Made by a program: the position numbers and the translations under genes
Assembly (NCBI GenBank): GCA_944372335.1
Contig: CALVYQ010000003.1
Coordinates: 68,093-132,092, forward strand
From: an uncultured Clostridia bacterium
GTDB lineage: Bacteria > Bacillota > Clostridia > Christensenellales > UBA1242
Direction of reading: 5' to 3'
DNA: 64,000 nucleotides
Part shown: positions 1 to 64,000 of the stretch, in pieces
How the letters are laid out: every line of letters begins with the position of its first letter
Numbering within the stretch: position 1 is the stretch's first letter
Notes under the pieces: model-generated
Told to the model about the DNA's origin: nothing
Seen by the model: the letters and a program-made list of their open reading frames with translations, nothing else
The model's database searches: none

Positions 1-3000
1 TTTTTGGAGCTCCCCAAATCCAACTTTTTAAAGACTGTTCCCGTGTAAAATCTTCCGGTATATTTCTTGCTACAATAAATTGAGTCTTGTATGGTATAGA
101 AGGATTTTGAGTTTCAAAACCAGAATTTAGAGAAACATCACATAAAATCGCTATACTTTTTACTCTTTGGACGCCATCTTCTCCTGTGAAATGCTTGTCG
201 GACACTTCTGCAAAAATGTTGGACATGTTTACTTCAAATTGAGTTACAACTTGTTTCTCGTTATTCCAACTACTAGTTTGTGTTTTACTTTTGTCTATCT
301 CAATTGAAAAATAGGGATTCATAGACGTCCCTTGCTTATTGATTGGGGTGATAATTTCAGAATTATCAATGTAGCCAGTCGAGAGCTTATTGACTTCTTC
401 TGCCAAAAGCACAACTCGAATATTACTTTTTTTAGGCAAGAAAACATATGGAGAAAGAACAAAGGTATCACTACTAGTCACCATTCGTAAATTATAATTT
501 ATCGATATCGCCTCACGGCAATCTTTAAGTAACCCAAGCCCTCTGCCATTAAAATTAGTGTCATACTCCTTAACATTTGTAGCAAGAATATCGTAATTAC
601 CTATGTAAGGTCGAGTATCGTTCTTTTTGGTGCTTATTGGGCTCTCTGGAAAAGCTCTTGTTTCATCTGGTGTCGGTGGAGTATTCTCACTTGGACTGGA
701 TGAATTTGCTATACCGATATTGCTTAGAATATAGAAATCCATTAAAGGCGCCTTGCCATAGATATCGGTGTATTTTACTGCCCACAACGAATTATACGAT
801 CCTTCAGATAAAGGCAAAACATTTCCATCATCATCTAAGCGCTCTATTAGCTGTTCTGTAGTAATAACCTGGTCCCCTGCTGAATAGTTATCTTCCATGT
901 CATATTCATATGTTAGTGTATTTTCGCTTGAATAAGCATTTATAGGATTAATAATCTCGATATATAAGTCGCTTTGACCAACAGTCTGATCATATTTCCC
1001 TGCATCTTTGTCTCCCTTAAAAACTGTTACTGCATATTTTGCAAAATCAATTCCCTCCCCAACAATAAGGTTAGCTAGATGATCATAGTTATTAATATAG
1101 TTTGATTTGTACTGGATTTGTTCTTGATCATCAGTTAAAAGCAATACATCATTAATTTCAAAATCCCGCCATATTAAGCTTTGTTCACTTATCTCATAAA
1201 ATCTAGGTTCGCTTGGTATCCCTATTATATTGCTTAATTCGTTATAGTCTTTACTATACGAAATCTCGCTAATTATATGAGATTCATAAATAGTATGCAT
1301 TACTTTTGCAACATAATATAACTCTCCATCCAATCTATATAACTCACCTTTATGTTTGAGGTGCTCCCATGTGTCATTCCATTCACAAATTTCATATGAA
1401 TTATTACCAGTTCTAATTAGTTTCCCAAACATGTTGTTTCCAAATTTGGTACTATCAACAACAACATCAGTTTGATTATTAAACTGGTTGTGCTCCGGAT
1501 ATTTATCCCATTTACTATTGAGAAGGTACTTTCTCAAATCTGGTCGAATATGATTTTGACGTACACTATCTTTTGTTCTATATCGAACAAAAAACGAATA
1601 ATCATTGACTTTCAAATCAGTCCAATATCCAAACACTGGTGCAGGAGAAATAGATGGATAACCATTAAATGCACTCCAAATTGCCTTTTTGATGGTATAA
1701 TCACTGTAAATGTTTGTATTTGCTTGAGGCAACTGATAATTGCTCCCTGTTATAATGTTTGTGCCTAATTTATAATAAAGGGCTGCACCTCTATTAGGAA
1801 CAACATCATAATCAATGGATAAAGTTTTGTAGACATTTTCCTCATAAATGAAGTTGGTCAAGTCGGCTATTGCTCCATCGCTATTTCTACGCACTTGAAT
1901 ACTCAATAACTCAATGATAGGCTTTGATGTCAAAATATCCGCAGTATCATTTGAAACCAATAATTGCTCATTAGTTGTTTTTGGAGCAACCCATTCTTCA
2001 ATATATCCGCCCAACTGAACCATGTTGGTTATATATGAAGAGGTGGCGGAGATGTAATCTTCCACACTTCGACTATTAAAGACAGACACTTTTGTGCTAT
2101 TGTTCTGTTTTTCGTCAGTTCTACCTAAACGATTAAAAGTAACAACAAATCTGTCATTGCTTCCAAATTTCAATTCTGGTATAGCATGAATATAATTCCC
2201 AACCTCAATCATTATTTCCCACAGGTTCTTCTGGTTATAAAAGCTCTCAATAATTAGAGTAGATTTTAACTCATCTTCAAAATCTGGGTCGATATAAAAT
2301 GGAAGATTAGATTTGTTTACATCGGCAATATAAACGCCATCTTGTTTTTCATAAAGCCCAGAGTTTATAATGGCTTTTTGAAGCAATGCTAATGCAGAAT
2401 AAGGAACAGATGAAGAATATACTATCTCAGTATCAGTATTATCATTGTATACGAAATATGTGGTGGAAACTGTTGTGTTCGCTTCTGCCATAGATACATA
2501 AGAGTTTCCAGAACTTGGGAAATTAAAATTCCCACTTCTTTTAGACTGTGATGTTTGGGTTGGTTGGGAACGAGTATATTTGGTATAGTAATAACTGTCT
2601 GGAGTTCCTATATCATATATATTAAGACTATCTTCAAATTCGTGAAGATATATTTTTATACTATATCTTTTATCCCCACGAATTGGGAATAATGCAGTTC
2701 TATAAACAGGTGTTTCGGCATTTATGTCTGTATATTTTCTTAACTGATACCTTTCAAAATATTCGTCCGCTTCAGCAGTAAAACTCCCCCCTGTTTTATT
2801 TGTTATTTCTACTAACCACTCACTGCGTTGATTGATTGCTTGGTTGCGTGGGAAAGGTGCGACCACAGAATTTTCTCTGTAAAGATTGTCATTAGTAATA
2901 ATTGAACCTCTAAAGGTATTAAGAGGGTTATATAAATCATTTGGCTCAAATTCTTCAATTAGGTAGTCTATAGAAGCATATCCCAACTTTTGAAAAGAGC

Positions 3001-3697
3001 GAGTTCCGTTTATACCACCATATATTGCCATTTGAGGGAGTTCAAATTGAGCAAATTTCTCTTCTTCTGTTCCAAAATTTGATAGGGAGATATATTCTTG
3101 AGACAAAGGAGTTCCGTCTGCAGAGAGAAGTCTTAAGTTCCCCTCTATTTCAAAATATTTTCCTATATAGATACTCGTTCTCCTCTCGTTATAATTAGTA
3201 TTTATAGCGAAATTTTGCAATGGAGTAAATTGAGATGGCGTATTTTGAACCGTAATTTCTCCTGCTGGATATGCAGGAACAGCCTTTAAACTTACATCTT
3301 TCAATTTGTAAGTGGCAGATATATTATCAACAAGGCGTTTCTGAGCCACTACACTTGACTCAATAAAAGAAATGTGATGGTCAAAATAATTGTTATTACT
3401 CAATATAGGCTGATTGACAGTATCTCTTGAAACAATTAAATGAACTGTTTTGACAATTGTATCTTGTTGAATAGCGTTATATTCGACTATATCTAAAATA
3501 AATTTTGTTTCTGGGTCAAAAGACTTTTTTATTGGAAGTCCATAAAGGGTAATTTCAGCCGTATCCATAACTTGAGAAATGTCTTCACTTAAATCTTCCC
3601 CTAAAGCAACAAAATTAGAAAAATCGTTTTCACCAACCCCTCTATAACCATTTGTCTCCTGATTGCTATCATATTTATATAATTTTAGTTTGAACAT
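1..3697 (-). CDS. Large phage tail / receptor-binding structural protein, C-terminus off window (at least 1232 codons)
   Basis: The minus frame is open from ATG 3697 (2 nt after the upstream stop) down to base 2. It is missing from the ORF track only because no stop lies in the window. It is the last, largest gene of the structural operon. Confidence 0.6.
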   Translation of the reverse strand, partial: MFKLKLYKYDSNQETNGYRGVGENDFSNFVALGEDLSEDISQVMDTAEITLYGLPIKKSFDPETKFILDIVEYNAIQQDTIVKTVHLIVSRDTVNQPILSNNNYFDHHISFIESSVVAQKRLVDNISATYKLKDVSLKAVPAYPAGEITVQNTPSQFTPLQNFAINTNYNERRTSIYIGKYFEIEGNLRLLSADGTPLSQEYISLSNFGTEEEKFAQFELPQMAIYGGINGTRSFQKLGYASIDYLIEEFEPNDLYNPLNTFRGSIITNDNLYRENSVVAPFPRNQAINQRSEWLVEITNKTGGSFTAEADEYFERYQLRKYTDINAETPVYRTALFPIRGDKRYSIKIYLHEFEDSLNIYDIGTPDSYYYTKYTRSQPTQTSQSKRSGNFNFPSSGNSYVSMAEANTTVSTTYFVYNDNTDTEIVYSSSVPYSALALLQKAIINSGLYEKQDGVYIADVNKSNLPFYIDPDFEDELKSTLIIESFYNQKNLWEIMIEVGNYIHAIPELKFGSNDRFVVTFNRLGRTDEKQNNSTKVSVFNSRSVEDYISATSSYITNMVQLGGYIEEWVAPKTTNEQLLVSNDTADILTSKPIIELLSIQVRRNSDGAIADLTNFIYEENVYKTLSIDYDVVPNRGAALYYKLGTNIITGSNYQLPQANTNIYSDYTIKKAIWSAFNGYPSISPAPVFGYWTDLKVNDYSFFVRYRTKDSVRQNHIRPDLRKYLLNSKWDKYPEHNQFNNQTDVVVDSTKFGNNMFGKLIRTGNNSYEICEWNDTWEHLKHKGELYRLDGELYYVAKVMHTIYESHIISEISYSKDYNELSNIIGIPSEPRFYEISEQSLIWRDFEINDVLLLTDDQEQIQYKSNYINNYDHLANLIVGEGIDFAKYAVTVFKGDKDAGKYDQTVGQSDLYIEIINPINAYSSENTLTYEYDMEDNYSAGDQVITTEQLIERLDDDGNVLPLSEGSYNSLWAVKYTDIYGKAPLMDFYILSNIGIANSSSPSENTPPTPDETRAFPESPISTKKNDTRPYIGNYDILATNVKEYDTNFNGRGLGLLKDCREAISINYNLRMVTSSDTFVLSPYVFLPKKSNIRVVLLAEEVNKLSTGYIDNSEIITPINKQGTSMNPYFSIEIDKSKTQTSSWNNEKQVVTQFEVNMSNIFAEVSDKHFTGEDGVQRVKSIAILCDVSLNSGFETQNPSIPYKTQFIVARNIPEDFTREQSLKSWIWGAPK

Positions 3698-3699
3698 AA

Positions 3700-4269
3700 C
3701 TATCTCAATCTCCCAGTTGTTAGACTTATACTAGCTCTTGCTCTTCGATATTCCACAGAATTATTCTCTTGAAACGCTTTAGCGTTGAAAGCCCGTTCTC
3801 GTTCTGCTTGTCTAAACCCTATCGATATTGCTGAGCTTGCAATCCCTGCTACCGCCCCTAAAGCTGCACCAAGAGGACCAAATATACTCCCTGTTGCAGC
3901 TCCCGATAATGCGCTTCCCATAGACCCTGCTACATCTGATATGATTTCTAGCTGTCTATTAATATTTTCTTGAAGGCTGCTGTCGCCATTTCTCCTGCCT
4001 ATATCAGATATAAAATAGTTAGCAGTCTGAGATAGTATCTGAGAGCCAATTCTCAACCCTGTATTGATTGCAAAAGCACTAGAAGCCGATATACCACTTT
4101 TCACTTTTTTATTTATTGTTTCTTTTGCGTTTAACAATTGATAAAGTGGAGAGCTTTTATATTTTCCAGAGCTCGTCCCGTGTTTTTCATCTACACTTGC
4201 ATTTTCAGATTTATAACCGCCCGAACGACCACCATCGACAACAATAATTTTTAAATTATGCAACGCCAT
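3700..4269 (-). CDS. Phage structural protein with a Gly/Ala/Ser-rich hydrophobic segment (ejection or mini tape-measure-like?)
   Basis: 189 aa; contains GSMGSALSGAATGSIFGPLGAALGAVAGIASSAISIGF; overlaps both neighbours in the structural operon. Confidence 0.45.
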   Translation of the reverse strand: MALHNLKIIVVDGGRSGGYKSENASVDEKHGTSSGKYKSSPLYQLLNAKETINKKVKSGISASSAFAINTGLRIGSQILSQTANYFISDIGRRNGDSSLQENINRQLEIISDVAGSMGSALSGAATGSIFGPLGAALGAVAGIASSAISIGFRQAERERAFNAKAFQENNSVEYRRARASISLTTGRLR

Positions 4270-5251
4270 CTTTAATTCCCCTTGTTGTTAATACCAGACA
4301 ATGAGCTTCATTAGATATGTCTTCTCGTATTGTGACTTTGTGCTCTTTAATCACGCATTTATAAATAAATTGCTTATCTTTCCTCGTAATACGCAATAAC
4401 AGCGCTCTGTTGTTGTCATTGTTATCACTTATCTCCATGCCATTTTCATCAACATCTCCAATAAAACTATTTTCTGTCAAATCATCTATAAAAGCATTAA
4501 TATAACCATCGAAAGTTATAGAAATACTCTTAATCTTTGATAAATTTATACTTCCAATGTTCTTAACATTATTATAACGAGGAACTGTTTGTTGATTCAT
4601 GACAATGTCAAACTCAAGGCTAGAAATAGGAACCGGAACCCATTGACTTTCTCCATCTTTTGAAATTTCAAACTCCGCGATATAATCTGTCATGCTAACG
4701 GCATTTTCATAAAAGACAAACTCTATCGTTATTTCACAAACCGACATTTCTCCAAATTCTGTTGTGTCTTCAAGTTCTCCAATGTTTAATGCTCCAACAG
4801 CAATGAGCGCTTGTCTTTCTTCCTCCCCAATTTGTACTGGAACTCTTATACCATTAGTTTCAATCGCTATGTCCTCAAACATATCTTCAAGAAGTTTAAC
4901 TTTATCTGTTTGCACCCAATATTCAAGATTTGCAGAAACAGTAACATTATCAATTTTGTTTGAAAAAACTCTATCGGTAGAGCTCAAAGACAAGATGCAA
5001 AATGCTCTGCTTGTTGCTTCCAAAGCGCTAGCATTCCCACCTTTCTTTAAAATATCTCTAATCACAAGTTCTGTATCATAAGGCCTATGCTTAAATGTAT
5101 AATATTTCACATTCAATGCCTCTTGAATAGTTTTGCCTTTCCAATTTTCTGGTGCTGAAACATCGTTAATTGTGTAGTTTATATCTTCATCGTTCATAAT
5201 ACCTTGTAGAATTGACAAAATGGTATCAGCAGAGACTTTTATCTTCGCCAT
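4256..5251 (-). CDS. Phage tail/neck structural protein (family not recognised)
   Basis: 331 aa ORF, translationally coupled within the structural operon. Confidence 0.45.
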   Translation of the reverse strand: MAKIKVSADTILSILQGIMNDEDINYTINDVSAPENWKGKTIQEALNVKYYTFKHRPYDTELVIRDILKKGGNASALEATSRAFCILSLSSTDRVFSNKIDNVTVSANLEYWVQTDKVKLLEDMFEDIAIETNGIRVPVQIGEEERQALIAVGALNIGELEDTTEFGEMSVCEITIEFVFYENAVSMTDYIAEFEISKDGESQWVPVPISSLEFDIVMNQQTVPRYNNVKNIGSINLSKIKSISITFDGYINAFIDDLTENSFIGDVDENGMEISDNNDNNRALLLRITRKDKQFIYKCVIKEHKVTIREDISNEAHCLVLTTRGIKDGVA

Positions 5252-5772
5252 TGGTTATTTCTCCTTTTATCATAATATCCGACCGATTTAAGCCATAAAT
5301 CTTGTCTTGTGTAATAACTCATCCCATAAGAAAAAGGACTGTCAAAACGATTTTGGCTTTGAAAGTCTGGATTGTAGTTTAAATTATCAAAAACTATCTG
5401 CATAACCTGCATTTTCTTTTGCGGGTCTTTTATTTGTTTTAACTGGTCGATACATTGAAATGGTGTTATAAGTCTTGTATTTCTTCGCAAATTTTTCGTG
5501 ATTGCTGGAACATTATTAAACATGTCTTCAATAAGTTGTTTCATACCTTTAATTTCTCTGAACCTTTGTTTAAACTTACCGGAAATTACAATATCTCCAT
5601 TTGACATTCGGCCATTAAAAACTGCCTTTAAATATTCGGCAACTTTTCTCTCAACCCACTCAAAACTAAATACATTTTTCGTGCTATCTTTTTGAGTAAA
5701 TTGTGGAAACAAGCCTTTGAGTTCTTTGTTCATAAACAAATCTCTCATTCCAAACTTATCATTGTATTGCAT
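5239..5772 (-). CDS. Phage structural protein (unassigned)
   Basis: 177 aa ORF, overlapping start/stop with neighbours. Confidence 0.45.
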   Translation of the reverse strand: MQYNDKFGMRDLFMNKELKGLFPQFTQKDSTKNVFSFEWVERKVAEYLKAVFNGRMSNGDIVISGKFKQRFREIKGMKQLIEDMFNNVPAITKNLRRNTRLITPFQCIDQLKQIKDPQKKMQVMQIVFDNLNYNPDFQSQNRFDSPFSYGMSYYTRQDLWLKSVGYYDKRRNNQWRR

Positions 5773-5774
5773 TT

Positions 5775-6161
5775 TTACCTCTTAATTGCTTTAAGTGCCA
5801 AATGAAGTGTTTTCTTTGCTCTTGGTTCGTATGATGTTGTCATTGTCGCTTCTGCAATCATCCAATATCTATTATCAAAAAATACAATGTCATCTTGTTT
5901 TGGAGCATTGTCTAAATAGGCAAAATTTTGCGTTTTAACGGTCAAATACGAAGACTCGACAAACAACCCGGTTATAGGCTGATGTATGCCATCTTGCTGG
6001 TCTGTTTCCCTTGTGCAATCAAATGCAAACATTCTGAGATAATTATTGCGTTCAAGCTTCATCACTTCGTTTGCATTCCCAGTTACTTGGTCTTCTTCGG
6101 TAAATCTTTTCCACCACACTGCTTTTGGAGAGAATGGATATCTTTGAACATAACCTGTCAT
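5775..6161 (-). CDS. Phage head-tail joining protein (putative)
   Basis: 128 aa ORF immediately downstream of the putative portal gene. Confidence 0.4.
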   Translation of the reverse strand: MTGYVQRYPFSPKAVWWKRFTEEDQVTGNANEVMKLERNNYLRMFAFDCTRETDQQDGIHQPITGLFVESSYLTVKTQNFAYLDNAPKQDDIVFFDNRYWMIAEATMTTSYEPRAKKTLHLALKAIKR

Positions 6162-6162
6162 A

Positions 6163-7764
6163 TTACCCTCCTACTGCTGGTGTTTGTCCTAAATTGTTTT
6201 GTGGCAACATGCTCACTTGTTGCTTTTTCTCATCCCACGCTTCTATAAACGCTGTGAGCTCGTTGACTTCTTTATTTGAGCAAGTCCCTAAAATCTCTTT
6301 TGCAAGCATTTCAGCAGTAACTTGTTTCTTATCAAACAAATCACTAAACAACTTAATCGATTCGCTCCTAACTGTTTGATTTTCTGGCATGATATGAAGT
6401 TCTGGTGCAGATACGCCATAATAGTGATAGAAAATGTCTATCATATCTTGAAGGTCATCTTGCACAATTTCAATCTTATCATTGATAAATGCAGTTGTCT
6501 TCGTGCGCTCATATTCAATTTCTGTGGCTGTTTTTTGTGTTTGCCCATCAGAAAGCCAAGATGCAATTGTTGTGGCCGATAAATTCAATGAAAAAGCTGC
6601 GTCATTGAGAATGTTTTGCTTTTGCCTATTGATTGCATCTGCTCGAAGTTCTGGTTGCATTTGTTGTGGCTTTTTATCATCACTTTCCCCGGCGACATTT
6701 GAATAGTATGTAAATATCATTGGATCAAGGATTCCCTTTTTCGCATCCGGGTCATTCACATTGTCATAACCTTTGTCGAGCATAATTCTTGCACGAGCAA
6801 CATAAACTTCTAATCTTTCAAAAAACTTTAATTGGTCATATTGATAACTTTCGTTCATCAATAAATCAGCAAGTGGTTGGCCAAATGGAAGTTTAGGAAA
6901 TGCTGGAATGTTTCTTGTAAATTTTAGCAATCTGCATCCCAAATCATCTGGAAATGGAAGTAGTTTACATCTATCATAACTACCGCTTTTAATAAGGTAT
7001 GGGTCATCAATAAAAATGTCCCCATAATCTCGTTTAATCATTTGTTGAATATCATAAGGAACATCTTTCCAAGCAAGTGGGTCTTTCATTAAATTAGGAG
7101 TTGACTCATTTGTTATATTTGATGATGTCTTATATAACAAATAATGCACCATTGGAAATCTTTTTGTTTCACTTCCAACGCGTGCATATTTAAAAAATCT
7201 CTCTTCACACAACCTATATTCTTCTTTTGAATTGATAGTGTTGGTATAAGTTGTTATAAATGACCTAACTCTTTCAATATCTCCGTAAGCATCTACTTCA
7301 ATAAAGAACTTGTCCATTGGCAATGCTTCTGCTCTTAGTTGATTGTTTCCATCCTTATTCCATTTTAAGAGACCAGTTCCACCATCCAAAGCAAAACCAT
7401 AAGCTTCTTTTGTTGCACTATTAAAATTTGATTTTTTATACCATTTTTCAGTAACTTCATCTACTTTTGAATCTTTTGAGTTTAGAACAAATGGTTTACT
7501 AAATAAAGTGCTTGTAATTCCAGCACCTATTTTCTGCAAAAATAAAGTTGGAATAACTCCATATTCTGCATTATGGAAGTTCTCAATCCAACCTCTATAC
7601 ATTGCCACTCTTGGCCTAATATAATCTGCATAAAATTGATAATATCTAGGTGAGGCAAGAAGATATGTGTTGTCATTCTGCGTTAATTTGAAACTTTCAG
7701 AAGATAACTCGTTGCCCAAAAAGAATGGCATAATGTATCTATCGTCAACATTTGCTAATTCCAC
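6163..7764 (-). CDS. Putative portal protein
   Basis: 533 aa; the only remaining ORF of portal size in the head module. Assigned by size and position, not by a diagnostic motif. Confidence 0.5.
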   Translation of the reverse strand: MELANVDDRYIMPFFLGNELSSESFKLTQNDNTYLLASPRYYQFYADYIRPRVAMYRGWIENFHNAEYGVIPTLFLQKIGAGITSTLFSKPFVLNSKDSKVDEVTEKWYKKSNFNSATKEAYGFALDGGTGLLKWNKDGNNQLRAEALPMDKFFIEVDAYGDIERVRSFITTYTNTINSKEEYRLCEERFFKYARVGSETKRFPMVHYLLYKTSSNITNESTPNLMKDPLAWKDVPYDIQQMIKRDYGDIFIDDPYLIKSGSYDRCKLLPFPDDLGCRLLKFTRNIPAFPKLPFGQPLADLLMNESYQYDQLKFFERLEVYVARARIMLDKGYDNVNDPDAKKGILDPMIFTYYSNVAGESDDKKPQQMQPELRADAINRQKQNILNDAAFSLNLSATTIASWLSDGQTQKTATEIEYERTKTTAFINDKIEIVQDDLQDMIDIFYHYYGVSAPELHIMPENQTVRSESIKLFSDLFDKKQVTAEMLAKEILGTCSNKEVNELTAFIEAWDEKKQQVSMLPQNNLGQTPAVGG

Positions 7765-7765
7765 T

Positions 7766-8170
7766 CTATGCCTCCTTTCTTCTGTAATCTGTTATATTTA
7801 CCACGTTTTTCGGTTTAATTATAAGTTCCTTAAAGTATTTTAAAAACTTTTTATTTTTCTTAATATCTTCAATGCTTTCAACTTCAATATTAAATCTAGG
7901 ATGATTCTTCCAAATTCGAGTAAGTCTTTCAGCAATAATTATCTCTTCAGCGTGTTCTTCCATTATGTCACCAATTTTAATATTAACAACTTCTGTTATC
8001 TTTTTGACTCTATCTTCTGGAAAGTCAATCATAGCATTTGTTCTCACGATTTCAAGATGTGGCCAAAAATCAATTGAAAGCCCTTGATACGTTTCTTCTA
8101 TCCAGTTTCTTATTTCTTCTTCAACTTTTGTATAAACTTTATCTTCATTTATAAAATCTTTAAGTTTCAT
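7766..8170 (-). CDS. Phage hypothetical protein
   Basis: 134 aa ORF in the structural operon. Confidence 0.45.
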   Translation of the reverse strand: MKLKDFINEDKVYTKVEEEIRNWIEETYQGLSIDFWPHLEIVRTNAMIDFPEDRVKKITEVVNIKIGDIMEEHAEEIIIAERLTRIWKNHPRFNIEVESIEDIKKNKKFLKYFKELIIKPKNVVNITDYRRKEA

Positions 8171-8182
8171 ACTTTAATCTCC

Positions 8183-8761
8183 TTACCAATTTTTTTGTGC
8201 CACTAACCCCACAAACATTTTGTCATAAGAGCCAACCCAAGAAAGTCCCAACTGCATCAACATAACTTTAACTTGTGGATCTATTTGTCTATCTTCGTTT
8301 ATAAGAACGCCTTTATTAAGCCATTGTTTTTGTTCCATATCAATTCCAGTTGTTTTTGTTGGGTCATCATTATTTACATAGAATCTAGCCTGTTTCCATA
8401 AAATTTCTTCAAACATAAGTCTAAATCTAAAAGGTGTAATTCCTCGCCTTATACTTTTGGCCACAATGCATTTTAAGGTGTCTATATTACTGCCACTATT
8501 CTTAAAAATACAGGTATAAATTTGGTCGCTGATATACTCTAATTCTTCATTTACATTTGTTGGTGAGTTTCTTCCAGTGCTTGCAAGAAAACCTTTTAAA
8601 TCAACACCATGCTTGTTTAAAAGTTCTTCTGTTGGAATATATTGTTGTTTCAGCCCATCATATCGCATGTATTCTGTTGAAAAAGGAAAAATCAAATCTT
8701 CTTCATTTAACGCTTTTAACTGTTCGGTTGTATAGAATGGTGCTTCAAATATTTTTGGCAT
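8183..8761 (-). CDS. Phage hypothetical structural protein
   Basis: 192 aa ORF in the structural operon. Confidence 0.45.
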   Translation of the reverse strand: MPKIFEAPFYTTEQLKALNEEDLIFPFSTEYMRYDGLKQQYIPTEELLNKHGVDLKGFLASTGRNSPTNVNEELEYISDQIYTCIFKNSGSNIDTLKCIVAKSIRRGITPFRFRLMFEEILWKQARFYVNNDDPTKTTGIDMEQKQWLNKGVLINEDRQIDPQVKVMLMQLGLSWVGSYDKMFVGLVAQKNW

Positions 8762-8772
8762 TGTTTTTCTCC

Positions 8773-9258
8773 TTAATTTCTAATCTTTTTAATATCTCTT
8801 AGCAAAGAAAGTTTTTGCATTTGTGGGATATCACTTCTTCCCAATGTTTCCATCTTTAAGTCATAAGCCGCCTTTGCGTCTTTATCCCAACCTTCGTAAT
8901 ACCCCGGCAAACTCCTTTGGTCTGTTTTGCCAATCCATTTTAGGTTTCTTGGTTTGTTGATAAATTGTCCATTTGCTCCCGGTTGTTTCTGTTGCAAGTA
9001 ATTGACTGTATCTACGCCTTGTCCAGCATTATGCGTACTTCTAACAACTGCAAGAGTTTTATATGTCTTACCACTTTTAGGATGAGTAACTTCTGGTGTA
9101 ACAACATCTCCAACTCTTTTGTTTGTTCCATAATAAGAATAAAGTTTTCCACTTCCATTATGGCCATAAGTAACATTAATAATTTGAGCTCCACCATACT
9201 TTACTTGTGGTCTTACAACTTGACCCATTGCATTTAATCTTTGCATTGTTTCTGCCAT
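8773..9258 (-). CDS. Phage hypothetical structural protein
   Basis: 161 aa ORF, first gene after an internal terminator. Confidence 0.45.
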   Translation of the reverse strand: MAETMQRLNAMGQVVRPQVKYGGAQIINVTYGHNGSGKLYSYYGTNKRVGDVVTPEVTHPKSGKTYKTLAVVRSTHNAGQGVDTVNYLQQKQPGANGQFINKPRNLKWIGKTDQRSLPGYYEGWDKDAKAAYDLKMETLGRSDIPQMQKLSLLRDIKKIRN

Positions 9259-9329
9259 AATTTTTCAATTTCCTTTTAAAATTTCCTAAAATCTATTGAT
9301 TTTTTTGATTTTATAGCGTATAATAGTAG

Positions 9330-9376
9330 TGTAAAAACCTGAGAAAAAGGGCTTCGTGCTTAAGTGTTCTCAGGTT
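9330..9376 (-). terminator. Intrinsic terminator overlapping the 3' end of the 205-aa gene
   Basis: 10-bp stem AACCTGAGAA/TTCTCAGGTT (9367-9376 and 9336-9345) followed by a T-run on the minus strand. Confidence 0.5.
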
Positions 9377-9977
9377 TTTTTATTAATTTGAATGCTACTT
9401 CATAAATATATTGGTGCATCCCTTTATCTCTAATGTTTATAGTAATATCAAAAACTCCCTTATCTGTTTGAATTTTGTTTTTGAAGTAATGCCACATTTT
9501 TACTCCTTTATGCTGTGGAGAATCTTTGCCTTTTTCTAATGTGGATTTAAGATAAGAAGAAGTTTGAATATAATTTGATAGATTTTTGATATTTTCTATT
9601 TTAAATTTTTGCCCTTCATAATCCGAATTGCTACGAGAATATATATTTTTCTTTGCAGTAAAGCTATCAAATTCTGCTAAAATTTCATCATCTTTGACTT
9701 GTAATTTAATTGGCTTTAATCCTTTAACATAATCAACCAATTCTTTTAATTTAATCTTTTTTATTTGTTTTAATGTTCTAACTAACTTTTGAATTTGCTC
9801 ACTTTTCTCATTATTTGTTTCATTCACTTTGTTTTTATTAGCAAAGTGATTTTTTATTGATTCTTGTGGATTTTCACCATCTTTAATCGGAATGTGATTA
9901 CCTTTAACAGTTATCCACTGAACATCATCTTCACCTTTACCATTCATTAAATTTTTGTTCTTCTCAAAATCGCCCAT
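9360..9977 (-). CDS. Phage protein with a conserved N-terminal W-I-T-V-x-G-x-H-[IV] module
   Basis: 205 aa; its N-terminal ~45 aa are clearly homologous to the N-terminus of ORF 12185..12589. Confidence 0.55.
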   Translation of the reverse strand: MGDFEKNKNLMNGKGEDDVQWITVKGNHIPIKDGENPQESIKNHFANKNKVNETNNEKSEQIQKLVRTLKQIKKIKLKELVDYVKGLKPIKLQVKDDEILAEFDSFTAKKNIYSRSNSDYEGQKFKIENIKNLSNYIQTSSYLKSTLEKGKDSPQHKGVKMWHYFKNKIQTDKGVFDITINIRDKGMHQYIYEVAFKLIKKPENT

Positions 9978-9989
9978 ACTTCCCTCTAT

Positions 9990-10027
9990 AAAATTGGTAT
10001 AGGACGGGTTTTTACTGAACCCATCCT
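9990..10027 (-). terminator. Weak hairpin/attenuator after the capsid gene
   Basis: 10-bp stem (one G-U in the minus-strand RNA) at 10001-10027; only a short, interrupted U-tract follows. Confidence 0.3.
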
Positions 10028-10043
10028 AATGAATAACAGTTTT

Positions 10044-11318
10044 TTATTCTCCCTCTTCAACTGTTCCTACTCCTTCTTGTGCTGGTTTCATTGAACCATC
10101 AGCCATTGCTTGAAGGAAGTTATCAGAAGCAATATCGTTATCATAATCGTATGACAAGTTAGGAAGAACAAATTTACCAACCAAAGCTTTGCGAATGCTT
10201 GTTACACTTGCAAGAGCAGTTGTTGCGTTTGTAAATCCAGTTCCACTGAATACTGCTTTAAGAGAGTTACCAGAAAGACAACGAACACCCATATTAACCT
10301 TAGGTTGAATAATAACACCTTGAACATCCGGGTCATCAACAGTCTTAAATGATGTTGGTTTAAGACCACGAAGTGTTGCATTTGCTGGTGCAATCAAACA
10401 AGACAATTGTTCTAGAAGCGCGATTGTTGTCGCATCTGTCGTCTCATCAAGACCAAGATAGTAATAAACCGCATCCTTTACCTGTTGCATAACTTCATAA
10501 AGTGGCATACCATCAAGCCAGCCGACATAACCTTTTTCAAAGTCAGCAACTGTCTTTTGTTCGCTTGTAAATGCGTTCATACCACCTTGTGCAAGCATTC
10601 TTGTTGCAACATCACTTGCGGTAAGTGCTGCAGTGTCAGTAAGGTCAACAAGGAACACAGTGTTAAACAAGAAGGCTTGTCTTGCTTGTGCTGGATAGTA
10701 ACCTGCATAAAGTTTAGAGTCACCCCTACTTACTTTTGCATTAGAAAGTTTGAACGCACGAATAGCAGCGGTTCTGTTCTCTGAACTATAAGTGTAGAAC
10801 TCGATTGCCTTTGATACTTCATCAGCAGTTGGAGTTGTGCTAAAGCTGTCCATAAAGAAGGAATAGATTTGAGATGCAAATGTATATCCGTTGATGTTGA
10901 TTGCAATATCTTGTTCAATTTGGTCTTTACAGATTTGCTCGAATCCTTCATCAAGGTTTGCTGCATTTGTCCCTTCAATTTCATCTTCAGAAACGGCAAT
11001 GTTGCTGTCGTATCTCTTTAAGATATCAATTGAGAATCTCTTTGAAAGAACATGTTTTCTTTGCCCTGTAGTTGCATCAGGCAAATTATCTTTGTTGGCC
11101 CAAAGTCCGTTTGTGGAAGCTCCACGCATTCTAAATCTATTGTTAATTGGAATTGGAACATAAATGTCCACAATAGATGCATTTGTTTGTTCTGGTGTAA
11201 CAAACTTATCAGTAATACCAAAGCCATCTTTGTGAATAATATCTTGATAAAGATTTTTATACACGGTCTTTGATACTTTTCTTGCAACTTGTTGGTTGCT
11301 CAAATTAAATAAACTCAT
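10044..11318 (-). CDS. Putative major capsid protein
   Basis: 424 aa, directly downstream of the acidic scaffold-like gene and bracketed by hairpins. Assignment is positional. Confidence 0.6.
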   Translation of the reverse strand: MSLFNLSNQQVARKVSKTVYKNLYQDIIHKDGFGITDKFVTPEQTNASIVDIYVPIPINNRFRMRGASTNGLWANKDNLPDATTGQRKHVLSKRFSIDILKRYDSNIAVSEDEIEGTNAANLDEGFEQICKDQIEQDIAININGYTFASQIYSFFMDSFSTTPTADEVSKAIEFYTYSSENRTAAIRAFKLSNAKVSRGDSKLYAGYYPAQARQAFLFNTVFLVDLTDTAALTASDVATRMLAQGGMNAFTSEQKTVADFEKGYVGWLDGMPLYEVMQQVKDAVYYYLGLDETTDATTIALLEQLSCLIAPANATLRGLKPTSFKTVDDPDVQGVIIQPKVNMGVRCLSGNSLKAVFSGTGFTNATTALASVTSIRKALVGKFVLPNLSYDYDNDIASDNFLQAMADGSMKPAQEGVGTVEEGE

Positions 11319-11349
11319 AATAATCTCCTTTTTAAATTTGAATTTTGGT

Positions 11350-11379
11350 TAATAAAAAACACTGACATCAATCAGTGTT
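11350..11379 (-). terminator. Hairpin plus T-run between scaffold and capsid genes
   Basis: AACACTGA/TCAGTGTT 8-bp stem (11358-11379) followed by TTTTTTATT on the minus strand. Confidence 0.45.
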
Positions 11380-11398
11380 CGAATTTTAGTAAATCTCT

Positions 11399-12070
11399 TT
11401 ATCTGTGCATGTGAATTTCATCTATCGCATCATCATAAAGCCTATTTATCTTTGTTGGCGCTGAAACCTTTGAAGAATAACCAAACGCTCCCTCAACTTT
11501 GCTTTTCAACGCAGTATTTTCCGCTTCCAACGCATTTTTCTCTGCTTCTAAAGCGGTTATTTTGGCTTGCAACCCATCAATTACTTGATTGTAATCAACC
11601 GGGAGTTTTTCGCCATCTTCAGCAGTAATAGAGTCATCCACAACATCATCATCTACTTGTTCCCCGCCTATTTTTTGCATAGGCACATCTTCATCAGAGT
11701 CATCTGTTGGAACGCTCTCATCAGTTGGTGTATCTTCACTTGCTTGCTCTTCGGAATTGGAGTCTTCTGCATTCTCTTGTGCCGGCACAGAATTGTCAGT
11801 TGCCCCTTCATCTTCTTTAGCTTCCGGTGATGGTTCATCAACTGGAGTAGAAGTCTCATCTGCTGGCGTTTCAGTAGATGGTTCTGCTGGCGCATTTTCT
11901 TCTTCGGCTGGTGTCATGTTTTCTGAATCATCATCTTTAGCCTCATCGGTTGTAGATGTATCTTCAGACGGCACCTCTTCCGCATCAGAATTTAAAAATG
12001 CCTTTAACTCTTCTACTTCTTCTGGTGAAAGTTCTTTCAACATCGCTTTAAGTTGTTCGAGTTTTTCCAT
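11399..12070 (-). CDS. Putative scaffolding protein
   Basis: 223 aa; extremely acidic Asp/Glu/Ser/Thr-rich centre; C-terminal coiled coil (ALEAEKNALEAENTALKSKVE); lies upstream of the capsid gene. Confidence 0.6.
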   Translation of the reverse strand: MEKLEQLKAMLKELSPEEVEELKAFLNSDAEEVPSEDTSTTDEAKDDDSENMTPAEEENAPAEPSTETPADETSTPVDEPSPEAKEDEGATDNSVPAQENAEDSNSEEQASEDTPTDESVPTDDSDEDVPMQKIGGEQVDDDVVDDSITAEDGEKLPVDYNQVIDGLQAKITALEAEKNALEAENTALKSKVEGAFGYSSKVSAPTKINRLYDDAIDEIHMHR

Positions 12071-12184
12071 AAACCCTCCTTTTTTTGTTTTTTTATTTTT
12101 CTTTATGCCGCCCCCTCATCCTTATGGGCTCTCCACCTCTCTGCTCACTCGCAGTTAAGAATTTATGTTAAGGCATAGAAAAAC

Positions 12185-12589
12185 TTATTTAATGTTTTCA
12201 CTTATATCTTGATAACTGGTAAAAATTTTACCACCATTTTTTCTATTCCTTTTAATAAACTGTTTAACTTTTTCAGTATCATAGTTTTCTTTAGGAATAG
12301 TTAAATTTTCAACCATATTTGCTAATTCATCATCTGTCATGTTTAGCTTTCCGTAGCTAAAAATTATATTTGACGCAAGTTTCTTTTCAATAATATCTGA
12401 ATCAAGTTTTTTAGCCTGTTTTATTGTTTTAACACCTGTCCAGTCTTTTTTATTAAAATCTCTTTCAAAATGTTTATTCATTGCATCTTCCACACTTTGT
12501 CCATCTTCAATAAAGACATGCGAACCATTAACTGTTATCCACTTTCCTTTTTCACCTTTTCCAGACATTAAATTATTATTCTTTTCCAT
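12185..12589 (-). CDS. Phage protein with N-terminal W-I-T-V-N-G-S-H-V module (paralogous to 9360..9977)
   Basis: 134 aa; MEKNNNLMSGKGEKGKWITVNGSHVFIEDGQS aligns with MGDFEKNKNLMNGKGEDDVQWITVKGNHIPIKDGEN. Confidence 0.55.
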   Translation of the reverse strand: MEKNNNLMSGKGEKGKWITVNGSHVFIEDGQSVEDAMNKHFERDFNKKDWTGVKTIKQAKKLDSDIIEKKLASNIIFSYGKLNMTDDELANMVENLTIPKENYDTEKVKQFIKRNRKNGGKIFTSYQDISENIK

Positions 12590-12601
12590 ATTGTCTCCTT
12601 T

Positions 12602-14068
12602 TTAAATTCTTCCATATTTATCTTGTTCTCTTATTCTCTCAAGCACAGCATCAATTGAGTTGTCTTGCTCAAATCTTAACCTTCTTTCTGGGAAAGTAAG
12701 ATTGTATGGGTTTTTCAAAACCATCATAACTGCATATTGAAGCGCATCTGGAAAGTCGTTTGGTATTGTTGGGTCAAGTTTGCCATTCTCCAAATATCTT
12801 TGTGCTTTGATTTGCTCTACCAATTTTTTGTTACTATATTGCGGACTATATTTATCAACATTAACTATTTTCAATGTGCCATTTGCAAAAGCCGCATTCA
12901 TTAAATCAAGTTGATGTTCTTTCTCTTGTTTATCTTTATAAGCAAACAATCTTACATTTCTCCATCTCATATAGTTTCTATCAGTAGATGCCAAAACACA
13001 CATCTGTCTATACATTCCACTTGCACAATCAAAACTAAATATTATTGGCAACATATGTTCTTGATTAAAGTGTGCATTGATATAGTCTAAATATTGAATT
13101 ATCATTGAACATCGTTCAGTTAATGCAGGTTTAACTGGCATTTCTTTACAAGAAAGATAAAAGCCCTCTTGTGCCCTTAAAAATCCACTATTATGAACCG
13201 TCAATGCAGAAGCTGCTACTGCATCAGCACTTTCTGCATCATCTACACCAATAACTATTGAATTGATAAACGACTTCATACCAAGTATTCTATCGGCTTT
13301 TATCAAGATATCACGGTCAATATAACAGTCTTCTTCTATAAATGAATGGAACACTGTCTCCCAACCAGCCGCATCCAAATCACCAAGATAAATTTGTCTA
13401 TATTGAATTGGGTCATTTTTTTGCAAATCTTCTATTTCATGTAAAAGCGCCGCAGGTATCCACTCAATGATTTCTTTGTAGGTAGGTTTAAGCACAGTCC
13501 ACTCTGGGTCATTCAACTTTGCTTTATAGAACTCATCAAGCCACATTGAACTTCTATCAGGGTTGCCAGCAAGGATAACCTTACTGTGTCCCGCTTTCAT
13601 TTGTCTTAAGAATGTTGATAAACAGTTTAGTAAAATCTCCTTGCTGTGCAGTTTTTGAATTTCATCCATAATAAAAAGACTTATCGGCCTGATAAGTTTC
13701 TTACTTTTAGTTGTATTAACATCATCTTTCTTGTTGGTCTGAACCGGGTAAACTCTTATTTGGTTTTTATGTCCCTTTTTAAAGATATATTTTGAAGAGA
13801 TAACCCAATCACCATTATTTAGTCCTTCACTTTCTAAATATGCTTGAAACTCACTCAAAACACCTTCGCCAGCATTTGTTAATGTATCAACACCAACGCA
13901 GACATCATAATTTGGAAATGCATCATAATAAAGCAATATGATTCTACCAAGCCCAGATGACTTCCATGATGTTCTCGGCGAATACCAAAGATTTTTCTTA
14001 CACCAATTATCTTCAAGGTCATTAAATGAAGGTTCATAGATTCTCGGAACTTCAAGTTCTAATTCCAT
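12602..14068 (-). CDS. terL: Terminase large subunit
   Basis: 488 aa; Walker B-like LFIMDEIQ, coupling motif ILAGNP, C-terminal acidic nuclease motifs (IGVDDAES, FSFDCASG); follows a small-subunit-like gene. Confidence 0.8.
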   Translation of the reverse strand: MELELEVPRIYEPSFNDLEDNWCKKNLWYSPRTSWKSSGLGRIILLYYDAFPNYDVCVGVDTLTNAGEGVLSEFQAYLESEGLNNGDWVISSKYIFKKGHKNQIRVYPVQTNKKDDVNTTKSKKLIRPISLFIMDEIQKLHSKEILLNCLSTFLRQMKAGHSKVILAGNPDRSSMWLDEFYKAKLNDPEWTVLKPTYKEIIEWIPAALLHEIEDLQKNDPIQYRQIYLGDLDAAGWETVFHSFIEEDCYIDRDILIKADRILGMKSFINSIVIGVDDAESADAVAASALTVHNSGFLRAQEGFYLSCKEMPVKPALTERCSMIIQYLDYINAHFNQEHMLPIIFSFDCASGMYRQMCVLASTDRNYMRWRNVRLFAYKDKQEKEHQLDLMNAAFANGTLKIVNVDKYSPQYSNKKLVEQIKAQRYLENGKLDPTIPNDFPDALQYAVMMVLKNPYNLTFPERRLRFEQDNSIDAVLERIREQDKYGRI

Positions 14069-14075
14069 AAACTCC

Positions 14076-14483
14076 TCACTTTTCTTCAGTATTTGTTGGT
14101 GGTGTATAATCTCCTACAATCTTTGGGTCTTTCTCTTTTCTATTGCTACGATTTGACTTATCAACAAACTTAACCTTAATTCCGGTTATCTCTTGACTTT
14201 CAAATTCAAGTGTTTCCTTAGGTTTCTCCCCGGTTAAATCTCGAATAGAGTTAAATGCAGGAACATCTCCCGTTTTTGCCTTATTAAATAAAGCAAGAGC
14301 CACCATTTCATATCCTGTTAATTTCTTGCCTGTTTCACTATCATACTTCATTGATAAAATGCTTTCAACCGCTTCCTTTAGTCTCTTCTTCTCCGCTCTC
14401 ACTTTTCCACTGGCAATTCCGCCTTTCTTTCCCCTTTCTCGTGCTTCTTCCGTGCTTGGTGTCTTTAAATTCTCGCTGTTCAT
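14076..14483 (-). CDS. terS: Putative terminase small subunit
   Basis: 135 aa basic protein (ARERGKKGGIASGKVRAEKKRLKEA) immediately upstream of terL. Confidence 0.55.
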   Translation of the reverse strand: MNSENLKTPSTEEARERGKKGGIASGKVRAEKKRLKEAVESILSMKYDSETGKKLTGYEMVALALFNKAKTGDVPAFNSIRDLTGEKPKETLEFESQEITGIKVKFVDKSNRSNRKEKDPKIVGDYTPPTNTEEK

Positions 14484-15748
14484 TCTGCTTTCGCCTCCTC
14501 TTCCTTAGGCTCTCGTATATCTTCTTCAGTGTCAAGGCTAGCGCTATTTGAAGTGGCACTGCTGGAGTGAATGGCCCCGCCCAGAATACTAATATCGCCG
14601 TTGTCACTGTCCAGAACCATGGGTTGATAATTAGTGCTAAAATTGCCGTTATTATTACAGGTGACCAAAATATTAACTCCGCTATTAGAACCCACAGTAT
14701 CATTTGTTTGTTGAGAACATTCTTCCTTAACCACTTCCATAGCCTTGTCCACTTTGTGACTTTCTTTGTCCCTAGAAAGTGGTATATAGTCGTCTCGCTT
14801 TTTAAAAACTTTCTTGCCAACGACAATTGAGCCATCTTCTTTTTCAATATCATTTTCATAAGTTATCGTTCCAACCACATTCCTGTAAAACTCTTCCATA
14901 ATTCTAGTTTTCTTAATTAAGCCTTCTCGCCAGTCTCCACATATAAAATTAAGTGCTGAAAAATAAAAAGAAAAGGCAGAACCTGCCATAATCAATAATT
15001 CAAACACAAGTATCATAATCTCCGCTTGGCTTATATTTCTGCCACCAGCACTAACAAAAGATAACATCACTGAGATAACTAATGACATAACAACGCTTGA
15101 TATAAGTTTTGCATTTTTCCAATGTTTAACTGAAAGTCCAAACAGTTTCTGCTTTGATGTAATATCTTCTTTCGCACAGATTTCTTCCACCTCGTATGGT
15201 GCAACATAAGCAAAACGTGCTTTGTTTAAAAGTCTGCAATCTTTTTTATATCTCTTGCGATTTATCTTATTGACTTTCTTATTCTCTGATGCCTCTTGCT
15301 GTGGAACATCAACATCCATGTAATTCCCATTCTCATCGAAATAATTATTATAAACAAGTGAACTTCCACTAAGAATGGCTATTCGCTTTTGTTTAAGTCT
15401 ATCCGCATTTTTTCTTTCGCACCAAATATTGAAATCTTCTTTGTATGTTGAAATCTCATTCGATGTTATAAGATGCTCTTTCTTTGTTGCTTTTACTTCG
15501 CTGTCCTTCTGCCCAGAGATAAGACCCTGTTCAGCGAATGCATCTCTAATCATCACCCAGCAGACCATCATGAGTCCACTGTTTAAGAACACGCTTAAAA
15601 AGTCTTGTGGTGCAAAATTAACTGTAATTAAATTTAAAAGTAAAAAGGCAACAAAGACTAAAATTCCGGATAGAAGTTTGATATATCCTTTAAGTCCTTT
15701 CATTCTCCGCTCCACTTTCTTGTTCAACTTTCTGATATTTATAAGCAA
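14480..15748 (-). CDS. Phage multi-pass membrane protein (unknown function)
   Basis: 422 aa with about four hydrophobic helices and a Ser/Asn-rich acidic tail. The true start may be the internal MKGLKGY (about 15703). Confidence 0.5.
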   Translation of the reverse strand: MLINIRKLNKKVERRMKGLKGYIKLLSGILVFVAFLLLNLITVNFAPQDFLSVFLNSGLMMVCWVMIRDAFAEQGLISGQKDSEVKATKKEHLITSNEISTYKEDFNIWCERKNADRLKQKRIAILSGSSLVYNNYFDENGNYMDVDVPQQEASENKKVNKINRKRYKKDCRLLNKARFAYVAPYEVEEICAKEDITSKQKLFGLSVKHWKNAKLISSVVMSLVISVMLSFVSAGGRNISQAEIMILVFELLIMAGSAFSFYFSALNFICGDWREGLIKKTRIMEEFYRNVVGTITYENDIEKEDGSIVVGKKVFKKRDDYIPLSRDKESHKVDKAMEVVKEECSQQTNDTVGSNSGVNILVTCNNNGNFSTNYQPMVLDSDNGDISILGGAIHSSSATSNSASLDTEEDIREPKEEEAKAE

Positions 15749-16208
15749 ACATGTTGCCTATGGTGTAAATTATGAGGCACAATACATACACAGCAAAAAC
15801 TATAGCCATTCTGCTTAATCCATATGACCAATTTAGAATTGTCTCAAACACCACTTTTTGATATACACTCTCTAATATTCCACTTACAATGCCACACAAA
15901 CAACTAAGTATTCCGCACCAAAGCATGTAATCAAAGTATGTGAAGGCAATTGTTAAATATGGGCTATATTTCTTGCCCTTTGAGTCTAAGTGTTTTAGCA
16001 CCATACTTGTTTTGCTCTGCTTGCGGAAAAACTTGTAAATGAATAGAATCGCCACAAGTCCAACAGTCACAACAGGCGCCGTTATCTTTAAGCCCTCATC
16101 ATCTTGATTGAAGTTTATTTGAATACCCAAAATCATGACTGTGCAAACAACAGCAATCGTTAGAGCAAGTGCCAGTGAAATAAGCCTTATTTGTTTATCT
16201 CTTTTCAT
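15690..16208 (-). CDS. Phage multi-pass membrane protein
   Basis: 172 aa with about five hydrophobic segments. Confidence 0.5.
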   Translation of the reverse strand: MKRDKQIRLISLALALTIAVVCTVMILGIQINFNQDDEGLKITAPVVTVGLVAILFIYKFFRKQSKTSMVLKHLDSKGKKYSPYLTIAFTYFDYMLWCGILSCLCGIVSGILESVYQKVVFETILNWSYGLSRMAIVFAVYVLCLIIYTIGNMFAYKYQKVEQESGAENERT

Positions 16209-16215
16209 ACCCCAC

Positions 16216-16773
16216 CTACACCAAACTATCTAATTTATCTTTTATTTGCTCGACTTTTATTTTGGTTTTCTTAACCTTTTTCTTTGTCGGTTGTTCTGCC
16301 TTTTCTTTTAGGCTTGCAACAACTTTGGCTCTATCTTCCAACTTCGACAAAAAAGTTTTGTATTGCAATCTCGCCTTTGCTGGCATTGTAGGGCTATCTT
16401 TAAACCTAAGCGCCTCCGCTTTTTGGAACTCGATTTGAATTTCTGCAAGTTCTAAGTTTTCAGCAAGTATCTCTTGCGTTGACTTTTGCGAGTATTTGTT
16501 CTCGCTGTTGTTAATATATCTACTCACCATTGCCTTTTGACTAAACCACAATGGAAAGCCTGCACCAATTGTAAAACCGTTTAAATAATTCATAAATGTA
16601 GTGGCAAGTTCTGGATTATCGGTATAACTTAGCGCCTTTGCTATAATCTCACTTGTTTGCTCTGGAAGTGTGTAGTAGCAGATTACAAAGGCTGTCCAAA
16701 GTAACAATATAATAAAAACAACATTCAAAATAATGTCATAACTTTTAATGCACTTATTGATAAAACTCTTCAT
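16216..16773 (-). CDS. Phage membrane-anchored coiled-coil protein
   Basis: 185 aa; N-terminal TM helix, coiled-coil region, Lys-rich C-terminal tail. Confidence 0.5.
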   Translation of the reverse strand: MKSFINKCIKSYDIILNVVFIILLLWTAFVICYYTLPEQTSEIIAKALSYTDNPELATTFMNYLNGFTIGAGFPLWFSQKAMVSRYINNSENKYSQKSTQEILAENLELAEIQIEFQKAEALRFKDSPTMPAKARLQYKTFLSKLEDRAKVVASLKEKAEQPTKKKVKKTKIKVEQIKDKLDSLV

Positions 16774-17192
16774 CAGTATCCACTCCTTTCGTTGTCAATT
16801 TCTTGTCGCCAACTCTCTAACTGCGAAACTCGATTTTTGAGCAATTCTATCTCTGTTAACAACGATGCAAATTCTTCATCTATGCTTTTTGATAGACTTG
16901 CAGGACTAACCACAAATTGATAACTTAATGTTTTAACAATCTCGTTTGAGGCGTTTAAAAAATCTACCTTTAAGTCATTAAGCCCAATCTTTAACTTTGA
17001 AGAGTGTATGCCTAATTGACTGTTTGTTGTCACGCCCACGAAGATATTATTCACTCTCACATTTGCCTTTGAATACGAAAAATCTAAATCAGAGAATGTT
17101 AAGTTTATAGTCTCGCCTTGATAGACATAGATTGTCAACTTATTCTCGAATGAATTATCATCTTTTTGTGTTAAATCAAAATTCTTTACCAT
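16773..17192 (-). CDS. Phage protein, beta-rich domain plus C-terminal coiled coil
   Basis: 139 aa; its stop overlaps the next start (ATGA). Confidence 0.5.
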   Translation of the reverse strand: MVKNFDLTQKDDNSFENKLTIYVYQGETINLTFSDLDFSYSKANVRVNNIFVGVTTNSQLGIHSSKLKIGLNDLKVDFLNASNEIVKTLSYQFVVSPASLSKSIDEEFASLLTEIELLKNRVSQLESWRQEIDNERSGY

Positions 17193-17201
17193 ATCTCGCT
17201 C

Positions 17202-17414
17202 CTATATTTGTCCTTCAATAGATAATCTTCCATCACCATGAATAAGATATTCCTTTTGACACGCTGGACAAGTATATTTAGCCTTTAAATGCTTACCAAC
17301 ACTCATCGGGCAACCACATCTTAAACATTTCAATTCTCTTTTCATAAACACTCCCCTTCTCTCTAAATCTTCATACTTTTCAAAAAATGTTTCAATAAAG
17401 CTTTCGTTTTGCAT
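17202..17414 (-). CDS. Small zinc-ribbon protein
   Basis: 70 aa with CLRC-x14-CPAC; first ORF after the late leader/terminator; AAGGAG RBS upstream. Confidence 0.5.
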   Translation of the reverse strand: MQNESFIETFFEKYEDLERRGVFMKRELKCLRCGCPMSVGKHLKAKYTCPACQKEYLIHGDGRLSIEGQI

Positions 17415-17462
17415 ATAAACTCCTTATTGGTCGATTCGTTTGGATTTGCACCAATTAAACCG

Positions 17463-17492
17463 ATAAAAAAGGCATACCATTCCCGATATGCC
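17463..17492 (-). terminator. Intrinsic terminator ending the late-leader RNA
   Basis: GGCATA/TATGCC stem (17471-17492) followed by TTTTTTAT on the minus strand. Confidence 0.6.
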
Positions 17493-17628
17493 TTTACTCG
17501 CAGTCAGTGATACGCACCGATTCCTGCGTTTCTGCCTAAGACTCGCTAGCCTTAGGTCTTAAATCTCATAGTGGATAAGAATATTATGCTTAATTTTAAA
17601 AGGAGGAGTTCTATATCCACTTATCCAC
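17463..17628 (-). ncRNA. Candidate ~165-nt structured leader/sRNA preceding the late operon
   Basis: GC-enriched non-coding gap with three hairpins (GTGGATAAG/CTTATCCAC, CCTAAG/CTTAGG, CGCAG/CTGCG) plus a terminator. Starts at the predicted TSS of an extended -10 promoter. Confidence 0.45.
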
Positions 17629-17634
17629 GATATT

Positions 17635-17643
17635 ATTGTAACA
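17635..17643 (-). promoter_or_regulatory. Extended -10 promoter element TGTTACAAT
   Basis: The minus strand reads TGTTACAAT. The predicted TSS, 7 nt downstream (G at 17628), is the first base of hairpin 1. Confidence 0.45.
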
Positions 17644-17659
17644 TAGAAAATACTGACAT

Positions 17660-18094
17660 TTAATGACAAGTTTTATTTTTTTCAGCAATTTCTTCAAATG
17701 CACCATTATATTTTCGAAAAATATGTCTTTCACTGTAATTGAACTCACGAATAATTCTTTTCAATGGCTTACCTGTCATATATCTTTCCATAAGTAAATT
17801 TTGTGAAAGTATATCTATCCCCTGTATATCTTCCAAAAACTTATCTTCCATTGCAAGTGCATCGTCTATTGTTTTTGAAATCATTTGTTCAAGTTCTTGA
17901 ATTTTTATTAGTCTTTTTTCAGCATATGGTGCATTTTCTCCGCCCATCGTTTTTTCTTCTAAAGATGCCGACCTTAACGCACCGTTTAAATTCTTCCATA
18001 ACAGTAATTCTTCTTGCAGATTTTTTAACCTTCGCTTTGTTTGATTAAACTTCTCAAGTTCTTCCTTAACTTTTTTCCCTTCTTCGCTTAACAT
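17660..18094 (-). CDS. Putative late-gene transcriptional regulator (sigma region-4-like HTH; ArpU/RinA-type position)
   Basis: 144 aa; coiled-coil N-terminus and C-terminal HTH-like ERYMTGKPLKRIIREFNYSERHIFRKYNGAFEEI; last gene before the late operon; good RBS. Confidence 0.5.
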   Translation of the reverse strand: MLSEEGKKVKEELEKFNQTKRRLKNLQEELLLWKNLNGALRSASLEEKTMGGENAPYAEKRLIKIQELEQMISKTIDDALAMEDKFLEDIQGIDILSQNLLMERYMTGKPLKRIIREFNYSERHIFRKYNGAFEEIAEKNKTCH

Positions 18095-18117
18095 TTCATC
18101 CTCCTTTTAATTTCTCA

Positions 18118-18468
18118 TTATTCCTTTTTCGCTTGCTGGTAGAAGTAATTTAATTCAATTTCTAAATGTTCATTCCAATCTTCTTTTGGTATATTTCTAT
18201 TCGGATAATCTTCTTTTAAAGCCAACTCGCAAGCCCTTTTCCAAGTATCTCGGTCAGTTTCAAGTTGCTGGTAACTTGCTTGTAATTTGCTAAATGCTTC
18301 TTTTGAGTATTGATTATCGTCTAATGTTTCGTCAAGTTCTTCCACACTCTCAATGCCATACTTTTCGAGTATATCTTCCAAACCTTGAAGTTTATAATAT
18401 ACCATATTAGAAGCCTCATCGTGAAAGTAAAAATTAACTTTATTATTTCTCGTCAATCTTTCTGCCAT
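18118..18468 (-). CDS. Phage early hypothetical protein (acidic)
   Basis: 116 aa ORF in the co-directional early operon. Confidence 0.45.
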   Translation of the reverse strand: MAERLTRNNKVNFYFHDEASNMVYYKLQGLEDILEKYGIESVEELDETLDDNQYSKEAFSKLQASYQQLETDRDTWKRACELALKEDYPNRNIPKEDWNEHLEIELNYFYQQAKKE

Positions 18469-18479
18469 ATCATTCTCCT

Positions 18480-18716
18480 TTATTGCCTATATAATACTAA
18501 CTTTAACTTATCTGCAAAATAAAATTTATCTTTTCCGTATTTATCTTCAACAAGTTTCCTTAATGTGTCGTTATCAGGTTTTATTTCTGCAATTTTATTC
18601 CAACTATCTTCGTTTACCCAACAAATACCATTTAAACCATTTTGTATATCTTCAATTTGTTTTTTATATTCAAGTAATTTCAAGTATTCTTCATAATCGA
18701 TTATTATTTGTGCCAT
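18480..18716 (-). CDS. Phage early hypothetical protein
   Basis: Start moved to ATG 18716 (MAQIIIDY), which sits behind AAAGGAGAA. Confidence 0.45.
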   Translation of the reverse strand: MAQIIIDYEEYLKLLEYKKQIEDIQNGLNGICWVNEDSWNKIAEIKPDNDTLRKLVEDKYGKDKFYFADKLKLVLYRQ

Positions 18717-18788
18717 AATCATTCTCCTTTTAAAATTCGCTCTAAAAATCTCCATTTCCTAAAATTATTCCCCCGAAAAATCTCCATA

Positions 18789-19190
18789 TTATTCCCCTTC
18801 TAATTCTTTTATTCTTTTTTTAATATAATCAGCACAATAAGTTCTACCATCAACAAAATTTTTCACTTTTTCAAGTTCTTGTATTGCGAGTTGTTTAGGG
18901 TTGTTGTTTGCTATCTCATAGTTTTGTTCATTGACCCTATTAAGAAATGTTTGTGTTTTCTGTTTCCAATCTTCAATCTCTTTGTCTTTTTCAGCACACA
19001 ATGTTTTCCAATCGTGGATGGCTTGCACGAACTCCTTGTTTATCTCATCAATCGTCTTTTGTTTTTCAGCGAGTTGCTGTTTGAGTTGCTTATTATATTC
19101 ATAGCAAGTAATACATAACCCATCTTTGATAAAACATTCAGATGATAAACGATTACAACATTTACATTGAACTATTCTATTATCTATCAT
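18789..19190 (-). CDS. Cys4 zinc-finger / coiled-coil protein
   Basis: 133 aa; CKCC-x15-CITC motif; shares segments with ORF 20101..20655. Confidence 0.5.
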   Translation of the reverse strand: MIDNRIVQCKCCNRLSSECFIKDGLCITCYEYNKQLKQQLAEKQKTIDEINKEFVQAIHDWKTLCAEKDKEIEDWKQKTQTFLNRVNEQNYEIANNNPKQLAIQELEKVKNFVDGRTYCADYIKKRIKELEGE

Positions 19191-19635
19191 TCCCTTGTAT
19201 CTCCTTTAATTTGGCTTGTGCTTCTTCTTCGGTGGCAAACCAAGTTTCGCCATAATACTTTTCAGTGTCAAAATGCCCACATAAGTTTTTAGGTGGTTCA
19301 TAATTGCAATAAAATTGGACATCACCTACATCACAAACAACAGAAAATCCATATTTGTTGTATCTAATCTCACTAACAGTCCACTCATAGACTTTATTTT
19401 GCTCTTCTCTTCCATTTACAATATTTAACCTATAATTTGTTTCGCTCGGTATAACATAAATAGTATCGCCTACCTTTACTGGTAGCACAATCGCACCTTT
19501 CAGCCTTTCGTTCGCTTGGTCGAGTTGTAATTGCAAGTCGGCAATCTTCTTATCTTTATTATCAAGCATAATTTGAAAATGTTTGCTAATGTCATTCATC
19601 GAATTTATATATACTTCATCACTAATTCCCATCAT
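19180..19635 (-). CDS. Phage early hypothetical protein
   Basis: 151 aa, overlapping neighbours. Confidence 0.45.
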   Translation of the reverse strand: MMGISDEVYINSMNDISKHFQIMLDNKDKKIADLQLQLDQANERLKGAIVLPVKVGDTIYVIPSETNYRLNIVNGREEQNKVYEWTVSEIRYNKYGFSVVCDVGDVQFYCNYEPPKNLCGHFDTEKYYGETWFATEEEAQAKLKEIQGNDR

Positions 19636-19867
19636 CTTCTCCTACTATCTCAATTTTTACTTTGACTGGTCGGCAGTTTTTTAAGTTTAGCCCTTTTATT
19701 TCTCTTTCACAACCAAACTTATACCAAAATTTATTGTTTAAAAATACTTTGTGTATATCTCTTGTAAATTTTGGTTTTTCTTCATAAGGATATTTCATTA
19801 TAAAATCGTAATCATAATAGAAATATCCGTCATCTCTTTGTATAACCCAAATCTCTGTCTTACTCAT
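19622..19867 (-). CDS. Phage early hypothetical protein
   Basis: 81 aa, coupled ORF. Confidence 0.4.
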   Translation of the reverse strand: MSKTEIWVIQRDDGYFYYDYDFIMKYPYEEKPKFTRDIHKVFLNNKFWYKFGCEREIKGLNLKNCRPVKVKIEIVGEDDGN

Positions 19868-20114
19868 CTTCCACCACCTTTTCGACCATGTCGGCTTTGA
19901 TTAGGTCGTAGATAGTATCCCCACAATCTATCGGAACTCCAAAATGAAAATCTGACACATCAACATAAACTTCAATTTCTCTACCTATTTCTTCGATATT
20001 TATATATCCACCTTGAACACTTTTTTGGTATCTATCTCCAAACAATTTTATTAGCCTAATAAACCCAAATTTTTCAAGTTCTTCTAAATCAATATTGTCT
20101 TTAACCTTCAGCAT
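19860..20114 (-). CDS. Phage early hypothetical protein
   Basis: 84 aa, coupled ORF. Confidence 0.4.
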   Translation of the reverse strand: MLKVKDNIDLEELEKFGFIRLIKLFGDRYQKSVQGGYINIEEIGREIEVYVDVSDFHFGVPIDCGDTIYDLIKADMVEKVVEDE

Positions 20115-20655
20115 CTTTCTCCCCTTTCAACTCTTTGATTTGCTGGTCGATTGTTTTATCTATCACATACAATCGCACACAATCAACGCCTGTTCCTGTG
20201 ATTTGCATTGCTTTTGAAAATAATAAAGATTTCACTTTTTTAAGTTCTTGAATTGCGAGTTGTGTTTGCGGTTCTTTAACTTTATCAACCAATTCATTTT
20301 CATCGAATATATTAAAAAACTGCAACAATTCATTAACTACTTGTGTATCATCTTCTGCTTGAAATGCACGACTTTGCAAATCTTCGAGAATTTCACTATC
20401 ATCATAATTCGTGTATCCATAATTATCTTTAAAATTATCAAATACTGACAATCTTTCTTTAAGTCTTTCAATCTCTTTGTCTTTTTCAGCGAGTTGCTGT
20501 TTGAGTTGGTCGATTTGCTCGGCTTGTTCATTAAGACGTTTTATAATTAAATCTGAACCAAAATACGATTTTATTGATGTTTGTTTTTCGTCAGAAGCAT
20601 TTTCAATAATTCCCCAAAGTCCTTCTGTTTGGTAAAAACTGAATTTATCACTCAT
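20101..20655 (-). CDS. Coiled-coil protein, partial paralogue of 18789..19190
   Basis: 184 aa; QLKQQLAEKDKEIERLK and TQLAIQELKKVK segments are shared with the 133-aa protein. Confidence 0.5.
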   Translation of the reverse strand: MSDKFSFYQTEGLWGIIENASDEKQTSIKSYFGSDLIIKRLNEQAEQIDQLKQQLAEKDKEIERLKERLSVFDNFKDNYGYTNYDDSEILEDLQSRAFQAEDDTQVVNELLQFFNIFDENELVDKVKEPQTQLAIQELKKVKSLLFSKAMQITGTGVDCVRLYVIDKTIDQQIKELKGEKDAEG

Positions 20656-20911
20656 CTTCTCCCCCCAACTCTTGCATTTTGTCTAAAATATTCTTATAAA
20701 CTGATTGTATATTTGTCTTATTATAAAAGTCATAATTGAGTGCCATCCACTCGTCATAGGTCGGTTGATACGCTTTAATCATTTCTTCCAACCACTCTTT
20801 CAACTTCTGCCACATATCTCGATAGTTATCAACACTTTCCATTTTGGAAATAGTTGGCTTTGTTTCATTGACCTGTATAACACCAAAACCTAAATCTTTA
20901 ATCTCTTTCAC
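20648..20911 (-). CDS. Phage early hypothetical protein
   Basis: 87 aa, coupled ORF. Confidence 0.4.
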   Translation of the reverse strand: MKEIKDLGFGVIQVNETKPTISKMESVDNYRDMWQKLKEWLEEMIKAYQPTYDEWMALNYDFYNKTNIQSVYKNILDKMQELGGEDE

Positions 20912-21231
20912 TTCTCATACTCCTTTTGTATCAAATCTAAGATTATGTTAAATTGGTCTTTAATCTGTTGATTGCTTTCTGCCAAATCAACTGTTGATGC
21001 GATTGTTTTTCTAATCTTCTCGCACACTTCCTTTACAAGTTCTCGGTCGTGGGTTTTAATGTCAATAAGTGGGCAATCTTTATCTCTGCTTGTTTCTATC
21101 TCATCTTCGTCTAATTCTTTATGATTTATGATACAATCTGTGCTTTTCCAATATGGTCGATTATCATAACAGAATAAACATTTACTACAACTCTCAGGCA
21201 ATTTCTCAACCCATACTTTTTGTTCGCTCAT
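20908..21231 (-). CDS. Cys-rich phage early protein
   Basis: 107 aa with CSKCLFC, a further Cys 16 residues later (TDC) and a later CP. Confidence 0.4.
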   Translation of the reverse strand: MSEQKVWVEKLPESCSKCLFCYDNRPYWKSTDCIINHKELDEDEIETSRDKDCPLIDIKTHDRELVKEVCEKIRKTIASTVDLAESNQQIKDQFNIILDLIQKEYEK

Positions 21232-21590
21232 TTTTTAATCCCCTTTTGTTTTTCTTTCCACTCTATCAGTTTGGTATATATTTCTCGTGCTGATTTTAAA
21301 CCCATATTTCGACAGTGGAGTATATAATCAAATGTGGCATTTTCCAAGTCACCAATCGTTTTTACACCACCACGAAAAAGCAAATTTTTAGACCTTACTG
21401 ATAAATCTAACTCGTCTATTGATGTTTGCTCTTCCTCTTCAATTTTTTCTGCATTCATTGAAACCAAATCGGCAATAAGCGACACAATCTCTTTATCTAA
21501 TTTTGCTCTATCACTATGCCCAAATGGCGTGCTTGCATAAATATGAAGTTTGGTAATTACTTCAATCAATTTTGTGTCAAAATCGCTCAT
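21228..21590 (-). CDS. Phage protein with RNA polymerase alpha C-terminal-domain-like (HhH) fold
   Basis: The C-terminal IDELDLSVRSKNLLFRGGVKTIGDLENATFDYILHCRNMGLKSAREIYTKL aligns with E. coli RpoA [51 protein letters not shown]. Confidence 0.7.
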   Translation of the reverse strand: MSDFDTKLIEVITKLHIYASTPFGHSDRAKLDKEIVSLIADLVSMNAEKIEEEEQTSIDELDLSVRSKNLLFRGGVKTIGDLENATFDYILHCRNMGLKSAREIYTKLIEWKEKQKGIKK

Positions 21591-21592
21591 AT

Positions 21593-21907
21593 CTACTCCT
21601 TTAAAAATTTTAACCCAGCACCTTGATGTTCACTAGATTTTAACTGTTTCCAAATATTCTCAATTCGATTTTCTACAAAGAAACATATATCTTTTGCAGT
21701 CATTGAACAGTCAATGCGTTCGTCTAATGTATAGGTTAAGTGCTTTCCTTTTGGACTTGTATAGATGTCTAAATTAAAAGTCACAAAATCTAATCGAGTT
21801 GCTTTATAGAATAAGAATATTTCTTCTTCGACTTTTCTTGTTTTGTTTTTTATTGTGCCAGAAATTTCATATCTGTCTTTGCAATCTATTTTAATATAAA
21901 GTTTCAT
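21593..21907 (-). CDS. Phage early hypothetical protein
   Basis: 104 aa ORF. Confidence 0.4.
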   Translation of the reverse strand: MKLYIKIDCKDRYEISGTIKNKTRKVEEEIFLFYKATRLDFVTFNLDIYTSPKGKHLTYTLDERIDCSMTAKDICFFVENRIENIWKQLKSSEHQGAGLKFLKE

Positions 21908-22377
21908 TCCTCACCTCTAAACAGCCTTACGCACTCGTCATAGGCTTTGTAAAAGTTTTCTTCATTAAAGTTCCAACTATATTTTTCTTTACCTGTATAA
22001 AGCACAATTTGGCTTACATAAGATTTGTTTATATCAAGAACAAAGTTTTTATCTTCAATAAGCGTATAAGTTTTACCCATTTTAAAATTCTTTTCATCTT
22101 TTGCTATTTCGCTAAAAGTGTAAAACGGCAACTGCTCGGTGCGTGTAACATTTGCGTGGTGCAAGTAGTGTTCGGCTTCGGCTTTGGTTTTGTAAAGTTC
22201 ATTTATAGAATAATATTTATGTCCAAGTATCTTGTTTACAGGTGAATACCATTTTAATATATCATTCTCTATATATACCCAACTACTATCTAATGCAACT
22301 TTGTAAACAATATTATTTCTGCAAGCCCACACACTCTCGCCGTTCTCAATGGCTTTTAATATATCTTGTTTTGTCAT
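21904..22377 (-). CDS. Phage early hypothetical protein
   Basis: 157 aa ORF. Confidence 0.45.
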   Translation of the reverse strand: MTKQDILKAIENGESVWACRNNIVYKVALDSSWVYIENDILKWYSPVNKILGHKYYSINELYKTKAEAEHYLHHANVTRTEQLPFYTFSEIAKDEKNFKMGKTYTLIEDKNFVLDINKSYVSQIVLYTGKEKYSWNFNEENFYKAYDECVRLFRGEE

Positions 22378-22388
22378 AATTTACTCCT

Positions 22389-22613
22389 TTATAATTTCCT
22401 TCCGCATAAATAACCAATAACACCAAACAAAATTCCACTACCTATGAATACTAAACTCCAATGTGGAATTGTAATGACATCGCTATTTATAATCACGCCA
22501 TATTTCTCAACCGATAACACCATTTGAAACACCATTGTCGTTATGAATGAGCCGATTGATACAACCCAAGATATAATGCTTGCGATTAAATAAAATTTTT
22601 CGTTCATAATCAC
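22389..22613 (-). CDS. Small two-TM membrane protein
   Basis: 74 aa with two hydrophobic helices. Confidence 0.4.
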   Translation of the reverse strand: MIMNEKFYLIASIISWVVSIGSFITTMVFQMVLSVEKYGVIINSDVITIPHWSLVFIGSGILFGVIGYLCGRKL

Positions 22614-22945
22614 TCCTTATAAGCCAACAATTTAATCAAATTGTTAATACCTCTTAAATTTCTGCACTTGCTATTCAAGTTGCGTTTTTGTTCAACTTTG
22701 TGGTCATACATTATCTTACCAGTGCTTGCCCAAAACTGGAACAGGTTTCCTTGGTAATCAAAGCAATGAATATGCCCATTTGAACCATTTTTAACTATAT
22801 ATGCTATATTGTTCTTTTCAAATTGTTGCTCAGCATACTTAATTCTAGCCGGTGTTTTAGCAACCCTTTCAGCATGTTTCTGCTTTGCAATTTCTTTTAA
22901 GGCTTGCATTTCTGGTCGCATGCTGTCATCATCAAAATCACTCAT
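22610..22945 (-). CDS. Phage early hypothetical protein
   Basis: 111 aa ORF. Confidence 0.4.
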   Translation of the reverse strand: MSDFDDDSMRPEMQALKEIAKQKHAERVAKTPARIKYAEQQFEKNNIAYIVKNGSNGHIHCFDYQGNLFQFWASTGKIMYDHKVEQKRNLNSKCRNLRGINNLIKLLAYKE

Positions 22946-23511
22946 TTCTCCTCCAATATTTTGTAAAATTTTGCTAGTGCTTTCTGGGATGAAATGTTAT
23001 CTTTTTTGAGTGTGATATTCAAATATCTCTCAATGATGTGATTAAGTTCTTTGCGTATGTTGTTTTCTCCCTTCTTCAACCCATCATGATAACCTTTTGC
23101 TGGCAGAAAGTCTGCTATTTGAGTTTTGCCTGCACCCTGTCCACCAGCAGTTTTGTTCCGCATTTGATAACCCGCTCTCTGGCACTCCTTAATATAAAAC
23201 TGCTCTTTCTCATTAAGTTCGCTTTCGGCACATTTAATTGTTATCACCCTGTATCCAGTCGGATTATCATCGGAATACCAACCATGACTCTTTAAACTTA
23301 AATCAATCCACAAATGCTCTCGCATGTGCTGTGCAAGTCTTGATAAAAGGTGCTTGGTTTGTCCCACATAGGCATATTTAATACCATCTTCTATTCTTGA
23401 CAAAATATAAATTCCGCAATCTTCAGTTAAACTTGGAAACATTGATTTAAGTTTCTTTTTGTTTTTGCTGTCGATTGCCATAATCTGCCGTAAATCCATT
23501 TTTACCTCCAT
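22942..23511 (-). CDS. GIY-YIG domain nuclease
   Basis: 189 aa; GIYILSR-x10-YVGQT-x12-H motifs typical of the GIY-YIG catalytic domain. Confidence 0.65.
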   Translation of the reverse strand: MEVKMDLRQIMAIDSKNKKKLKSMFPSLTEDCGIYILSRIEDGIKYAYVGQTKHLLSRLAQHMREHLWIDLSLKSHGWYSDDNPTGYRVITIKCAESELNEKEQFYIKECQRAGYQMRNKTAGGQGAGKTQIADFLPAKGYHDGLKKGENNIRKELNHIIERYLNITLKKDNISSQKALAKFYKILEEK

Positions 23512-23903
23512 AAATTTGATAAGATTTCTATATTTTTTAATTCAGTTCTTAACTTTGCAATTTTTCTAAAAAATGTTCGTAAATTCATATTTAGTTCTTT
23601 TGCAGAGTCAACCACTCGCTTTGTGAAATATAACATCAAAATTTGTTGTTCTTTTTCAGTTAATGAGTTTTTGAATTTTTTAAAGTTATAGTAAAAGTCC
23701 ATATCCACATTGCCTTTGACTTTGATAAAATGTTTTTGTTTAAATTCTGGGCACTCTCTAACAAAGTAACTTTCAAAACTTTCATATGGCGAATTTTTTA
23801 TCATTCTTCTTTCCGCAGTCCAGCCTTCAACCGGCTTAAATGATTTACTCCACGAACAGCCACTGCAAGATTTTTGACACTTCCAACATAAACTTTCTTC
23901 CAT
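23502..23903 (-). CDS. Putative transcriptional regulator: N-terminal Cys cluster plus sigma-70 region-4-like HTH
   Basis: 133 aa; CWKCQKSCSGC at the N-terminus; LTEKEQQILMLYF...AKELNMNLRTFFRKIAKLR at the C-terminus. Confidence 0.45.
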   Translation of the reverse strand: MEESLCWKCQKSCSGCSWSKSFKPVEGWTAERRMIKNSPYESFESYFVRECPEFKQKHFIKVKGNVDMDFYYNFKKFKNSLTEKEQQILMLYFTKRVVDSAKELNMNLRTFFRKIAKLRTELKNIEILSNLWR

Positions 23904-23911
23904 GGCGCCTC

Positions 23912-25309
23912 CTAGAATGGCAACTCGCCATCATCTTCAATCGGTTCAAGTTCTGCCTTTATCTGCTCCATTTTTGGCGGTGGAGACTTCTCTTTTTCAG
24001 TAAACTTAAAAATATCGCCTTTATATGTCATTCGAATTGTTCTCAATGCGCCATTTCTAAATTTGCCAATGATTAGGTCTATGTCTTTTAATTCCGCAGC
24101 TCGCCCTGACTTTGAGTGGAGAAACATAACGATGTCAGCATTATTTTCTATTTCTCCACTCTCACGAAGGTCAGCAAGTGTTGGTTCTCTATCTTCATTA
24201 TCTAATTGCCTATTGAGTTGGCAAAGCGCAATAACTGGAACATTCAACTCTCTTGCCATAACCTTAAGACCTCGTGCAATCTCTCCAACATCTTGAAAAC
24301 GATTGCCAGACTTTTCTTGTGGCTTAATGAATTGAAGATAGTCAACAACAATAAGGTTTAACCCTTCTCTGCGTTTTAACCGTTTTGCTTTAAGTATCAT
24401 ACTTTGAACTGTGTTTGTTGAGTCATCATCGATAAAGATTTTACTTTCAACGAGTGCGTTCTTTATATTTTCAACCACTTTAAACTTGTTACCTAGATTG
24501 CCAGACTTCAAGTCAAAACTTGAAACCTCTGCATTTAAACTGAATAATCTTTCAACAATTTGACTTTTTGGCATTTCAAGTGAAAAGAAGGCAATCTTTT
24601 TATTGCTATCAAGCCCAGCATGACTTATTACATTAAGAGCAAAAGCGGTCTTGCCAACGCCAGCCCTAGCTGCAACAATTACCAAATCACTCTTTTGAAG
24701 ACCCCAAAGACACTTATCTAAGCACTTAAATCCTGTCTCTAATCCAAACTCGTCATATTCACCATTTGCACGCCTTTTAATTTTTTCAAAAGCTCTTTCT
24801 GTGGAATCTCCTATTTGTTCACATTCGGCAACTAAGCTTCCCTCCGTCACCTTTGTTAATTCGTCTTGCAAAACAGAAATCACCACGTCAGCATTCTTTC
24901 CGCTCTTGATTAAGTCTGCGCCAAGCCTACAAATATTCTCTGTTTTTCGCAAATTTGAATAATCTTTCACAAGTTTTAAATAATACTTGTAATTCGCATT
25001 GCTAGGTATGATATTAGAAAATTCAATCAACCTACTCATGTAATCAGTTTTTTCGCCCTGTCTTTCAAAAAGGTCGGCAACTGAAACAATGTCAATCTTA
25101 ATACCCTTATCAAACAGAGCCTTCATTATCTGGAAGAATTTTTTATGTTCATCAAAATAGAAGTCTTGTATCGCAAGCGTGGTCATAATTTCTTCCGTTG
25201 CGTCGTAATCTCCGCTATCAATCAGCAAACAACCTAGTATGCACTTTTCCGCCTCCATATTGTTTATTTGGCTTAATCTTTGAGGCACTAACTCTTTTTT
25301 AGTTCGCAT
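23912..25309 (-). CDS. dnaB: Replicative DNA helicase DnaB
   Basis: Walker A AARAGVGKTAFAL, Walker B LIVVDYLQ, EAEKCILG N-terminal domain. Start set at ATG 25309 behind AAGGAGG. C-terminus ends IEDDGELPF. Confidence 0.9.
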   Translation of the reverse strand: MRTKKELVPQRLSQINNMEAEKCILGCLLIDSGDYDATEEIMTTLAIQDFYFDEHKKFFQIMKALFDKGIKIDIVSVADLFERQGEKTDYMSRLIEFSNIIPSNANYKYYLKLVKDYSNLRKTENICRLGADLIKSGKNADVVISVLQDELTKVTEGSLVAECEQIGDSTERAFEKIKRRANGEYDEFGLETGFKCLDKCLWGLQKSDLVIVAARAGVGKTAFALNVISHAGLDSNKKIAFFSLEMPKSQIVERLFSLNAEVSSFDLKSGNLGNKFKVVENIKNALVESKIFIDDDSTNTVQSMILKAKRLKRREGLNLIVVDYLQFIKPQEKSGNRFQDVGEIARGLKVMARELNVPVIALCQLNRQLDNEDREPTLADLRESGEIENNADIVMFLHSKSGRAAELKDIDLIIGKFRNGALRTIRMTYKGDIFKFTEKEKSPPPKMEQIKAELEPIEDDGELPF

Positions 25310-26033
25310 AAGGTATTGCCTCCTTATTCGCCGATTTTTTACCGTGATTAAATCTATCAAACAAACCTTGATAACAATTTGCTATTGAATAGTCAAGTAT
25401 ATCTAATGCTTCTTCCTTTGTTCGTGCATACTTACGCAGTTTTTGAATACAACTATCAAGAGTAGATTTAGTTCTTATAGCCTTATTCTTCCCCATAGCC
25501 TTTCTCATTTCTGCATAGTCTTTAAACTTATTACAAACTTCACTATCGCTAAAACTACCTTCAATGAGAGAGTAGAGTTCACTATCCGTAAGGATGGTGT
25601 TTTTTTCTTTATTTATTTCTTTTTTTAATATATCATTATCATTAACATATACATTAACATAAAGGTTATCGTTTGGCTCGTCTAGGTTATCTTCGGTTAT
25701 CTTTGGGTTATCTTCGGTTATGCTTTGATTATCTGTTTTTTGAGCATAATAAGGGTTACTTTGCCCCTTTTTAAAGTTAGGATTTCCACCTTTTTTGCCA
25801 TTTTCAACGCTTGCTGTATATTTTGCAATATTGTTTTCCATGTCACGAGAAAAACTAACCAGCATTGCCTTTGCAACTGGGCTTATATCCTCTGGAATAA
25901 CACCATTTACGCCATATCTCACAAGTGCCTTATAGGTCTCTAATTGATATTCTTCGGGCAAAGTTTCTATTGCCTCTGCCCAATTTTTAAATATCACAAA
26001 ACTATCTCTTATTATCCCCACTTTCCACCTCAT
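25299..26033 (-). CDS. Putative replisome organizer / replication initiator
   Basis: Lies immediately upstream of dnaB; contains direct DNA iterons (25663-25735); N-terminal FKNWAEAIETLPEE-type domain. Start is uncertain. Confidence 0.5.
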   Translation of the reverse strand: MRWKVGIIRDSFVIFKNWAEAIETLPEEYQLETYKALVRYGVNGVIPEDISPVAKAMLVSFSRDMENNIAKYTASVENGKKGGNPNFKKGQSNPYYAQKTDNQSITEDNPKITEDNLDEPNDNLYVNVYVNDNDILKKEINKEKNTILTDSELYSLIEGSFSDSEVCNKFKDYAEMRKAMGKNKAIRTKSTLDSCIQKLRKYARTKEEALDILDYSIANCYQGLFDRFNHGKKSANKEAIPYAN

Positions 26034-26208
26034 ATATATCAACATGACAATAGTCAGAGCCTTTGATGCTTAAATCGGTTTCATTATTGTAAATTGTCAG
26101 TTGTCCTTCAACTGCAAAGACTATGTCATCAATCCACGACTTTTTGATTTTCTTACGCTCGGTTTTGCCATTCCATTTTTTAAATTCGGCTACAAATTTT
26201 TTCTTCAT
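26002..26208 (-). CDS. Phage hypothetical protein
   Basis: 68 aa ORF. Confidence 0.35.
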   Translation of the reverse strand: MKKKFVAEFKKWNGKTERKKIKKSWIDDIVFAVEGQLTIYNNETDLSIKGSDYCHVDIYEVESGDNKR

Positions 26209-26216
26209 ACAACCTC

Positions 26217-26561
26217 CTAGAACGGCAAACTGTCATCTTCTTCAATTTCGGTCAGTTCTGGTTGTAAATCTTCAACAATTTTTGTGCTGTTTTCTTTGAT
26301 AATAAAGTCGGCAGTGAGTGAATAATAAGTCTTGCCATCTTTCTTTGTCACTTTAAACTCTCCACCGGCTAAGATATGGTCGCCTTTTTTAATATCAGCC
26401 GGTTTTCTTCCCCAAACGGAAACATTGACTATTCCAACATCTTTTCCCATTGAAACGCCAACTTCAAAGAATTTTTTCCCATCAAATTCTTTTTCTTTTA
26501 AGTCGCCAACCACATATCCTGCGACAATCGAATCTTTCTTGTTATCTCTTTTAATAAACAT
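26217..26561 (-). CDS. ssb: Single-stranded DNA-binding protein
   Basis: 114 aa OB-fold-sized protein ending in the acidic tip IEEDDSLPF, typical of SSB C-termini. Confidence 0.8.
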   Translation of the reverse strand: MFIKRDNKKDSIVAGYVVGDLKEKEFDGKKFFEVGVSMGKDVGIVNVSVWGRKPADIKKGDHILAGGEFKVTKKDGKTYYSLTADFIIKENSTKIVEDLQPELTEIEEDDSLPF

Positions 26562-26564
26562 CTT

Positions 26565-27071
26565 TTATTCCTCCTTTTTATAACCCTTTAAATTTTCAAT
26601 TTCAGTTGGTGTAAGGGTCTCAATTCCCAACTGCTTTGCCTCTTCAATCGTGCCATCAATAAGCCTTGCCATTTCCGCACTGTCAAGAGTGTGAGTTTCT
26701 TTGTAAATCAAATATTTTACAAAGGTTTTCTTATTTTCAATGCATTCTCCAATTGGTTTTGCATATTTGAAGTATTGTGTTATAGGAATTTCTTTTAAAG
26801 CCTTAAAACCTGCTTTTAATCCTTTTTCATCTTTTGCAATAGTTCCATAATCAAAAACAAGTTGAGTTTTAACTTCATCTGCAGACTTTTTCAATGCTTT
26901 GGCAATTTTGTCAACAAGAACATGAAAATATGCGTTTGCATCTAAACTTCTTCTCTTTCTATAAGGCTTAATCTCGCAGATATATGGCTTATCTTTTAAC
27001 TCAGGTAATATATTCATTAGTTCATTTTGAACTGTCAATATATCTGCTTGTCCTTTTAAAATAACTTCCAT
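26565..27071 (-). CDS. NinB-like recombination protein
   Basis: 168 aa; KRRSLDANAYFHVLVDKIA matches the lambda NinB RSLDQNRKLWACLGDVS motif; lies in the recombination block. Confidence 0.55.
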   Translation of the reverse strand: MEVILKGQADILTVQNELMNILPELKDKPYICEIKPYRKRRSLDANAYFHVLVDKIAKALKKSADEVKTQLVFDYGTIAKDEKGLKAGFKALKEIPITQYFKYAKPIGECIENKKTFVKYLIYKETHTLDSAEMARLIDGTIEEAKQLGIETLTPTEIENLKGYKKEE

Positions 27072-27073
27072 AG

Positions 27074-27958
27074 TTAATCCTTTAATTTAATTCTAACTTG
27101 TGCTTTAACTGGTGTTGTTTTGGTAAATTGTTTTGCTATTTCTGGCAATTCTTCTCTTAACCTTTTTTGGTCAAGACTATCTCTTGTTGTTGGTGCAATA
27201 TATGTGATTTTAAAATAGTCATTTTCAATAAATGGAAGTCCTGTCTCTTCAAATTTTTCTATCAAAAAATCTTTTAAACTTTCTTCCTGTTCTTCAAGTT
27301 GTTTTTTGCGTTCTGCAAGCGCTTTAAGTTCGCTCTGAACAGTTATCAATTTTTCACACGATGCTGTATCAATTTCAAATGTTTTTCTTTCGTAAAGCAT
27401 GCTGTTCCTTTCGCAGTCTAAAAGTCTTTCAATCTCTTCTCTCGGAATTGGTTTTAATTCAACTATCTTGCAAGTGTGGTCATCTGGAAAATGAAAGCAA
27501 ATGTATTTATCAAAGGTTTCATTCATGAGATAAGCATACAAACTTAATTGCCATGCCACCACCTCTCTATGAAGGCTAGAAGTGGTCTTAAAGTCACCAA
27601 TAAAGGTTTGTCCTTTAATTATTCCAGCAACATCGACAGTGCCCGCTATTTCGTCATTCCAGACCATAAATTCGCTTTTGCTAGGAAGAATATCCTCGCA
27701 CACACATTGCTCGTAAAATGTCTCAAATTCGCCCGTAAAACCGATTTGTTTATGGTTGATGTATTCTTCAAGTTCTTTGTGTACAACCTTGCCTCTTTCG
27801 GCTTTAAGCCTAAGAATTTCGCTATCAACATTTGAATAATCTGGTGATAGTCCATGCTTTTTTAAAAGTTGTGTCACAGAAACTAGATTTATCTCTTCGC
27901 CATTGTCCTTAATAAGCGTGTAGGAATGGCTGTTTTCATCAAAATTTAGCTTGTCCAT
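27074..27958 (-). CDS. PD-(D/E)XK (RecB/Cas4-like) exonuclease
   Basis: Motifs HKELE, TVDVAG, GDFKT and WQLSLYAY. Start set at ATG 27958 behind AAGGAGGGTGG. Confidence 0.7.
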   Translation of the reverse strand: MDKLNFDENSHSYTLIKDNGEEINLVSVTQLLKKHGLSPDYSNVDSEILRLKAERGKVVHKELEEYINHKQIGFTGEFETFYEQCVCEDILPSKSEFMVWNDEIAGTVDVAGIIKGQTFIGDFKTTSSLHREVVAWQLSLYAYLMNETFDKYICFHFPDDHTCKIVELKPIPREEIERLLDCERNSMLYERKTFEIDTASCEKLITVQSELKALAERKKQLEEQEESLKDFLIEKFEETGLPFIENDYFKITYIAPTTRDSLDQKRLREELPEIAKQFTKTTPVKAQVRIKLKD

Positions 27959-28682
27959 TGCCACCCTCCTTCTTCGCTTTTGCAAGGGCTTTTCGCTGTT
28001 TTTTAATTGTCTCTTCTGCTTGCTCGAACGATATGTCATCTATTGAAGGTGCTTTGTAGTATAGCGCCATACTTTCTAGCCTTTGCTCATCAAAACCAAG
28101 TTCATAAAGTTCTTTTATCTGCTCTTCGGTAATCTTCTTTATTGGTTTTAAATTAGAACCCACTTCAACTTCATCAATCTCAATTTGTTGAGAGAGTTCA
28201 TCTGCCTCACTATCGCTATAAATGCCAGCATAGGCAAGTTTGGATATCTTTAAAACAACCCTGTCAAAACATCTTTTAAAGGCCATGGCATATGGATATT
28301 CGTTCTTACAATTCTTGGAGTTAACCTCCCCTACCTCATATATTCCTTGCTCTGGGCAACTGTAAGTGAACACAAGGCTATTGCCAAATCCATTGCTATC
28401 ATACTTCACACATTCCGGCTTAAACTTATTTTCAGCTGGTGCCATGTCATTAAGTTTTAAGCAACCATTGTGGCTTATAATCAAGCCTGTATATGCCATT
28501 TTGCCGGTTTTCGTTTTATTCATTAAAATCCAAAAGTCTCCTTCTGAAATTTTACCTTCGTATTTTTTAATTATTTCAAGCGCTTGCTTTTTGCTTTCTG
28601 TATATTTTTCACTTTGCCAAACAGGAACTTCCACTCTTTGGCCATTCTCTATGATGGCTTCTTTATCTTTTTCGTTAAACAT
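27939..28682 (-). CDS. Putative single-strand annealing / recombination-associated protein (family unresolved)
   Basis: Sits upstream of the exonuclease, as in Exo/Bet-type modules. Start set at ATG 28682 behind GGAGGTGG. No motif could be named with certainty. Confidence 0.35.
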   Translation of the reverse strand: MFNEKDKEAIIENGQRVEVPVWQSEKYTESKKQALEIIKKYEGKISEGDFWILMNKTKTGKMAYTGLIISHNGCLKLNDMAPAENKFKPECVKYDSNGFGNSLVFTYSCPEQGIYEVGEVNSKNCKNEYPYAMAFKRCFDRVVLKISKLAYAGIYSDSEADELSQQIEIDEVEVGSNLKPIKKITEEQIKELYELGFDEQRLESMALYYKAPSIDDISFEQAEETIKKQRKALAKAKKEGGNGQAKF

Positions 28683-28794
28683 TTGCCACCTCCAAAAGTT
28701 CTTTAACCGTAGTTTTTTCACCCATGTAAATAGCAATCGTTTTCAATTTGAATAACACCTCACTTGGTGTGCCTTTTAATATTAAATTTTTCAT
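28675..28794 (-). CDS. Possible 39-aa small ORF
   Basis: ATG 28794 lies behind AGGAGGAG; the stop overlaps the next start (AATGTTTAA). Below the ORF-track size cutoff. Confidence 0.3.
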   Translation of the reverse strand: MKNLILKGTPSEVLFKLKTIAIYMGEKTTVKELLEVANV

Positions 28795-28858
28795 AAACTC
28801 CTCCTAAAATATTGATTTTTTTAATGATTTGGTGGTATAATTCTCTAAGAGATATTTT

Positions 28859-29089
28859 CTATCTTATCTCTTGTTGGAAGACAATGCTTTCGCCTTGGAA
28901 ATTTGAAGCATTGTCTTTTTCCATTGGTCTGTTAAGCCACGCGAGATAATCGCCTTTTGTGACTCTGCCTTGAAAATTTAAACTGTCAGAATACGCTCTA
29001 ATTGAGCGAATGATTGAATAAGCCTTAGCAGTTCCACAGTTAAAAATCTTCTTGATGTCATCTTTGTCTAAATATGCTTTTTCTTCCAT
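28859..29089 (-). CDS. Small HTH DNA-binding protein (excisionase/regulator-like)
   Basis: 76 aa from ATG 29089 behind AAAGGAGGTGAGG; LDKDDIKKIFNCGTAKAYSIIRSIR resembles an Xis/MerR-type HTH. Confidence 0.45.
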   Translation of the reverse strand: MEEKAYLDKDDIKKIFNCGTAKAYSIIRSIRAYSDSLNFQGRVTKGDYLAWLNRPMEKDNASNFQGESIVFQQEIR

Positions 29090-29236
29090 AAACCTCACCT
29101 CCTTTTAATTTGATTTTTTGAAAAGATTGTGCTAAAGCAGAAACTATTAGCGAAATAAGCCGTTCATATATTGAAACAGCATATATTGAGGTTGTTCCTT
29201 TAATTGCAGAAGATTTAGCCAACTCATACAATGTTT

Positions 29237-29446
29237 TTAACGGCAAGAAACATATAAAACGAAAATTAAAGGATTCCAAATCAAGCACAAGCACTCAAAC
29301 ACATACCAAATAATCTTCCAAATATGAAATTTATAAGAGTCCCAATATTTGATGGAAGAATACAAGGCTAGCATAATTATCGCTAGAACATTTCCTAAAC
29401 AAACAAACGCTGTAACGCAAATAATTGCAATTATATATGGTGTCAT
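29237..29446 (-). CDS. Small two-TM membrane protein
   Basis: 69 aa, hydrophobic. Confidence 0.4.
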   Translation of the reverse strand: MTPYIIAIICVTAFVCLGNVLAIIMLALYSSIKYWDSYKFHIWKIIWYVFECLCLIWNPLIFVLYVSCR

Positions 29447-29453
29447 ATCTTTT

Positions 29454-29621
29454 ATTTCCTTTCAAAAGTGTTCAGCAATATTTCATCAAGTATTAAATTT
29501 GAAACTTCTCTCAATGCATCATCGTAGCCTCTATAATATTTGAGATTTCTTTTAAAGATTGAAGTTTTTCTAATTTGTGAAATCTTTTTGCGAAGTTTTG
29601 TTAATATCTTTACTTCTTTCA
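29454..29621 (-). CDS. Possible 55-aa small ORF
   Basis: ATG 29621 lies behind AAGGAGGGG, directly abutting the cro-like stop. Below the ORF-track cutoff. Confidence 0.35.
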
Positions 29622-29807
29622 TTACCCCTCCTTTATCAAATCATCAACAGTGCAGTTCAATATCTGCGCTATTTTTTTTAATGTTTGGATGTTTGGAGAA
29701 GACTTATTGCTCTCCCACATTGACACAGTTGTTCTTTCGACTTTTAATTCATTAGCCAATTCTTTTTGTGTCAAGTTATTAGACAAACGAAACTTTTTAA
29801 TATTCAT
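29622..29807 (-). CDS. Cro-like XRE-family HTH regulator
   Basis: 61 aa from ATG 29807 behind AAGGAGGTGAG; LTQKELANELKVERTTVSMWE HTH; divergent from the repressor gene. Confidence 0.8.
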   Translation of the reverse strand: MNIKKFRLSNNLTQKELANELKVERTTVSMWESNKSSPNIQTLKKIAQILNCTVDDLIKEG

Positions 29808-29822
29808 ATTCTCACCTCCTTT

Positions 29823-29839
29823 TGTCAAGTTTCTTGACA
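29823..29839. promoter_or_regulatory. Operator palindrome TGTCAA-N5-TTGACA (copy 1)
   Basis: Exact 6-bp half-sites spaced by 5 bp, between the cro-like RBS and its promoter. Confidence 0.6.
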
Positions 29840-29841
29840 CT

Positions 29842-29870
29842 ATTTTAACCTTTATTTAATTTATTGTCAA
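29842..29870 (-). promoter_or_regulatory. Leftward early promoter (cro-like operon)
   Basis: Minus strand: TTGACA, 17 nt, TAAAAT. Confidence 0.5.
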
Positions 29871-29881
29871 GCAATTTGACA
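29865..29881. promoter_or_regulatory. Operator palindrome TGTCAA-N5-TTGACA (copy 2)
   Basis: Exact half-sites. The left half doubles as the -35 of the leftward promoter. Confidence 0.6.
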
Positions 29882-29899
29882 TATTTTTTAAAAAAAATC

Positions 29900-29928
29900 T
29901 TGAAAAATGTCAAAAATTTTGACATAAT
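29900..29928 (+). promoter_or_regulatory. Rightward promoter for the repressor gene
   Basis: TTGAAA, 17 nt, CATAAT, 20 nt upstream of ATG 29949. Confidence 0.4.
29908..29924. promoter_or_regulatory. Operator palindrome TGTCAA-N5-TTGACA (copy 3)
   Basis: Exact half-sites overlapping the spacer/-10 of the rightward (repressor) promoter. Confidence 0.6.
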
Positions 29929-29948
29929 ATAAGAAACGAGGTAAAAAT

Positions 29949-30581
29949 ATGCTTAGATTAAAAGAATTAAGACAAGACAAAAATATAACTCAAGGCAAAT
30001 TAGCCGAAAAATTAGGTCTCTCTCGCTCTACAATTGCTATGTATGAAATAGGCGGAAGCGAACCAGACTTAGAGACATTAAAAAACATCGCTTCTTTTTT
30101 CAATGTCTCCGTTGACTATTTAATGGGAAGAGAACAAAAGGTCGATAATAATGTCGCTGGAGTGCAAATGGAACGCCAAACGGTCAAAATACCAGTCTAT
30201 GGAACCATTCCTGCTGGTGTGCCAATTGAGATGATTGAAGACTCTTATATCGAAGATTATGAGGATATTAGCGCCGACTTACTGCGTGGCGGAAATAAAT
30301 ACTTTGCTTTGCGTGTAAAAGGCGATTCTATGCTCCCTAAGTTCGAGAGTGGTGATATATTAATTCTTAAACAAACAGAAGACTGCGAAAGCGGTGCCTA
30401 CTGTGCTGTTTCTATCAACCACACCGAGTGCACATTCAAAAAGGTAATAAAAAAAATGAATGGCCTGACTTTAATGCCACTCAATCCAGATTATGAACCA
30501 TTATTTTTTACTAATAGAGAAGTTGCAGAACTGCCTGTAACTATTTTAGGTGTTGTGAAGGAAGTTAGAAGGAGTTATTAA
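29949..30581 (+). CDS. CI/LexA-like repressor (XRE HTH + S24 peptidase)
   Basis: 210 aa; N-terminal ITQGKLAEKLGLSRSTIAMYE HTH; C-terminal autocleavage domain (VKGDSMLP ... FKKV). Confidence 0.9.
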   Translation: MLRLKELRQDKNITQGKLAEKLGLSRSTIAMYEIGGSEPDLETLKNIASFFNVSVDYLMGREQKVDNNVAGVQMERQTVKIPVYGTIPAGVPIEMIEDSYIEDYEDISADLLRGGNKYFALRVKGDSMLPKFESGDILILKQTEDCESGAYCAVSINHTECTFKKVIKKMNGLTLMPLNPDYEPLFFTNREVAELPVTILGVVKEVRRSY

Positions 30582-30582
30582 T

Positions 30583-31017
30583 ATGAATACTGCAGAAATT
30601 TTATCAATTATTTCTATCTGCATAACGAGTGTTTTTGCAATCCCGCCATTTATAAAAATGATTGTAGAGTTTTTTCATGCTAAAATAAAACAAAAAATCG
30701 TTGGCGTAGATTTTGATGAACAAAATGGATTTTTTATTTTATCTTTACAAATTATAAACTATTGTTATAGGCCTATTTCAATTATAAATATAAATGTTAA
30801 TAACCAAAATATCTTGATAGAAGATTCTAAATATTTTTCTGCTCCTTTAAGCAAATTAATACAAGCTAATGATAACAAAGTCTATAGAATCTGCTGTCCA
30901 AAGTTAAAAGAAAATGAAAAAATAAAAATAAAACTATATACAACAAAAAGGAGATTAAGATATAAAAAAAGTTTTAAAAGTATAATACAACTATTGAATG
31001 AAAAAGGTAAGGAGTAA
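30583..31017 (+). CDS. Membrane-anchored moron protein (superinfection-exclusion-like position)
   Basis: 144 aa; single N-terminal TM helix; located between the repressor and integrase genes. Confidence 0.45.
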   Translation: MNTAEILSIISICITSVFAIPPFIKMIVEFFHAKIKQKIVGVDFDEQNGFFILSLQIINYCYRPISIININVNNQNILIEDSKYFSAPLSKLIQANDNKVYRICCPKLKENEKIKIKLYTTKRRLRYKKSFKSIIQLLNEKGKE

Positions 31018-31020
31018 ACT

Positions 31021-32202
31021 ATGGCAAGTTTTGAACAATTATACTACTGTAAAAACTGCAAAAAGAATGTCGCCGTGAACAACGGTAAGTGTAAAACTTG
31101 CGGTTCAACTCAACTTAATAAAACTTGGTCAACTAGATTTAGATATATCGAAGAAAATGGCGTAGAAAAACAAAAGCGCTTGTCCGGGTTCTCGACAAAG
31201 AAAGAAGCCCAAGATGCTTATCTTAAATTCATGGCCGGTGCTAAGAAATATGAAAAAACAGCAGATGTTTCAAAAAAATTAACTTTTAATGCCCTTTTTG
31301 AAGAATATAAGTTATATTTCCAAAAACACTCTAAAAAGAGTTCTTATCAGTCATTTTTGCAACGAACGAACGGACATATTTTAAATTACTTTAAAGACTA
31401 TAAAGTCAAAGATATAACTCCAAAACTAATACTTGAATGGCAGAACACTGTTGAAAAATATTCATATAATTATAAATTACATTTAAGAACAACTCTTTCT
31501 AGTTTATTGCGATATGCCGAAACATATTATGGTATCCCTAATCAACTTGTTAAAGTGGCATCTTTTAAAAAGACACCACAAAAATCTGAAATGCGAATTT
31601 GGACACCAGAACAATTTGAGTTAGCAATGAGCCACTTAAATAATTTTGAATATAGAGTTTTCTTTTCTGCGTTGTTTTATACTGGTGCTCGAAAAGGCGA
31701 GATTATGGCCACTAGTTGGGATGACTGGGATTTAGAAAATAATATTTTAACAATTAACAAAACAGTGACGAAAAAAATAGATGGCTATAAATATTGGATA
31801 GACACGCCTAAAAATGAAACATCAAATAGAAAAATTAAAATACCTAATCACCTTGCAGAGATGTTAAAAGAATTAAAGTTTAGTAGGCATGGTATATTAG
31901 GAAAATTCACTTTTGGCGTGGATGAGCCATTATCAGAAACAAGTATTTTAAGACACCTAGACAATGCAAGCAAAAGTGCAGGATTGCCACACATAAGGAT
32001 ACATGACTTAAGACATAGCCACGCCAGCCTACTTATAAGTCAAGGCGTCTCTATTGTTTCTATAGCCAAAAGGCTTGGACACAGCAATATAGAAAGAACT
32101 TTAAACACTTATGCTCATATGCTTCCGCACGAAGAAGATGCACTAATTGGAGTGCTTGAAAAACAGCATAATTTATTAAAAAATCCTAATAATTGTGCCT
32201 AA
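31021..32202 (+). CDS. int: Tyrosine integrase with N-terminal zinc ribbon
   Basis: 393 aa; CKNC-x14-CKTC; catalytic region TGARKGE, HDLRHSHASLL, LGHSNIERTLNTYAH. Confidence 0.95.
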   Translation: MASFEQLYYCKNCKKNVAVNNGKCKTCGSTQLNKTWSTRFRYIEENGVEKQKRLSGFSTKKEAQDAYLKFMAGAKKYEKTADVSKKLTFNALFEEYKLYFQKHSKKSSYQSFLQRTNGHILNYFKDYKVKDITPKLILEWQNTVEKYSYNYKLHLRTTLSSLLRYAETYYGIPNQLVKVASFKKTPQKSEMRIWTPEQFELAMSHLNNFEYRVFFSALFYTGARKGEIMATSWDDWDLENNILTINKTVTKKIDGYKYWIDTPKNETSNRKIKIPNHLAEMLKELKFSRHGILGKFTFGVDEPLSETSILRHLDNASKSAGLPHIRIHDLRHSHASLLISQGVSIVSIAKRLGHSNIERTLNTYAHMLPHEEDALIGVLEKQHNLLKNPNNCA

Positions 32203-32224
32203 ATTGTTCCTATAAAATAGAAAA

Positions 32225-32271
32225 TACAATATATAGTAGAATTTAGATTTATAAAAACACTATATATTGTA
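32225..32271. repeat. 12-bp perfect inverted repeat at the phage/host junction
   Basis: TACAATATATAG (32225-32236) and CTATATATTGTA (32260-32271) lie between the int stop and the tRNA 3' end. Could be an int terminator or an arm-type site. Confidence 0.4.
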
Positions 32272-32282
32272 TATAAAATGTA

Positions 32283-32356
32283 TGGAGCGGATAATGGGAG
32301 TCGAACCCACCTCTCAAGCTTGGGAAGCTCGCATACTACCGATGTACTATATCCGC
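32283..32356 (-). tRNA. tRNA-Gly (anticodon CCC)
   Basis: 74-nt cloverleaf folded by hand: acceptor GCGGATA/TATCCGC, anticodon loop UUCCCAA, T-loop GGGTTCGACTCCC, discriminator U, encoded CCA. Confidence 0.85.
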
Positions 32357-32488
32357 ATAACTGAGCTAAATGCTCAGTGAAGTTTTTAACTCCTAATATA
32401 TTATTGCTAAATACATCAAGTTAATAATTTTTATAAATATCTCTTATTAATTTAGTCCTATTTTTAAAATCATTTTGCAGAACAAAAA

Positions 32489-32881
32489 TCACTCTTGGAT
32501 ATTTGGTGGAGTGACAATTGGCCCTACCGCAGAGTTGATGGTGATTTCTGTTATAAGGTTTGAAATGTAACCAAGTGCAATCTTAACCGGTTGGCTATTT
32601 CTAATATACCCCTTAGGGTCATCGAGGCGAGAAAATTCAATGGAGTCAACAGGTATATCCACGCTCATTGTGACAGAGAGTTTCAACAAACTTGCCGGTG
32701 AAACAATTAAACTTCTGGTTATAGTCACTCTGACAATTTCCTCTGTCAATTTTTTGACATCAATATAGTCTTCCGGCTTGATATTTACCATAACACCATT
32801 TTGAGGATTTTGTAACTTTTCATAGACAATCTTCTCTAACATTGGCTTAACTAAATGTGGTTTAATAACTTTTTCTTCCAT
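32489..32881 (-). CDS. Hypothetical protein
   Basis: 130 aa ORF with no recognised motif. Confidence 0.5.
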   Translation of the reverse strand: MEEKVIKPHLVKPMLEKIVYEKLQNPQNGVMVNIKPEDYIDVKKLTEEIVRVTITRSLIVSPASLLKLSVTMSVDIPVDSIEFSRLDDPKGYIRNSQPVKIALGYISNLITEITINSAVGPIVTPPNIQE

Positions 32882-33119
32882 AAAAAACTCCTTCGCTTAA
32901 ATATAGCTAGGAGTATTTTAGCACAAAACGATTTAAAATACAACAAAAATTAAAAATTTATTTGTGGCAAATATTTTATAAAGCTAAAAGCAAATCATCT
33001 TTATAAATTTTACACAAAAAAGAAGACGAACCCTTTTTGAAAGAAAATTCATGTTAAATTTACAACACTTAATTACGAGTTTTCAACTTTTGTTAATATT
33101 ATCTTAATAGAAAATAAAA

Positions 33120-34190
33120 TCAAGTCTTTATATCAAAAATTTTTTCGTTATATTTTACCGAAGTATTATTCGGCTTTAATCTTTTGGCTCGTTTGTGGTA
33201 TTTTATTGCCTTATCTATATTCCCTTTATTATAGTAGATGACGCATAGATTTATTGATGGTATAAAATCATAGTAATCTGGCAAAACAAATCCGCCCTTT
33301 GAAACATTAAGCTTGCATTTTAAAGCCAAGAGATAGTAATATTCTGCTTTTTCATAGTCTCTTTCTCCAAGGAAGATATTTCCTAATTGAGATAAAATTT
33401 CAGCACGTGGTAAATCATAGAGAAAACTCTTTAATAAGCTTTCTTTTGCGTTATTTTTATCATTTAATTTAAGAAAACAATGTGACAAATTTAAGCACGC
33501 TTCAATCTTATTTTCTACCCAGGCATCATCTCTATCTAAAAACTCTAAAAACACATTTATAGCTTTTTCATAATAGGCATTATAGTAAAGTTCCCTTGCA
33601 TAATAGAACATGGCACGTGGAGATAACCTTTCTCCCACTGAAAGACGCCTCTCATATATTTTTAGATTTCTATCTCCTCGTGGAGTATCGCTTTTAAAGT
33701 GGTAAATATTGATTTTTTCATGCAAACACACCCCATGCGGAACTATGACCTCATGAACAGGCTCAACCCACTTAAAAGAGCCATCATTCTTTAATATTCT
33801 TTCTCTTTCAAAGACAAATGTTGGCTTATACTTCTCGTCAAAGCCTGTCACATAGTTTAAATATGCCATATCAAAATATGGAGCATCTTGTTTTAATTTT
33901 AAGATTTTTTCTATGTCTTTTGGAAAGATAAAATCATCGGCATCTAGCCACATATTATAGTCGCAAGTGGATTTTGAAAAGGCATAATTTCGAGCCTTAG
34001 AAAAATCGTCACACCATACAAAATCAAATACTTTGTCGGTATATTTTTTTGCAATATCTTTAGTTTTATCACTAGAACCTGTGTCAACAACTATAATCTC
34101 ATCGGCAAATTTTTTGACACAATCTAAAATTCTAGATAAAACTTTTTCTTCGTTTTTAACAATAAAACAACAACTAAGCGTAAAACTCAT
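33120..34190 (-). CDS. Family-2 glycosyltransferase with C-terminal TPR repeats
   Basis: GT-A motifs (IVKNEE, VVDTGSSD, DADD) followed by TPR-like helices. Start set at the internal MSFTLSCC (34190); the upstream extension overlaps the divergent gene. Confidence 0.75.
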   Translation of the reverse strand: MSFTLSCCFIVKNEEKVLSRILDCVKKFADEIIVVDTGSSDKTKDIAKKYTDKVFDFVWCDDFSKARNYAFSKSTCDYNMWLDADDFIFPKDIEKILKLKQDAPYFDMAYLNYVTGFDEKYKPTFVFERERILKNDGSFKWVEPVHEVIVPHGVCLHEKINIYHFKSDTPRGDRNLKIYERRLSVGERLSPRAMFYYARELYYNAYYEKAINVFLEFLDRDDAWVENKIEACLNLSHCFLKLNDKNNAKESLLKSFLYDLPRAEILSQLGNIFLGERDYEKAEYYYLLALKCKLNVSKGGFVLPDYYDFIPSINLCVIYYNKGNIDKAIKYHKRAKRLKPNNTSVKYNEKIFDIKT

Positions 34191-34262
34191 ACTACAAAAT
34201 ATGCCAAGTGGCTTCGTTATGTTAAAATTGACTTTTATTTCAAAAGATGATATATTAAAGGC

Positions 34263-35102
34263 ATGAAATATTGTGAAGTATGCCCACGCCATTGCATGGT
34301 GGATAGAAAAAAGAGCGAAGGCTTTTGCAATGAATTAGATAAGATAAGAATAGCTAAAATAATTGACAATTTCATCTGGGAAGAGCCTTGTGTCACTGAT
34401 AAAAATGGAGTTTGTGCCATCTTTTTTTCTGGCTGTAATTTAAAATGCTCATATTGCCAAAACTATGAAATATCAAGAGGAAAAGTGGGCAAGATTTATG
34501 ATGAGGACGAATTTATTGAGCTATTAAAAGAAAAAGAAAAAAACAATTCATATTTTGACTTTATAACTCCTACACACTTTTCCAATGCGATTTTAAACGC
34601 ACTAAAAAAATATCAACCAAAAATACCAATTATATGGAATTCTTCAGGCTATGAAAGCGTGAAAATGCTAGAAAAACTTGATAAATACATATCAATATAT
34701 TTGCTCGACTTTAAGTATATAGAGGACGATTTAGGAAAAAGACTTAGTCATGTTTCAAATTATTCAACAATAGCAAAAAAGGTGCTTGATTTTTGTGCAA
34801 AAAAGAAAGATGTTTTTAGGGATAATCTCATGAAAGAGGGATTAATCTTGCGTCATCTAGTTTTGCCTGGAGAAATTAAAAATTCGCTTGACACACTTGA
34901 CTATTTAGCTTCAAAATATAGCGATAGATTTGTCAGTTTGATGTCTCAATTCACACCAACACCGCAAAGCCCAATTAAAAGAAAACTATCTCCACTTGAA
35001 TACAAAATTGTTGTAAACAAATTTTTAAAAAGTTTCCAAAACGGTTATATTCAAGATTTTGACAGTGCAAGCGAGGATTTTATTCCAAAATTTTTGGAAT
35101 AG
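34263..35102 (+). CDS. Radical SAM protein (PflX / PFL-activase-like)
   Basis: 279 aa; CNLKCSYCQN CxxxCxxC cluster plus the N-terminal CEVCPRHC motif. Confidence 0.8.
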   Translation: MKYCEVCPRHCMVDRKKSEGFCNELDKIRIAKIIDNFIWEEPCVTDKNGVCAIFFSGCNLKCSYCQNYEISRGKVGKIYDEDEFIELLKEKEKNNSYFDFITPTHFSNAILNALKKYQPKIPIIWNSSGYESVKMLEKLDKYISIYLLDFKYIEDDLGKRLSHVSNYSTIAKKVLDFCAKKKDVFRDNLMKEGLILRHLVLPGEIKNSLDTLDYLASKYSDRFVSLMSQFTPTPQSPIKRKLSPLEYKIVVNKFLKSFQNGYIQDFDSASEDFIPKFLE

Positions 35103-35176
35103 GGCTTATTTTCTTGACAATTTTTGACAAAATGTATTATTCTACTATTAGTAGTTAAACTATATATGGAGGAGTT

Positions 35177-35473
35177 ATGACAACAAAAAGATTTATCTTG
35201 TTAAGTGTCATCTTTAGCATTTTAGCAATCGTCTTTTTTGTGCTGTTTGAGTTGAACTTTATCAGCAACTTGACACTATATCTAGCTTTAGTTTATATAT
35301 CCTTCTTCACAGGCTTGGCACTATATTATAATTCGGTAAATTTAAGGCACTCGAAAAAAATTGCCTCATCAAATATCACAATGATAATTGCACTCATCAT
35401 CGTTCTTGCCTCCATTGCACTTTTAATATATGGCTTTGTCACAGGCAATATTGACCTTTGGTGGAATGTTTAA
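35177..35473 (+). CDS. Small membrane protein
   Basis: 98 aa, three hydrophobic helices, GGAGG RBS. Confidence 0.55.
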   Translation: MTTKRFILLSVIFSILAIVFFVLFELNFISNLTLYLALVYISFFTGLALYYNSVNLRHSKKIASSNITMIIALIIVLASIALLIYGFVTGNIDLWWNV

Positions 35474-35483
35474 TATTAAATCT

Positions 35484-35514
35484 AAAAAAACTCTCTTTTT
35501 AAGAGAGTTTTTTT
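35484..35514. terminator. Bidirectional intrinsic terminator
   Basis: A7-CTCTCTT-TTT-AAGAGAG-T7 between convergent genes. Confidence 0.7.
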
Positions 35515-35521
35515 ATGTAGA

Positions 35522-35776
35522 TTAATACATTGACATAGCAGCACCCAAAACACTAAAATAAAGGATTATCACAATCACGACTGCCACTACTGCTGTCACG
35601 CCAAAAGTCCATGCCCATGCTTTTATAAAAGTCTTGCGTGCAACTGTACCCTCAGGATAGATACATATTCCGATGATTAGCCCGATTATACCTAAAAATA
35701 ATCCAAGCACAACACCAATACCAGCTTTGCTTTCATTATAATTAGACTGCGGATTGTTATTCATGTTTTCATCCAT
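35522..35776 (-). CDS. Small membrane protein
   Basis: 84 aa, two hydrophobic helices. Confidence 0.5.
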   Translation of the reverse strand: MDENMNNNPQSNYNESKAGIGVVLGLFLGIIGLIIGICIYPEGTVARKTFIKAWAWTFGVTAVVAVVIVIILYFSVLGAAMSMY

Positions 35777-35917
35777 ATTTTTAACCTCCTTTTTATAATC
35801 TCACCTTATTGTAATCCCTCCACACTTTTGTCAAGTGATTTCTTAAAACTAACCAAATTTTTTATATAAAAAATAAAAAAGAGAAAATCAATGTTTTGAA
35901 TTTTCTCTTTTTTTATT

Positions 35918-38305
35918 TTATGAGTTTAGTTTTTTCACTTCTTCGATAAGTGCTTCAAGCTTTGAATTGATTTCCGAGATTTTGCTTTCGCTTTCCTTAC
36001 CTTTTGCGTGTTCCGCCTCATCTTGCAATTTTTCAATCTCTTTTGTTATCTCTTCACGCCTTTCATCATTCTCTGTGAGATTTGCTTCTTCTAAATTTTT
36101 AATAGCGACTTCAAACTCTCTATTGAGGTTATCTCTCATTTCGCTTAACTTATTGCGTTCTTCATTTATCTTTTTGTTGATTTCTTCAAGGTCAGTATTC
36201 TTTCTAGGCCTACCACGCTTACCTTTTGGCTTTACCTCTGTTTCTGTCACAATCTTTCTTGGACGACCGCGTTTCTTTGGCTCTGTTTTAGGCGTTGCAA
36301 CCTCTTCTACTGTTTGATTTTTTCTAGGCCTACCTGGTTTTCTTTTTGTGGTAGAAGTTTCTTCTTTCACAGGTGTCTTTCTAGGTCTACCACGCTTGCC
36401 CTTTGGTTTTTCTTCTGTTTCCTTTACTATCTTTCTTGGACGCCCTGCTTTTTTCTTCGGTTTTTCTTCGGTAGGTCGTTCGTTCTTATCATCCTCAATT
36501 TTTACTATTTCAAACTTTGCCTCTTTAACATTTTCATCTGGAAGAACGATTTGAGGTTCTTTTGGTTCTTCTTTCTTTTCTTCTGGTTGTGTAGTCTCTT
36601 GTGAATCTTTATAGTCATTCTTCTTACTGCTATTTACAACTTCCACATCTTTGTCGATATTTTCAATAACATTTTCTGCTACATTGAAGACATCGTCCTT
36701 TTCTGAAACATCATTTACATAATCGAAGGCATCTAGGCTGTCAAGATTGATAACTTTCTTCTCTTCCTTAACCTCTTCTTTCTTCTCTTCTTTCCTTATA
36801 AAGTTACCGTTTGCGTCATAGACGTTGCCTTCAGTGTCATGGAATAAGCCATCTTTATCATAGTAAGTTCCATTATCATATACAAAGTTGCCATTCTCAT
36901 CATACTTGCCGCTTGGCGTGCTCTCTTCTGACTGAGCATCATATTCGCCTTGATGGGTGTTTTTAAGTTTGATTTCAAGTTTGGCAATCTGTTCTTGTTG
37001 TTCTTCATTATTCTTCTTTAAACTGTCTAACCTATCTGCGAATGCAGTAGTCACAACCTTTTCCGCACTTACACAGAAATTGTTGAAGAAAGTTTGATAT
37101 TCACCAAGCATAACCTGTTCAACATTTTTCTTGCTATCATCAAGGTCTTGTTGATAGCGTTTGATTTCCTCTTCAAGTTCGTTCTTCTCTAAGAGATATC
37201 TCGCTCTTTGTTGTTCAAACTCTTGCTCTAATTGCTCTTGTTTTGCAATTTCCTGTGTCTGTTGTTTTCTTAGATAGTTACTTTCAATTCTATTTGTGGT
37301 CTCTTCTTGTTGTTGTAGCAATCTATCCACATTCTCTTTGGAGGCCTGAAGCTTATTTTGATAATCTTTCTGCACATTATCAAAATTTTTCTTACGTGTG
37401 TCCAATTCGCTTTCAAGTTGGGCAATTCTAACAAGCATTTTCTCTTTCTTTTTAAGATAGATTTCACTTTCTTTCATAGCTCTATCAAGCACAACCGAAC
37501 CATTTACGCCAACTGAAGAAAAATCATATTTTTCATATTCAACATCATTTTCTTTAGCTTTATTGAATTCCTCTTTTTCACGTCTTGCTTTGAAATCCAA
37601 AAATTCACGAAGCACCGGTTGTCCTTTTTCAATCTCTTGAGGAGTGAAGAGAATTTGATAGTCTATATATGATGGCAAATCAACGCAGGCATTATCCATA
37701 AATCTTCCAAACATAGAAACGCTTTGATAAAGAGAATTTAAAAGGGCATTTTTTCTTGCACGAAGGTATATTGTGAAGATTAAATTCAAAAGATAGATAA
37801 GTGCAACAATAAACACAGCTCCTGCAATAACATCTGCCGTCATAACATTTCCAGCTGGGTCAAGCACGATAAAGAATATTGCCATGATGATAGCCCAAGC
37901 CGTGCTTATTAGATTTAAGTTTTTAATATTTGAGTTATATGATGAAGTTTTTAAAGGTTTTTCCACCAAATTTTCTGACGACATATATGACGAAGGCGAG
38001 CCCTCACGGAAAAGTATGTATTGTTGCCAGAAATAGCACAATCTTTTTGGCCCTTTTGCTTTTAACATATCATTAAATTCCCGAATATTCTCTTCGGTTA
38101 TGACCTTACGTTCAAAAAGCCAAAAATTCACCTTATCTAGCGTTCTATTCAAAGTTGCTTCATACGAAAACGCAGACTTAATGAGAAAGAAAAGCACAAT
38201 TAATGCTTCAACTGCGATGGCAATAATAAAAAGCACATCTTCAGAAATTCTTGGGGCTATGTCTCCTAAAAAGTCAACAATGCCCGTTACGATATCTAAC
38301 ATCAT
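35918..38305 (-). CDS. Membrane-anchored coiled-coil protein with six AT-hook (GRPRK) motifs
   Basis: 795 aa; N-terminal TM helices, a ~250-aa Gln/Glu/Lys coiled coil, and C-terminal repeats K(K/R)xGRPRK(I/N/T) x6. Confidence 0.75.
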   Translation of the reverse strand: MMLDIVTGIVDFLGDIAPRISEDVLFIIAIAVEALIVLFFLIKSAFSYEATLNRTLDKVNFWLFERKVITEENIREFNDMLKAKGPKRLCYFWQQYILFREGSPSSYMSSENLVEKPLKTSSYNSNIKNLNLISTAWAIIMAIFFIVLDPAGNVMTADVIAGAVFIVALIYLLNLIFTIYLRARKNALLNSLYQSVSMFGRFMDNACVDLPSYIDYQILFTPQEIEKGQPVLREFLDFKARREKEEFNKAKENDVEYEKYDFSSVGVNGSVVLDRAMKESEIYLKKKEKMLVRIAQLESELDTRKKNFDNVQKDYQNKLQASKENVDRLLQQQEETTNRIESNYLRKQQTQEIAKQEQLEQEFEQQRARYLLEKNELEEEIKRYQQDLDDSKKNVEQVMLGEYQTFFNNFCVSAEKVVTTAFADRLDSLKKNNEEQQEQIAKLEIKLKNTHQGEYDAQSEESTPSGKYDENGNFVYDNGTYYDKDGLFHDTEGNVYDANGNFIRKEEKKEEVKEEKKVINLDSLDAFDYVNDVSEKDDVFNVAENVIENIDKDVEVVNSSKKNDYKDSQETTQPEEKKEEPKEPQIVLPDENVKEAKFEIVKIEDDKNERPTEEKPKKKAGRPRKIVKETEEKPKGKRGRPRKTPVKEETSTTKRKPGRPRKNQTVEEVATPKTEPKKRGRPRKIVTETEVKPKGKRGRPRKNTDLEEINKKINEERNKLSEMRDNLNREFEVAIKNLEEANLTENDERREEITKEIEKLQDEAEHAKGKESESKISEINSKLEALIEEVKKLNS

Positions 38306-38465
38306 GGCGATATCCCTCCTTGATAGACTTAGTATAGCACAAGAAAAAAATAAATACTAATAATTTTCAATAATTTTTTAAATATTTTTTGATTATTTTT
38401 TTAGTATTTATTTTTTTACCTATTTTTAAGTTATTTTTCTTGATTTTTTTGATAAATATATGGGC

Positions 38466-41400
38466 TTAATCGTCAGTAATTTCAATTAAATCGGTATATT
38501 TTAAATTTAACAAAAACATTTTTTCTACTTCGACACCAAGTCCGCTCATTATGGCATTTTTATATAAATCAAGTTGTGTCTTATACCTATTAATTAATTT
38601 TTGACTATTTTTGGTGGAAGAATATTTATAATCTATTAAAGTTGCTTTATTTCCATTGATTATAAATAGATCGACAACGCCTTGCACTAAGATATCATCT
38701 TTAATATCGACATTTTTAATAAGCTTGCAAAGAGCGTCTTTCATAACAAATTCCTGTTCCTTATAGATATTTCCCTCTTTTGTGAAAGGTTTTAAAAGTT
38801 GAATATTTTTATATAACAAATCTAAATCTATTTTATCTTTATCTAGTGAAGAAGAAAAATATTTTTCTATATCGCTTTCTTCATTAATCATGTTAAAGTC
38901 AATGTTTTTCAGTGCCAAGTGGTATGCATTTCCAATTTCCACCGCATCTAAATTCACCTCTACCATATTTGATGGCAAGAATACTTCCTTTTCTTCATAC
39001 TTTTTAGTCAAGCTTGTAACTGAGTTTTTATAGGCAATATTTTCTTCATTTTTAAAAAGATAATCATAATTTAGATATTCTTTAATCTCTCTTTCTAACT
39101 TCTCATCACCTTTACCAAATAGTTGCGACTTGGCCTCTATCTCAAATTCTTCCACTTCTGTGATGAGATTATAGCTTACCGCTCCTTTAACTAAGCGTTC
39201 CTCATTCAAAAACTTTTCAATTTCTAGTGGACTAAGTGCGGCATAGACATAATCAAAATAGCTATCATATTTTATTGTGTATGGATTTTTAAATTCTCCA
39301 ATTAAGTAGAGCCTATTTTTAGCACGTGTCAACGCTACATAGAAAATCATCATCTCTTCTTGAAAGCGTTTTTGTTCGTCCAAATATCTTATCGCTAATA
39401 GTTTAACCGTCTTTTCTTCTTGCCCGTCCTCATGTCGTTTTACAGCTATTCCAAGATTTTCGTCCATGCTGATATCACCATAACGCTCCTGTTTCTTTAA
39501 ACTTTTCCCGGCACCAATGATGATGACAACAGGATACTCTAAGCCCTTAGTCTTATGAATGGTGGTGAGCAGTATGGCATTTTCTCCACCAGCCTCACCG
39601 CTATCTTCAATATCAACATTTTCAAAATAAGAGATAAGTGACGGAAGGTCAAAATCGAAAGAAGAATTTTCAATCTCACTTAGAAATTTATTAACAGAAT
39701 TTCTAAGAGTACTCGATTTTGCGTTTATATAGGCATAATAATGTGTTTTATCAAATAATAATTCAAAGGCTCGCCTATAGCCATAGATGATGCCGTTGTT
39801 TTTAAATTCCTCTAAAAGAGATATGATGTTGCCATACTTTTCTTGCACCTCAATAAATAACGGCTTTCCGCTTCCCCTTAACGAATATACCTCATCTTGA
39901 TTTAATCTTCCAAAGTTAGACATCAAAACAGACAAAAGTGCAATTTCATCGCTTGGAAAAAGAGTGACCTTCAAAATATTTAGTAGCACCTCAATCTCTG
40001 GCGTGTCTAAAAGTTTTCTCTTTTTATTTGTGACAACAGGAAAGCCTTTTTCTTTTAAGTATTCACCAAGTCTATTGAAAAAAGGAGAACGACTGCGTGA
40101 GAGAATGGCTATATCTTTAAACTCGCACTGTCTATATGCTTCTAAATCTGGGTCATAGATTTTTGACTTCAAAGCCTCTTCCACTCGAACTAGAACAACT
40201 TGAAGCTCTCTTTTAAACTCTTTAGAAGTTAGCTCTGCCTCTTTGACACTGTAAACTTCCTTTAAAGTTTCCTCTTCCGCTTTTTCCGGCACGACCATAT
40301 CAACAACCACCACACCATCGTCTTTAAAATCTTTTCTCCCCTCTAACATAGAGGTCTTTTTATAGTCGATGTTGGAATTTTCTTTGGTCATGGCATCTTT
40401 AAATAAATCGTTTATGAAATTTAAAATTTTCTTGCTTGTTCGGAAATTTGACTTCAAAAATAGTGCCTCGTCTTCTTTGCTCTTTGAAAAATCTTCCACA
40501 TCTTTCAGAAAGATTTTAGAGCTTGCAAGACGAAAGCCATAAATACCCTGCTTAGCATCACCGACAGCCACAAAATGAGAGTTTTTTGCCACAGTTTTAA
40601 CTATTCGTTCTTGCAGGCTGTTTGTGTCTTGGTATTCATCTATGAAGACATATTCAAAGTCCTCGTTAAACAAATCGTTTTCAATGAGCGAAAGCATATT
40701 CTGCTCTAAATCGGAAAAGTCTAAGATGTTTTGATTTTTTTTAAGCTTTGTGTATTCTTGCATAAATGCCCCGTAGAGCTTTATGAGAGCAATTTCAAGT
40801 TCGCCTTTTTTCTCTTCCTCAAGCTTTTCCTCAGAAAGTGAGAGTTCTTTTATATCATCAAAAATATCTTTTAATTCTTTTTTTATTCCTCTTAAAACTA
40901 AAATTTTATCCTCTCCGACATCTTTGGCATTAGGTAGTCTTGGAAAGGAATAACTCTCCAAAAATTTTGCTCTATCTAAAAGGGTTCCTTTTTTTAATTC
41001 TTCTAGCTTAAAGTCGAAATCAAGATGTTCTTTTTCTATAGTCTCTTCTGTAACCACAATCGCTCTATCCAATCTCTCAGTCACCACTTTTTCGGCTTCA
41101 GAATATATGGAAGCTTGCCTAGTTAAAATTTTTTCAGTAAAGTCTTTCTTATCTGCCACCGCCTCCATCATATCTCCTATCTCCATGATGGCATCAAAAA
41201 GTTTTCTTTCACTGCTGTTAAAGGCATAGTATATAGCAAAGAAAGCTTCATCGTTTTTCATTTTTTTTACGCACTCTTTCATTGCTTCTTTTTTTAGCTT
41301 GTTCGCAAGATTTTCGTCTGCCAAAGTAAAGTTATCTTTTAGTTTTAAAATGTTGGCGTATTTTTTTAAACAGTGCTCACAATAGGAGTGGATTGTCGAG

Positions 41401-41678
41401 ATATTTGACACAGAAAGGTCGTCTATCTGCTTTAAAATGAAATCATCAACATTCTCTACGGCTTTTAAGTTTTTAAGCAAACGCTCTTTCATTTCAATAG
41501 AGGCATTTTTTGTGAAAGTTAATATTAAAAGTTTGCGAATAGGAATTCTTTTTTCGCAGATGAGTTTGGTTATAAATTTTATTAAAACATACGTCTTTCC
41601 GCTTCCCGCCGAAGCCGAAACAATAAGATTTTGCTTGTTAAAGGAAAGCACCGCATCTTGTTCTTTTATTTCCATCAA
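38466..41678 (-). CDS. addA: ATP-dependent helicase/nuclease subunit A
   Basis: 1070 aa; UvrD-type Walker A SASAGSGKTYVL, DEYQDT, C-terminal RecB-type nuclease (GVVDLF...LIDYKYS); overlaps addB. Confidence 0.85.
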   Translation of the reverse strand: MMEIKEQDAVLSFNKQNLIVSASAGSGKTYVLIKFITKLICEKRIPIRKLLILTFTKNASIEMKERLLKNLKAVENVDDFILKQIDDLSVSNISTIHSYCEHCLKKYANILKLKDNFTLADENLANKLKKEAMKECVKKMKNDEAFFAIYYAFNSSERKLFDAIMEIGDMMEAVADKKDFTEKILTRQASIYSEAEKVVTERLDRAIVVTEETIEKEHLDFDFKLEELKKGTLLDRAKFLESYSFPRLPNAKDVGEDKILVLRGIKKELKDIFDDIKELSLSEEKLEEEKKGELEIALIKLYGAFMQEYTKLKKNQNILDFSDLEQNMLSLIENDLFNEDFEYVFIDEYQDTNSLQERIVKTVAKNSHFVAVGDAKQGIYGFRLASSKIFLKDVEDFSKSKEDEALFLKSNFRTSKKILNFINDLFKDAMTKENSNIDYKKTSMLEGRKDFKDDGVVVVDMVVPEKAEEETLKEVYSVKEAELTSKEFKRELQVVLVRVEEALKSKIYDPDLEAYRQCEFKDIAILSRSRSPFFNRLGEYLKEKGFPVVTNKKRKLLDTPEIEVLLNILKVTLFPSDEIALLSVLMSNFGRLNQDEVYSLRGSGKPLFIEVQEKYGNIISLLEEFKNNGIIYGYRRAFELLFDKTHYYAYINAKSSTLRNSVNKFLSEIENSSFDFDLPSLISYFENVDIEDSGEAGGENAILLTTIHKTKGLEYPVVIIIGAGKSLKKQERYGDISMDENLGIAVKRHEDGQEEKTVKLLAIRYLDEQKRFQEEMMIFYVALTRAKNRLYLIGEFKNPYTIKYDSYFDYVYAALSPLEIEKFLNEERLVKGAVSYNLITEVEEFEIEAKSQLFGKGDEKLEREIKEYLNYDYLFKNEENIAYKNSVTSLTKKYEEKEVFLPSNMVEVNLDAVEIGNAYHLALKNIDFNMINEESDIEKYFSSSLDKDKIDLDLLYKNIQLLKPFTKEGNIYKEQEFVMKDALCKLIKNVDIKDDILVQGVVDLFIINGNKATLIDYKYSSTKNSQKLINRYKTQLDLYKNAIMSGLGVEVEKMFLLNLKYTDLIEITDD

Positions 41679-44662
41679 AACGCCCCCTTTTTCTTTCTTT
41701 CGCCTAACCCGTCAAACTTGCAAACTGATTTGTATGGACAAAATTTGCATTCGTTCTCAAGAGGCTTTGGTGCAATATATCCCTCTTCTATCTCCTCAAT
41801 CGCTTTCTTAGACACAGCAAGAGCATAGTCAAAATACTTTTGAAAATCACTGACGAAATTGGCGTATTTAAACTCCTCTTTCTTTGCTTTTTTCTCTGCA
41901 CCAATTATGTCACTTCTAAACTTTTCCTCCTCTAGTCGATAATCGGTGGCATAGACAATCTCTCTGTCATTTAAAGTTACGCCATTTAAAAGTTTTGTTT
42001 TAGCTCCTGTCTTTTTAAATTTACTTTTACAATCAAAATAATAGAGCCCTGAGCAAGTCTTTTTCTTTTTTTCACAAATCACACTGCCGTAAAGGAAAAG
42101 TTGTAATTTTCTTCCACAGTACAAATCTTTTAAAATTCCATCTACCTCGCCCGTTTTGTAGTCAATTACTCTGATGTTGTCTTTATAACTATCAACCCTA
42201 TCTATTATGCCAACAAATTTCTTATCAGCAATCGAACTTTCCACCCTTTCTTCCACATTCTCAATCTGAAAGTCACTTTGTTTTTGCTCATATACTAAAT
42301 TTAAAAGCATAGCCTTACACTCTCTAAATAAATTGTGTATAAAGGCACGGTTATTAAGAGAAATTTGCTCAAAGTGTTTTTCGCATAACATTTTAAATTT
42401 TCGTCTTAAAAATTCTTCAACATTCTTTTCGGTCAATGTCTTTATCTTAAAATTATTCTCTTCAACAAAAAGTTTGTTTAATTCATGCTTAAAACTTCCA
42501 ATTATACGCTTATCTTCTTTCGCATACTCCTTTTCTTTTATTTTTAAAATATATGAAAGAAAATGCTTAAACGGACAAGCAAAATAACTTTCAAGCTCTG
42601 ATGCGGAAATTTTTTCGCCAAGAGGATTGCTGTTTAAATTTTCATAGTCAAAACTGAACATATCACTATCCACAACAGCGTGTGCCGAGTTTGCTGTTCT
42701 TTCGTCAAGTTCGCCGATGATTTTCTTTAAATTTTCTTCTGCAACACCACTATTGGACAAATGAAAATTTAAAAGTTTAAGTTTGCCATTTTCGTCCAGG
42801 TCAGGACGCTTGAAGTTTAAAAGTGAAGAGGTGGATAAAACACAAGGAGAGCCAAAAACTTTCACTAAATCTTCAACAAAACTAGCCTTTCTGCCCTCAC
42901 CACCAAGCGGAGTGGAAACAAAAAGCTTTTTATCTGCGTGTTGTAGTACCTCAAACAACTTTAATCTATTACGCCTATTTATCGTCCTTATCTCAGGCTC
43001 AATTCTTTTAAGATAGTTTAACTTCGACAAATCTTCATCAGTAATAAGCCCGTTATCCTTTTCGGTACGTGGAAGAAGAGAAGCAGTCGCTCCTAAAATA
43101 AAAAGATATGGCGTGTCAGCAAAATAGCTTTTTGTGGCATCACCAACATAGACAGCATCGATAAAAGATGGCACGGTTTCCACCTTGATACTTTGAAATA
43201 TTGTCGAAATAAGCGTTTTAAAATCTTCTAATGATAAGGCAATCTTTCGTTCTCTCAGCTCTTCAAGTATCTTTTCAATATATTCTAAAGCCTGCTCGTT
43301 TTCACTACTTTTTTGTAAATCATCAATCTCAAAATTCTCAAGATTGTGTTTAGCAAGCTCCACAATTTTAAGCGAATTCTCAACATACTCTTCTATTCCT
43401 GTATTGTCTTTAAAGGAATTTAATATCTCAAAGATATAATCAAGTGCATTTGAGCGTTGTTTGAAATCGTCTATGTTATCTATCTCATAATAATCCACTA
43501 GCTTTAAAAGAGTTTCTCTGTCATCAACAGCAATAAAAGGTGTGGATAAAAGATATTTTAGCCCCTCATTATTGACTATACCTGTCTGAGATAACAGCTT
43601 TAAAAAGAATTTGCTTACAGCAACATCTCCAAGCGTCAGAGTGTAATCGGCATAAACAGGAATATCGTATTTTGAAAAAAGTTTTGCTATCTTTTTAAAA
43701 TATCCCTCTTCAGGCACAGCAATAGCAAAGTCCTTAAAACGTACACCGCTATGTATCATATATATGATATATTTTGCCACAAACTCAAGTTCATCTTCTT
43801 CATCACTTGACACAATATTGACAAAATATGAGGAAGAGTAACCTTCTGTTTGGACGGAAAAGACATTTTTCAAGACGGCTAGCTTATCATCACTTAGTTT
43901 TGGTGGCATTTCTTTCACCTTAACCATTATTCCTCTTTCATTTGCTAATGACAACATCTTTTCCACAGTGTCAGTTTCATATATATACGAATTTCCATAA
44001 CCTAAGGGCTTTGAAACTCCAATGGTTACTCTCTTTACCTTTTTTGAAAGTGCACAAATAAAGGAAAATATTTTACGAGAAAAACTGTCAAAATTGACAA
44101 AATATAGATTGTAATTTTTTAAATCAAAAAATTCGCTCTTTTCAAGAAAAAAGTCTAAAAGTTTTGAAAGGTCAAGTTTGTCTTCAATAAGTTTTAAATA
44201 TTCATCATAGATGAGCCTTAAATCATGCATTTTCTTTGAAAGCACCTCATCATCGCAGTCTTTGATATCTTCAGCTTTAAGTTCACAGTTTGAAAATTGT
44301 TTTAAAAGCTCTAAAACGCTTATAGCAAATTCCATGCCGTAGTTTTTAAAATATAAAAAATCTTTTTCGCACCTTTTTATTGCTTCAAATGTATATAAAA
44401 TTTCATCTAGTCCACTTATACGGTCAAACTTTATATTATGTTCTCTTAAAAGTTTCCCTGCCAGCCTTGAGATGCCAACAACAGAGATATTAAATGTGGC
44501 TTTTATATTCAATACATCAAAAATCAAACTCTCCGCTTGCATAGAAAAACTATCTGGCACAACCACCAAATTCTTTTCATTAAGATTTCTATAATCAATC
44601 TCTTTAATTACCTCTTTAGTTGCTTCATAAAGAGTGGCTGAGGATATAAAACGCATTTCCAT
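41675..44662 (-). CDS. addB: Helicase/nuclease subunit B (RexB-type, no N-terminal Walker A)
   Basis: 995 aa upstream of addA; 1+3 Cys iron-staple pattern (YFACPFKHF ... CKFCPYKSVC); nuclease motif VIDYKTG. Confidence 0.8.
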   Translation of the reverse strand: MEMRFISSATLYEATKEVIKEIDYRNLNEKNLVVVPDSFSMQAESLIFDVLNIKATFNISVVGISRLAGKLLREHNIKFDRISGLDEILYTFEAIKRCEKDFLYFKNYGMEFAISVLELLKQFSNCELKAEDIKDCDDEVLSKKMHDLRLIYDEYLKLIEDKLDLSKLLDFFLEKSEFFDLKNYNLYFVNFDSFSRKIFSFICALSKKVKRVTIGVSKPLGYGNSYIYETDTVEKMLSLANERGIMVKVKEMPPKLSDDKLAVLKNVFSVQTEGYSSSYFVNIVSSDEEDELEFVAKYIIYMIHSGVRFKDFAIAVPEEGYFKKIAKLFSKYDIPVYADYTLTLGDVAVSKFFLKLLSQTGIVNNEGLKYLLSTPFIAVDDRETLLKLVDYYEIDNIDDFKQRSNALDYIFEILNSFKDNTGIEEYVENSLKIVELAKHNLENFEIDDLQKSSENEQALEYIEKILEELRERKIALSLEDFKTLISTIFQSIKVETVPSFIDAVYVGDATKSYFADTPYLFILGATASLLPRTEKDNGLITDEDLSKLNYLKRIEPEIRTINRRNRLKLFEVLQHADKKLFVSTPLGGEGRKASFVEDLVKVFGSPCVLSTSSLLNFKRPDLDENGKLKLLNFHLSNSGVAEENLKKIIGELDERTANSAHAVVDSDMFSFDYENLNSNPLGEKISASELESYFACPFKHFLSYILKIKEKEYAKEDKRIIGSFKHELNKLFVEENNFKIKTLTEKNVEEFLRRKFKMLCEKHFEQISLNNRAFIHNLFRECKAMLLNLVYEQKQSDFQIENVEERVESSIADKKFVGIIDRVDSYKDNIRVIDYKTGEVDGILKDLYCGRKLQLFLYGSVICEKKKKTCSGLYYFDCKSKFKKTGAKTKLLNGVTLNDREIVYATDYRLEEEKFRSDIIGAEKKAKKEEFKYANFVSDFQKYFDYALAVSKKAIEEIEEGYIAPKPLENECKFCPYKSVCKFDGLGERKKKGAF

Positions 44663-44678
44663 TTATATATTTTATCAC

Positions 44679-44710
44679 AAAAAAAGATATTTTCAAAGCG
44701 AAAATATCTT
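44679..44710 (-). terminator. Intrinsic terminator after the Myb-like gene
   Basis: 11-bp stem AAGATATTTTC/GAAAATATCTT followed by TTTTTTT on the minus strand. Confidence 0.6.
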
Positions 44711-44722
44711 GGTATAATAATT

Positions 44723-45442
44723 TTAATTTGCCCTAATAGTCTTTTTCTGTGAAAGTTCTTCCTTTAATTTATCACCTTTTGAAAGCAAAAATTTTCTCAC
44801 ACGCTCAGCAAGTTTTTCATTTTCAAGCTTAAGCTTTTTTAAATCTTCTTTGATAAAGAAAATTTCCCTGTCCTTTTTGGCTAGTTCTGCATAAGCCTCT
44901 TTCAATAGATTAGCAGTATTACGCACTCGCTCTTCCGCCGACTCCGATGCATTTTTTTTGATAAGCTTGACAAGTCCTAGAAAAAGACTGTTTATATCAC
45001 TATCTGTTAAAAACTTTTGTCTAAATTTAACGATATTATTTGGCAGCGTGTTCTGAGTTTTTAAGTTTTGATATTTATTTTGCAGTCTTGTCATAAGCGT
45101 CATATCACCTCCGCTTAACTTAAAGCACGCTGAGCGTACTGACATTCCACTTTCCGTCAAAGCCTTTATCTCTTTCATAAAATTTTCCTCTTGCTCTTTC
45201 GTGAAAGGAATAAGCTTGTTTTTTGTATGTTTATCAAGATCTATATTAAGCCGATTTGCACGCTCATTGTCCTTTTCAAGATTATCTACTTCATGATAAT
45301 AGTAATTTCTCACACTGTTAGCCTTTCTCTTGAATTTTTTTGCGTGCTTTTCAAAGGCTTCTCTTAGTGCCAACCCAGAGTTTTTAACATTTTCAACTTC
45401 CATAAATAGACTTTTAACTTCATCATCATTCCAAATATTCAT
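44723..45442 (-). CDS. Myb/SANT-like (RsfA-type) DNA-binding domain protein with C-terminal coiled coil
   Basis: WNDDEVKSLFMEV...ANSVRNYYYHEV resembles a Myb-like repeat; the C-terminal 70 aa are Lys/Glu coiled coil. ATG 45442 lies behind GAGAGGTG. Confidence 0.5.
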   Translation of the reverse strand: MNIWNDDEVKSLFMEVENVKNSGLALREAFEKHAKKFKRKANSVRNYYYHEVDNLEKDNERANRLNIDLDKHTKNKLIPFTKEQEENFMKEIKALTESGMSVRSACFKLSGGDMTLMTRLQNKYQNLKTQNTLPNNIVKFRQKFLTDSDINSLFLGLVKLIKKNASESAEERVRNTANLLKEAYAELAKKDREIFFIKEDLKKLKLENEKLAERVRKFLLSKGDKLKEELSQKKTIRAN

Positions 45443-45574
45443 AATCACCTCTCGTCTTTATTTATTGCCATGAAAAAGAAATTTAAACAAAGAATAAAAA
45501 GCAATTTATTTTTTAAAAATATCAACTTTCTTAAAATTTAATTAAAAAAATATGATTTTTTATAAAAAATGATA

Positions 45575-45618
45575 TAAATAAAAAACTCTATAACAGACGA
45601 AAATCCGTCATTATAGAG
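45575..45618 (-). terminator. Strong intrinsic terminator at the downstream end of the array (minus-strand sense)
   Basis: CTCTATAA-T-GACG-loop-CGTC-TG-TTATAGAG (12 bp) followed by TTTTTTATTT. Confidence 0.7.
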
Positions 45619-45635
45619 TTCTTTATCGTTCCCCT

Positions 45636-46265
45636 ATTATACCATACCAAAGAAATAAAGGGAACTAAAATTTCTTGGAACTCTATATTACCTACAATTG
45701 GATTATACCATACCAAAGAAATAAAGGGAACTAAAATAAGTATGCGGCGTGCTTTTTTCTTAAATTAATTATACCATACCAAAGAAATAAAGGGAACTAA
45801 AATGTGTTGACACTACAAATGCAGGTTTCAGATATTATACCATACCAAAGAAATAAAGGGAACTAAAATATGTTAAAATATCTCCTTTTTTAAATTTTTA
45901 TTATACCATACCAAAGAAATAAAGGGAACTAAAATTTGAGTGAAGTGTTTGAAGCTCTCTTTTTAATTATACCATACCAAAGAAATAAAGGGAACTAAAA
46001 TATTCCCGCAAGGTTACCTTGTGGTGTGGTTATTATACCATACCAAAGAAATAAAGGGAACTAAAATGAGTATAATCTTCTTCTCGTTGGCTGTTAAATT
46101 ATACCATACCAAAGAAATAAAGGGAACTAAAATTAAAAAATTAAAAGAGTTTGATGAATAGGAATTATACCATACCAAAGAAATAAAGGGAACTAAAATT
46201 GTGTGCTTTGCTTTATCTTCTTCAATCTTATTATACCATACCAAAGGTAAATTGTGGCGAAAAAC
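45636..46265 (-). CRISPR. CRISPR array, type II-C-like repeat; 9 full repeats + 1 truncated, 9 spacers of 30 nt
   Basis: Exact 36-nt repeats start at 45636, 45702, 45768, 45834, 45900, 45966, 46032, 46098 and 46164. The unit at 46230 keeps only the first 17 nt. Minus-strand repeat: ATTTTAGTTCCCTTTATTTCTTTGGTATGGTATAAT. Confidence 0.9.
46230..46246 (-). promoter_or_regulatory. Repeat-embedded extended -10 promoter (TGGTATAAT); representative copy in the truncated first unit
   Basis: Every repeat ends (minus sense) in TTTGGTATGGTATAAT. The truncated unit retains exactly this part. Confidence 0.5.
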
Positions 46266-46278
46266 TCTTTTTATAACT

Positions 46279-46306
46279 AAAAATAAAAAAATACCCATAA
46301 GGATAT
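46279..46306 (-). terminator. Weak terminator after rplS
   Basis: ATATCC-TTAT-GGGTAT (one G-U) followed by TTTTTTTATTTTT. Confidence 0.45.
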
Positions 46307-46307
46307 T

Positions 46308-46658
46308 TTATTTATTGTCAGCTGATTTAACTTTTGCAGCCTTGCCCGTGAGATTTCTAACATAGTAAAGCTTTGCTCTCTTTGGCTTGCCCTTTCTAGT
46401 CACTTCGATGCTAGCAATTTTTGGTGAATGGATAGGATAGGTTTTCTCCACGCCAACGCCATAAGAAATTTTTCTTACAGTGAAGGTCTCTCTAATTCCA
46501 CCGTTCTTTCTGGCAATAACCACGCCTTCAAAGGCTTGAATTCTTTCCTTGTCGCCTTCCTTGATTTTGACATTGACCTTTACAGTGTCACCAATAGAAA
46601 ACTCAGGAACATTCTCTTTCATGTTTTCTCTTTCAATTTGGTCAATAATATTTGCCAT
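46308..46658 (-). CDS. rplS: 50S ribosomal protein L19
   Basis: 116 aa; typical L19 sequence ([35 protein letters not shown]...RRAKLYYVR-like). Confidence 0.95.
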
Positions 46659-46731
46659 GACTTATCTCCTTTTTTCAGATTTTCGACATGATGCTCATAA
46701 AGCTTCCAGCCCCAGCGGAACACCCGAAGTC
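46659..46731 (-). promoter_or_regulatory. Structured GC-rich 5' leader of rplS (L19-leader-like)
   Basis: GGACTTCGGGTGTTCCGCTGGGGCTGGAAGC lies between the predicted TSS and the RBS. An autoregulatory L19 leader is known in low-GC Gram-positives. Not verified by a covariance model. Confidence 0.35.
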
Positions 46732-46737
46732 CATAGA

Positions 46738-46766
46738 ATTATAGCATAAAGATTTGTAAAAAACAA
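46738..46766 (-). promoter_or_regulatory. rplS promoter
   Basis: Minus strand: TTGTTT, 17 nt, TATAAT, with the last three spacer bases forming the extended -10 (TGCTATAAT). Confidence 0.5.
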
Positions 46767-46816
46767 GTGTTTATGAAAAAATTTTATAAAATTATTCATC
46801 TTTCTATATAGAGAAC

Positions 46817-47434
46817 CTATTTAATCAAAAATTCATGCGGAATATTTTTGTCCAAATATTTTAAAAATTCCTTTTCCGCACTTTTATCGGCCGTGCCCTC
46901 AATATGATTGTAGTGCGTTGCAATGACAAGTTTTGGCTTTATTATATTTGCAAGCCTTGCCCCATCTTGAGCGTCCATAGTGAAAGTTCCACCAATAGGC
47001 ACAAGAAGAACATCAGTTTTTATATTAGCTAGTTCCTCCGTTAAATCCGTATCACCGCAGATGGTATATCTAGTGCCGTCAATCTTCACCGTATAGCCAA
47101 CAAAGCCCAACTCTTTAAAATGATGATGTCCAAAATTGTATGCTGGGAAAGTTTCATATTTTACGCCAAGCACTTCGCCCGACATATTTGGCCTAACCAA
47201 AACAATCTTATTTTTAAAGTTTTTCTCCAATATCTTTTTGCTGTCTTCTGTGCAAACAAAAATAGTTTTATCATTCATCACTTTTTTTATAGATTTGATA
47301 TCCAGATGATCAAAATGCGAGTGAGTGATAAAGATTACTTTGGCATTTTGCGGGCTAGCTTCCACATCAAAAGGGTCAAAATAAAATTCATCATCAATAC
47401 AAATAGAGCTGTGGCAGTTAATTTTTATATTCAT
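46817..47434 (-). CDS. MBL-fold metallo-hydrolase
   Basis: 205 aa; THSHFDH motif. Confidence 0.7.
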   Translation of the reverse strand: MNIKINCHSSICIDDEFYFDPFDVEASPQNAKVIFITHSHFDHLDIKSIKKVMNDKTIFVCTEDSKKILEKNFKNKIVLVRPNMSGEVLGVKYETFPAYNFGHHHFKELGFVGYTVKIDGTRYTICGDTDLTEELANIKTDVLLVPIGGTFTMDAQDGARLANIIKPKLVIATHYNHIEGTADKSAEKEFLKYLDKNIPHEFLIK

Positions 47435-47445
47435 ATTTACTCCTA

Positions 47446-48156
47446 TTAACCTAAAAATTTTCTTGTTTTTAATTCTTCTAAAAACTCTCCATCACTTTTA
47501 TTGGTAATTAAATTTGGCAGAACTTTAACTCCACTTTTGCCACCCTTGTGAAATTCGGCAACAACAAGATTGACCGCACCTTTACCATTTTCTGTGAAGA
47601 ACATCTTTTTCAGTGTCAAGTTCTTTCTTTCGCAAGCTATGATAAGTTCAGCTAGTCGCTCCGCTTTATAAACGATATAGAATCTCCCTCCAAATTTAAG
47701 CATACCACTAGCACAATCAATAAGTTCATTAAGCTTCAAACATTTCTCTTCTTTTGCTATTCTTTTCACCTCATTCATTTGGAAGTTAGATTCTAAAAAA
47801 TATGGCGGATTTGAGAACACAACATCAACAGAACCTAAGGCTAAATATTTTCTATAATTTTTTACATCATCACATATTAATTCTAATTTTTCATCTAAAT
47901 TGTTTAATTTTATGTTTTTTTTGCATAAATTTTGCATTTTTTCTTGAATTTCAAAGATTTTTATTTTTTTAAAAGAATTTTTTGCAGTTAAAAGAATGGA
48001 GATAACGCCACTTCCGCCACCAATTTCAACAGCCTCTTCTTTCGCTTTAAGTTTAACAAAATTGGCAAGAATTACTGCATCACTCGTAAAGGTATATAGA
48101 CTTGTATCTTGAATTATTTTAAGCCCATTGCATTCTAAATCTTCTAGCCGTTCCAT
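47446..48156 (-). CDS. SAM-dependent N6-adenine methyltransferase (YabB/TrmN6-like)
   Basis: EIGGGSG SAM motif and FSNPPYF catalytic motif; lies downstream of holB-ricT, as in Bacillus. Confidence 0.65.
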   Translation of the reverse strand: MERLEDLECNGLKIIQDTSLYTFTSDAVILANFVKLKAKEEAVEIGGGSGVISILLTAKNSFKKIKIFEIQEKMQNLCKKNIKLNNLDEKLELICDDVKNYRKYLALGSVDVVFSNPPYFLESNFQMNEVKRIAKEEKCLKLNELIDCASGMLKFGGRFYIVYKAERLAELIIACERKNLTLKKMFFTENGKGAVNLVVAEFHKGGKSGVKVLPNLITNKSDGEFLEELKTRKFLG

Positions 48157-48165
48157 TTTACCTCA

Positions 48166-48972
48166 CTAAAATTTTATTTCGCTTAAATCGAATGTCTTTA
48201 CCTCACTGTCCTCACCTTTGACAAATTTAACATCAACCTGTCTATCCAATAAATCGTTATATACAACAGTTCCTTGCCCTTCTTTGGTGTTTACCGTACT
48301 TCCCACTTTAGGCATAACTTTAAGGGCTTCAACATAGGTTTGATTTTCATAGGCAATACAGCACATTAATTTTCCACATAGTCCACTGATACTGTTAGGA
48401 TTAAGTGATAAATTTTGATTTTTTGCCATCTTCATAGAGACATGGTCAAATTCACCAAAATTTTGCACGCAGCAACAGATTTTTCCACATGGGCCAAAGC
48501 CTCCAAGCATTCTCACTTCGTCTCTACTTCCTATCTGCCTTAGTTCTACACGTGTTTTAAAAGTTTCCGCAAGTTTTTTTACAAGGTCACGGAAATCCAC
48601 TCTGTTGTCCGCAGAAAAGTTGACAATTAGCTTGCTGTTATCAAAACTTGCTTCAACCTTTACAATCTTCATTTCCAACTTAAAAGACTTTACTATTTCA
48701 ACGACTTTTGGCATCAACTTTTCCGCTTCTTTGTCGTACTCTTCCGCCTTTTTAACCTGCTCAGGTGTCGCTTTAAAGAGAACATTTTTAAGCTCACTTG
48801 TAAGTTCATCTGCTCCTATTTCATATTTTTCTTTAACAACAACACCCAAATCACGGCCTTTTTCTGTTTCAACAATACAGTAATCTCCTCTTTTTAATTC
48901 CAGATTGTTAGGAGAAAAACTATAAATATGGTTGCTGTTTTTAAATTTTATGCCGACAACTTCTATTTGCAT
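48166..48972 (-). CDS. ricT: PSP1-domain protein RicT/YaaT
   Basis: VELRQIGSRDEVRMLGGFGPCGKICCC ... LSLNPNSISGLCGKLMCC closely matches B. subtilis YaaT. Confidence 0.9.
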   Translation of the reverse strand: MQIEVVGIKFKNSNHIYSFSPNNLELKRGDYCIVETEKGRDLGVVVKEKYEIGADELTSELKNVLFKATPEQVKKAEEYDKEAEKLMPKVVEIVKSFKLEMKIVKVEASFDNSKLIVNFSADNRVDFRDLVKKLAETFKTRVELRQIGSRDEVRMLGGFGPCGKICCCVQNFGEFDHVSMKMAKNQNLSLNPNSISGLCGKLMCCIAYENQTYVEALKVMPKVGSTVNTKEGQGTVVYNDLLDRQVDVKFVKGEDSEVKTFDLSEIKF

Positions 48973-49904
48973 ATATATTTAACCTCCAAAATTTTCAATA
49001 GTAATTGTTCTTCTGCTACCTGCTCGTTGACATTCGCCTCTCGCTTTCTCATGAATAGAGAGATAAGTGAGTTGATTTCACATATAGCATTTATAGAAAA
49101 TTCACTTTCCACGCTTTTTAATGCATCTTTATATAGTGGAAGCGAACAGAGTTCTTCTTTTTCCGATTTAATTTTGATTAAATCTTCCAAACAGCGAATG
49201 TAAATTTCAAATATGAGACGTATATCCTCTTTATATTGCATTAAGTTTGTTGAAAATTTTAACACCTGTCCGCTATTTTTTAAATCTGTCACAAGTTTTA
49301 CAGCAGTTTCAACCACCTCTTCAAGGTTAGCCTTTTTTGAGTATTCTTCATAAAGGCCAACATACCCCTCACTTATCATACCTGCAAGAGGATTTTTTAC
49401 AAGTGCATCAAACTTTTCCTTTGGCAATTTTTCAAGCACTATCTTTTGACACCTAGATTTTATGGTTGGCAAGATTGTGGCATCACCTTTACAACTCAAA
49501 AGAAAATAGACATTTTTTGGTGGCTCTTCCAAGACTTTTAAAAGCTTGTTTTGTGCCTGCTCAGTGGATACATCAATATTTTTTATTATGAAAACTTTAT
49601 ATGCGTGAACGGCAGGTTTAATATATACCTCGCTAACAATCTCATTAGAATCAGATACCAACAATTTTTCATTGTTTTTAGGATATATTTTGATATCAAC
49701 ATCTGCCCCATTCTTAATTTTTAAGTACTCAGCACTATTCTCATCAAAAAGTTGATAGGTTTTGTAGTTTATTGAAAGAGCAGTCATGATGAGTGCGACT
49801 TCATTCAAACGCTCGTCAATACTTTGAAAAAGAAGAGCGTGCGAAAGGCGACCACTTTGTAGCCTAATAAAATCTTCCCCTTTGATTATTTCTGCAATAT
49901 TCAT
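48963..49904 (-). CDS. holB: DNA polymerase III delta' subunit
   Basis: 313 aa; LSHALLF, KVFIIKNID, NKLLKVLEEPP motifs; synteny with ricT. Confidence 0.8.
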   Translation of the reverse strand: MNIAEIIKGEDFIRLQSGRLSHALLFQSIDERLNEVALIMTALSINYKTYQLFDENSAEYLKIKNGADVDIKIYPKNNEKLLVSDSNEIVSEVYIKPAVHAYKVFIIKNIDVSTEQAQNKLLKVLEEPPKNVYFLLSCKGDATILPTIKSRCQKIVLEKLPKEKFDALVKNPLAGMISEGYVGLYEEYSKKANLEEVVETAVKLVTDLKNSGQVLKFSTNLMQYKEDIRLIFEIYIRCLEDLIKIKSEKEELCSLPLYKDALKSVESEFSINAICEINSLISLFMRKREANVNEQVAEEQLLLKILEVKYICK

Positions 49905-50021
49905 GATAATATTTTAACATAACAACAAAAAAAAGTAAACATATTTTAAATCATTAGCTTTTAACATCAATAACTATAATTTTATAAAAATTATTAATTA
50001 ATAATTAATTAAAAATTAAAT

Positions 50022-50069
50022 AATAAAAAAATTCTAAAAATTTATTAAAAAATAGCAAATTTTTAGAAT
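50022..50069 (-). terminator. AT-rich hairpin terminator after the ATPase gene
   Basis: 12-bp stem ATTCTAAAAATT/AATTTTTAGAAT followed by a T-run on the minus strand; only one G-C pair. Confidence 0.4.
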
Positions 50070-50086
50070 TTCAATTAATTTTTTTA

Positions 50087-52684
50087 TTATTTTTTTGATT
50101 TTTTAATTAATATTCTTTTTTCAATAATTTTATAAAGTTCGCCGATAAAAATAATAGAAACGGAAAGAATAAGCACAACCAGCCAGCAGGAAAAATCTAG
50201 GCTTGTGAGTTTTAAAATATCTTTAAAGGAAGTTGTTGCGATAAGTGCAAGTAGCCCAAAGCCGACCACTATTGAAAGAGTGAAAAATTTATTTTTAAAT
50301 GGATTAGATTTAAAACAACACTCCTTTGAACGTGCTGTGAACATATAGAAAAGTTGAATAAAGTTTAAGGTGTAAAATGCCATCGTCATAGCTACATACT
50401 CATTATAGCAAAATAGTCCTATAATATAAGCTGATAGAGTGAGAATGGTTTGGATAGAGCCTAAAATTATAATACTTGTTCCTACGCCGTTTGAGAAAAG
50501 CCCGCTTGATTTACTCCTTGGCTTTTCGTTCATCACGCCACTTTCCACTTTTTCCATGCCAAGTGCTATTGCCGGTAAAGAGTCAGTGATTAGGTTTACG
50601 AAAAGAATTTGCACAGGAAGAAGAAAAGTTTTATTTGGAAAGATGATTGTGACAAAAAATAGTGCCAAAATCTCTGCCATATTTGCAGAAAACAGGAATT
50701 TAATAGTCTTTTGTATGTTGCTATATATTTTCCTGCCCTGTTCTACGGCTATGACAATCGTAGCAAAATTATCGTCAGTGATGATTAAGTCAGCAACTTC
50801 CTTCGTGACATCTGTTCCACTTTTGCCCATGCCAATTCCGATATTTGCCTTTTTCATGCTTGGAGCATCATTGACACCATCGCCTGTCATGGCAACATTA
50901 TGGCCATTTTTCTTTAACGCCTCGACAATTTTTTCTTTATGTTGAGGGCTGACACGTGCAAACACCGATACCTTTTCGACAACTTTTAAAAATGCTTCTT
51001 CACTACATTTATCAATATCTTCACCGGACATCACTTCTTTCATGGAGCTTGCTATACCTATCTTTTTTGCTATCGCATAAGCAGTATCCTTATAGTCGCC
51101 GGTAATCATCACAGGACGCATACCAGCCTGCTTACACTTTTTAACCGCATCAAATATCTCCTTTCTTGGCGGGTCAATCATGCCAACAAAGCCCAAAAAG
51201 ATAAGATTATCCTCATCTAGGTCACCACTCTCTTTAAAGGCAAAACTAAGAACTCTTAAAGCATTCTTGCACATCTTTGAATTAATAGCCAAGATTTCTT
51301 TTCGCTTTTCTTTTGTTAATTCGACAATACCATTAGAGCAAGCTATCCTGTCGCATTTATCTAAAATTCTGTCTATCGCACCTTTAACAAAGACAACTTT
51401 TCTTTCGCCAATTAGATTCAAAGTGCTCATCATCTTACGCTCTGAAGAAAAGGATATCTCTTTTAGACGCATAGAAGTTTCCTTTTCTTTTAATATCCCT
51501 TTTGTTTTTGCATAATTTAAAAGTGCAACTTCGGTGGAATCTCCAACATAGCCATTTTTGCCTAATTGCCCATCGTTGCAAAGCACCATATCCTTTAAAA
51601 GCAAGTCAAAATACACACTTTTTTCGTCAAAGTTCGACCATACTTCCTGCACAGTCATCTTGTTTTCTGTTATCGTTCCGGTCTTGTCTGAACATATAAC
51701 ATCACAACAGCCTAGCGTCTCTACTGCGTGCATCTTTTTGACAATAGCCTTTTGTTTGCTAAGTTCTGCAATGCCCAAACTCATGATAATCGTAATCACC
51801 GCTGGCATACTTTCAGGAATGGCAGCAACAGAGATTGCAACTGCCGTTAAAAAGGCATTCAATATCTCAGTTGGCCTTGCAATTGCTTCCAGAATAAAGG
51901 TAATTGACGCAATGAGAAGAATGATATATGTGAGCACCTTACCGACCGATTGTATGTTTTTTTGAAGAGGAGTGAGTTCCTTTTTTGTCTCTTTTAAACT
52001 TTCGGCAATCTTTCCAAACTCAGTCTCTTTGCCAAGTGCCATAACAACGCCCTTGGCATGGCCATTTTCCACAACGCTACCAAGATATGCGACATTTTTT
52101 CTGTCAGCAATTGCCATATCAACAGAGTAGTCTATGTCAGCACTTTTGGACACCGCCTCACTTTCTCCGGTGAGAGCAGACTCATCAATCTTAAGGTTGG
52201 CACTTTCAATAAGCCTCAAATCAGCTGGCACAATAGAGCCCGCTTCTAGCATCACAATGTCACCATGAACAAGACTACTGCTTGGAATTTTCTCCACCTT
52301 TCCAGCTCTTAAAACAAGCGTGGAAGACTCTGTCATCTTCTTTAAATTTTCTATTGCTTTCTCTGTTTTATACTCTTGAACAACACCAAATATCGCATTC
52401 ATAATGACAATGCCAAGTATTATCGCTCCGTCAGCTATCTCGCTTGAAGAGTTTTCTATGATTCCAATAACAATAGAAACAATGGCAGAAATTAAAAGAA
52501 TAAGCACCATAAGTTCTTTAAGTTGTGCCAAAAACTTTATGAATAAGTTTGTCTTTTTCCCTTTTTCTATTTGTTGCTCCTTACTTTTCGAGATACGCAT
52601 ATTTACTTCGTCAAGATTAAGCCCACTAGCTCTTGACGACATCAAAGATAGACACTTTTCAATTGAAAACTTATAAAATTCCAT
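50087..52684 (-). CDS. Calcium-type P-type (P2) cation-transporting ATPase
   Basis: 865 aa; CSDKTGTITENKM phosphorylation site, TGES, MITGDYKDTA, TGDGVNDAPS; ~10 TM helices. Confidence 0.85.
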   Translation of the reverse strand: MEFYKFSIEKCLSLMSSRASGLNLDEVNMRISKSKEQQIEKGKKTNLFIKFLAQLKELMVLILLISAIVSIVIGIIENSSSEIADGAIILGIVIMNAIFGVVQEYKTEKAIENLKKMTESSTLVLRAGKVEKIPSSSLVHGDIVMLEAGSIVPADLRLIESANLKIDESALTGESEAVSKSADIDYSVDMAIADRKNVAYLGSVVENGHAKGVVMALGKETEFGKIAESLKETKKELTPLQKNIQSVGKVLTYIILLIASITFILEAIARPTEILNAFLTAVAISVAAIPESMPAVITIIMSLGIAELSKQKAIVKKMHAVETLGCCDVICSDKTGTITENKMTVQEVWSNFDEKSVYFDLLLKDMVLCNDGQLGKNGYVGDSTEVALLNYAKTKGILKEKETSMRLKEISFSSERKMMSTLNLIGERKVVFVKGAIDRILDKCDRIACSNGIVELTKEKRKEILAINSKMCKNALRVLSFAFKESGDLDEDNLIFLGFVGMIDPPRKEIFDAVKKCKQAGMRPVMITGDYKDTAYAIAKKIGIASSMKEVMSGEDIDKCSEEAFLKVVEKVSVFARVSPQHKEKIVEALKKNGHNVAMTGDGVNDAPSMKKANIGIGMGKSGTDVTKEVADLIITDDNFATIVIAVEQGRKIYSNIQKTIKFLFSANMAEILALFFVTIIFPNKTFLLPVQILFVNLITDSLPAIALGMEKVESGVMNEKPRSKSSGLFSNGVGTSIIILGSIQTILTLSAYIIGLFCYNEYVAMTMAFYTLNFIQLFYMFTARSKECCFKSNPFKNKFFTLSIVVGFGLLALIATTSFKDILKLTSLDFSCWLVVLILSVSIIFIGELYKIIEKRILIKKSKK

Positions 52685-52905
52685 TTAACTCCCTAGATAG
52701 ATGCATATATATGAGAGCTAAACTTGAATTTATGACTTCAAATATATATATTCCATATATTAGAAATAGGTTAAAAAATATAAAAAACTGTTTTTGTAGA
52801 GCTAATTTTCAAATTTTAACTAAAATAAATCTAAAAAATTAAAATTGTAGAGATGAATTTTGAAAATAATATGCTATAATCATTATGACAAAAGGAGAAA
52901 ATATT

Positions 52906-53778
52906 ATGAAAGCACCAGAATTAAACATGGGACAAAAATTAAAAATGTTCCGAGAAATTAACCACCTTTCACAAGAGAAGTTGGGACAAAAGTTGAATGT
53001 ACCCGACAAAACGATATCGGCATGGGAAACTAGCGAGCGTGATATCAGCCTGCCAAACGCAATAATTATTGCAGAACTATTCAACATACCAAAGGAATAC
53101 TTTGTCTTTAACGAAAATTTCTCAAAACTAAGCTATGATACGCAAAAACAAATTTTTAGCTATTTAGAAAAACAAAGATACAATTTCGCTATGAACAAGA
53201 TTATAGCAAACTGCAAAAATAAAATAGAAAATGACGGCTTGCCGTTAAAAAAGGAATACATGCCTAAATTTGATGAAACAGACGGGAAGTTTGTAAGCTT
53301 CGGCATTTTCAACAAAGACAAATTACCAATCAAATCAACAGATGATAATGATATTGATAACAAAAATAACTATCAATATAGCTCTTCTGCACTTGCAAAA
53401 TACAATCTAACTGATGTTTTAGAAAGATTTAATAGTGACAAAGTGGAATTAAAAGATTTAAAAGACTGCAACAACTTAAAAGTTTTCAAAACAACTCTTG
53501 AAAGAATGAGAAATAGAAAATATCTTACTCAATCTAGGCTTGGACAAGAAGTCGCTGTTGAACCTAAAAAAATAATTCAAGAGCAACTAAACTATGTTTT
53601 AGAATATTTAAATCCAGAGCTATCTAATTTTTATCAAATTGTGCTATTTTTGATTGAAAATGGTGCGTATTATGAACTTTTAGTAGGTGCTGGTGACGAT
53701 GTTGTTTGTTGGGAAAAAGTGAAAGACACCAGCAAGACAAATTGGGCTTATAGACTAGCCAAAGACAAAATAGACTAG
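52906..53778 (+). CDS. XRE-family HTH protein with an uncharacterised C-terminal domain
   Basis: Start at ATG 52906 behind AAAGGAGAA; LSQEKLGQKLNVPDKTISAWE HTH; ~220 aa unknown C-terminus. Confidence 0.7.
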   Translation: MKAPELNMGQKLKMFREINHLSQEKLGQKLNVPDKTISAWETSERDISLPNAIIIAELFNIPKEYFVFNENFSKLSYDTQKQIFSYLEKQRYNFAMNKIIANCKNKIENDGLPLKKEYMPKFDETDGKFVSFGIFNKDKLPIKSTDDNDIDNKNNYQYSSSALAKYNLTDVLERFNSDKVELKDLKDCNNLKVFKTTLERMRNRKYLTQSRLGQEVAVEPKKIIQEQLNYVLEYLNPELSNFYQIVLFLIENGAYYELLVGAGDDVVCWEKVKDTSKTNWAYRLAKDKID

Positions 53779-53782
53779 TTTT

Positions 53783-54541
53783 TTAATAGATAACAAAGAA
53801 TGTAACCACGCTTAAAAGAAGAAGATAACAAGAGAACCACCAAAGCTTGCCCTTTTCTGTCAGCTTCATCATAAACTTTATGGCAAAAATACCACTTAAA
53901 AAGGCAATGATGAAGGCGATAATTATGGCTGATATTGGATAGGAAATTGCAATACCGCCACTTATTCCCTCATATATCTCCATAATAAGAGAAAGCAATA
54001 TGATAGGTATGCTCATCAAAAAAGAGAATTTGGTGCATTCTTTTTTATCTCCTCCTGCAAGAATGCCCGCACATATAGTTGAGCCAGAACGTGAAATTCC
54101 CGGAAAAACAGCAAAGCCCTGTGCTATACCCATGACAATTGCCGTTTTATACGAAAATTCTTTTTTATTCTTAGCAAATAATTCTGTTACAACAAGCAGT
54201 ATTGCTGTAATCAAAAAAGATATGGGAAGAAAATTTCCGCCAAATGAGGCTTTTATTAAAGGCATAAACACAAGGGCAATTATGCAAGTTGGAATTGTTG
54301 CCACCACAAGCATTATCGTATTTTTTGAAAATGGAAACTTGATGAGTTTAAGAATATCACGCCAAAACACCACACAGATGGAAAGTAGCGTTGCGATATG
54401 CAAAATAATGGATATGAAAAGACTCTCTTCAACACCAAATATATTAGACAAAAGCACAAGATGACCACTTGATGAAACGGGCAGAAACTCAGTAAGCCCT
54501 TGAACAAGTCCCATAAAAAATAAAACAAGGAAAATGGACAT
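53783..54541 (-). CDS. uppP: Undecaprenyl-diphosphate phosphatase
   Basis: LTEFLPVSSSGHL and PGISRSG motifs; start at ATG 54541 behind AAGGAGG. Confidence 0.9.
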   Translation of the reverse strand: MSIFLVLFFMGLVQGLTEFLPVSSSGHLVLLSNIFGVEESLFISIILHIATLLSICVVFWRDILKLIKFPFSKNTIMLVVATIPTCIIALVFMPLIKASFGGNFLPISFLITAILLVVTELFAKNKKEFSYKTAIVMGIAQGFAVFPGISRSGSTICAGILAGGDKKECTKFSFLMSIPIILLSLIMEIYEGISGGIAISYPISAIIIAFIIAFLSGIFAIKFMMKLTEKGKLWWFSCYLLLLSVVTFFVIY

Positions 54542-54585
54542 ATTGCCTCCTTGTTTTATTATATTTATATGCACTCTATATTATC

Positions 54586-57500
54586 CTATTTAGTGTTCAT
54601 TTCCTCTCTCTTTTCCTTCTTTTTCTTGTTGTAGATTATAAGAATGATTAAAAGGATAATTAAGATGACAATTATCACAATTATAATATAGATGTACCAA
54701 TAACTTTGCTCATTTCTGTAAATTCTTGCATCATAGCCAATAACACCAAATAGTCCGCCATAGCTTGTTGGATTATAATATTTTGCAAGATAGATATCAG
54801 AAATTGTGTGCCCGTTGAAATTAAAAGTACCATTAAATGCGTGCTCTGTTGTTCCGATAGGCGTCCAGAATTTTTCAGAAAGTGAAATATCTGCCATAAC
54901 TCTGTAACTTGCAAGTTCATAGAAACGTCCGCTTTCACTGACAGAGCCACTGTTTATCTTTTCCATATAATAGGTCAAGTCTTCCACAGTGTAGATAAGA
55001 TATGGGTCATCACTTGCTCCTGTACCTTGCTCTTCAATATCTGTCATTTCGTGATACAATCTTTCAAACTCAATCTCTAGCCTTATCGTTCCGGCAAGTG
55101 ATTGTGTATCAATCTCCTCACGGGTGAAATAGAGCGTGTTTGTCTGAGCATCAAAATTATTTAGAACATTGATAAGCTCGCCATAGTAATTGATAATCTC
55201 AATATTGGTGATGTTATAGCGTGCATTTGTGATGATGTTGAGAGTTAAATCAGCACCCAAACTTCGCAAGACAACATCTGTTGCACTTCCCTCATAAGTC
55301 ACATAACCTGCAAGATTTGCATCGTTATTATCAGTCGCACCTTCAATTATATCCTTTTCAGCAAAACTTCTATAAATATAGATCGCCATGCTTTCACCGA
55401 TAAACTCAGGAATGATTGGCACAACTGATTCCGCCATATCGCCGGTTACTTCCATTGTGAAATATAGGAAATTTGTGTCGATGTTGTAAAGCTCTATATC
55501 GTCTAAATTCCAGCTAACACCAAAGCCATAATCCACTCTAACCATGAATGTTATATTATCGCCAACTCTTACATCATAAGTCGTGATATCTTTAACAAAT
55601 GTTCCGCTCTGTAGGTGTCCAAGCGTGACAGGTGTTTGAACGTTTGAGATGTTTCTGACAATCATATTTGCAATATAACCAGAAGTAGCATCATATTCAC
55701 TGAAACTCAAAGTCACTCTCTTTCCCTGAACAGCTAAGATGTAATTTGCATAAGTTTCAATCTTGTCTGTGAGCACTCTTGTGTTAAATCTTTCCTGCGT
55801 GGCAACTTTATACCAATAGTTAAAGTCATAACCTGAAGATTCAAGTGCTGTCAACGTGAATTCTTTTGTGGTGTCAACATAGCCTTCATTTACAAGAGCT
55901 TCAGCATACATATCCTCACTAGCTTGCCCTATCTCATACTCCATCTCTCCGCCGGTAAGAGTGACGTTGACTTTAGCAAAATAGTAAACTTCAATCGTCA
56001 TCTCAACAATTCTATCACGCTCATTTGTTGACCAAGGCACATTGTTTGTGAAACTTACAACATCGGCAAGATAGTTGTTGTTTGCATCTCTTTGCTTGAT
56101 TACAAACTTATAGAATTTATAACCGTCAATTTCTGGAGCAGTCAATGTTATATTTGTGTTAAAAGCAACTTCAATATATAGTGGCATTTCTTCATTGAAC
56201 CAAGAGTTGTTCATGTTTTCTCCTTCCACCAAATCCTCAGCAGTGATATTTGCTCTAATATTTGGCATGATTGAGAAGGTGATTTGCGTCTTTAAGAATG
56301 ACCAATATAGGTATAGATTTATTGTCATAACGCCATCGGTATCGATGTAAGCATTGTCACTAAGCTCATATCTTCCTGTATTTTCATTCAAGATATAGCC
56401 CGTTTCCATAAACATAGTTAATGCTTGGCCTGTTGAATTGATGTATTGCCTACCTTTACCGCCAGCATAAGTGAAGTAGCCCGCAAAGGTATAATCTTCT
56501 TTCGACTGAACGATGTTGAGAGTGCCGTTTGAATAACCAAGATTAGAGGTAATATTGTGGCTGTTGCTTGCACTTAAATTAAGTACCTCATGGAATCTCA
56601 CATTATCAATCACCGCAACAACAGGGTTATTAAGTGAAATATCATTTAGGACTACCCTATATGTCTGAGGTTCAAGATTGATGGAAATTTCCGTGCTATT
56701 TGAAAGAGCACTGACGTTAAAGTAAATTACGTAGTTATAGTTGTTTTCTGCAAAGTTAAGTTGATAACCTCTGACATCAGTTATATTCAACATTTCATCG
56801 TCATAACTTAGACTGATATTTTCAAGGTTAATCTCAAAGCCAAGTCTAATATACGCCACAATGCTGAAATAGGTATCTGTGTAGCCAACAACTTGGAGAG
56901 TTGATTGATTTGAACCATTGCCCCAAACCTTTTGACTCATCGCATCGTCTATCTCTAAGAAGAGATTTCCGCCTGAAACAATCGTTCCTAACTCGTTTTT
57001 GAAGTTGATATCGATTATATTCTTTTGAGGTAAGAAGTAAACATTTATATCAAGCTCATTTACGCTTCCAACGATATTGAAGAGTCGATAGATATCATAA
57101 AGCTGACCGTTTTCCTCATAGCTTCCATAATGTTGAATGGTAACTAGATTATTGTTGGTTGAAACGACTCTTGAAAGGCTATACCCGCCTCTTGTCACGC
57201 CAACCTTTAAGAATACTTCGCTGTTGGTGTTTGTTGTTAGAATAAAGTTTTGTCTGTTAACAACTCCATTGTAATCTTTATAATGATTAAGTGTGCCAGA
57301 GACATATCCATACTCATTGACATCTTGAACAACTCCATCTTCGTATCCAATCAAGGTGATATCTCCAACAGAGCTATCCTCTTCTATAAGTCCATCAAAA
57401 TCAAGATATGAATTGATGTTAAAATCTATAGAACTTGGAGCAAGTGCCACAAAGAATGGAACATAATTATTCATTGCACCAAAGCCTAAATTCAACATAT

Positions 57501-60500
57501 ATAACGTGTCAAGAGTGATTTCTATTACCTTTTCCGAACTCTGATTTCTATATGCATAGTCAAAGTCACCTCTGACAAGTTGAGCTTGACTGTATTCTGC
57601 ATTTAATATATAACCATAGCCCAAGAAAGTGTAGCCATCAGGAACGTGCAATTCGATAGTTTTGCTTGAACCATAATAAATATTTGACTGATATACTTCC
57701 GTTTCTTCTTCAAAGAAAGGTGCATAGATTAGCCTATATACTTCCTCTTCGAGAGAGCTATCACCATATTCTTGATTTAGAACATAATAACTATAAGCAT
57801 TGAGTGCCACTCTAAATTCTGCCTTTGAGAAGATAGCGTAAATTGTTTCGTCCATTGTGACGGTTATGTCAAATGGGCTTTCAGCACTGATAATTGCGCT
57901 TCCATCTCTCGACCAGCCAGCAAAGCTATAATCATCAAGCGTAAAGGAATAGGTCAAGGTGGCGGTGGAATTATAGTTCTTAATAGCACTTGTCTCGCCG
58001 TCAACCAATGCTGTAAACGAACTTAATATATCTTCATCATCAATAAGAACACCATTTTCGTCATATACAAGCACTCCTGTAGAAATCTCATAGGTTTGAT
58101 AACCTATCTCAACTGTCACAACACCATCTGCCAAGATATTTTCAATTGTAAATTGATAATAGCCAAAATATGCATTGCTGTCATCTTCGACAAGCGTATA
58201 GGCAACATTCTGTGCTTGTCCTTCGCTGTATGCAAAGATGATATTATTTACAAGATAGCCCTCTTTTAAGCTTAAATATACATTTAAATTGTCACCCGTT
58301 CTGACATAAGCTATGTTATCAACATTTGTTTGGTCATTTGTAATAAGTCTATTTAAAGCATCGGCATTATCAAAGGTGAATACAACTCTGTTTTCTCTTT
58401 CAGTGGTTAAGACTGTGATTAGAGTATCTTTTCTTATTCCACTTATTGTCAATAGAATATTTGAGCCTTCCATCACTTGTTCAATACCAATATCACTGTT
58501 ATTTGTTTCAACGTTTACAAACTCATAACCATCTTCGATTGTTATATTGATATCAAATGTAACATCAGAATCTACGCTGAAAGTGTTATTTGTAATTTCT
58601 ATTAAACTTCCACCAACGCTTGCTGTAAACGAGAAATGTTCGCCTTGAACTGTTACATCGTTTCTTTTTACAGCACTTGTTGCTGACATTTTAACATACG
58701 GTGGAGCAGGCATATTAAAGTTCACTATTGCTCCATTATCCATCTCTTCAAATTCAACGTTTTCAAATAGAATATCATCTTGTGTGTAAGAAATGATATC
58801 AACCTCATAACCTTCATTGACCTGCAATGTAAAGGAAAGTATCTCATCAAAATTTAATGCATCAAAGATATAAAGGTTGTTTTCTCTGTCATAACTTATA
58901 TCCACACTTGCACTTATTAGTGAAAGATTTTCATCAAGGGAGAGTGTTATATAGTTTTGCAAGATATTCCAATTAGCAGTTAGTGTTACGCCGTTTGGAT
59001 TTGTTAAAATTGTGTCACCTGTCACAACATTGCCTTCTTCGTCTGTCCAGCTAACAAACTCATAGCCTTCACGAATTGGAGTTTCTTCCCAACCTTCTGC
59101 GTCACCAAACGCACCGTTAAATGGAACAGAAATTGTCACCGTTCTACTGTCATAATTATAATCTAATATCACCTCAATATTGAGCTCTTCAAAGATTGGA
59201 GAATAGGTAAGCTCATAGCCATTTTCTGTTTGAACAGAATTTGAAAGCAATAAAGTTGCTGCAAAGTCGGAAGCGTCAACAGTAACTTCATCATTGAAGA
59301 GATATCCAACTACGCTGTAACCTGCTCTAGACAAATCAGGCAGAGTTGTGAGATCGGCATCAAGCAGATTTTGACAAGATGCAGTATATACATATCTATT
59401 GTCAGTCAAAGGTATGAACCTATCATCACTGAATGTCACTTCACCGTTATAACCTGTAAGATCCAAAACGATGGAAACGTTGTCATAACTAAATCTAAAC
59501 GCCAAAGCATTTTCGCTTGTAACAGAATTAATTATATAAGTTGTGACATTGCCCTCAGTGACAGCACTATCAAAGGTGAATTCCTCTCCTGTAAGAGAAT
59601 CAAACACCCCGCTAAGTCTTACATACGCACTAAGCGTAATGATTATCTCAACGCTGTCACCATGATTTACGCTTGTTTGATAGGTGGAAGAAATCATCTC
59701 CTCGTCGTTGACAGCAATATTTGCATATTCCGCATAATTCCCGCCTAAATTTTCACCATTTGCATCTTGCATATAGACTGTGAAGTAATAAGAATTTCCT
59801 ATCCAATTTGCAGTAAAGGTTACACGAGCTGTTTCTTCACTTTCATAGATATTGAAGTAATCAACATCATTTGACATCAATTCTGTTAAGAAAAGAATTG
59901 TTGAGCTGTTGTTTCCAACTGAGACTCTATAAACTCCGGCATTTGAAGTGTAATTTAAGCCAAGTCTTGAAAGAACATCGCTTAAATATGTCCACTCTGG
60001 AGTGTTCTCAGGCGCACTTAGATTGATTGTCCAACCGTTAAAAGTGAAGCCTTCTTTTCCTGTAAGCATGGTTGGAAAGGCGTTTTTATTACCATCAGTA
60101 GCATTTGAAGAGAGATAGTTTGTGGCAATAAATGGATAATTTACACTTTCTAGCAATTTTGTTTCGTCAATATTTGCTGAAATTGTTTCGCCCTCTTCAG
60201 CCTGATAGTCAAAATTGATATATAGAAGGATAGCTTTAATTTCACCATTTAGATAAGATGATATAGTGTAGTTTTCAGCATCATCACCTATTATATTAAA
60301 GTTAATCTGAATGCCTGAACCAGGAAGTGTTTGAGCATAGAACGCACTTTCAACATCGACGATATCACCACTTATAAGATTGCCGATATTGAACAGAAGT
60401 TCGTTGCTTTCATTTCGTATAACAACACTGTTCGTGCCATCATAGAGTTTTGTGAAGATGTCTTTAAGAAGAGCATCGTCCTTTTGCTCCACAACTAGAG

Positions 60501-63500
60501 TGCGTGGAGTGACATATAAGCGAGCCGGCATCACATCTGTATTATCAACTGAGCTATTATAATAATAACCAATTTCAAAATCACGTGCGTTGAGTGTTGC
60601 AGAAAGTTCATAGCCTTCTTCATTTACCTTTAAGTTGTTTGAAGTAGAATATTCACCATTCACAACACCTATATCGACACTGATATTACTCTTGTCATAA
60701 TATGTTAAATCTAAGTCGCCATAATTTATCTCGTAATAATATGTAGGCTGTTGACCATACGTCACTGAAACGCTATCAATATAAAGTCCAACTTTCGCCT
60801 TTGTTATCTCACCGTGAATTTCACCTGTAACAACATAGTTAACATTATCAGAAAGCACTGCTTGCACTGTGTAGTTGTTGCCAACGTATCTTGCAATTGT
60901 GATACCGTCATACATTGTCAGAGTTAAGGATAGAGTTTCGCCGGAAATAATACCATTCAAAATCTCGCTCGCATCTTCATAGAAAAGTACGGCATTATGA
61001 TTGTCAAATTCTTTGGAAACTCCGGCCACATTGTAAGTGAGTGCCTTAGGTAAAATTCTGACAACATAAGCAGAGAGTGTGCTTGGCTTACCAAAGATAA
61101 CATCAAAATTTGTGCTTGTTATGTTATCTGCATATACTGAATAATCACCAGCATTTTTCACCATCGTATTTACTGTAAATCTTAAATCTGCATCAAGCGT
61201 TTCGTCAAAGCTTGAGCTCTTGACATATACATTTTCCTCTTCGTTATATGAGTATAGATTCAAAATATATTCATGAGTGATAGATGATGTTGTGCTTGAC
61301 AAAGTTATTTTATAGTTTCTAGCTTGCTCGTCAACTTCAAAAGTGAAGTTTGAATACTGCAATCCGTCATAGGTAAGTTCCATATTTAGATAGGAATTGT
61401 CATCACCATCAACAACATCTGAAGAGCTAATGAGAAGATAGAATCTCTCGTTTGATGGCGTTATTCTATATGCACCATTAGCACTCAAATCCTGAACGCT
61501 TTCGACAACATAATTTTCATCGACAACGGAAGCGGAAAGAATCTTATAGTAGCCAACCGCACTTCCTTCTCCTCTTGTGAAGGTAATTTCAATAGTATCT
61601 CCAAAAATTGTGTTGTAATCACGAACAAATTGGTTCATCAAGCTCTCTTCTGAGCCATAGCTTGTTCGATATGCACCGTCAGTTGTGAATGTAAAATTAA
61701 GATTAAACGGAATAACAGAGAAGTTTAATTCTGTTGGAGTGATATTATAATTGTTGCTTTCAATAACTAAGGATACGCTGTAATCTCCCATAGTTAAATA
61801 GCCACTTGCTGAATAACTACCATTGTTTATGGTTGCACTTACACTATACTCAGTTGTTGAAACAATATTTTCTCCAGAAGTCACAGTGTAACTAAAGCCA
61901 GAATTCTCTTGCAAAGAGCCATAGCTAAAGGTGTTGTTTGTAAGAGCTATCACTGCATCAGCTTTAACAATTTCGCCTAGTGCTATGTTGTTGTCATTCA
62001 TAAATCTATAGTTTCTTGCTGACGTTCCATTTAGATAAAGAGTGACATTGATATCAGTTCCAACCTGACTCGTTGCAAAGATAGCGGTAATTGAAACTTC
62101 GTCATTGACAACACCATCATTTACACGCTCGTCAAAGTCGATATTCTCCATTCTGTTTGTGCCATCATAAGTCTTTATTAAGTTTAAGTTTGCTGGATTA
62201 ACTTCAATAGCATCAACCGTTAAGTAGTAGTTTTCATAGAAGGCAAAATTGGTTGCTCCCTCAGCTTCAAGAGTTAAATAGAGTCTATAATTACCTGCAT
62301 CTTTAAAAGTATGAACATTACCACTTAGATATATGTTAATAGTTGTGATATTTCCACTAAAGGTCTCATCACCTGTGCCTGTCTTTCTGTATAGATTAAA
62401 TGTTAGATTGATTGGAGAAGCCTGTTCGTTTTCAATTACCAAATTGTTGTCTTCTACTCTCAATAAGTAATCATAACCATTATAATCAAGATTTAGAAGG
62501 CTGGTATCTTCAAATTTAAGGAAGATTATCTCCTCGGTTGGCACAATTTGGAAGGAATTTTGTGCAGAAAGCGTTATTATAATGCTTCCATTAACAAAAC
62601 TATTTGTGCCGTTTAAAAGAAGATTATATTGCCCTTCCGCACCAAGCTCACCCTGCGTTAAGCCTTCAGGAATATATGATAAGGTCATAGCATCACCAGT
62701 CACCGCATAAGTCTGTATATCAGAATATGTGGAAACTAGGTCAACTGTTGTGATTGTTATATAGTTTTCTGGCAAAGTCAAAGCAAATTCATAAGGAGCA
62801 ATCTCTACGGTATCACTTGTAATATTTGTCATATTAAAGTCAGCAAAGGAAGAGCTTACAACTGTGACGCTGTAGATTCCTTGATAGAAGAAGCCAAGTC
62901 TGTTAGCATCTGCTCCCTCTAAATCTAGGCTTAGCGTGTAAGTTGAGATGAAGAAAATGTCTGATAAATCTGTGACCCCATCAGTATCCATAACGGTAAG
63001 GCTAAGGTTGTCTTCCAAATTACTCCTGCTTAAATCACCGTAGGTATATGCACTTTCTCCCTCTTCATAAAGAGCGGAGATGTTGAGAACAGCGTCTCTT
63101 TTTAAAATTGTACCTCTTGCGTTTACAGACGAAAGAGTGTAGTTGTTTTCGTTGTAGCCTTCTGTTGCAGATAGCACAAGTGTGACGCTAATATTCTCGC
63201 CTGCATGATATGTTGAGAAATTGGCATTGATATAAACCCCTTCGTAATTTTCGCCTACTATATTTCCCTCTAGGTCAACACGCAAACTTGCATTGCCATC
63301 ATATACCTTATTGAACGAAAATTCTGAAACATCTATAGGCATTGGGAAAATTTCAAAAGTATATGCTTCATCAAAAATGATATTGTTATAGTAGTTTGCT
63401 ATTTCCGCTCCTTCTTTTACTTCCACTCTTAGCTCGTATGTCGCACTATCAAACGCTGTTTCATAGTTAAGTGAATTATATAATAATAGAGTGATATTAT

Positions 63501-64000
63501 CATAATTTAACAAACTTTCAATCAATGCAATATTATCGACAATTTGAGCTCCAGCGTTTACATCGTAAGCAATGAGCGCTCTAGTTGAAACTTGACTATC
63601 TCCGCTATAGACAACAACATTGCCGTCATTAATTTGCAAGCTGTAACCAGAGGTGTTGTAGTTGACCATAATAGTTTCTAAGCCTTCCCACGAAAGTCTC
63701 AAAGTGTCAGATTTGATAATTTCAAAATCGCCAACAGGAGTGTCTAAGTTTTGTAGAGAATTATCATACAAAGTTACATCTCCATAGACAATTTGATAGT
63801 TGGAAGCAAGATTAGAGCAAACAAATCCATTCTCTTCGTTTAAATAGAGATTGTAGTTTCCTATATCTTCTCCAGGGGTTCTGTTTAAATTGAATTGTAG
63901 AGTCTCACCGTTGATGCTTAAATTATATTCCAAAGTTGGGTCAGCCGTGTTAAATTTCTTAGATAGATAGATTTCTTCATTTTCAAGATTGATTATTGCT
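54586..64000 (-). CDS. Giant repeat-rich surface protein with C-terminal TM anchor; N-terminus beyond the window (more than 3137 aa)
   Basis: The frame stays open upstream of the track's TTG start to base 64000. It has many YDG(T/N)-type repeats, Listeria-Bacteroides-type repeats (GYxFxGW), a GLUG-like YGGLFG region, and ends IIIVIIVILIILLIILIIYNKKKK. Confidence 0.8.
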   Translation of the reverse strand, partial: AIINLENEEIYLSKKFNTADPTLEYNLSINGETLQFNLNRTPGEDIGNYNLYLNEENGFVCSNLASNYQIVYGDVTLYDNSLQNLDTPVGDFEIIKSDTLRLSWEGLETIMVNYNTSGYSLQINDGNVVVYSGDSQVSTRALIAYDVNAGAQIVDNIALIESLLNYDNITLLLYNSLNYETAFDSATYELRVEVKEGAEIANYYNNIIFDEAYTFEIFPMPIDVSEFSFNKVYDGNASLRVDLEGNIVGENYEGVYINANFSTYHAGENISVTLVLSATEGYNENNYTLSSVNARGTILKRDAVLNISALYEEGESAYTYGDLSRSNLEDNLSLTVMDTDGVTDLSDIFFISTYTLSLDLEGADANRLGFFYQGIYSVTVVSSSFADFNMTNITSDTVEIAPYEFALTLPENYITITTVDLVSTYSDIQTYAVTGDAMTLSYIPEGLTQGELGAEGQYNLLLNGTNSFVNGSIIITLSAQNSFQIVPTEEIIFLKFEDTSLLNLDYNGYDYLLRVEDNNLVIENEQASPINLTFNLYRKTGTGDETFSGNITTINIYLSGNVHTFKDAGNYRLYLTLEAEGATNFAFYENYYLTVDAIEVNPANLNLIKTYDGTNRMENIDFDERVNDGVVNDEVSITAIFATSQVGTDINVTLYLNGTSARNYRFMNDNNIALGEIVKADAVIALTNNTFSYGSLQENSGFSYTVTSGENIVSTTEYSVSATINNGSYSASGYLTMGDYSVSLVIESNNYNITPTELNFSVIPFNLNFTFTTDGAYRTSYGSEESLMNQFVRDYNTIFGDTIEITFTRGEGSAVGYYKILSASVVDENYVVESVQDLSANGAYRITPSNERFYLLISSSDVVDGDDNSYLNMELTYDGLQYSNFTFEVDEQARNYKITLSSTTSSITHEYILNLYSYNEEENVYVKSSSFDETLDADLRFTVNTMVKNAGDYSVYADNITSTNFDVIFGKPSTLSAYVVRILPKALTYNVAGVSKEFDNHNAVLFYEDASEILNGIISGETLSLTLTMYDGITIARYVGNNYTVQAVLSDNVNYVVTGEIHGEITKAKVGLYIDSVSVTYGQQPTYYYEINYGDLDLTYYDKSNISVDIGVVNGEYSTSNNLKVNEEGYELSATLNARDFEIGYYYNSSVDNTDVMPARLYVTPRTLVVEQKDDALLKDIFTKLYDGTNSVVIRNESNELLFNIGNLISGDIVDVESAFYAQTLPGSGIQINFNIIGDDAENYTISSYLNGEIKAILLYINFDYQAEEGETISANIDETKLLESVNYPFIATNYLSSNATDGNKNAFPTMLTGKEGFTFNGWTINLSAPENTPEWTYLSDVLSRLGLNYTSNAGVYRVSVGNNSSTILFLTELMSNDVDYFNIYESEETARVTFTANWIGNSYYFTVYMQDANGENLGGNYAEYANIAVNDEEMISSTYQTSVNHGDSVEIIITLSAYVRLSGVFDSLTGEEFTFDSAVTEGNVTTYIINSVTSENALAFRFSYDNVSIVLDLTGYNGEVTFSDDRFIPLTDNRYVYTASCQNLLDADLTTLPDLSRAGYSVVGYLFNDEVTVDASDFAATLLLSNSVQTENGYELTYSPIFEELNIEVILDYNYDSRTVTISVPFNGAFGDAEGWEETPIREGYEFVSWTDEEGNVVTGDTILTNPNGVTLTANWNILQNYITLSLDENLSLISASVDISYDRENNLYIFDALNFDEILSFTLQVNEGYEVDIISYTQDDILFENVEFEEMDNGAIVNFNMPAPPYVKMSATSAVKRNDVTVQGEHFSFTASVGGSLIEITNNTFSVDSDVTFDINITIEDGYEFVNVETNNSDIGIEQVMEGSNILLTISGIRKDTLITVLTTERENRVVFTFDNADALNRLITNDQTNVDNIAYVRTGDNLNVYLSLKEGYLVNNIIFAYSEGQAQNVAYTLVEDDSNAYFGYYQFTIENILADGVVTVEIGYQTYEISTGVLVYDENGVLIDDEDILSSFTALVDGETSAIKNYNSTATLTYSFTLDDYSFAGWSRDGSAIISAESPFDITVTMDETIYAIFSKAEFRVALNAYSYYVLNQEYGDSSLEEEVYRLIYAPFFEEETEVYQSNIYYGSSKTIELHVPDGYTFLGYGYILNAEYSQAQLVRGDFDYAYRNQSSEKVIEITLDTLYMLNLGFGAMNNYVPFFVALAPSSIDFNINSYLDFDGLIEEDSSVGDITLIGYEDGVVQDVNEYGYVSGTLNHYKDYNGVVNRQNFILTTNTNSEVFLKVGVTRGGYSLSRVVSTNNNLVTIQHYGSYEENGQLYDIYRLFNIVGSVNELDINVYFLPQKNIIDINFKNELGTIVSGGNLFLEIDDAMSQKVWGNGSNQSTLQVVGYTDTYFSIVAYIRLGFEINLENISLSYDDEMLNITDVRGYQLNFAENNYNYVIYFNVSALSNSTEISINLEPQTYRVVLNDISLNNPVVAVIDNVRFHEVLNLSASNSHNITSNLGYSNGTLNIVQSKEDYTFAGYFTYAGGKGRQYINSTGQALTMFMETGYILNENTGRYELSDNAYIDTDGVMTINLYLYWSFLKTQITFSIMPNIRANITAEDLVEGENMNNSWFNEEMPLYIEVAFNTNITLTAPEIDGYKFYKFVIKQRDANNNYLADVVSFTNNVPWSTNERDRIVEMTIEVYYFAKVNVTLTGGEMEYEIGQASEDMYAEALVNEGYVDTTKEFTLTALESSGYDFNYWYKVATQERFNTRVLTDKIETYANYILAVQGKRVTLSFSEYDATSGYIANMIVRNISNVQTPVTLGHLQSGTFVKDITTYDVRVGDNITFMVRVDYGFGVSWNLDDIELYNIDTNFLYFTMEVTGDMAESVVPIIPEFIGESMAIYIYRSFAEKDIIEGATDNNDANLAGYVTYEGSATDVVLRSLGADLTLNIITNARYNITNIEIINYYGELINVLNNFDAQTNTLYFTREEIDTQSLAGTIRLEIEFERLYHEMTDIEEQGTGASDDPYLIYTVEDLTYYMEKINSGSVSESGRFYELASYRVMADISLSEKFWTPIGTTEHAFNGTFNFNGHTISDIYLAKYYNPTSYGGLFGVIGYDARIYRNEQSYWYIYIIIVIIVILIILLIILIIYNKKKKEKREEMNTK

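What the first reader, a model, noticed from the sequence alone, without database searches (positions are those of the whole stretch)
45636..46265. Orphan type II-C-like CRISPR array with a promoter in every repeat and no cas gene in 64 kb
There are nine exact 36-nt repeats, plus a tenth unit that keeps only the first 17 nt, separating nine unique spacers of exactly 30 nt. On the minus strand the repeat reads ATTTTAGTTCCCTTTATTTCTTTGGTATGGTATAAT. This closely resembles the Campylobacter jejuni type II-C repeat as I recall it (GTTTTAGTCCCTTTTTAAATTTCTTTATGGTAAAAT). Like Neisseria and Campylobacter II-C repeats, it ends in an extended -10 box (TGGTATAAT), so each unit could launch its own crRNA a few nt into the next spacer. 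The truncated unit (46230-46265) retains exactly this promoter half, which fits it being the first promoter of a minus-strand array. A strong terminator closes the other end. No cas9/cas1/cas2 and no large unexplained ORF lies within 45 kb on one side or 18 kb on the other; the neighbours are core genes (rplS, addAB). Three readings are possible: the array is serviced in trans by a distant or mobile Cas9, it is a very recent relic of a deleted cas operon (nine perfect repeats argue against long decay), or it is read by something not yet described.
Basis: partly seen in the sequence, partly recalled or inferred. Interest (0 to 1): 0.7.

Follow-up and report, generated by a model that had tools for sequence, protein, structure and literature searches.

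The report
Detached type II-C CRISPR array
This is a genuine type II-C (Cas9-type) CRISPR array that sits alone between two housekeeping genes, is rebuilt with new phage-derived spacers from strain to strain, and so must depend on Cas9, Cas1, Cas2 and tracrRNA encoded elsewhere; this arrangement is already known from other bacteria.

Summary
There are nine identical 36-nt repeats, nine 30-nt spacers and a tenth unit that keeps only the promoter half. Every unit carries a perfect extended -10 box (TGGTATAAT), and a strong terminator follows the array. The type II-C assignment is now tested rather than recalled. A Clostridia MAG (L011) has a 35/36-identical repeat beside cas9-cas1-cas2 and a tracrRNA, and ten further cas9 loci carry the same repeat and tracrRNA family. 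The 64-kb window holds no cas gene, cas remnant or tracrRNA. Metagenome contigs of the same species (97-99% identical flanks) carry the array at the same rplS-addB site but with entirely different spacers. Three strains share only the spacer next to the truncated unit, so spacers enter at the addB side, as in known II-C arrays. Two sister-strain spacers match this window's prophage 30/30. The array therefore looks like working immune memory served in trans, like Enterococcus faecalis CRISPR2. I could not find the species' own cas9 locus: none of the Cas9 loci I retrieved belongs to this species. Whether this strain still has Cas9 stays open. Verdict: ordinary kind, well preserved; moderate-low interest.

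The parts
45636..46246 (-). CRISPR array: nine full 36-nt repeats (ATTTTAGTTCCCTTTATTTCTTTGGTATGGTATAAT on the minus strand), nine 30-nt spacers and one truncated unit
   Evidence: Exact parse; repeat finders. The same array lies at the same site in L001-L010.
46230..46246 (-). Truncated oldest ('extra') unit. It keeps only CTTTGGTATGGTATAAT, the extended -10 promoter that would drive the oldest spacer. The tracrRNA-pairing 5' half is lost.
   Evidence: Predicted pairing to the family tracrRNA drops from -40.8 to -24.2 kcal/mol. Degenerate first units in L018, L021, L023 and L029 likewise keep the 3' half. Known behaviour per PMC12080349.
46200..46229 (-). Oldest spacer (AAGATTGAAGAAGATAAAGCAAAGCACACA)
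   Evidence: In sister strains the spacer at this position is the only one shared between different strains (L002, L005, L010).
45672..45701 (-). Newest spacer (CCAATTGTAGGTAATATAGAGTTCCAAGAA), next to the leader-side repeat
   Evidence: Polarity inferred; II-C arrays acquire at the last repeat (PMC12080349).
45636..45644 (-). Example of the repeat-embedded extended -10 box TGGTATAAT. The same box sits at the 3' end of all ten units: 45636, 45702, 45768, 45834, 45900, 45966, 46032, 46098, 46164, 46230 (+8 each).
   Evidence: The same motif type lies upstream of rplS (46738-46746) and of the HTH gene (52872-52880).
45618..45635 (-). Leader-proximal motif AGGGGAACGATAAAGAAC directly after the newest-side repeat; probable leader-anchoring sequence for spacer integration
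   Evidence: The related motif WG(R)nGRAC follows the last repeat in all cas-linked loci of the family (L011, L018, L021, L023, L026, L029, L030). Its function is inferred.
45580..45620 (-). Intrinsic terminator (AACTCTATAATGACGG-ATTTT-CGTCTGTTATAGAGTT + T6) closing the array. It is flanked by an A-tract, so it is probably bidirectional.
   Evidence: -24.3 kcal/mol, z -5.3. Equivalent hairpin plus T-run lies between cas2 and the array in L011, L018, L026, L029 and L030.
46285..46309 (-). rplS terminator hairpin plus T-run just upstream of the array; it insulates the array from read-through
   Evidence: Terminators upstream of II-C arrays are described in PMC12080349.
24324..24353 (+). Protospacer in the resident prophage (DnaB-like helicase gene), matched 30/30 by the oldest spacer of sister strain L007; 3' flank AGGTTTAACC
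21825..21854 (+). Protospacer in the resident prophage, matched 30/30 by spacer 5 of sister strain L010; 3' flank GTGCCAGAAA

Best explanation
This is a bona fide type II-C CRISPR array, read on the minus strand, that has become physically separated from its cas9-cas1-cas2-tracrRNA module. Each repeat ends in an extended -10 promoter (TGGTATAAT). Transcription would therefore start a few nucleotides into the following spacer and run into the next repeat, whose first ~24 nt pair with a tracrRNA. Each resulting crRNA:tracrRNA pair would guide Cas9. The oldest unit has lost its tracrRNA-pairing half but kept its promoter. It can still launch the oldest crRNA without producing a spacer-less 'extraneous' crRNA. 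New spacers enter at the opposite, addB-side end, next to a conserved leader motif and a terminator. Cas9, Cas1, Cas2 and tracrRNA are supplied in trans from a locus outside this 64-kb window, possibly an accessory locus present in only some strains. Shown here: the anatomy, family membership, absence of cas and tracrRNA locally, strain-level spacer turnover with polarity, and targeting of the resident prophage by sister strains. Inferred: promoter activity, integration at the leader motif, and the existence and location of the trans-acting cas module.
For: 1. Family. A 35/36-identical repeat lies next to cas2-cas1-cas9 (Pfam HNH_4, RuvC_III, Cas9_a, Cas1, Cas2) and a promoter-equipped tracrRNA in L011. 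The same repeat and tracrRNA family occurs at cas9 loci L018, L020-L024 and L026-L030.
2. tracrRNA compatibility. The window repeat pairs with the L011 tracrRNA as well as L011's own repeat does (-40.8 vs -41.1 kcal/mol).
3. Turnover. Contigs with 97.2-98.7% identical flanks carry 3 to 18 spacers at the same site and share none with the window.
4. Polarity. L002, L005 and L010 share only the spacer next to the truncated unit.
5. Targets. Spacers of L007 and L010 match the window's prophage 30/30, and the prophage is confirmed.
6. Repeat integrity. All 9 repeats are identical, whereas cas1/cas2-less relatives L029 and L023 show many variant repeats.
7. Leader. The leader motif and terminator are the same as in cas-linked loci.
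8. Published II-C architecture: promoters in repeats, acquisition at the last repeat, decayed first repeat, upstream terminator (PMC12080349, PMC5965381).
9. Precedent for trans service of an orphan type II array: PMC4894674, PMC4580645.
Against: The species' own cas9/tracrRNA locus was not found. There is no cas gene, remnant or tracrRNA in the window or in ten syntenic contigs. Every Cas9 locus I retrieved for which I computed tetranucleotide composition differs clearly from this genome (r 0.79-0.92 against 0.95-0.985 within the window); L020-L022 were not put through that test, but at 51-52% G+C they cannot be this 34% G+C species. No Cas9 between 53% and 94% identity to the best-matching (L011) Cas9 exists among 5.8 billion proteins, although this species is well sampled there (RplS on 41 contigs). 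No listed Cas9 cluster lies on a 200,598-bp contig, the longest contig recorded as carrying this window's RplS, HolB and ATPase proteins and presumably the window's own contig. No transcription data exist for the promoters.
Confidence: 0.68

Rival explanations
1. In this strain, and perhaps in most strains, the array is an orphan relic. The cas9-cas1-cas2-tracrRNA module is accessory and has been lost. The array is still transcribed from its own promoters but confers no immunity. Spacer diversity comes from past acquisition in cas-positive lineages and from recombination. This is the situation of most multidrug-resistant E. faecalis carrying CRISPR2.
For: No cognate Cas9 was found for this species despite deep sampling. 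This strain is lysogenised by a phage that sister strains target, and it has no spacer against that phage. E. faecalis shows that an orphan type II array can stay intact and variable species-wide without cas (PMC4580645, PMC4894674).
Against: All nine repeats are identical and the leader motif is intact, whereas cas1/cas2-less relatives show decayed repeats. Complete spacer replacement at ~98% flank identity implies recent adaptation somewhere in the species. No cas pseudogene lies at the site in any strain, so any loss did not happen here.
Confidence: 0.22
2. The array is served by a mobile or foreign cas module: a plasmid-, phage- or ICE-borne Cas9 system, or one acquired transiently from a co-resident species such as the L011 lineage, whose repeat and tracrRNA fit it perfectly.
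For: The only cas-linked array with the same repeat core is in a ~50% G+C organism. Its tracrRNA gives the best predicted pairing. No native candidate was found.
Against: No repeat, anti-repeat or clade Cas9 was found in IMG/VR contigs. Neither the repeat nor a close Cas9 is in PLSDB plasmids (best Cas9 38.7%). The L011 and L014 cas loci sit in ordinary chromosomal context at the host's own G+C.
Confidence: 0.07
3. The array is read by a locally encoded, undescribed effector, for example the conserved 241-aa protein downstream or the 795-aa protein beyond addA.
For: Both proteins lack confident family assignments and are conserved next to the array in all strains.
Against: The 241-aa protein is a small helical protein; by eye its N-terminus looks Myb/SANT-like. 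The 795-aa protein shows only AT-hooks and membrane-like segments. Neither has a nuclease or defence hit. The repeat, leader and terminator are those of canonical Cas9 loci, so no new reader needs to be invoked.
Confidence: 0.03

Closest known systems
Type II-C CRISPR arrays with repeat-embedded promoters (Neisseria meningitidis, Campylobacter jejuni)
   Same: 36-nt repeat starting (G/A)TTTTAG and ending in an extended -10 box. 30-nt spacers. crRNAs predicted to start inside spacers. Acquisition at the last transcribed repeat. Degenerate first ('extra') repeat. Terminator upstream of the array (PMC5965381, PMC12080349). The gapped alignment to the C. jejuni repeat has 29 of 39 identical columns.
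   Different: In those systems the array lies directly beside cas9-cas1-cas2 and the tracrRNA. Here none of these lies within 45 kb on one side or 18 kb on the other. Promoter activity is experimentally shown there and only inferred here.
Uncultured Clostridia type II-C loci of the same repeat family (L011 = CASFAV010000003.1; also L018, L021, L023, L026, L028-L030)
   Same: The repeat is 35/36 identical to L011's. The family shares ...TTGGTATGGTATAAT ends, 30-nt spacers, a leader motif WG(R)nGRAC, a terminator after the last repeat, and a truncated first unit that keeps the promoter half.
   Different: Those arrays are convergent with cas2 and have a conserved tracrRNA upstream of cas9. The window array has a housekeeping gene where cas2 would be, and its repeat starts with A instead of G.
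Enterococcus faecalis orphan CRISPR2 (type II-A)
   Same: A type II array without cas genes at a fixed chromosomal site in all strains of a species. Spacer content varies by strain. It is functional only with Cas9 and tracrRNA from an unlinked, accessory locus whose repeats match (PMC4580645, PMC4894674).
   Different: CRISPR2 is type II-A, is transcribed from a leader promoter and acquires spacers at the opposite end relative to transcription. Its partner locus (CRISPR1-cas) is known, whereas here the partner has not been located.
Orphan I-F arrays of E. coli carrying anti-cas spacers
   Same: An array kept after loss of the cas genes.
   Different: No spacer here, or in sister strains, matches cas genes of the family. 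Different CRISPR type.

Membership tests
CRISPR array (any type) | Regularly spaced identical direct repeats separated by unique spacers of uniform length | tested here: met
   Nine identical 36-nt repeats, nine unique 30-nt spacers, period 66.
CRISPR array (any type) | Spacers derive from mobile elements and vary between strains | tested here: met
   56 distinct spacers across about seven strains at one site. Two match the resident prophage 30/30. None of the window's own nine found a target.
Type II-C CRISPR-Cas | Repeat family associated with a cas9-cas1-cas2 operon lacking csn2 and cas4 | tested here: met
   A 35/36-identical repeat lies next to cas9-cas1-cas2 only in L011. The same architecture is seen in L014, L018, L021, L026-L028 and L030.
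Type II-C CRISPR-Cas | cas9, cas1 and cas2 present at the locus | tested here: not met
   No cas genes or remnants in the 64-kb window or in ten syntenic contigs. The array is a member of the repeat family, but the locus is not a complete II-C system.
Type II-C CRISPR-Cas | tracrRNA with an anti-repeat complementary to the repeat | tested here: not met
   A covariance model of the family tracrRNA finds only weak antisense-repeat hits (at most 30.5 bits) in the window and L001-L010. The ungapped scan is also negative. The repeat is nonetheless fully compatible with the L011 tracrRNA.
Type II-C CRISPR-Cas | Promoter within each repeat driving individual crRNAs | tested here: inconclusive
   A perfect TGGTATAAT sits at the 3' end of all ten units and is conserved across the family, including in degenerate first units. 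No transcript data are available.
Type II-C CRISPR-Cas | Spacer acquisition at the last transcribed repeat; oldest ('extra') repeat degenerate | tested here: met
   The only spacer shared between strains is next to the truncated unit, and variable spacers lie towards the addB side. The truncated unit lacks its 5' 19 nt.
Orphan array served in trans (E. faecalis CRISPR2-like) | A cognate cas locus with matching repeats elsewhere in the same genome or species | not testable with these tools
   Only 64 kb of the genome is available. The Cas9 loci I retrieved are from other organisms. Context look-ups and collection scans were exhausted.

The most novel reading that the evidence does not exclude
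The species has no cas9-cas1-cas2-tracrRNA of its own. Its well-kept, fast-turning-over II-C array, fixed between rplS and addB, is renewed and used through a cas module that is only transiently present. That module could be mobile, or borrowed from a co-resident Clostridia lineage whose repeat (35/36) and tracrRNA fit it exactly. The immune memory would then be a core-genome feature and the machinery a shared, itinerant one.
Probability: 0.1. Interest if true: 0.7.

Novelty: new member of a known kind. Interest (0 to 1): 0.33.

Why it matters
For annotation, this is a real, probably functional CRISPR array and should be typed II-C even though no cas gene is nearby. Its orientation, leader end and oldest end are now defined. 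For biology, it adds a type II-C counterpart to E. faecalis CRISPR2: an array fixed in the core genome of an uncultured gut-type Clostridia species while the cas module lies elsewhere or is accessory. The strain-specific spacer sets can be used for strain typing and for linking phages to this uncultured host. One such phage is the prophage in this window. The repeat and tracrRNA family defined here belongs to a compact Cas9 clade (1,083-1,136 aa) with a very conserved tracrRNA. I found no paper in the searchable text that mentions this family. It could interest Cas9 tool developers, although that is incidental to the finding.

Tried and rejected
1. Rfam, at gathering and at permissive thresholds: no CRISPR or tracrRNA family hit.
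2. JGI metagenome scan for the repeat: only a single chance-like 25-nt match (L013, same sequence as L012).
3. IMG/VR scans for the repeat, for a generalised repeat/anti-repeat pattern and for two window spacers: nothing.
4. All 56 spacers against GenBank phages: only a 23-nt chance hit.
5. A related phage contig (L025) found through the prophage helicase: only the homologous site of one protospacer, with mismatches. It was too little to derive a PAM; two protospacer flanks are not enough.
6. Hunt for the species' Cas9. Two protein searches, composition filtering and ten of the twelve context look-ups reached Cas9 loci. All of these loci come from other organisms: by tetranucleotide test for those tested, and by 51-52% G+C for L020-L022.
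7. Cluster membership look-ups gave no names or accessions.
8. PLSDB: no repeat match and no close Cas9.
9. IMG/VR by Cas9 profile: only 28-35% relatives.
10. Anti-cas spacer idea: no hits.
11. Local undescribed effector: the neighbours are non-nuclease proteins.
12. A cis-encoded tracr-like role for the leader motif: rejected, because the motif also occurs in loci that have a normal tracrRNA, and the hairpin that follows it is not conserved in sequence.

Full report
**What is there.** Window 45636-46246 contains nine identical 36-nt repeats. On the + strand the repeat reads ATTATACCATACCAAAGAAATAAAGGGAACTAAAAT. On the minus strand it reads ATTTTAGTTCCCTTTATTTCTTTGGTATGGTATAAT. The repeats are spaced every 66 nt and separated by nine unique 30-nt spacers. 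A tenth unit at 46230-46246 keeps only CTTTGGTATGGTATAAT on the minus strand. The repeat occurs nowhere else in the 64 kb on either strand. Each of the ten units ends in a perfect extended -10 box, TGGTATAAT. The window holds 19 such boxes against 5.0 +/- 2.3 expected. Ten are in the array, and others sit where real promoters are expected, for example upstream of rplS and of an HTH gene. On the minus strand the array follows the rplS terminator. It is followed by AGGGGAACGATAAAGAAC and a strong hairpin plus T-run (-24.3 kcal/mol, z = -5.3).

**Surroundings.** The window comes from a 34% G+C organism. Its closest named AddA relatives, at only about 42% identity, are uncultured Clostridia such as Candidatus Caccovivens. 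The array's neighbours are as follows:
- rplS (46308-46658);
- an MBL-fold protein, a methyltransferase, PSP1, holB, a P-type ATPase, an HTH protein and BacA;
- a giant repeat protein on one side;
- a 241-aa helical protein, addB, addA and a 795-aa AT-hook/membrane-like protein on the other side.

None of these hits a Cas or defence family apart from the HTH regulator's generic matches and a below-cutoff Cas4-nuclease-domain match at the C-terminus of AddB, which reflects AddB's own nuclease domain. tblastn with three sets of family Cas9, Cas1 and Cas2 finds no remnant in the window or in ten syntenic contigs. A prophage occupies about 3.7-32.3 kb next to a tRNA gene.

**Which CRISPR type: tested, not recalled.** A scan of one genome per GTDB species for a 24-nt core of the repeat found one real locus, L011 (CASFAV010000003.1, an uncultured Eubacteriales MAG; the locus is 47% G+C and the DNA flanking its cas operon about 50%). 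L011 has eight repeats GTTTTAGTTCCCTTTATTTCTTTGGTATGGTATAAT, which is 35/36 identical to the window repeat. These repeats are convergent with cas2, cas1 and a 1,112-aa cas9 (Pfam HNH_4, RuvC_III, Cas9 alpha-helical lobe, Cas1, Cas2). Immediately upstream of cas9, behind a TTGACA-17-TATACT promoter, lies a tracrRNA. Its anti-repeat TTTATACCATACCAAAGAATTAAAGGTTACTAAAAT is followed by AAGGGATTTTTCCCGCAAAGCTCTGTCCCTG...CAGGGACATCTTT.

Cas9 relatives at 41-53% identity were examined at loci L018, L020-L024 and L026-L030, which range from 30% to 52% G+C. These loci share the following features:
- the same 36-nt repeat family, ending ...TTGGTATGGTATAAT (L030 is more diverged);
- 30-nt spacers;
- a highly conserved tracrRNA upstream of cas9;
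- an array convergent with cas2;
- a degenerate first unit that keeps the TATAAT-bearing half.

The operons contain only cas9, cas1 and cas2, which is the type II-C gene set. It is a more distant relative, with 29 of 39 identical columns in a gapped alignment.

**No tracrRNA locally.** A covariance model built from six family tracrRNAs scores only 22-30 bits in the window and L001-L010. All of those hits are the antisense strand of the array's own repeats, and no full-length hit appears. The window repeat is nevertheless a perfect substrate for the family. Its predicted duplex with the L011 tracrRNA is -40.8 kcal/mol, against -41.1 for L011's own repeat and -30 to -34 for other family tracrRNAs. 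The A at repeat position 1 would pair with the U that ends the anti-repeat.

**The array is alive in the population.** Looking up the exact RplS protein returned ten metagenome contigs with the same gene order, rplS - array - 239/241-aa gene - addB - addA.
- L001, L004 and L009 are the same strain as the window (100% identical flanks).
- L002, L003, L005, L006, L007, L008 and L010 are 97.2-98.7% identical in the flanks.
- The arrays of these strains have 3 to 18 spacers with the same perfect repeat, and they share no spacer with the window. In total there are 56 distinct spacers.
- L002, L005 and L010 share exactly one spacer, the one next to the truncated unit.

The rplS side is therefore the old end and the addB side is where spacers enter. 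This is the published polarity of type II-C arrays, which acquire at the last transcribed repeat and carry promoters in the repeats (PMC12080349).

Two sister-strain spacers match the prophage in this window 30/30. L007 spacer 1 matches 24324-24353, inside the phage DnaB-like helicase gene. L010 spacer 5 matches 21825-21854. The memory is thus directed at phages of this very species. For contrast, two family loci that have lost cas1/cas2 show many mutated repeats: L029 has cas9 only, and in L023 cas1 is cut to 53 aa. The window array has nine identical repeats out of nine.

**Anatomy in the light of known II-C biology.** Feussner et al. (PMC12080349) report three features of II-C arrays. The first, oldest repeat is the 'extra' one and is mutated in 60% of systems. 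Those mutations fall mostly in the first 15 nt, the part that pairs with the tracrRNA. Terminators upstream insulate the array. All three features are present here.
- The first unit has lost its 5' 19 nt, and predicted tracrRNA pairing falls to -24.2 kcal/mol.
- That unit keeps the promoter needed for the oldest spacer.
- The rplS terminator lies directly upstream.

At the other end, the sequence after the last repeat begins with a motif shared by all cas-linked loci: AGGGGAAC here, and TGAAGGGAC, AGAAGAGAAC, AGAGGGAC, AGAGAAC, AGGAAC and TGGAAC elsewhere. An A-rich stretch and a hairpin terminator follow. In cas-linked loci this element separates the array from the convergent cas2. I read it as a leader-anchoring motif plus a bidirectional terminator. 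That reading is inference.

**Where is Cas9?** I could not find it.
- The window, the syntenic contigs, IMG/VR and PLSDB hold no cognate system.
- Two searches of 5.8 billion proteins show no Cas9 between 53% and 94% identity to the L011 enzyme.
- Every Cas9 locus I retrieved for which I computed tetranucleotide composition has flanks that correlate only 0.79-0.92 with this genome. Pieces of this genome correlate 0.95-0.985 with each other. L020-L022 were not put through that test, but at 51-52% G+C they are not this 34% G+C species.
- None of the listed Cas9 clusters lies on a contig of 200,598 bp, the longest contig recorded as carrying the window's RplS, HolB and ATPase proteins and presumably the window's own contig.

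These negatives are limited.

**Conclusion and weights.**
- Most likely (about 0.68): the array is an ordinary, functional type II-C array served in trans by a cas9-cas1-cas2-tracrRNA locus elsewhere in the genome or in part of the population. E. faecalis CRISPR2 works this way: it needs CRISPR1 Cas9 and tracrRNA (PMC4894674) and varies between strains while lacking cas genes (PMC4580645).
- About 0.22: this particular strain has lost the module and the array is an intact relic.
- About 0.07: the machinery is mobile or foreign.
- About 0.03: an undescribed local reader.

The finding is real and cleanly type II-C, but its kind is known, so I rate it a new member of a known kind with moderate-low interest. 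The point worth following up is whether any genome of this species has the machinery at all.

Noticed in passing
window 3700-32360: Prophage integrated next to a tRNA gene (32286-32356). It carries an integrase (31021-32202), a DnaB-like helicase (23912-25360), an exonuclease (27074-28039), a terminase (12602-14068) and a portal (6163-7764). Spacers of two sister strains match it perfectly, but no spacer of this strain does.
   Followed up: partly
window 45618-45635; L011 626-645; L018, L021, L023, L026, L029, L030 leader sides: All loci of this repeat family start their leader with WG(R)nGRAC. This is a partial inverted copy of repeat nt 7-12 (GTTCCC; GTTCTC paired with GAGAAC in L023). An A-rich tract and a terminator follow. 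It may be a type II-C leader-anchoring motif. Each instance is only weakly above shuffles, and I found no description of it in the papers read.
   Followed up: partly
L029 8246-12380; L023 10001-14420: Two relatives have cas9 and tracrRNA but no functional cas1/cas2. Their arrays carry many mutated repeats. These look like natural examples of interference-only II-C loci in decay.
   Followed up: partly
L011 5300-5400 (minus strand); L018 9720-9810; L020-L029 upstream of cas9: A very conserved ~95-nt tracrRNA with its own sigma-70-type promoter lies directly upstream of cas9. It is conserved across Cas9 proteins that are only 46-53% identical, and Rfam does not cover it. In L011 the ORF finder's GTG start for cas9 overlaps the tracrRNA; the real start is the ATG at 5285.
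   Followed up: partly
window 54586-63933 (minus strand, runs off the window): Part of a giant gene. It encodes about 6,300 aa in the syntenic contigs L001-L003, with faint Flg_new repeat hits, and is probably a surface protein.
   Followed up: no
L006 10399-11228: One strain has an extra DUF1835/DUF3658 gene inserted between rplS and the array. Its degenerate first unit is also different (..GCTATGCTATAAT).
   Followed up: no
window 44710-44718 (+): A perfect TGGTATAAT lies on the + strand in the addB/241-aa intergenic region, pointing antisense into the 241-aa gene and towards the array. The bidirectional terminator at 45580-45620 would stop such a transcript before it reaches the array.
   Followed up: no
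L003 10593-10900; L009 452-517: Assembly artefacts inside arrays: a run of N, duplicated spacers in L003, and an array collapsed to one spacer in the Logan contig L009 although its flanks are identical to the window. Spacer counts from short-read assemblies should be treated as minimum values.
   Followed up: no
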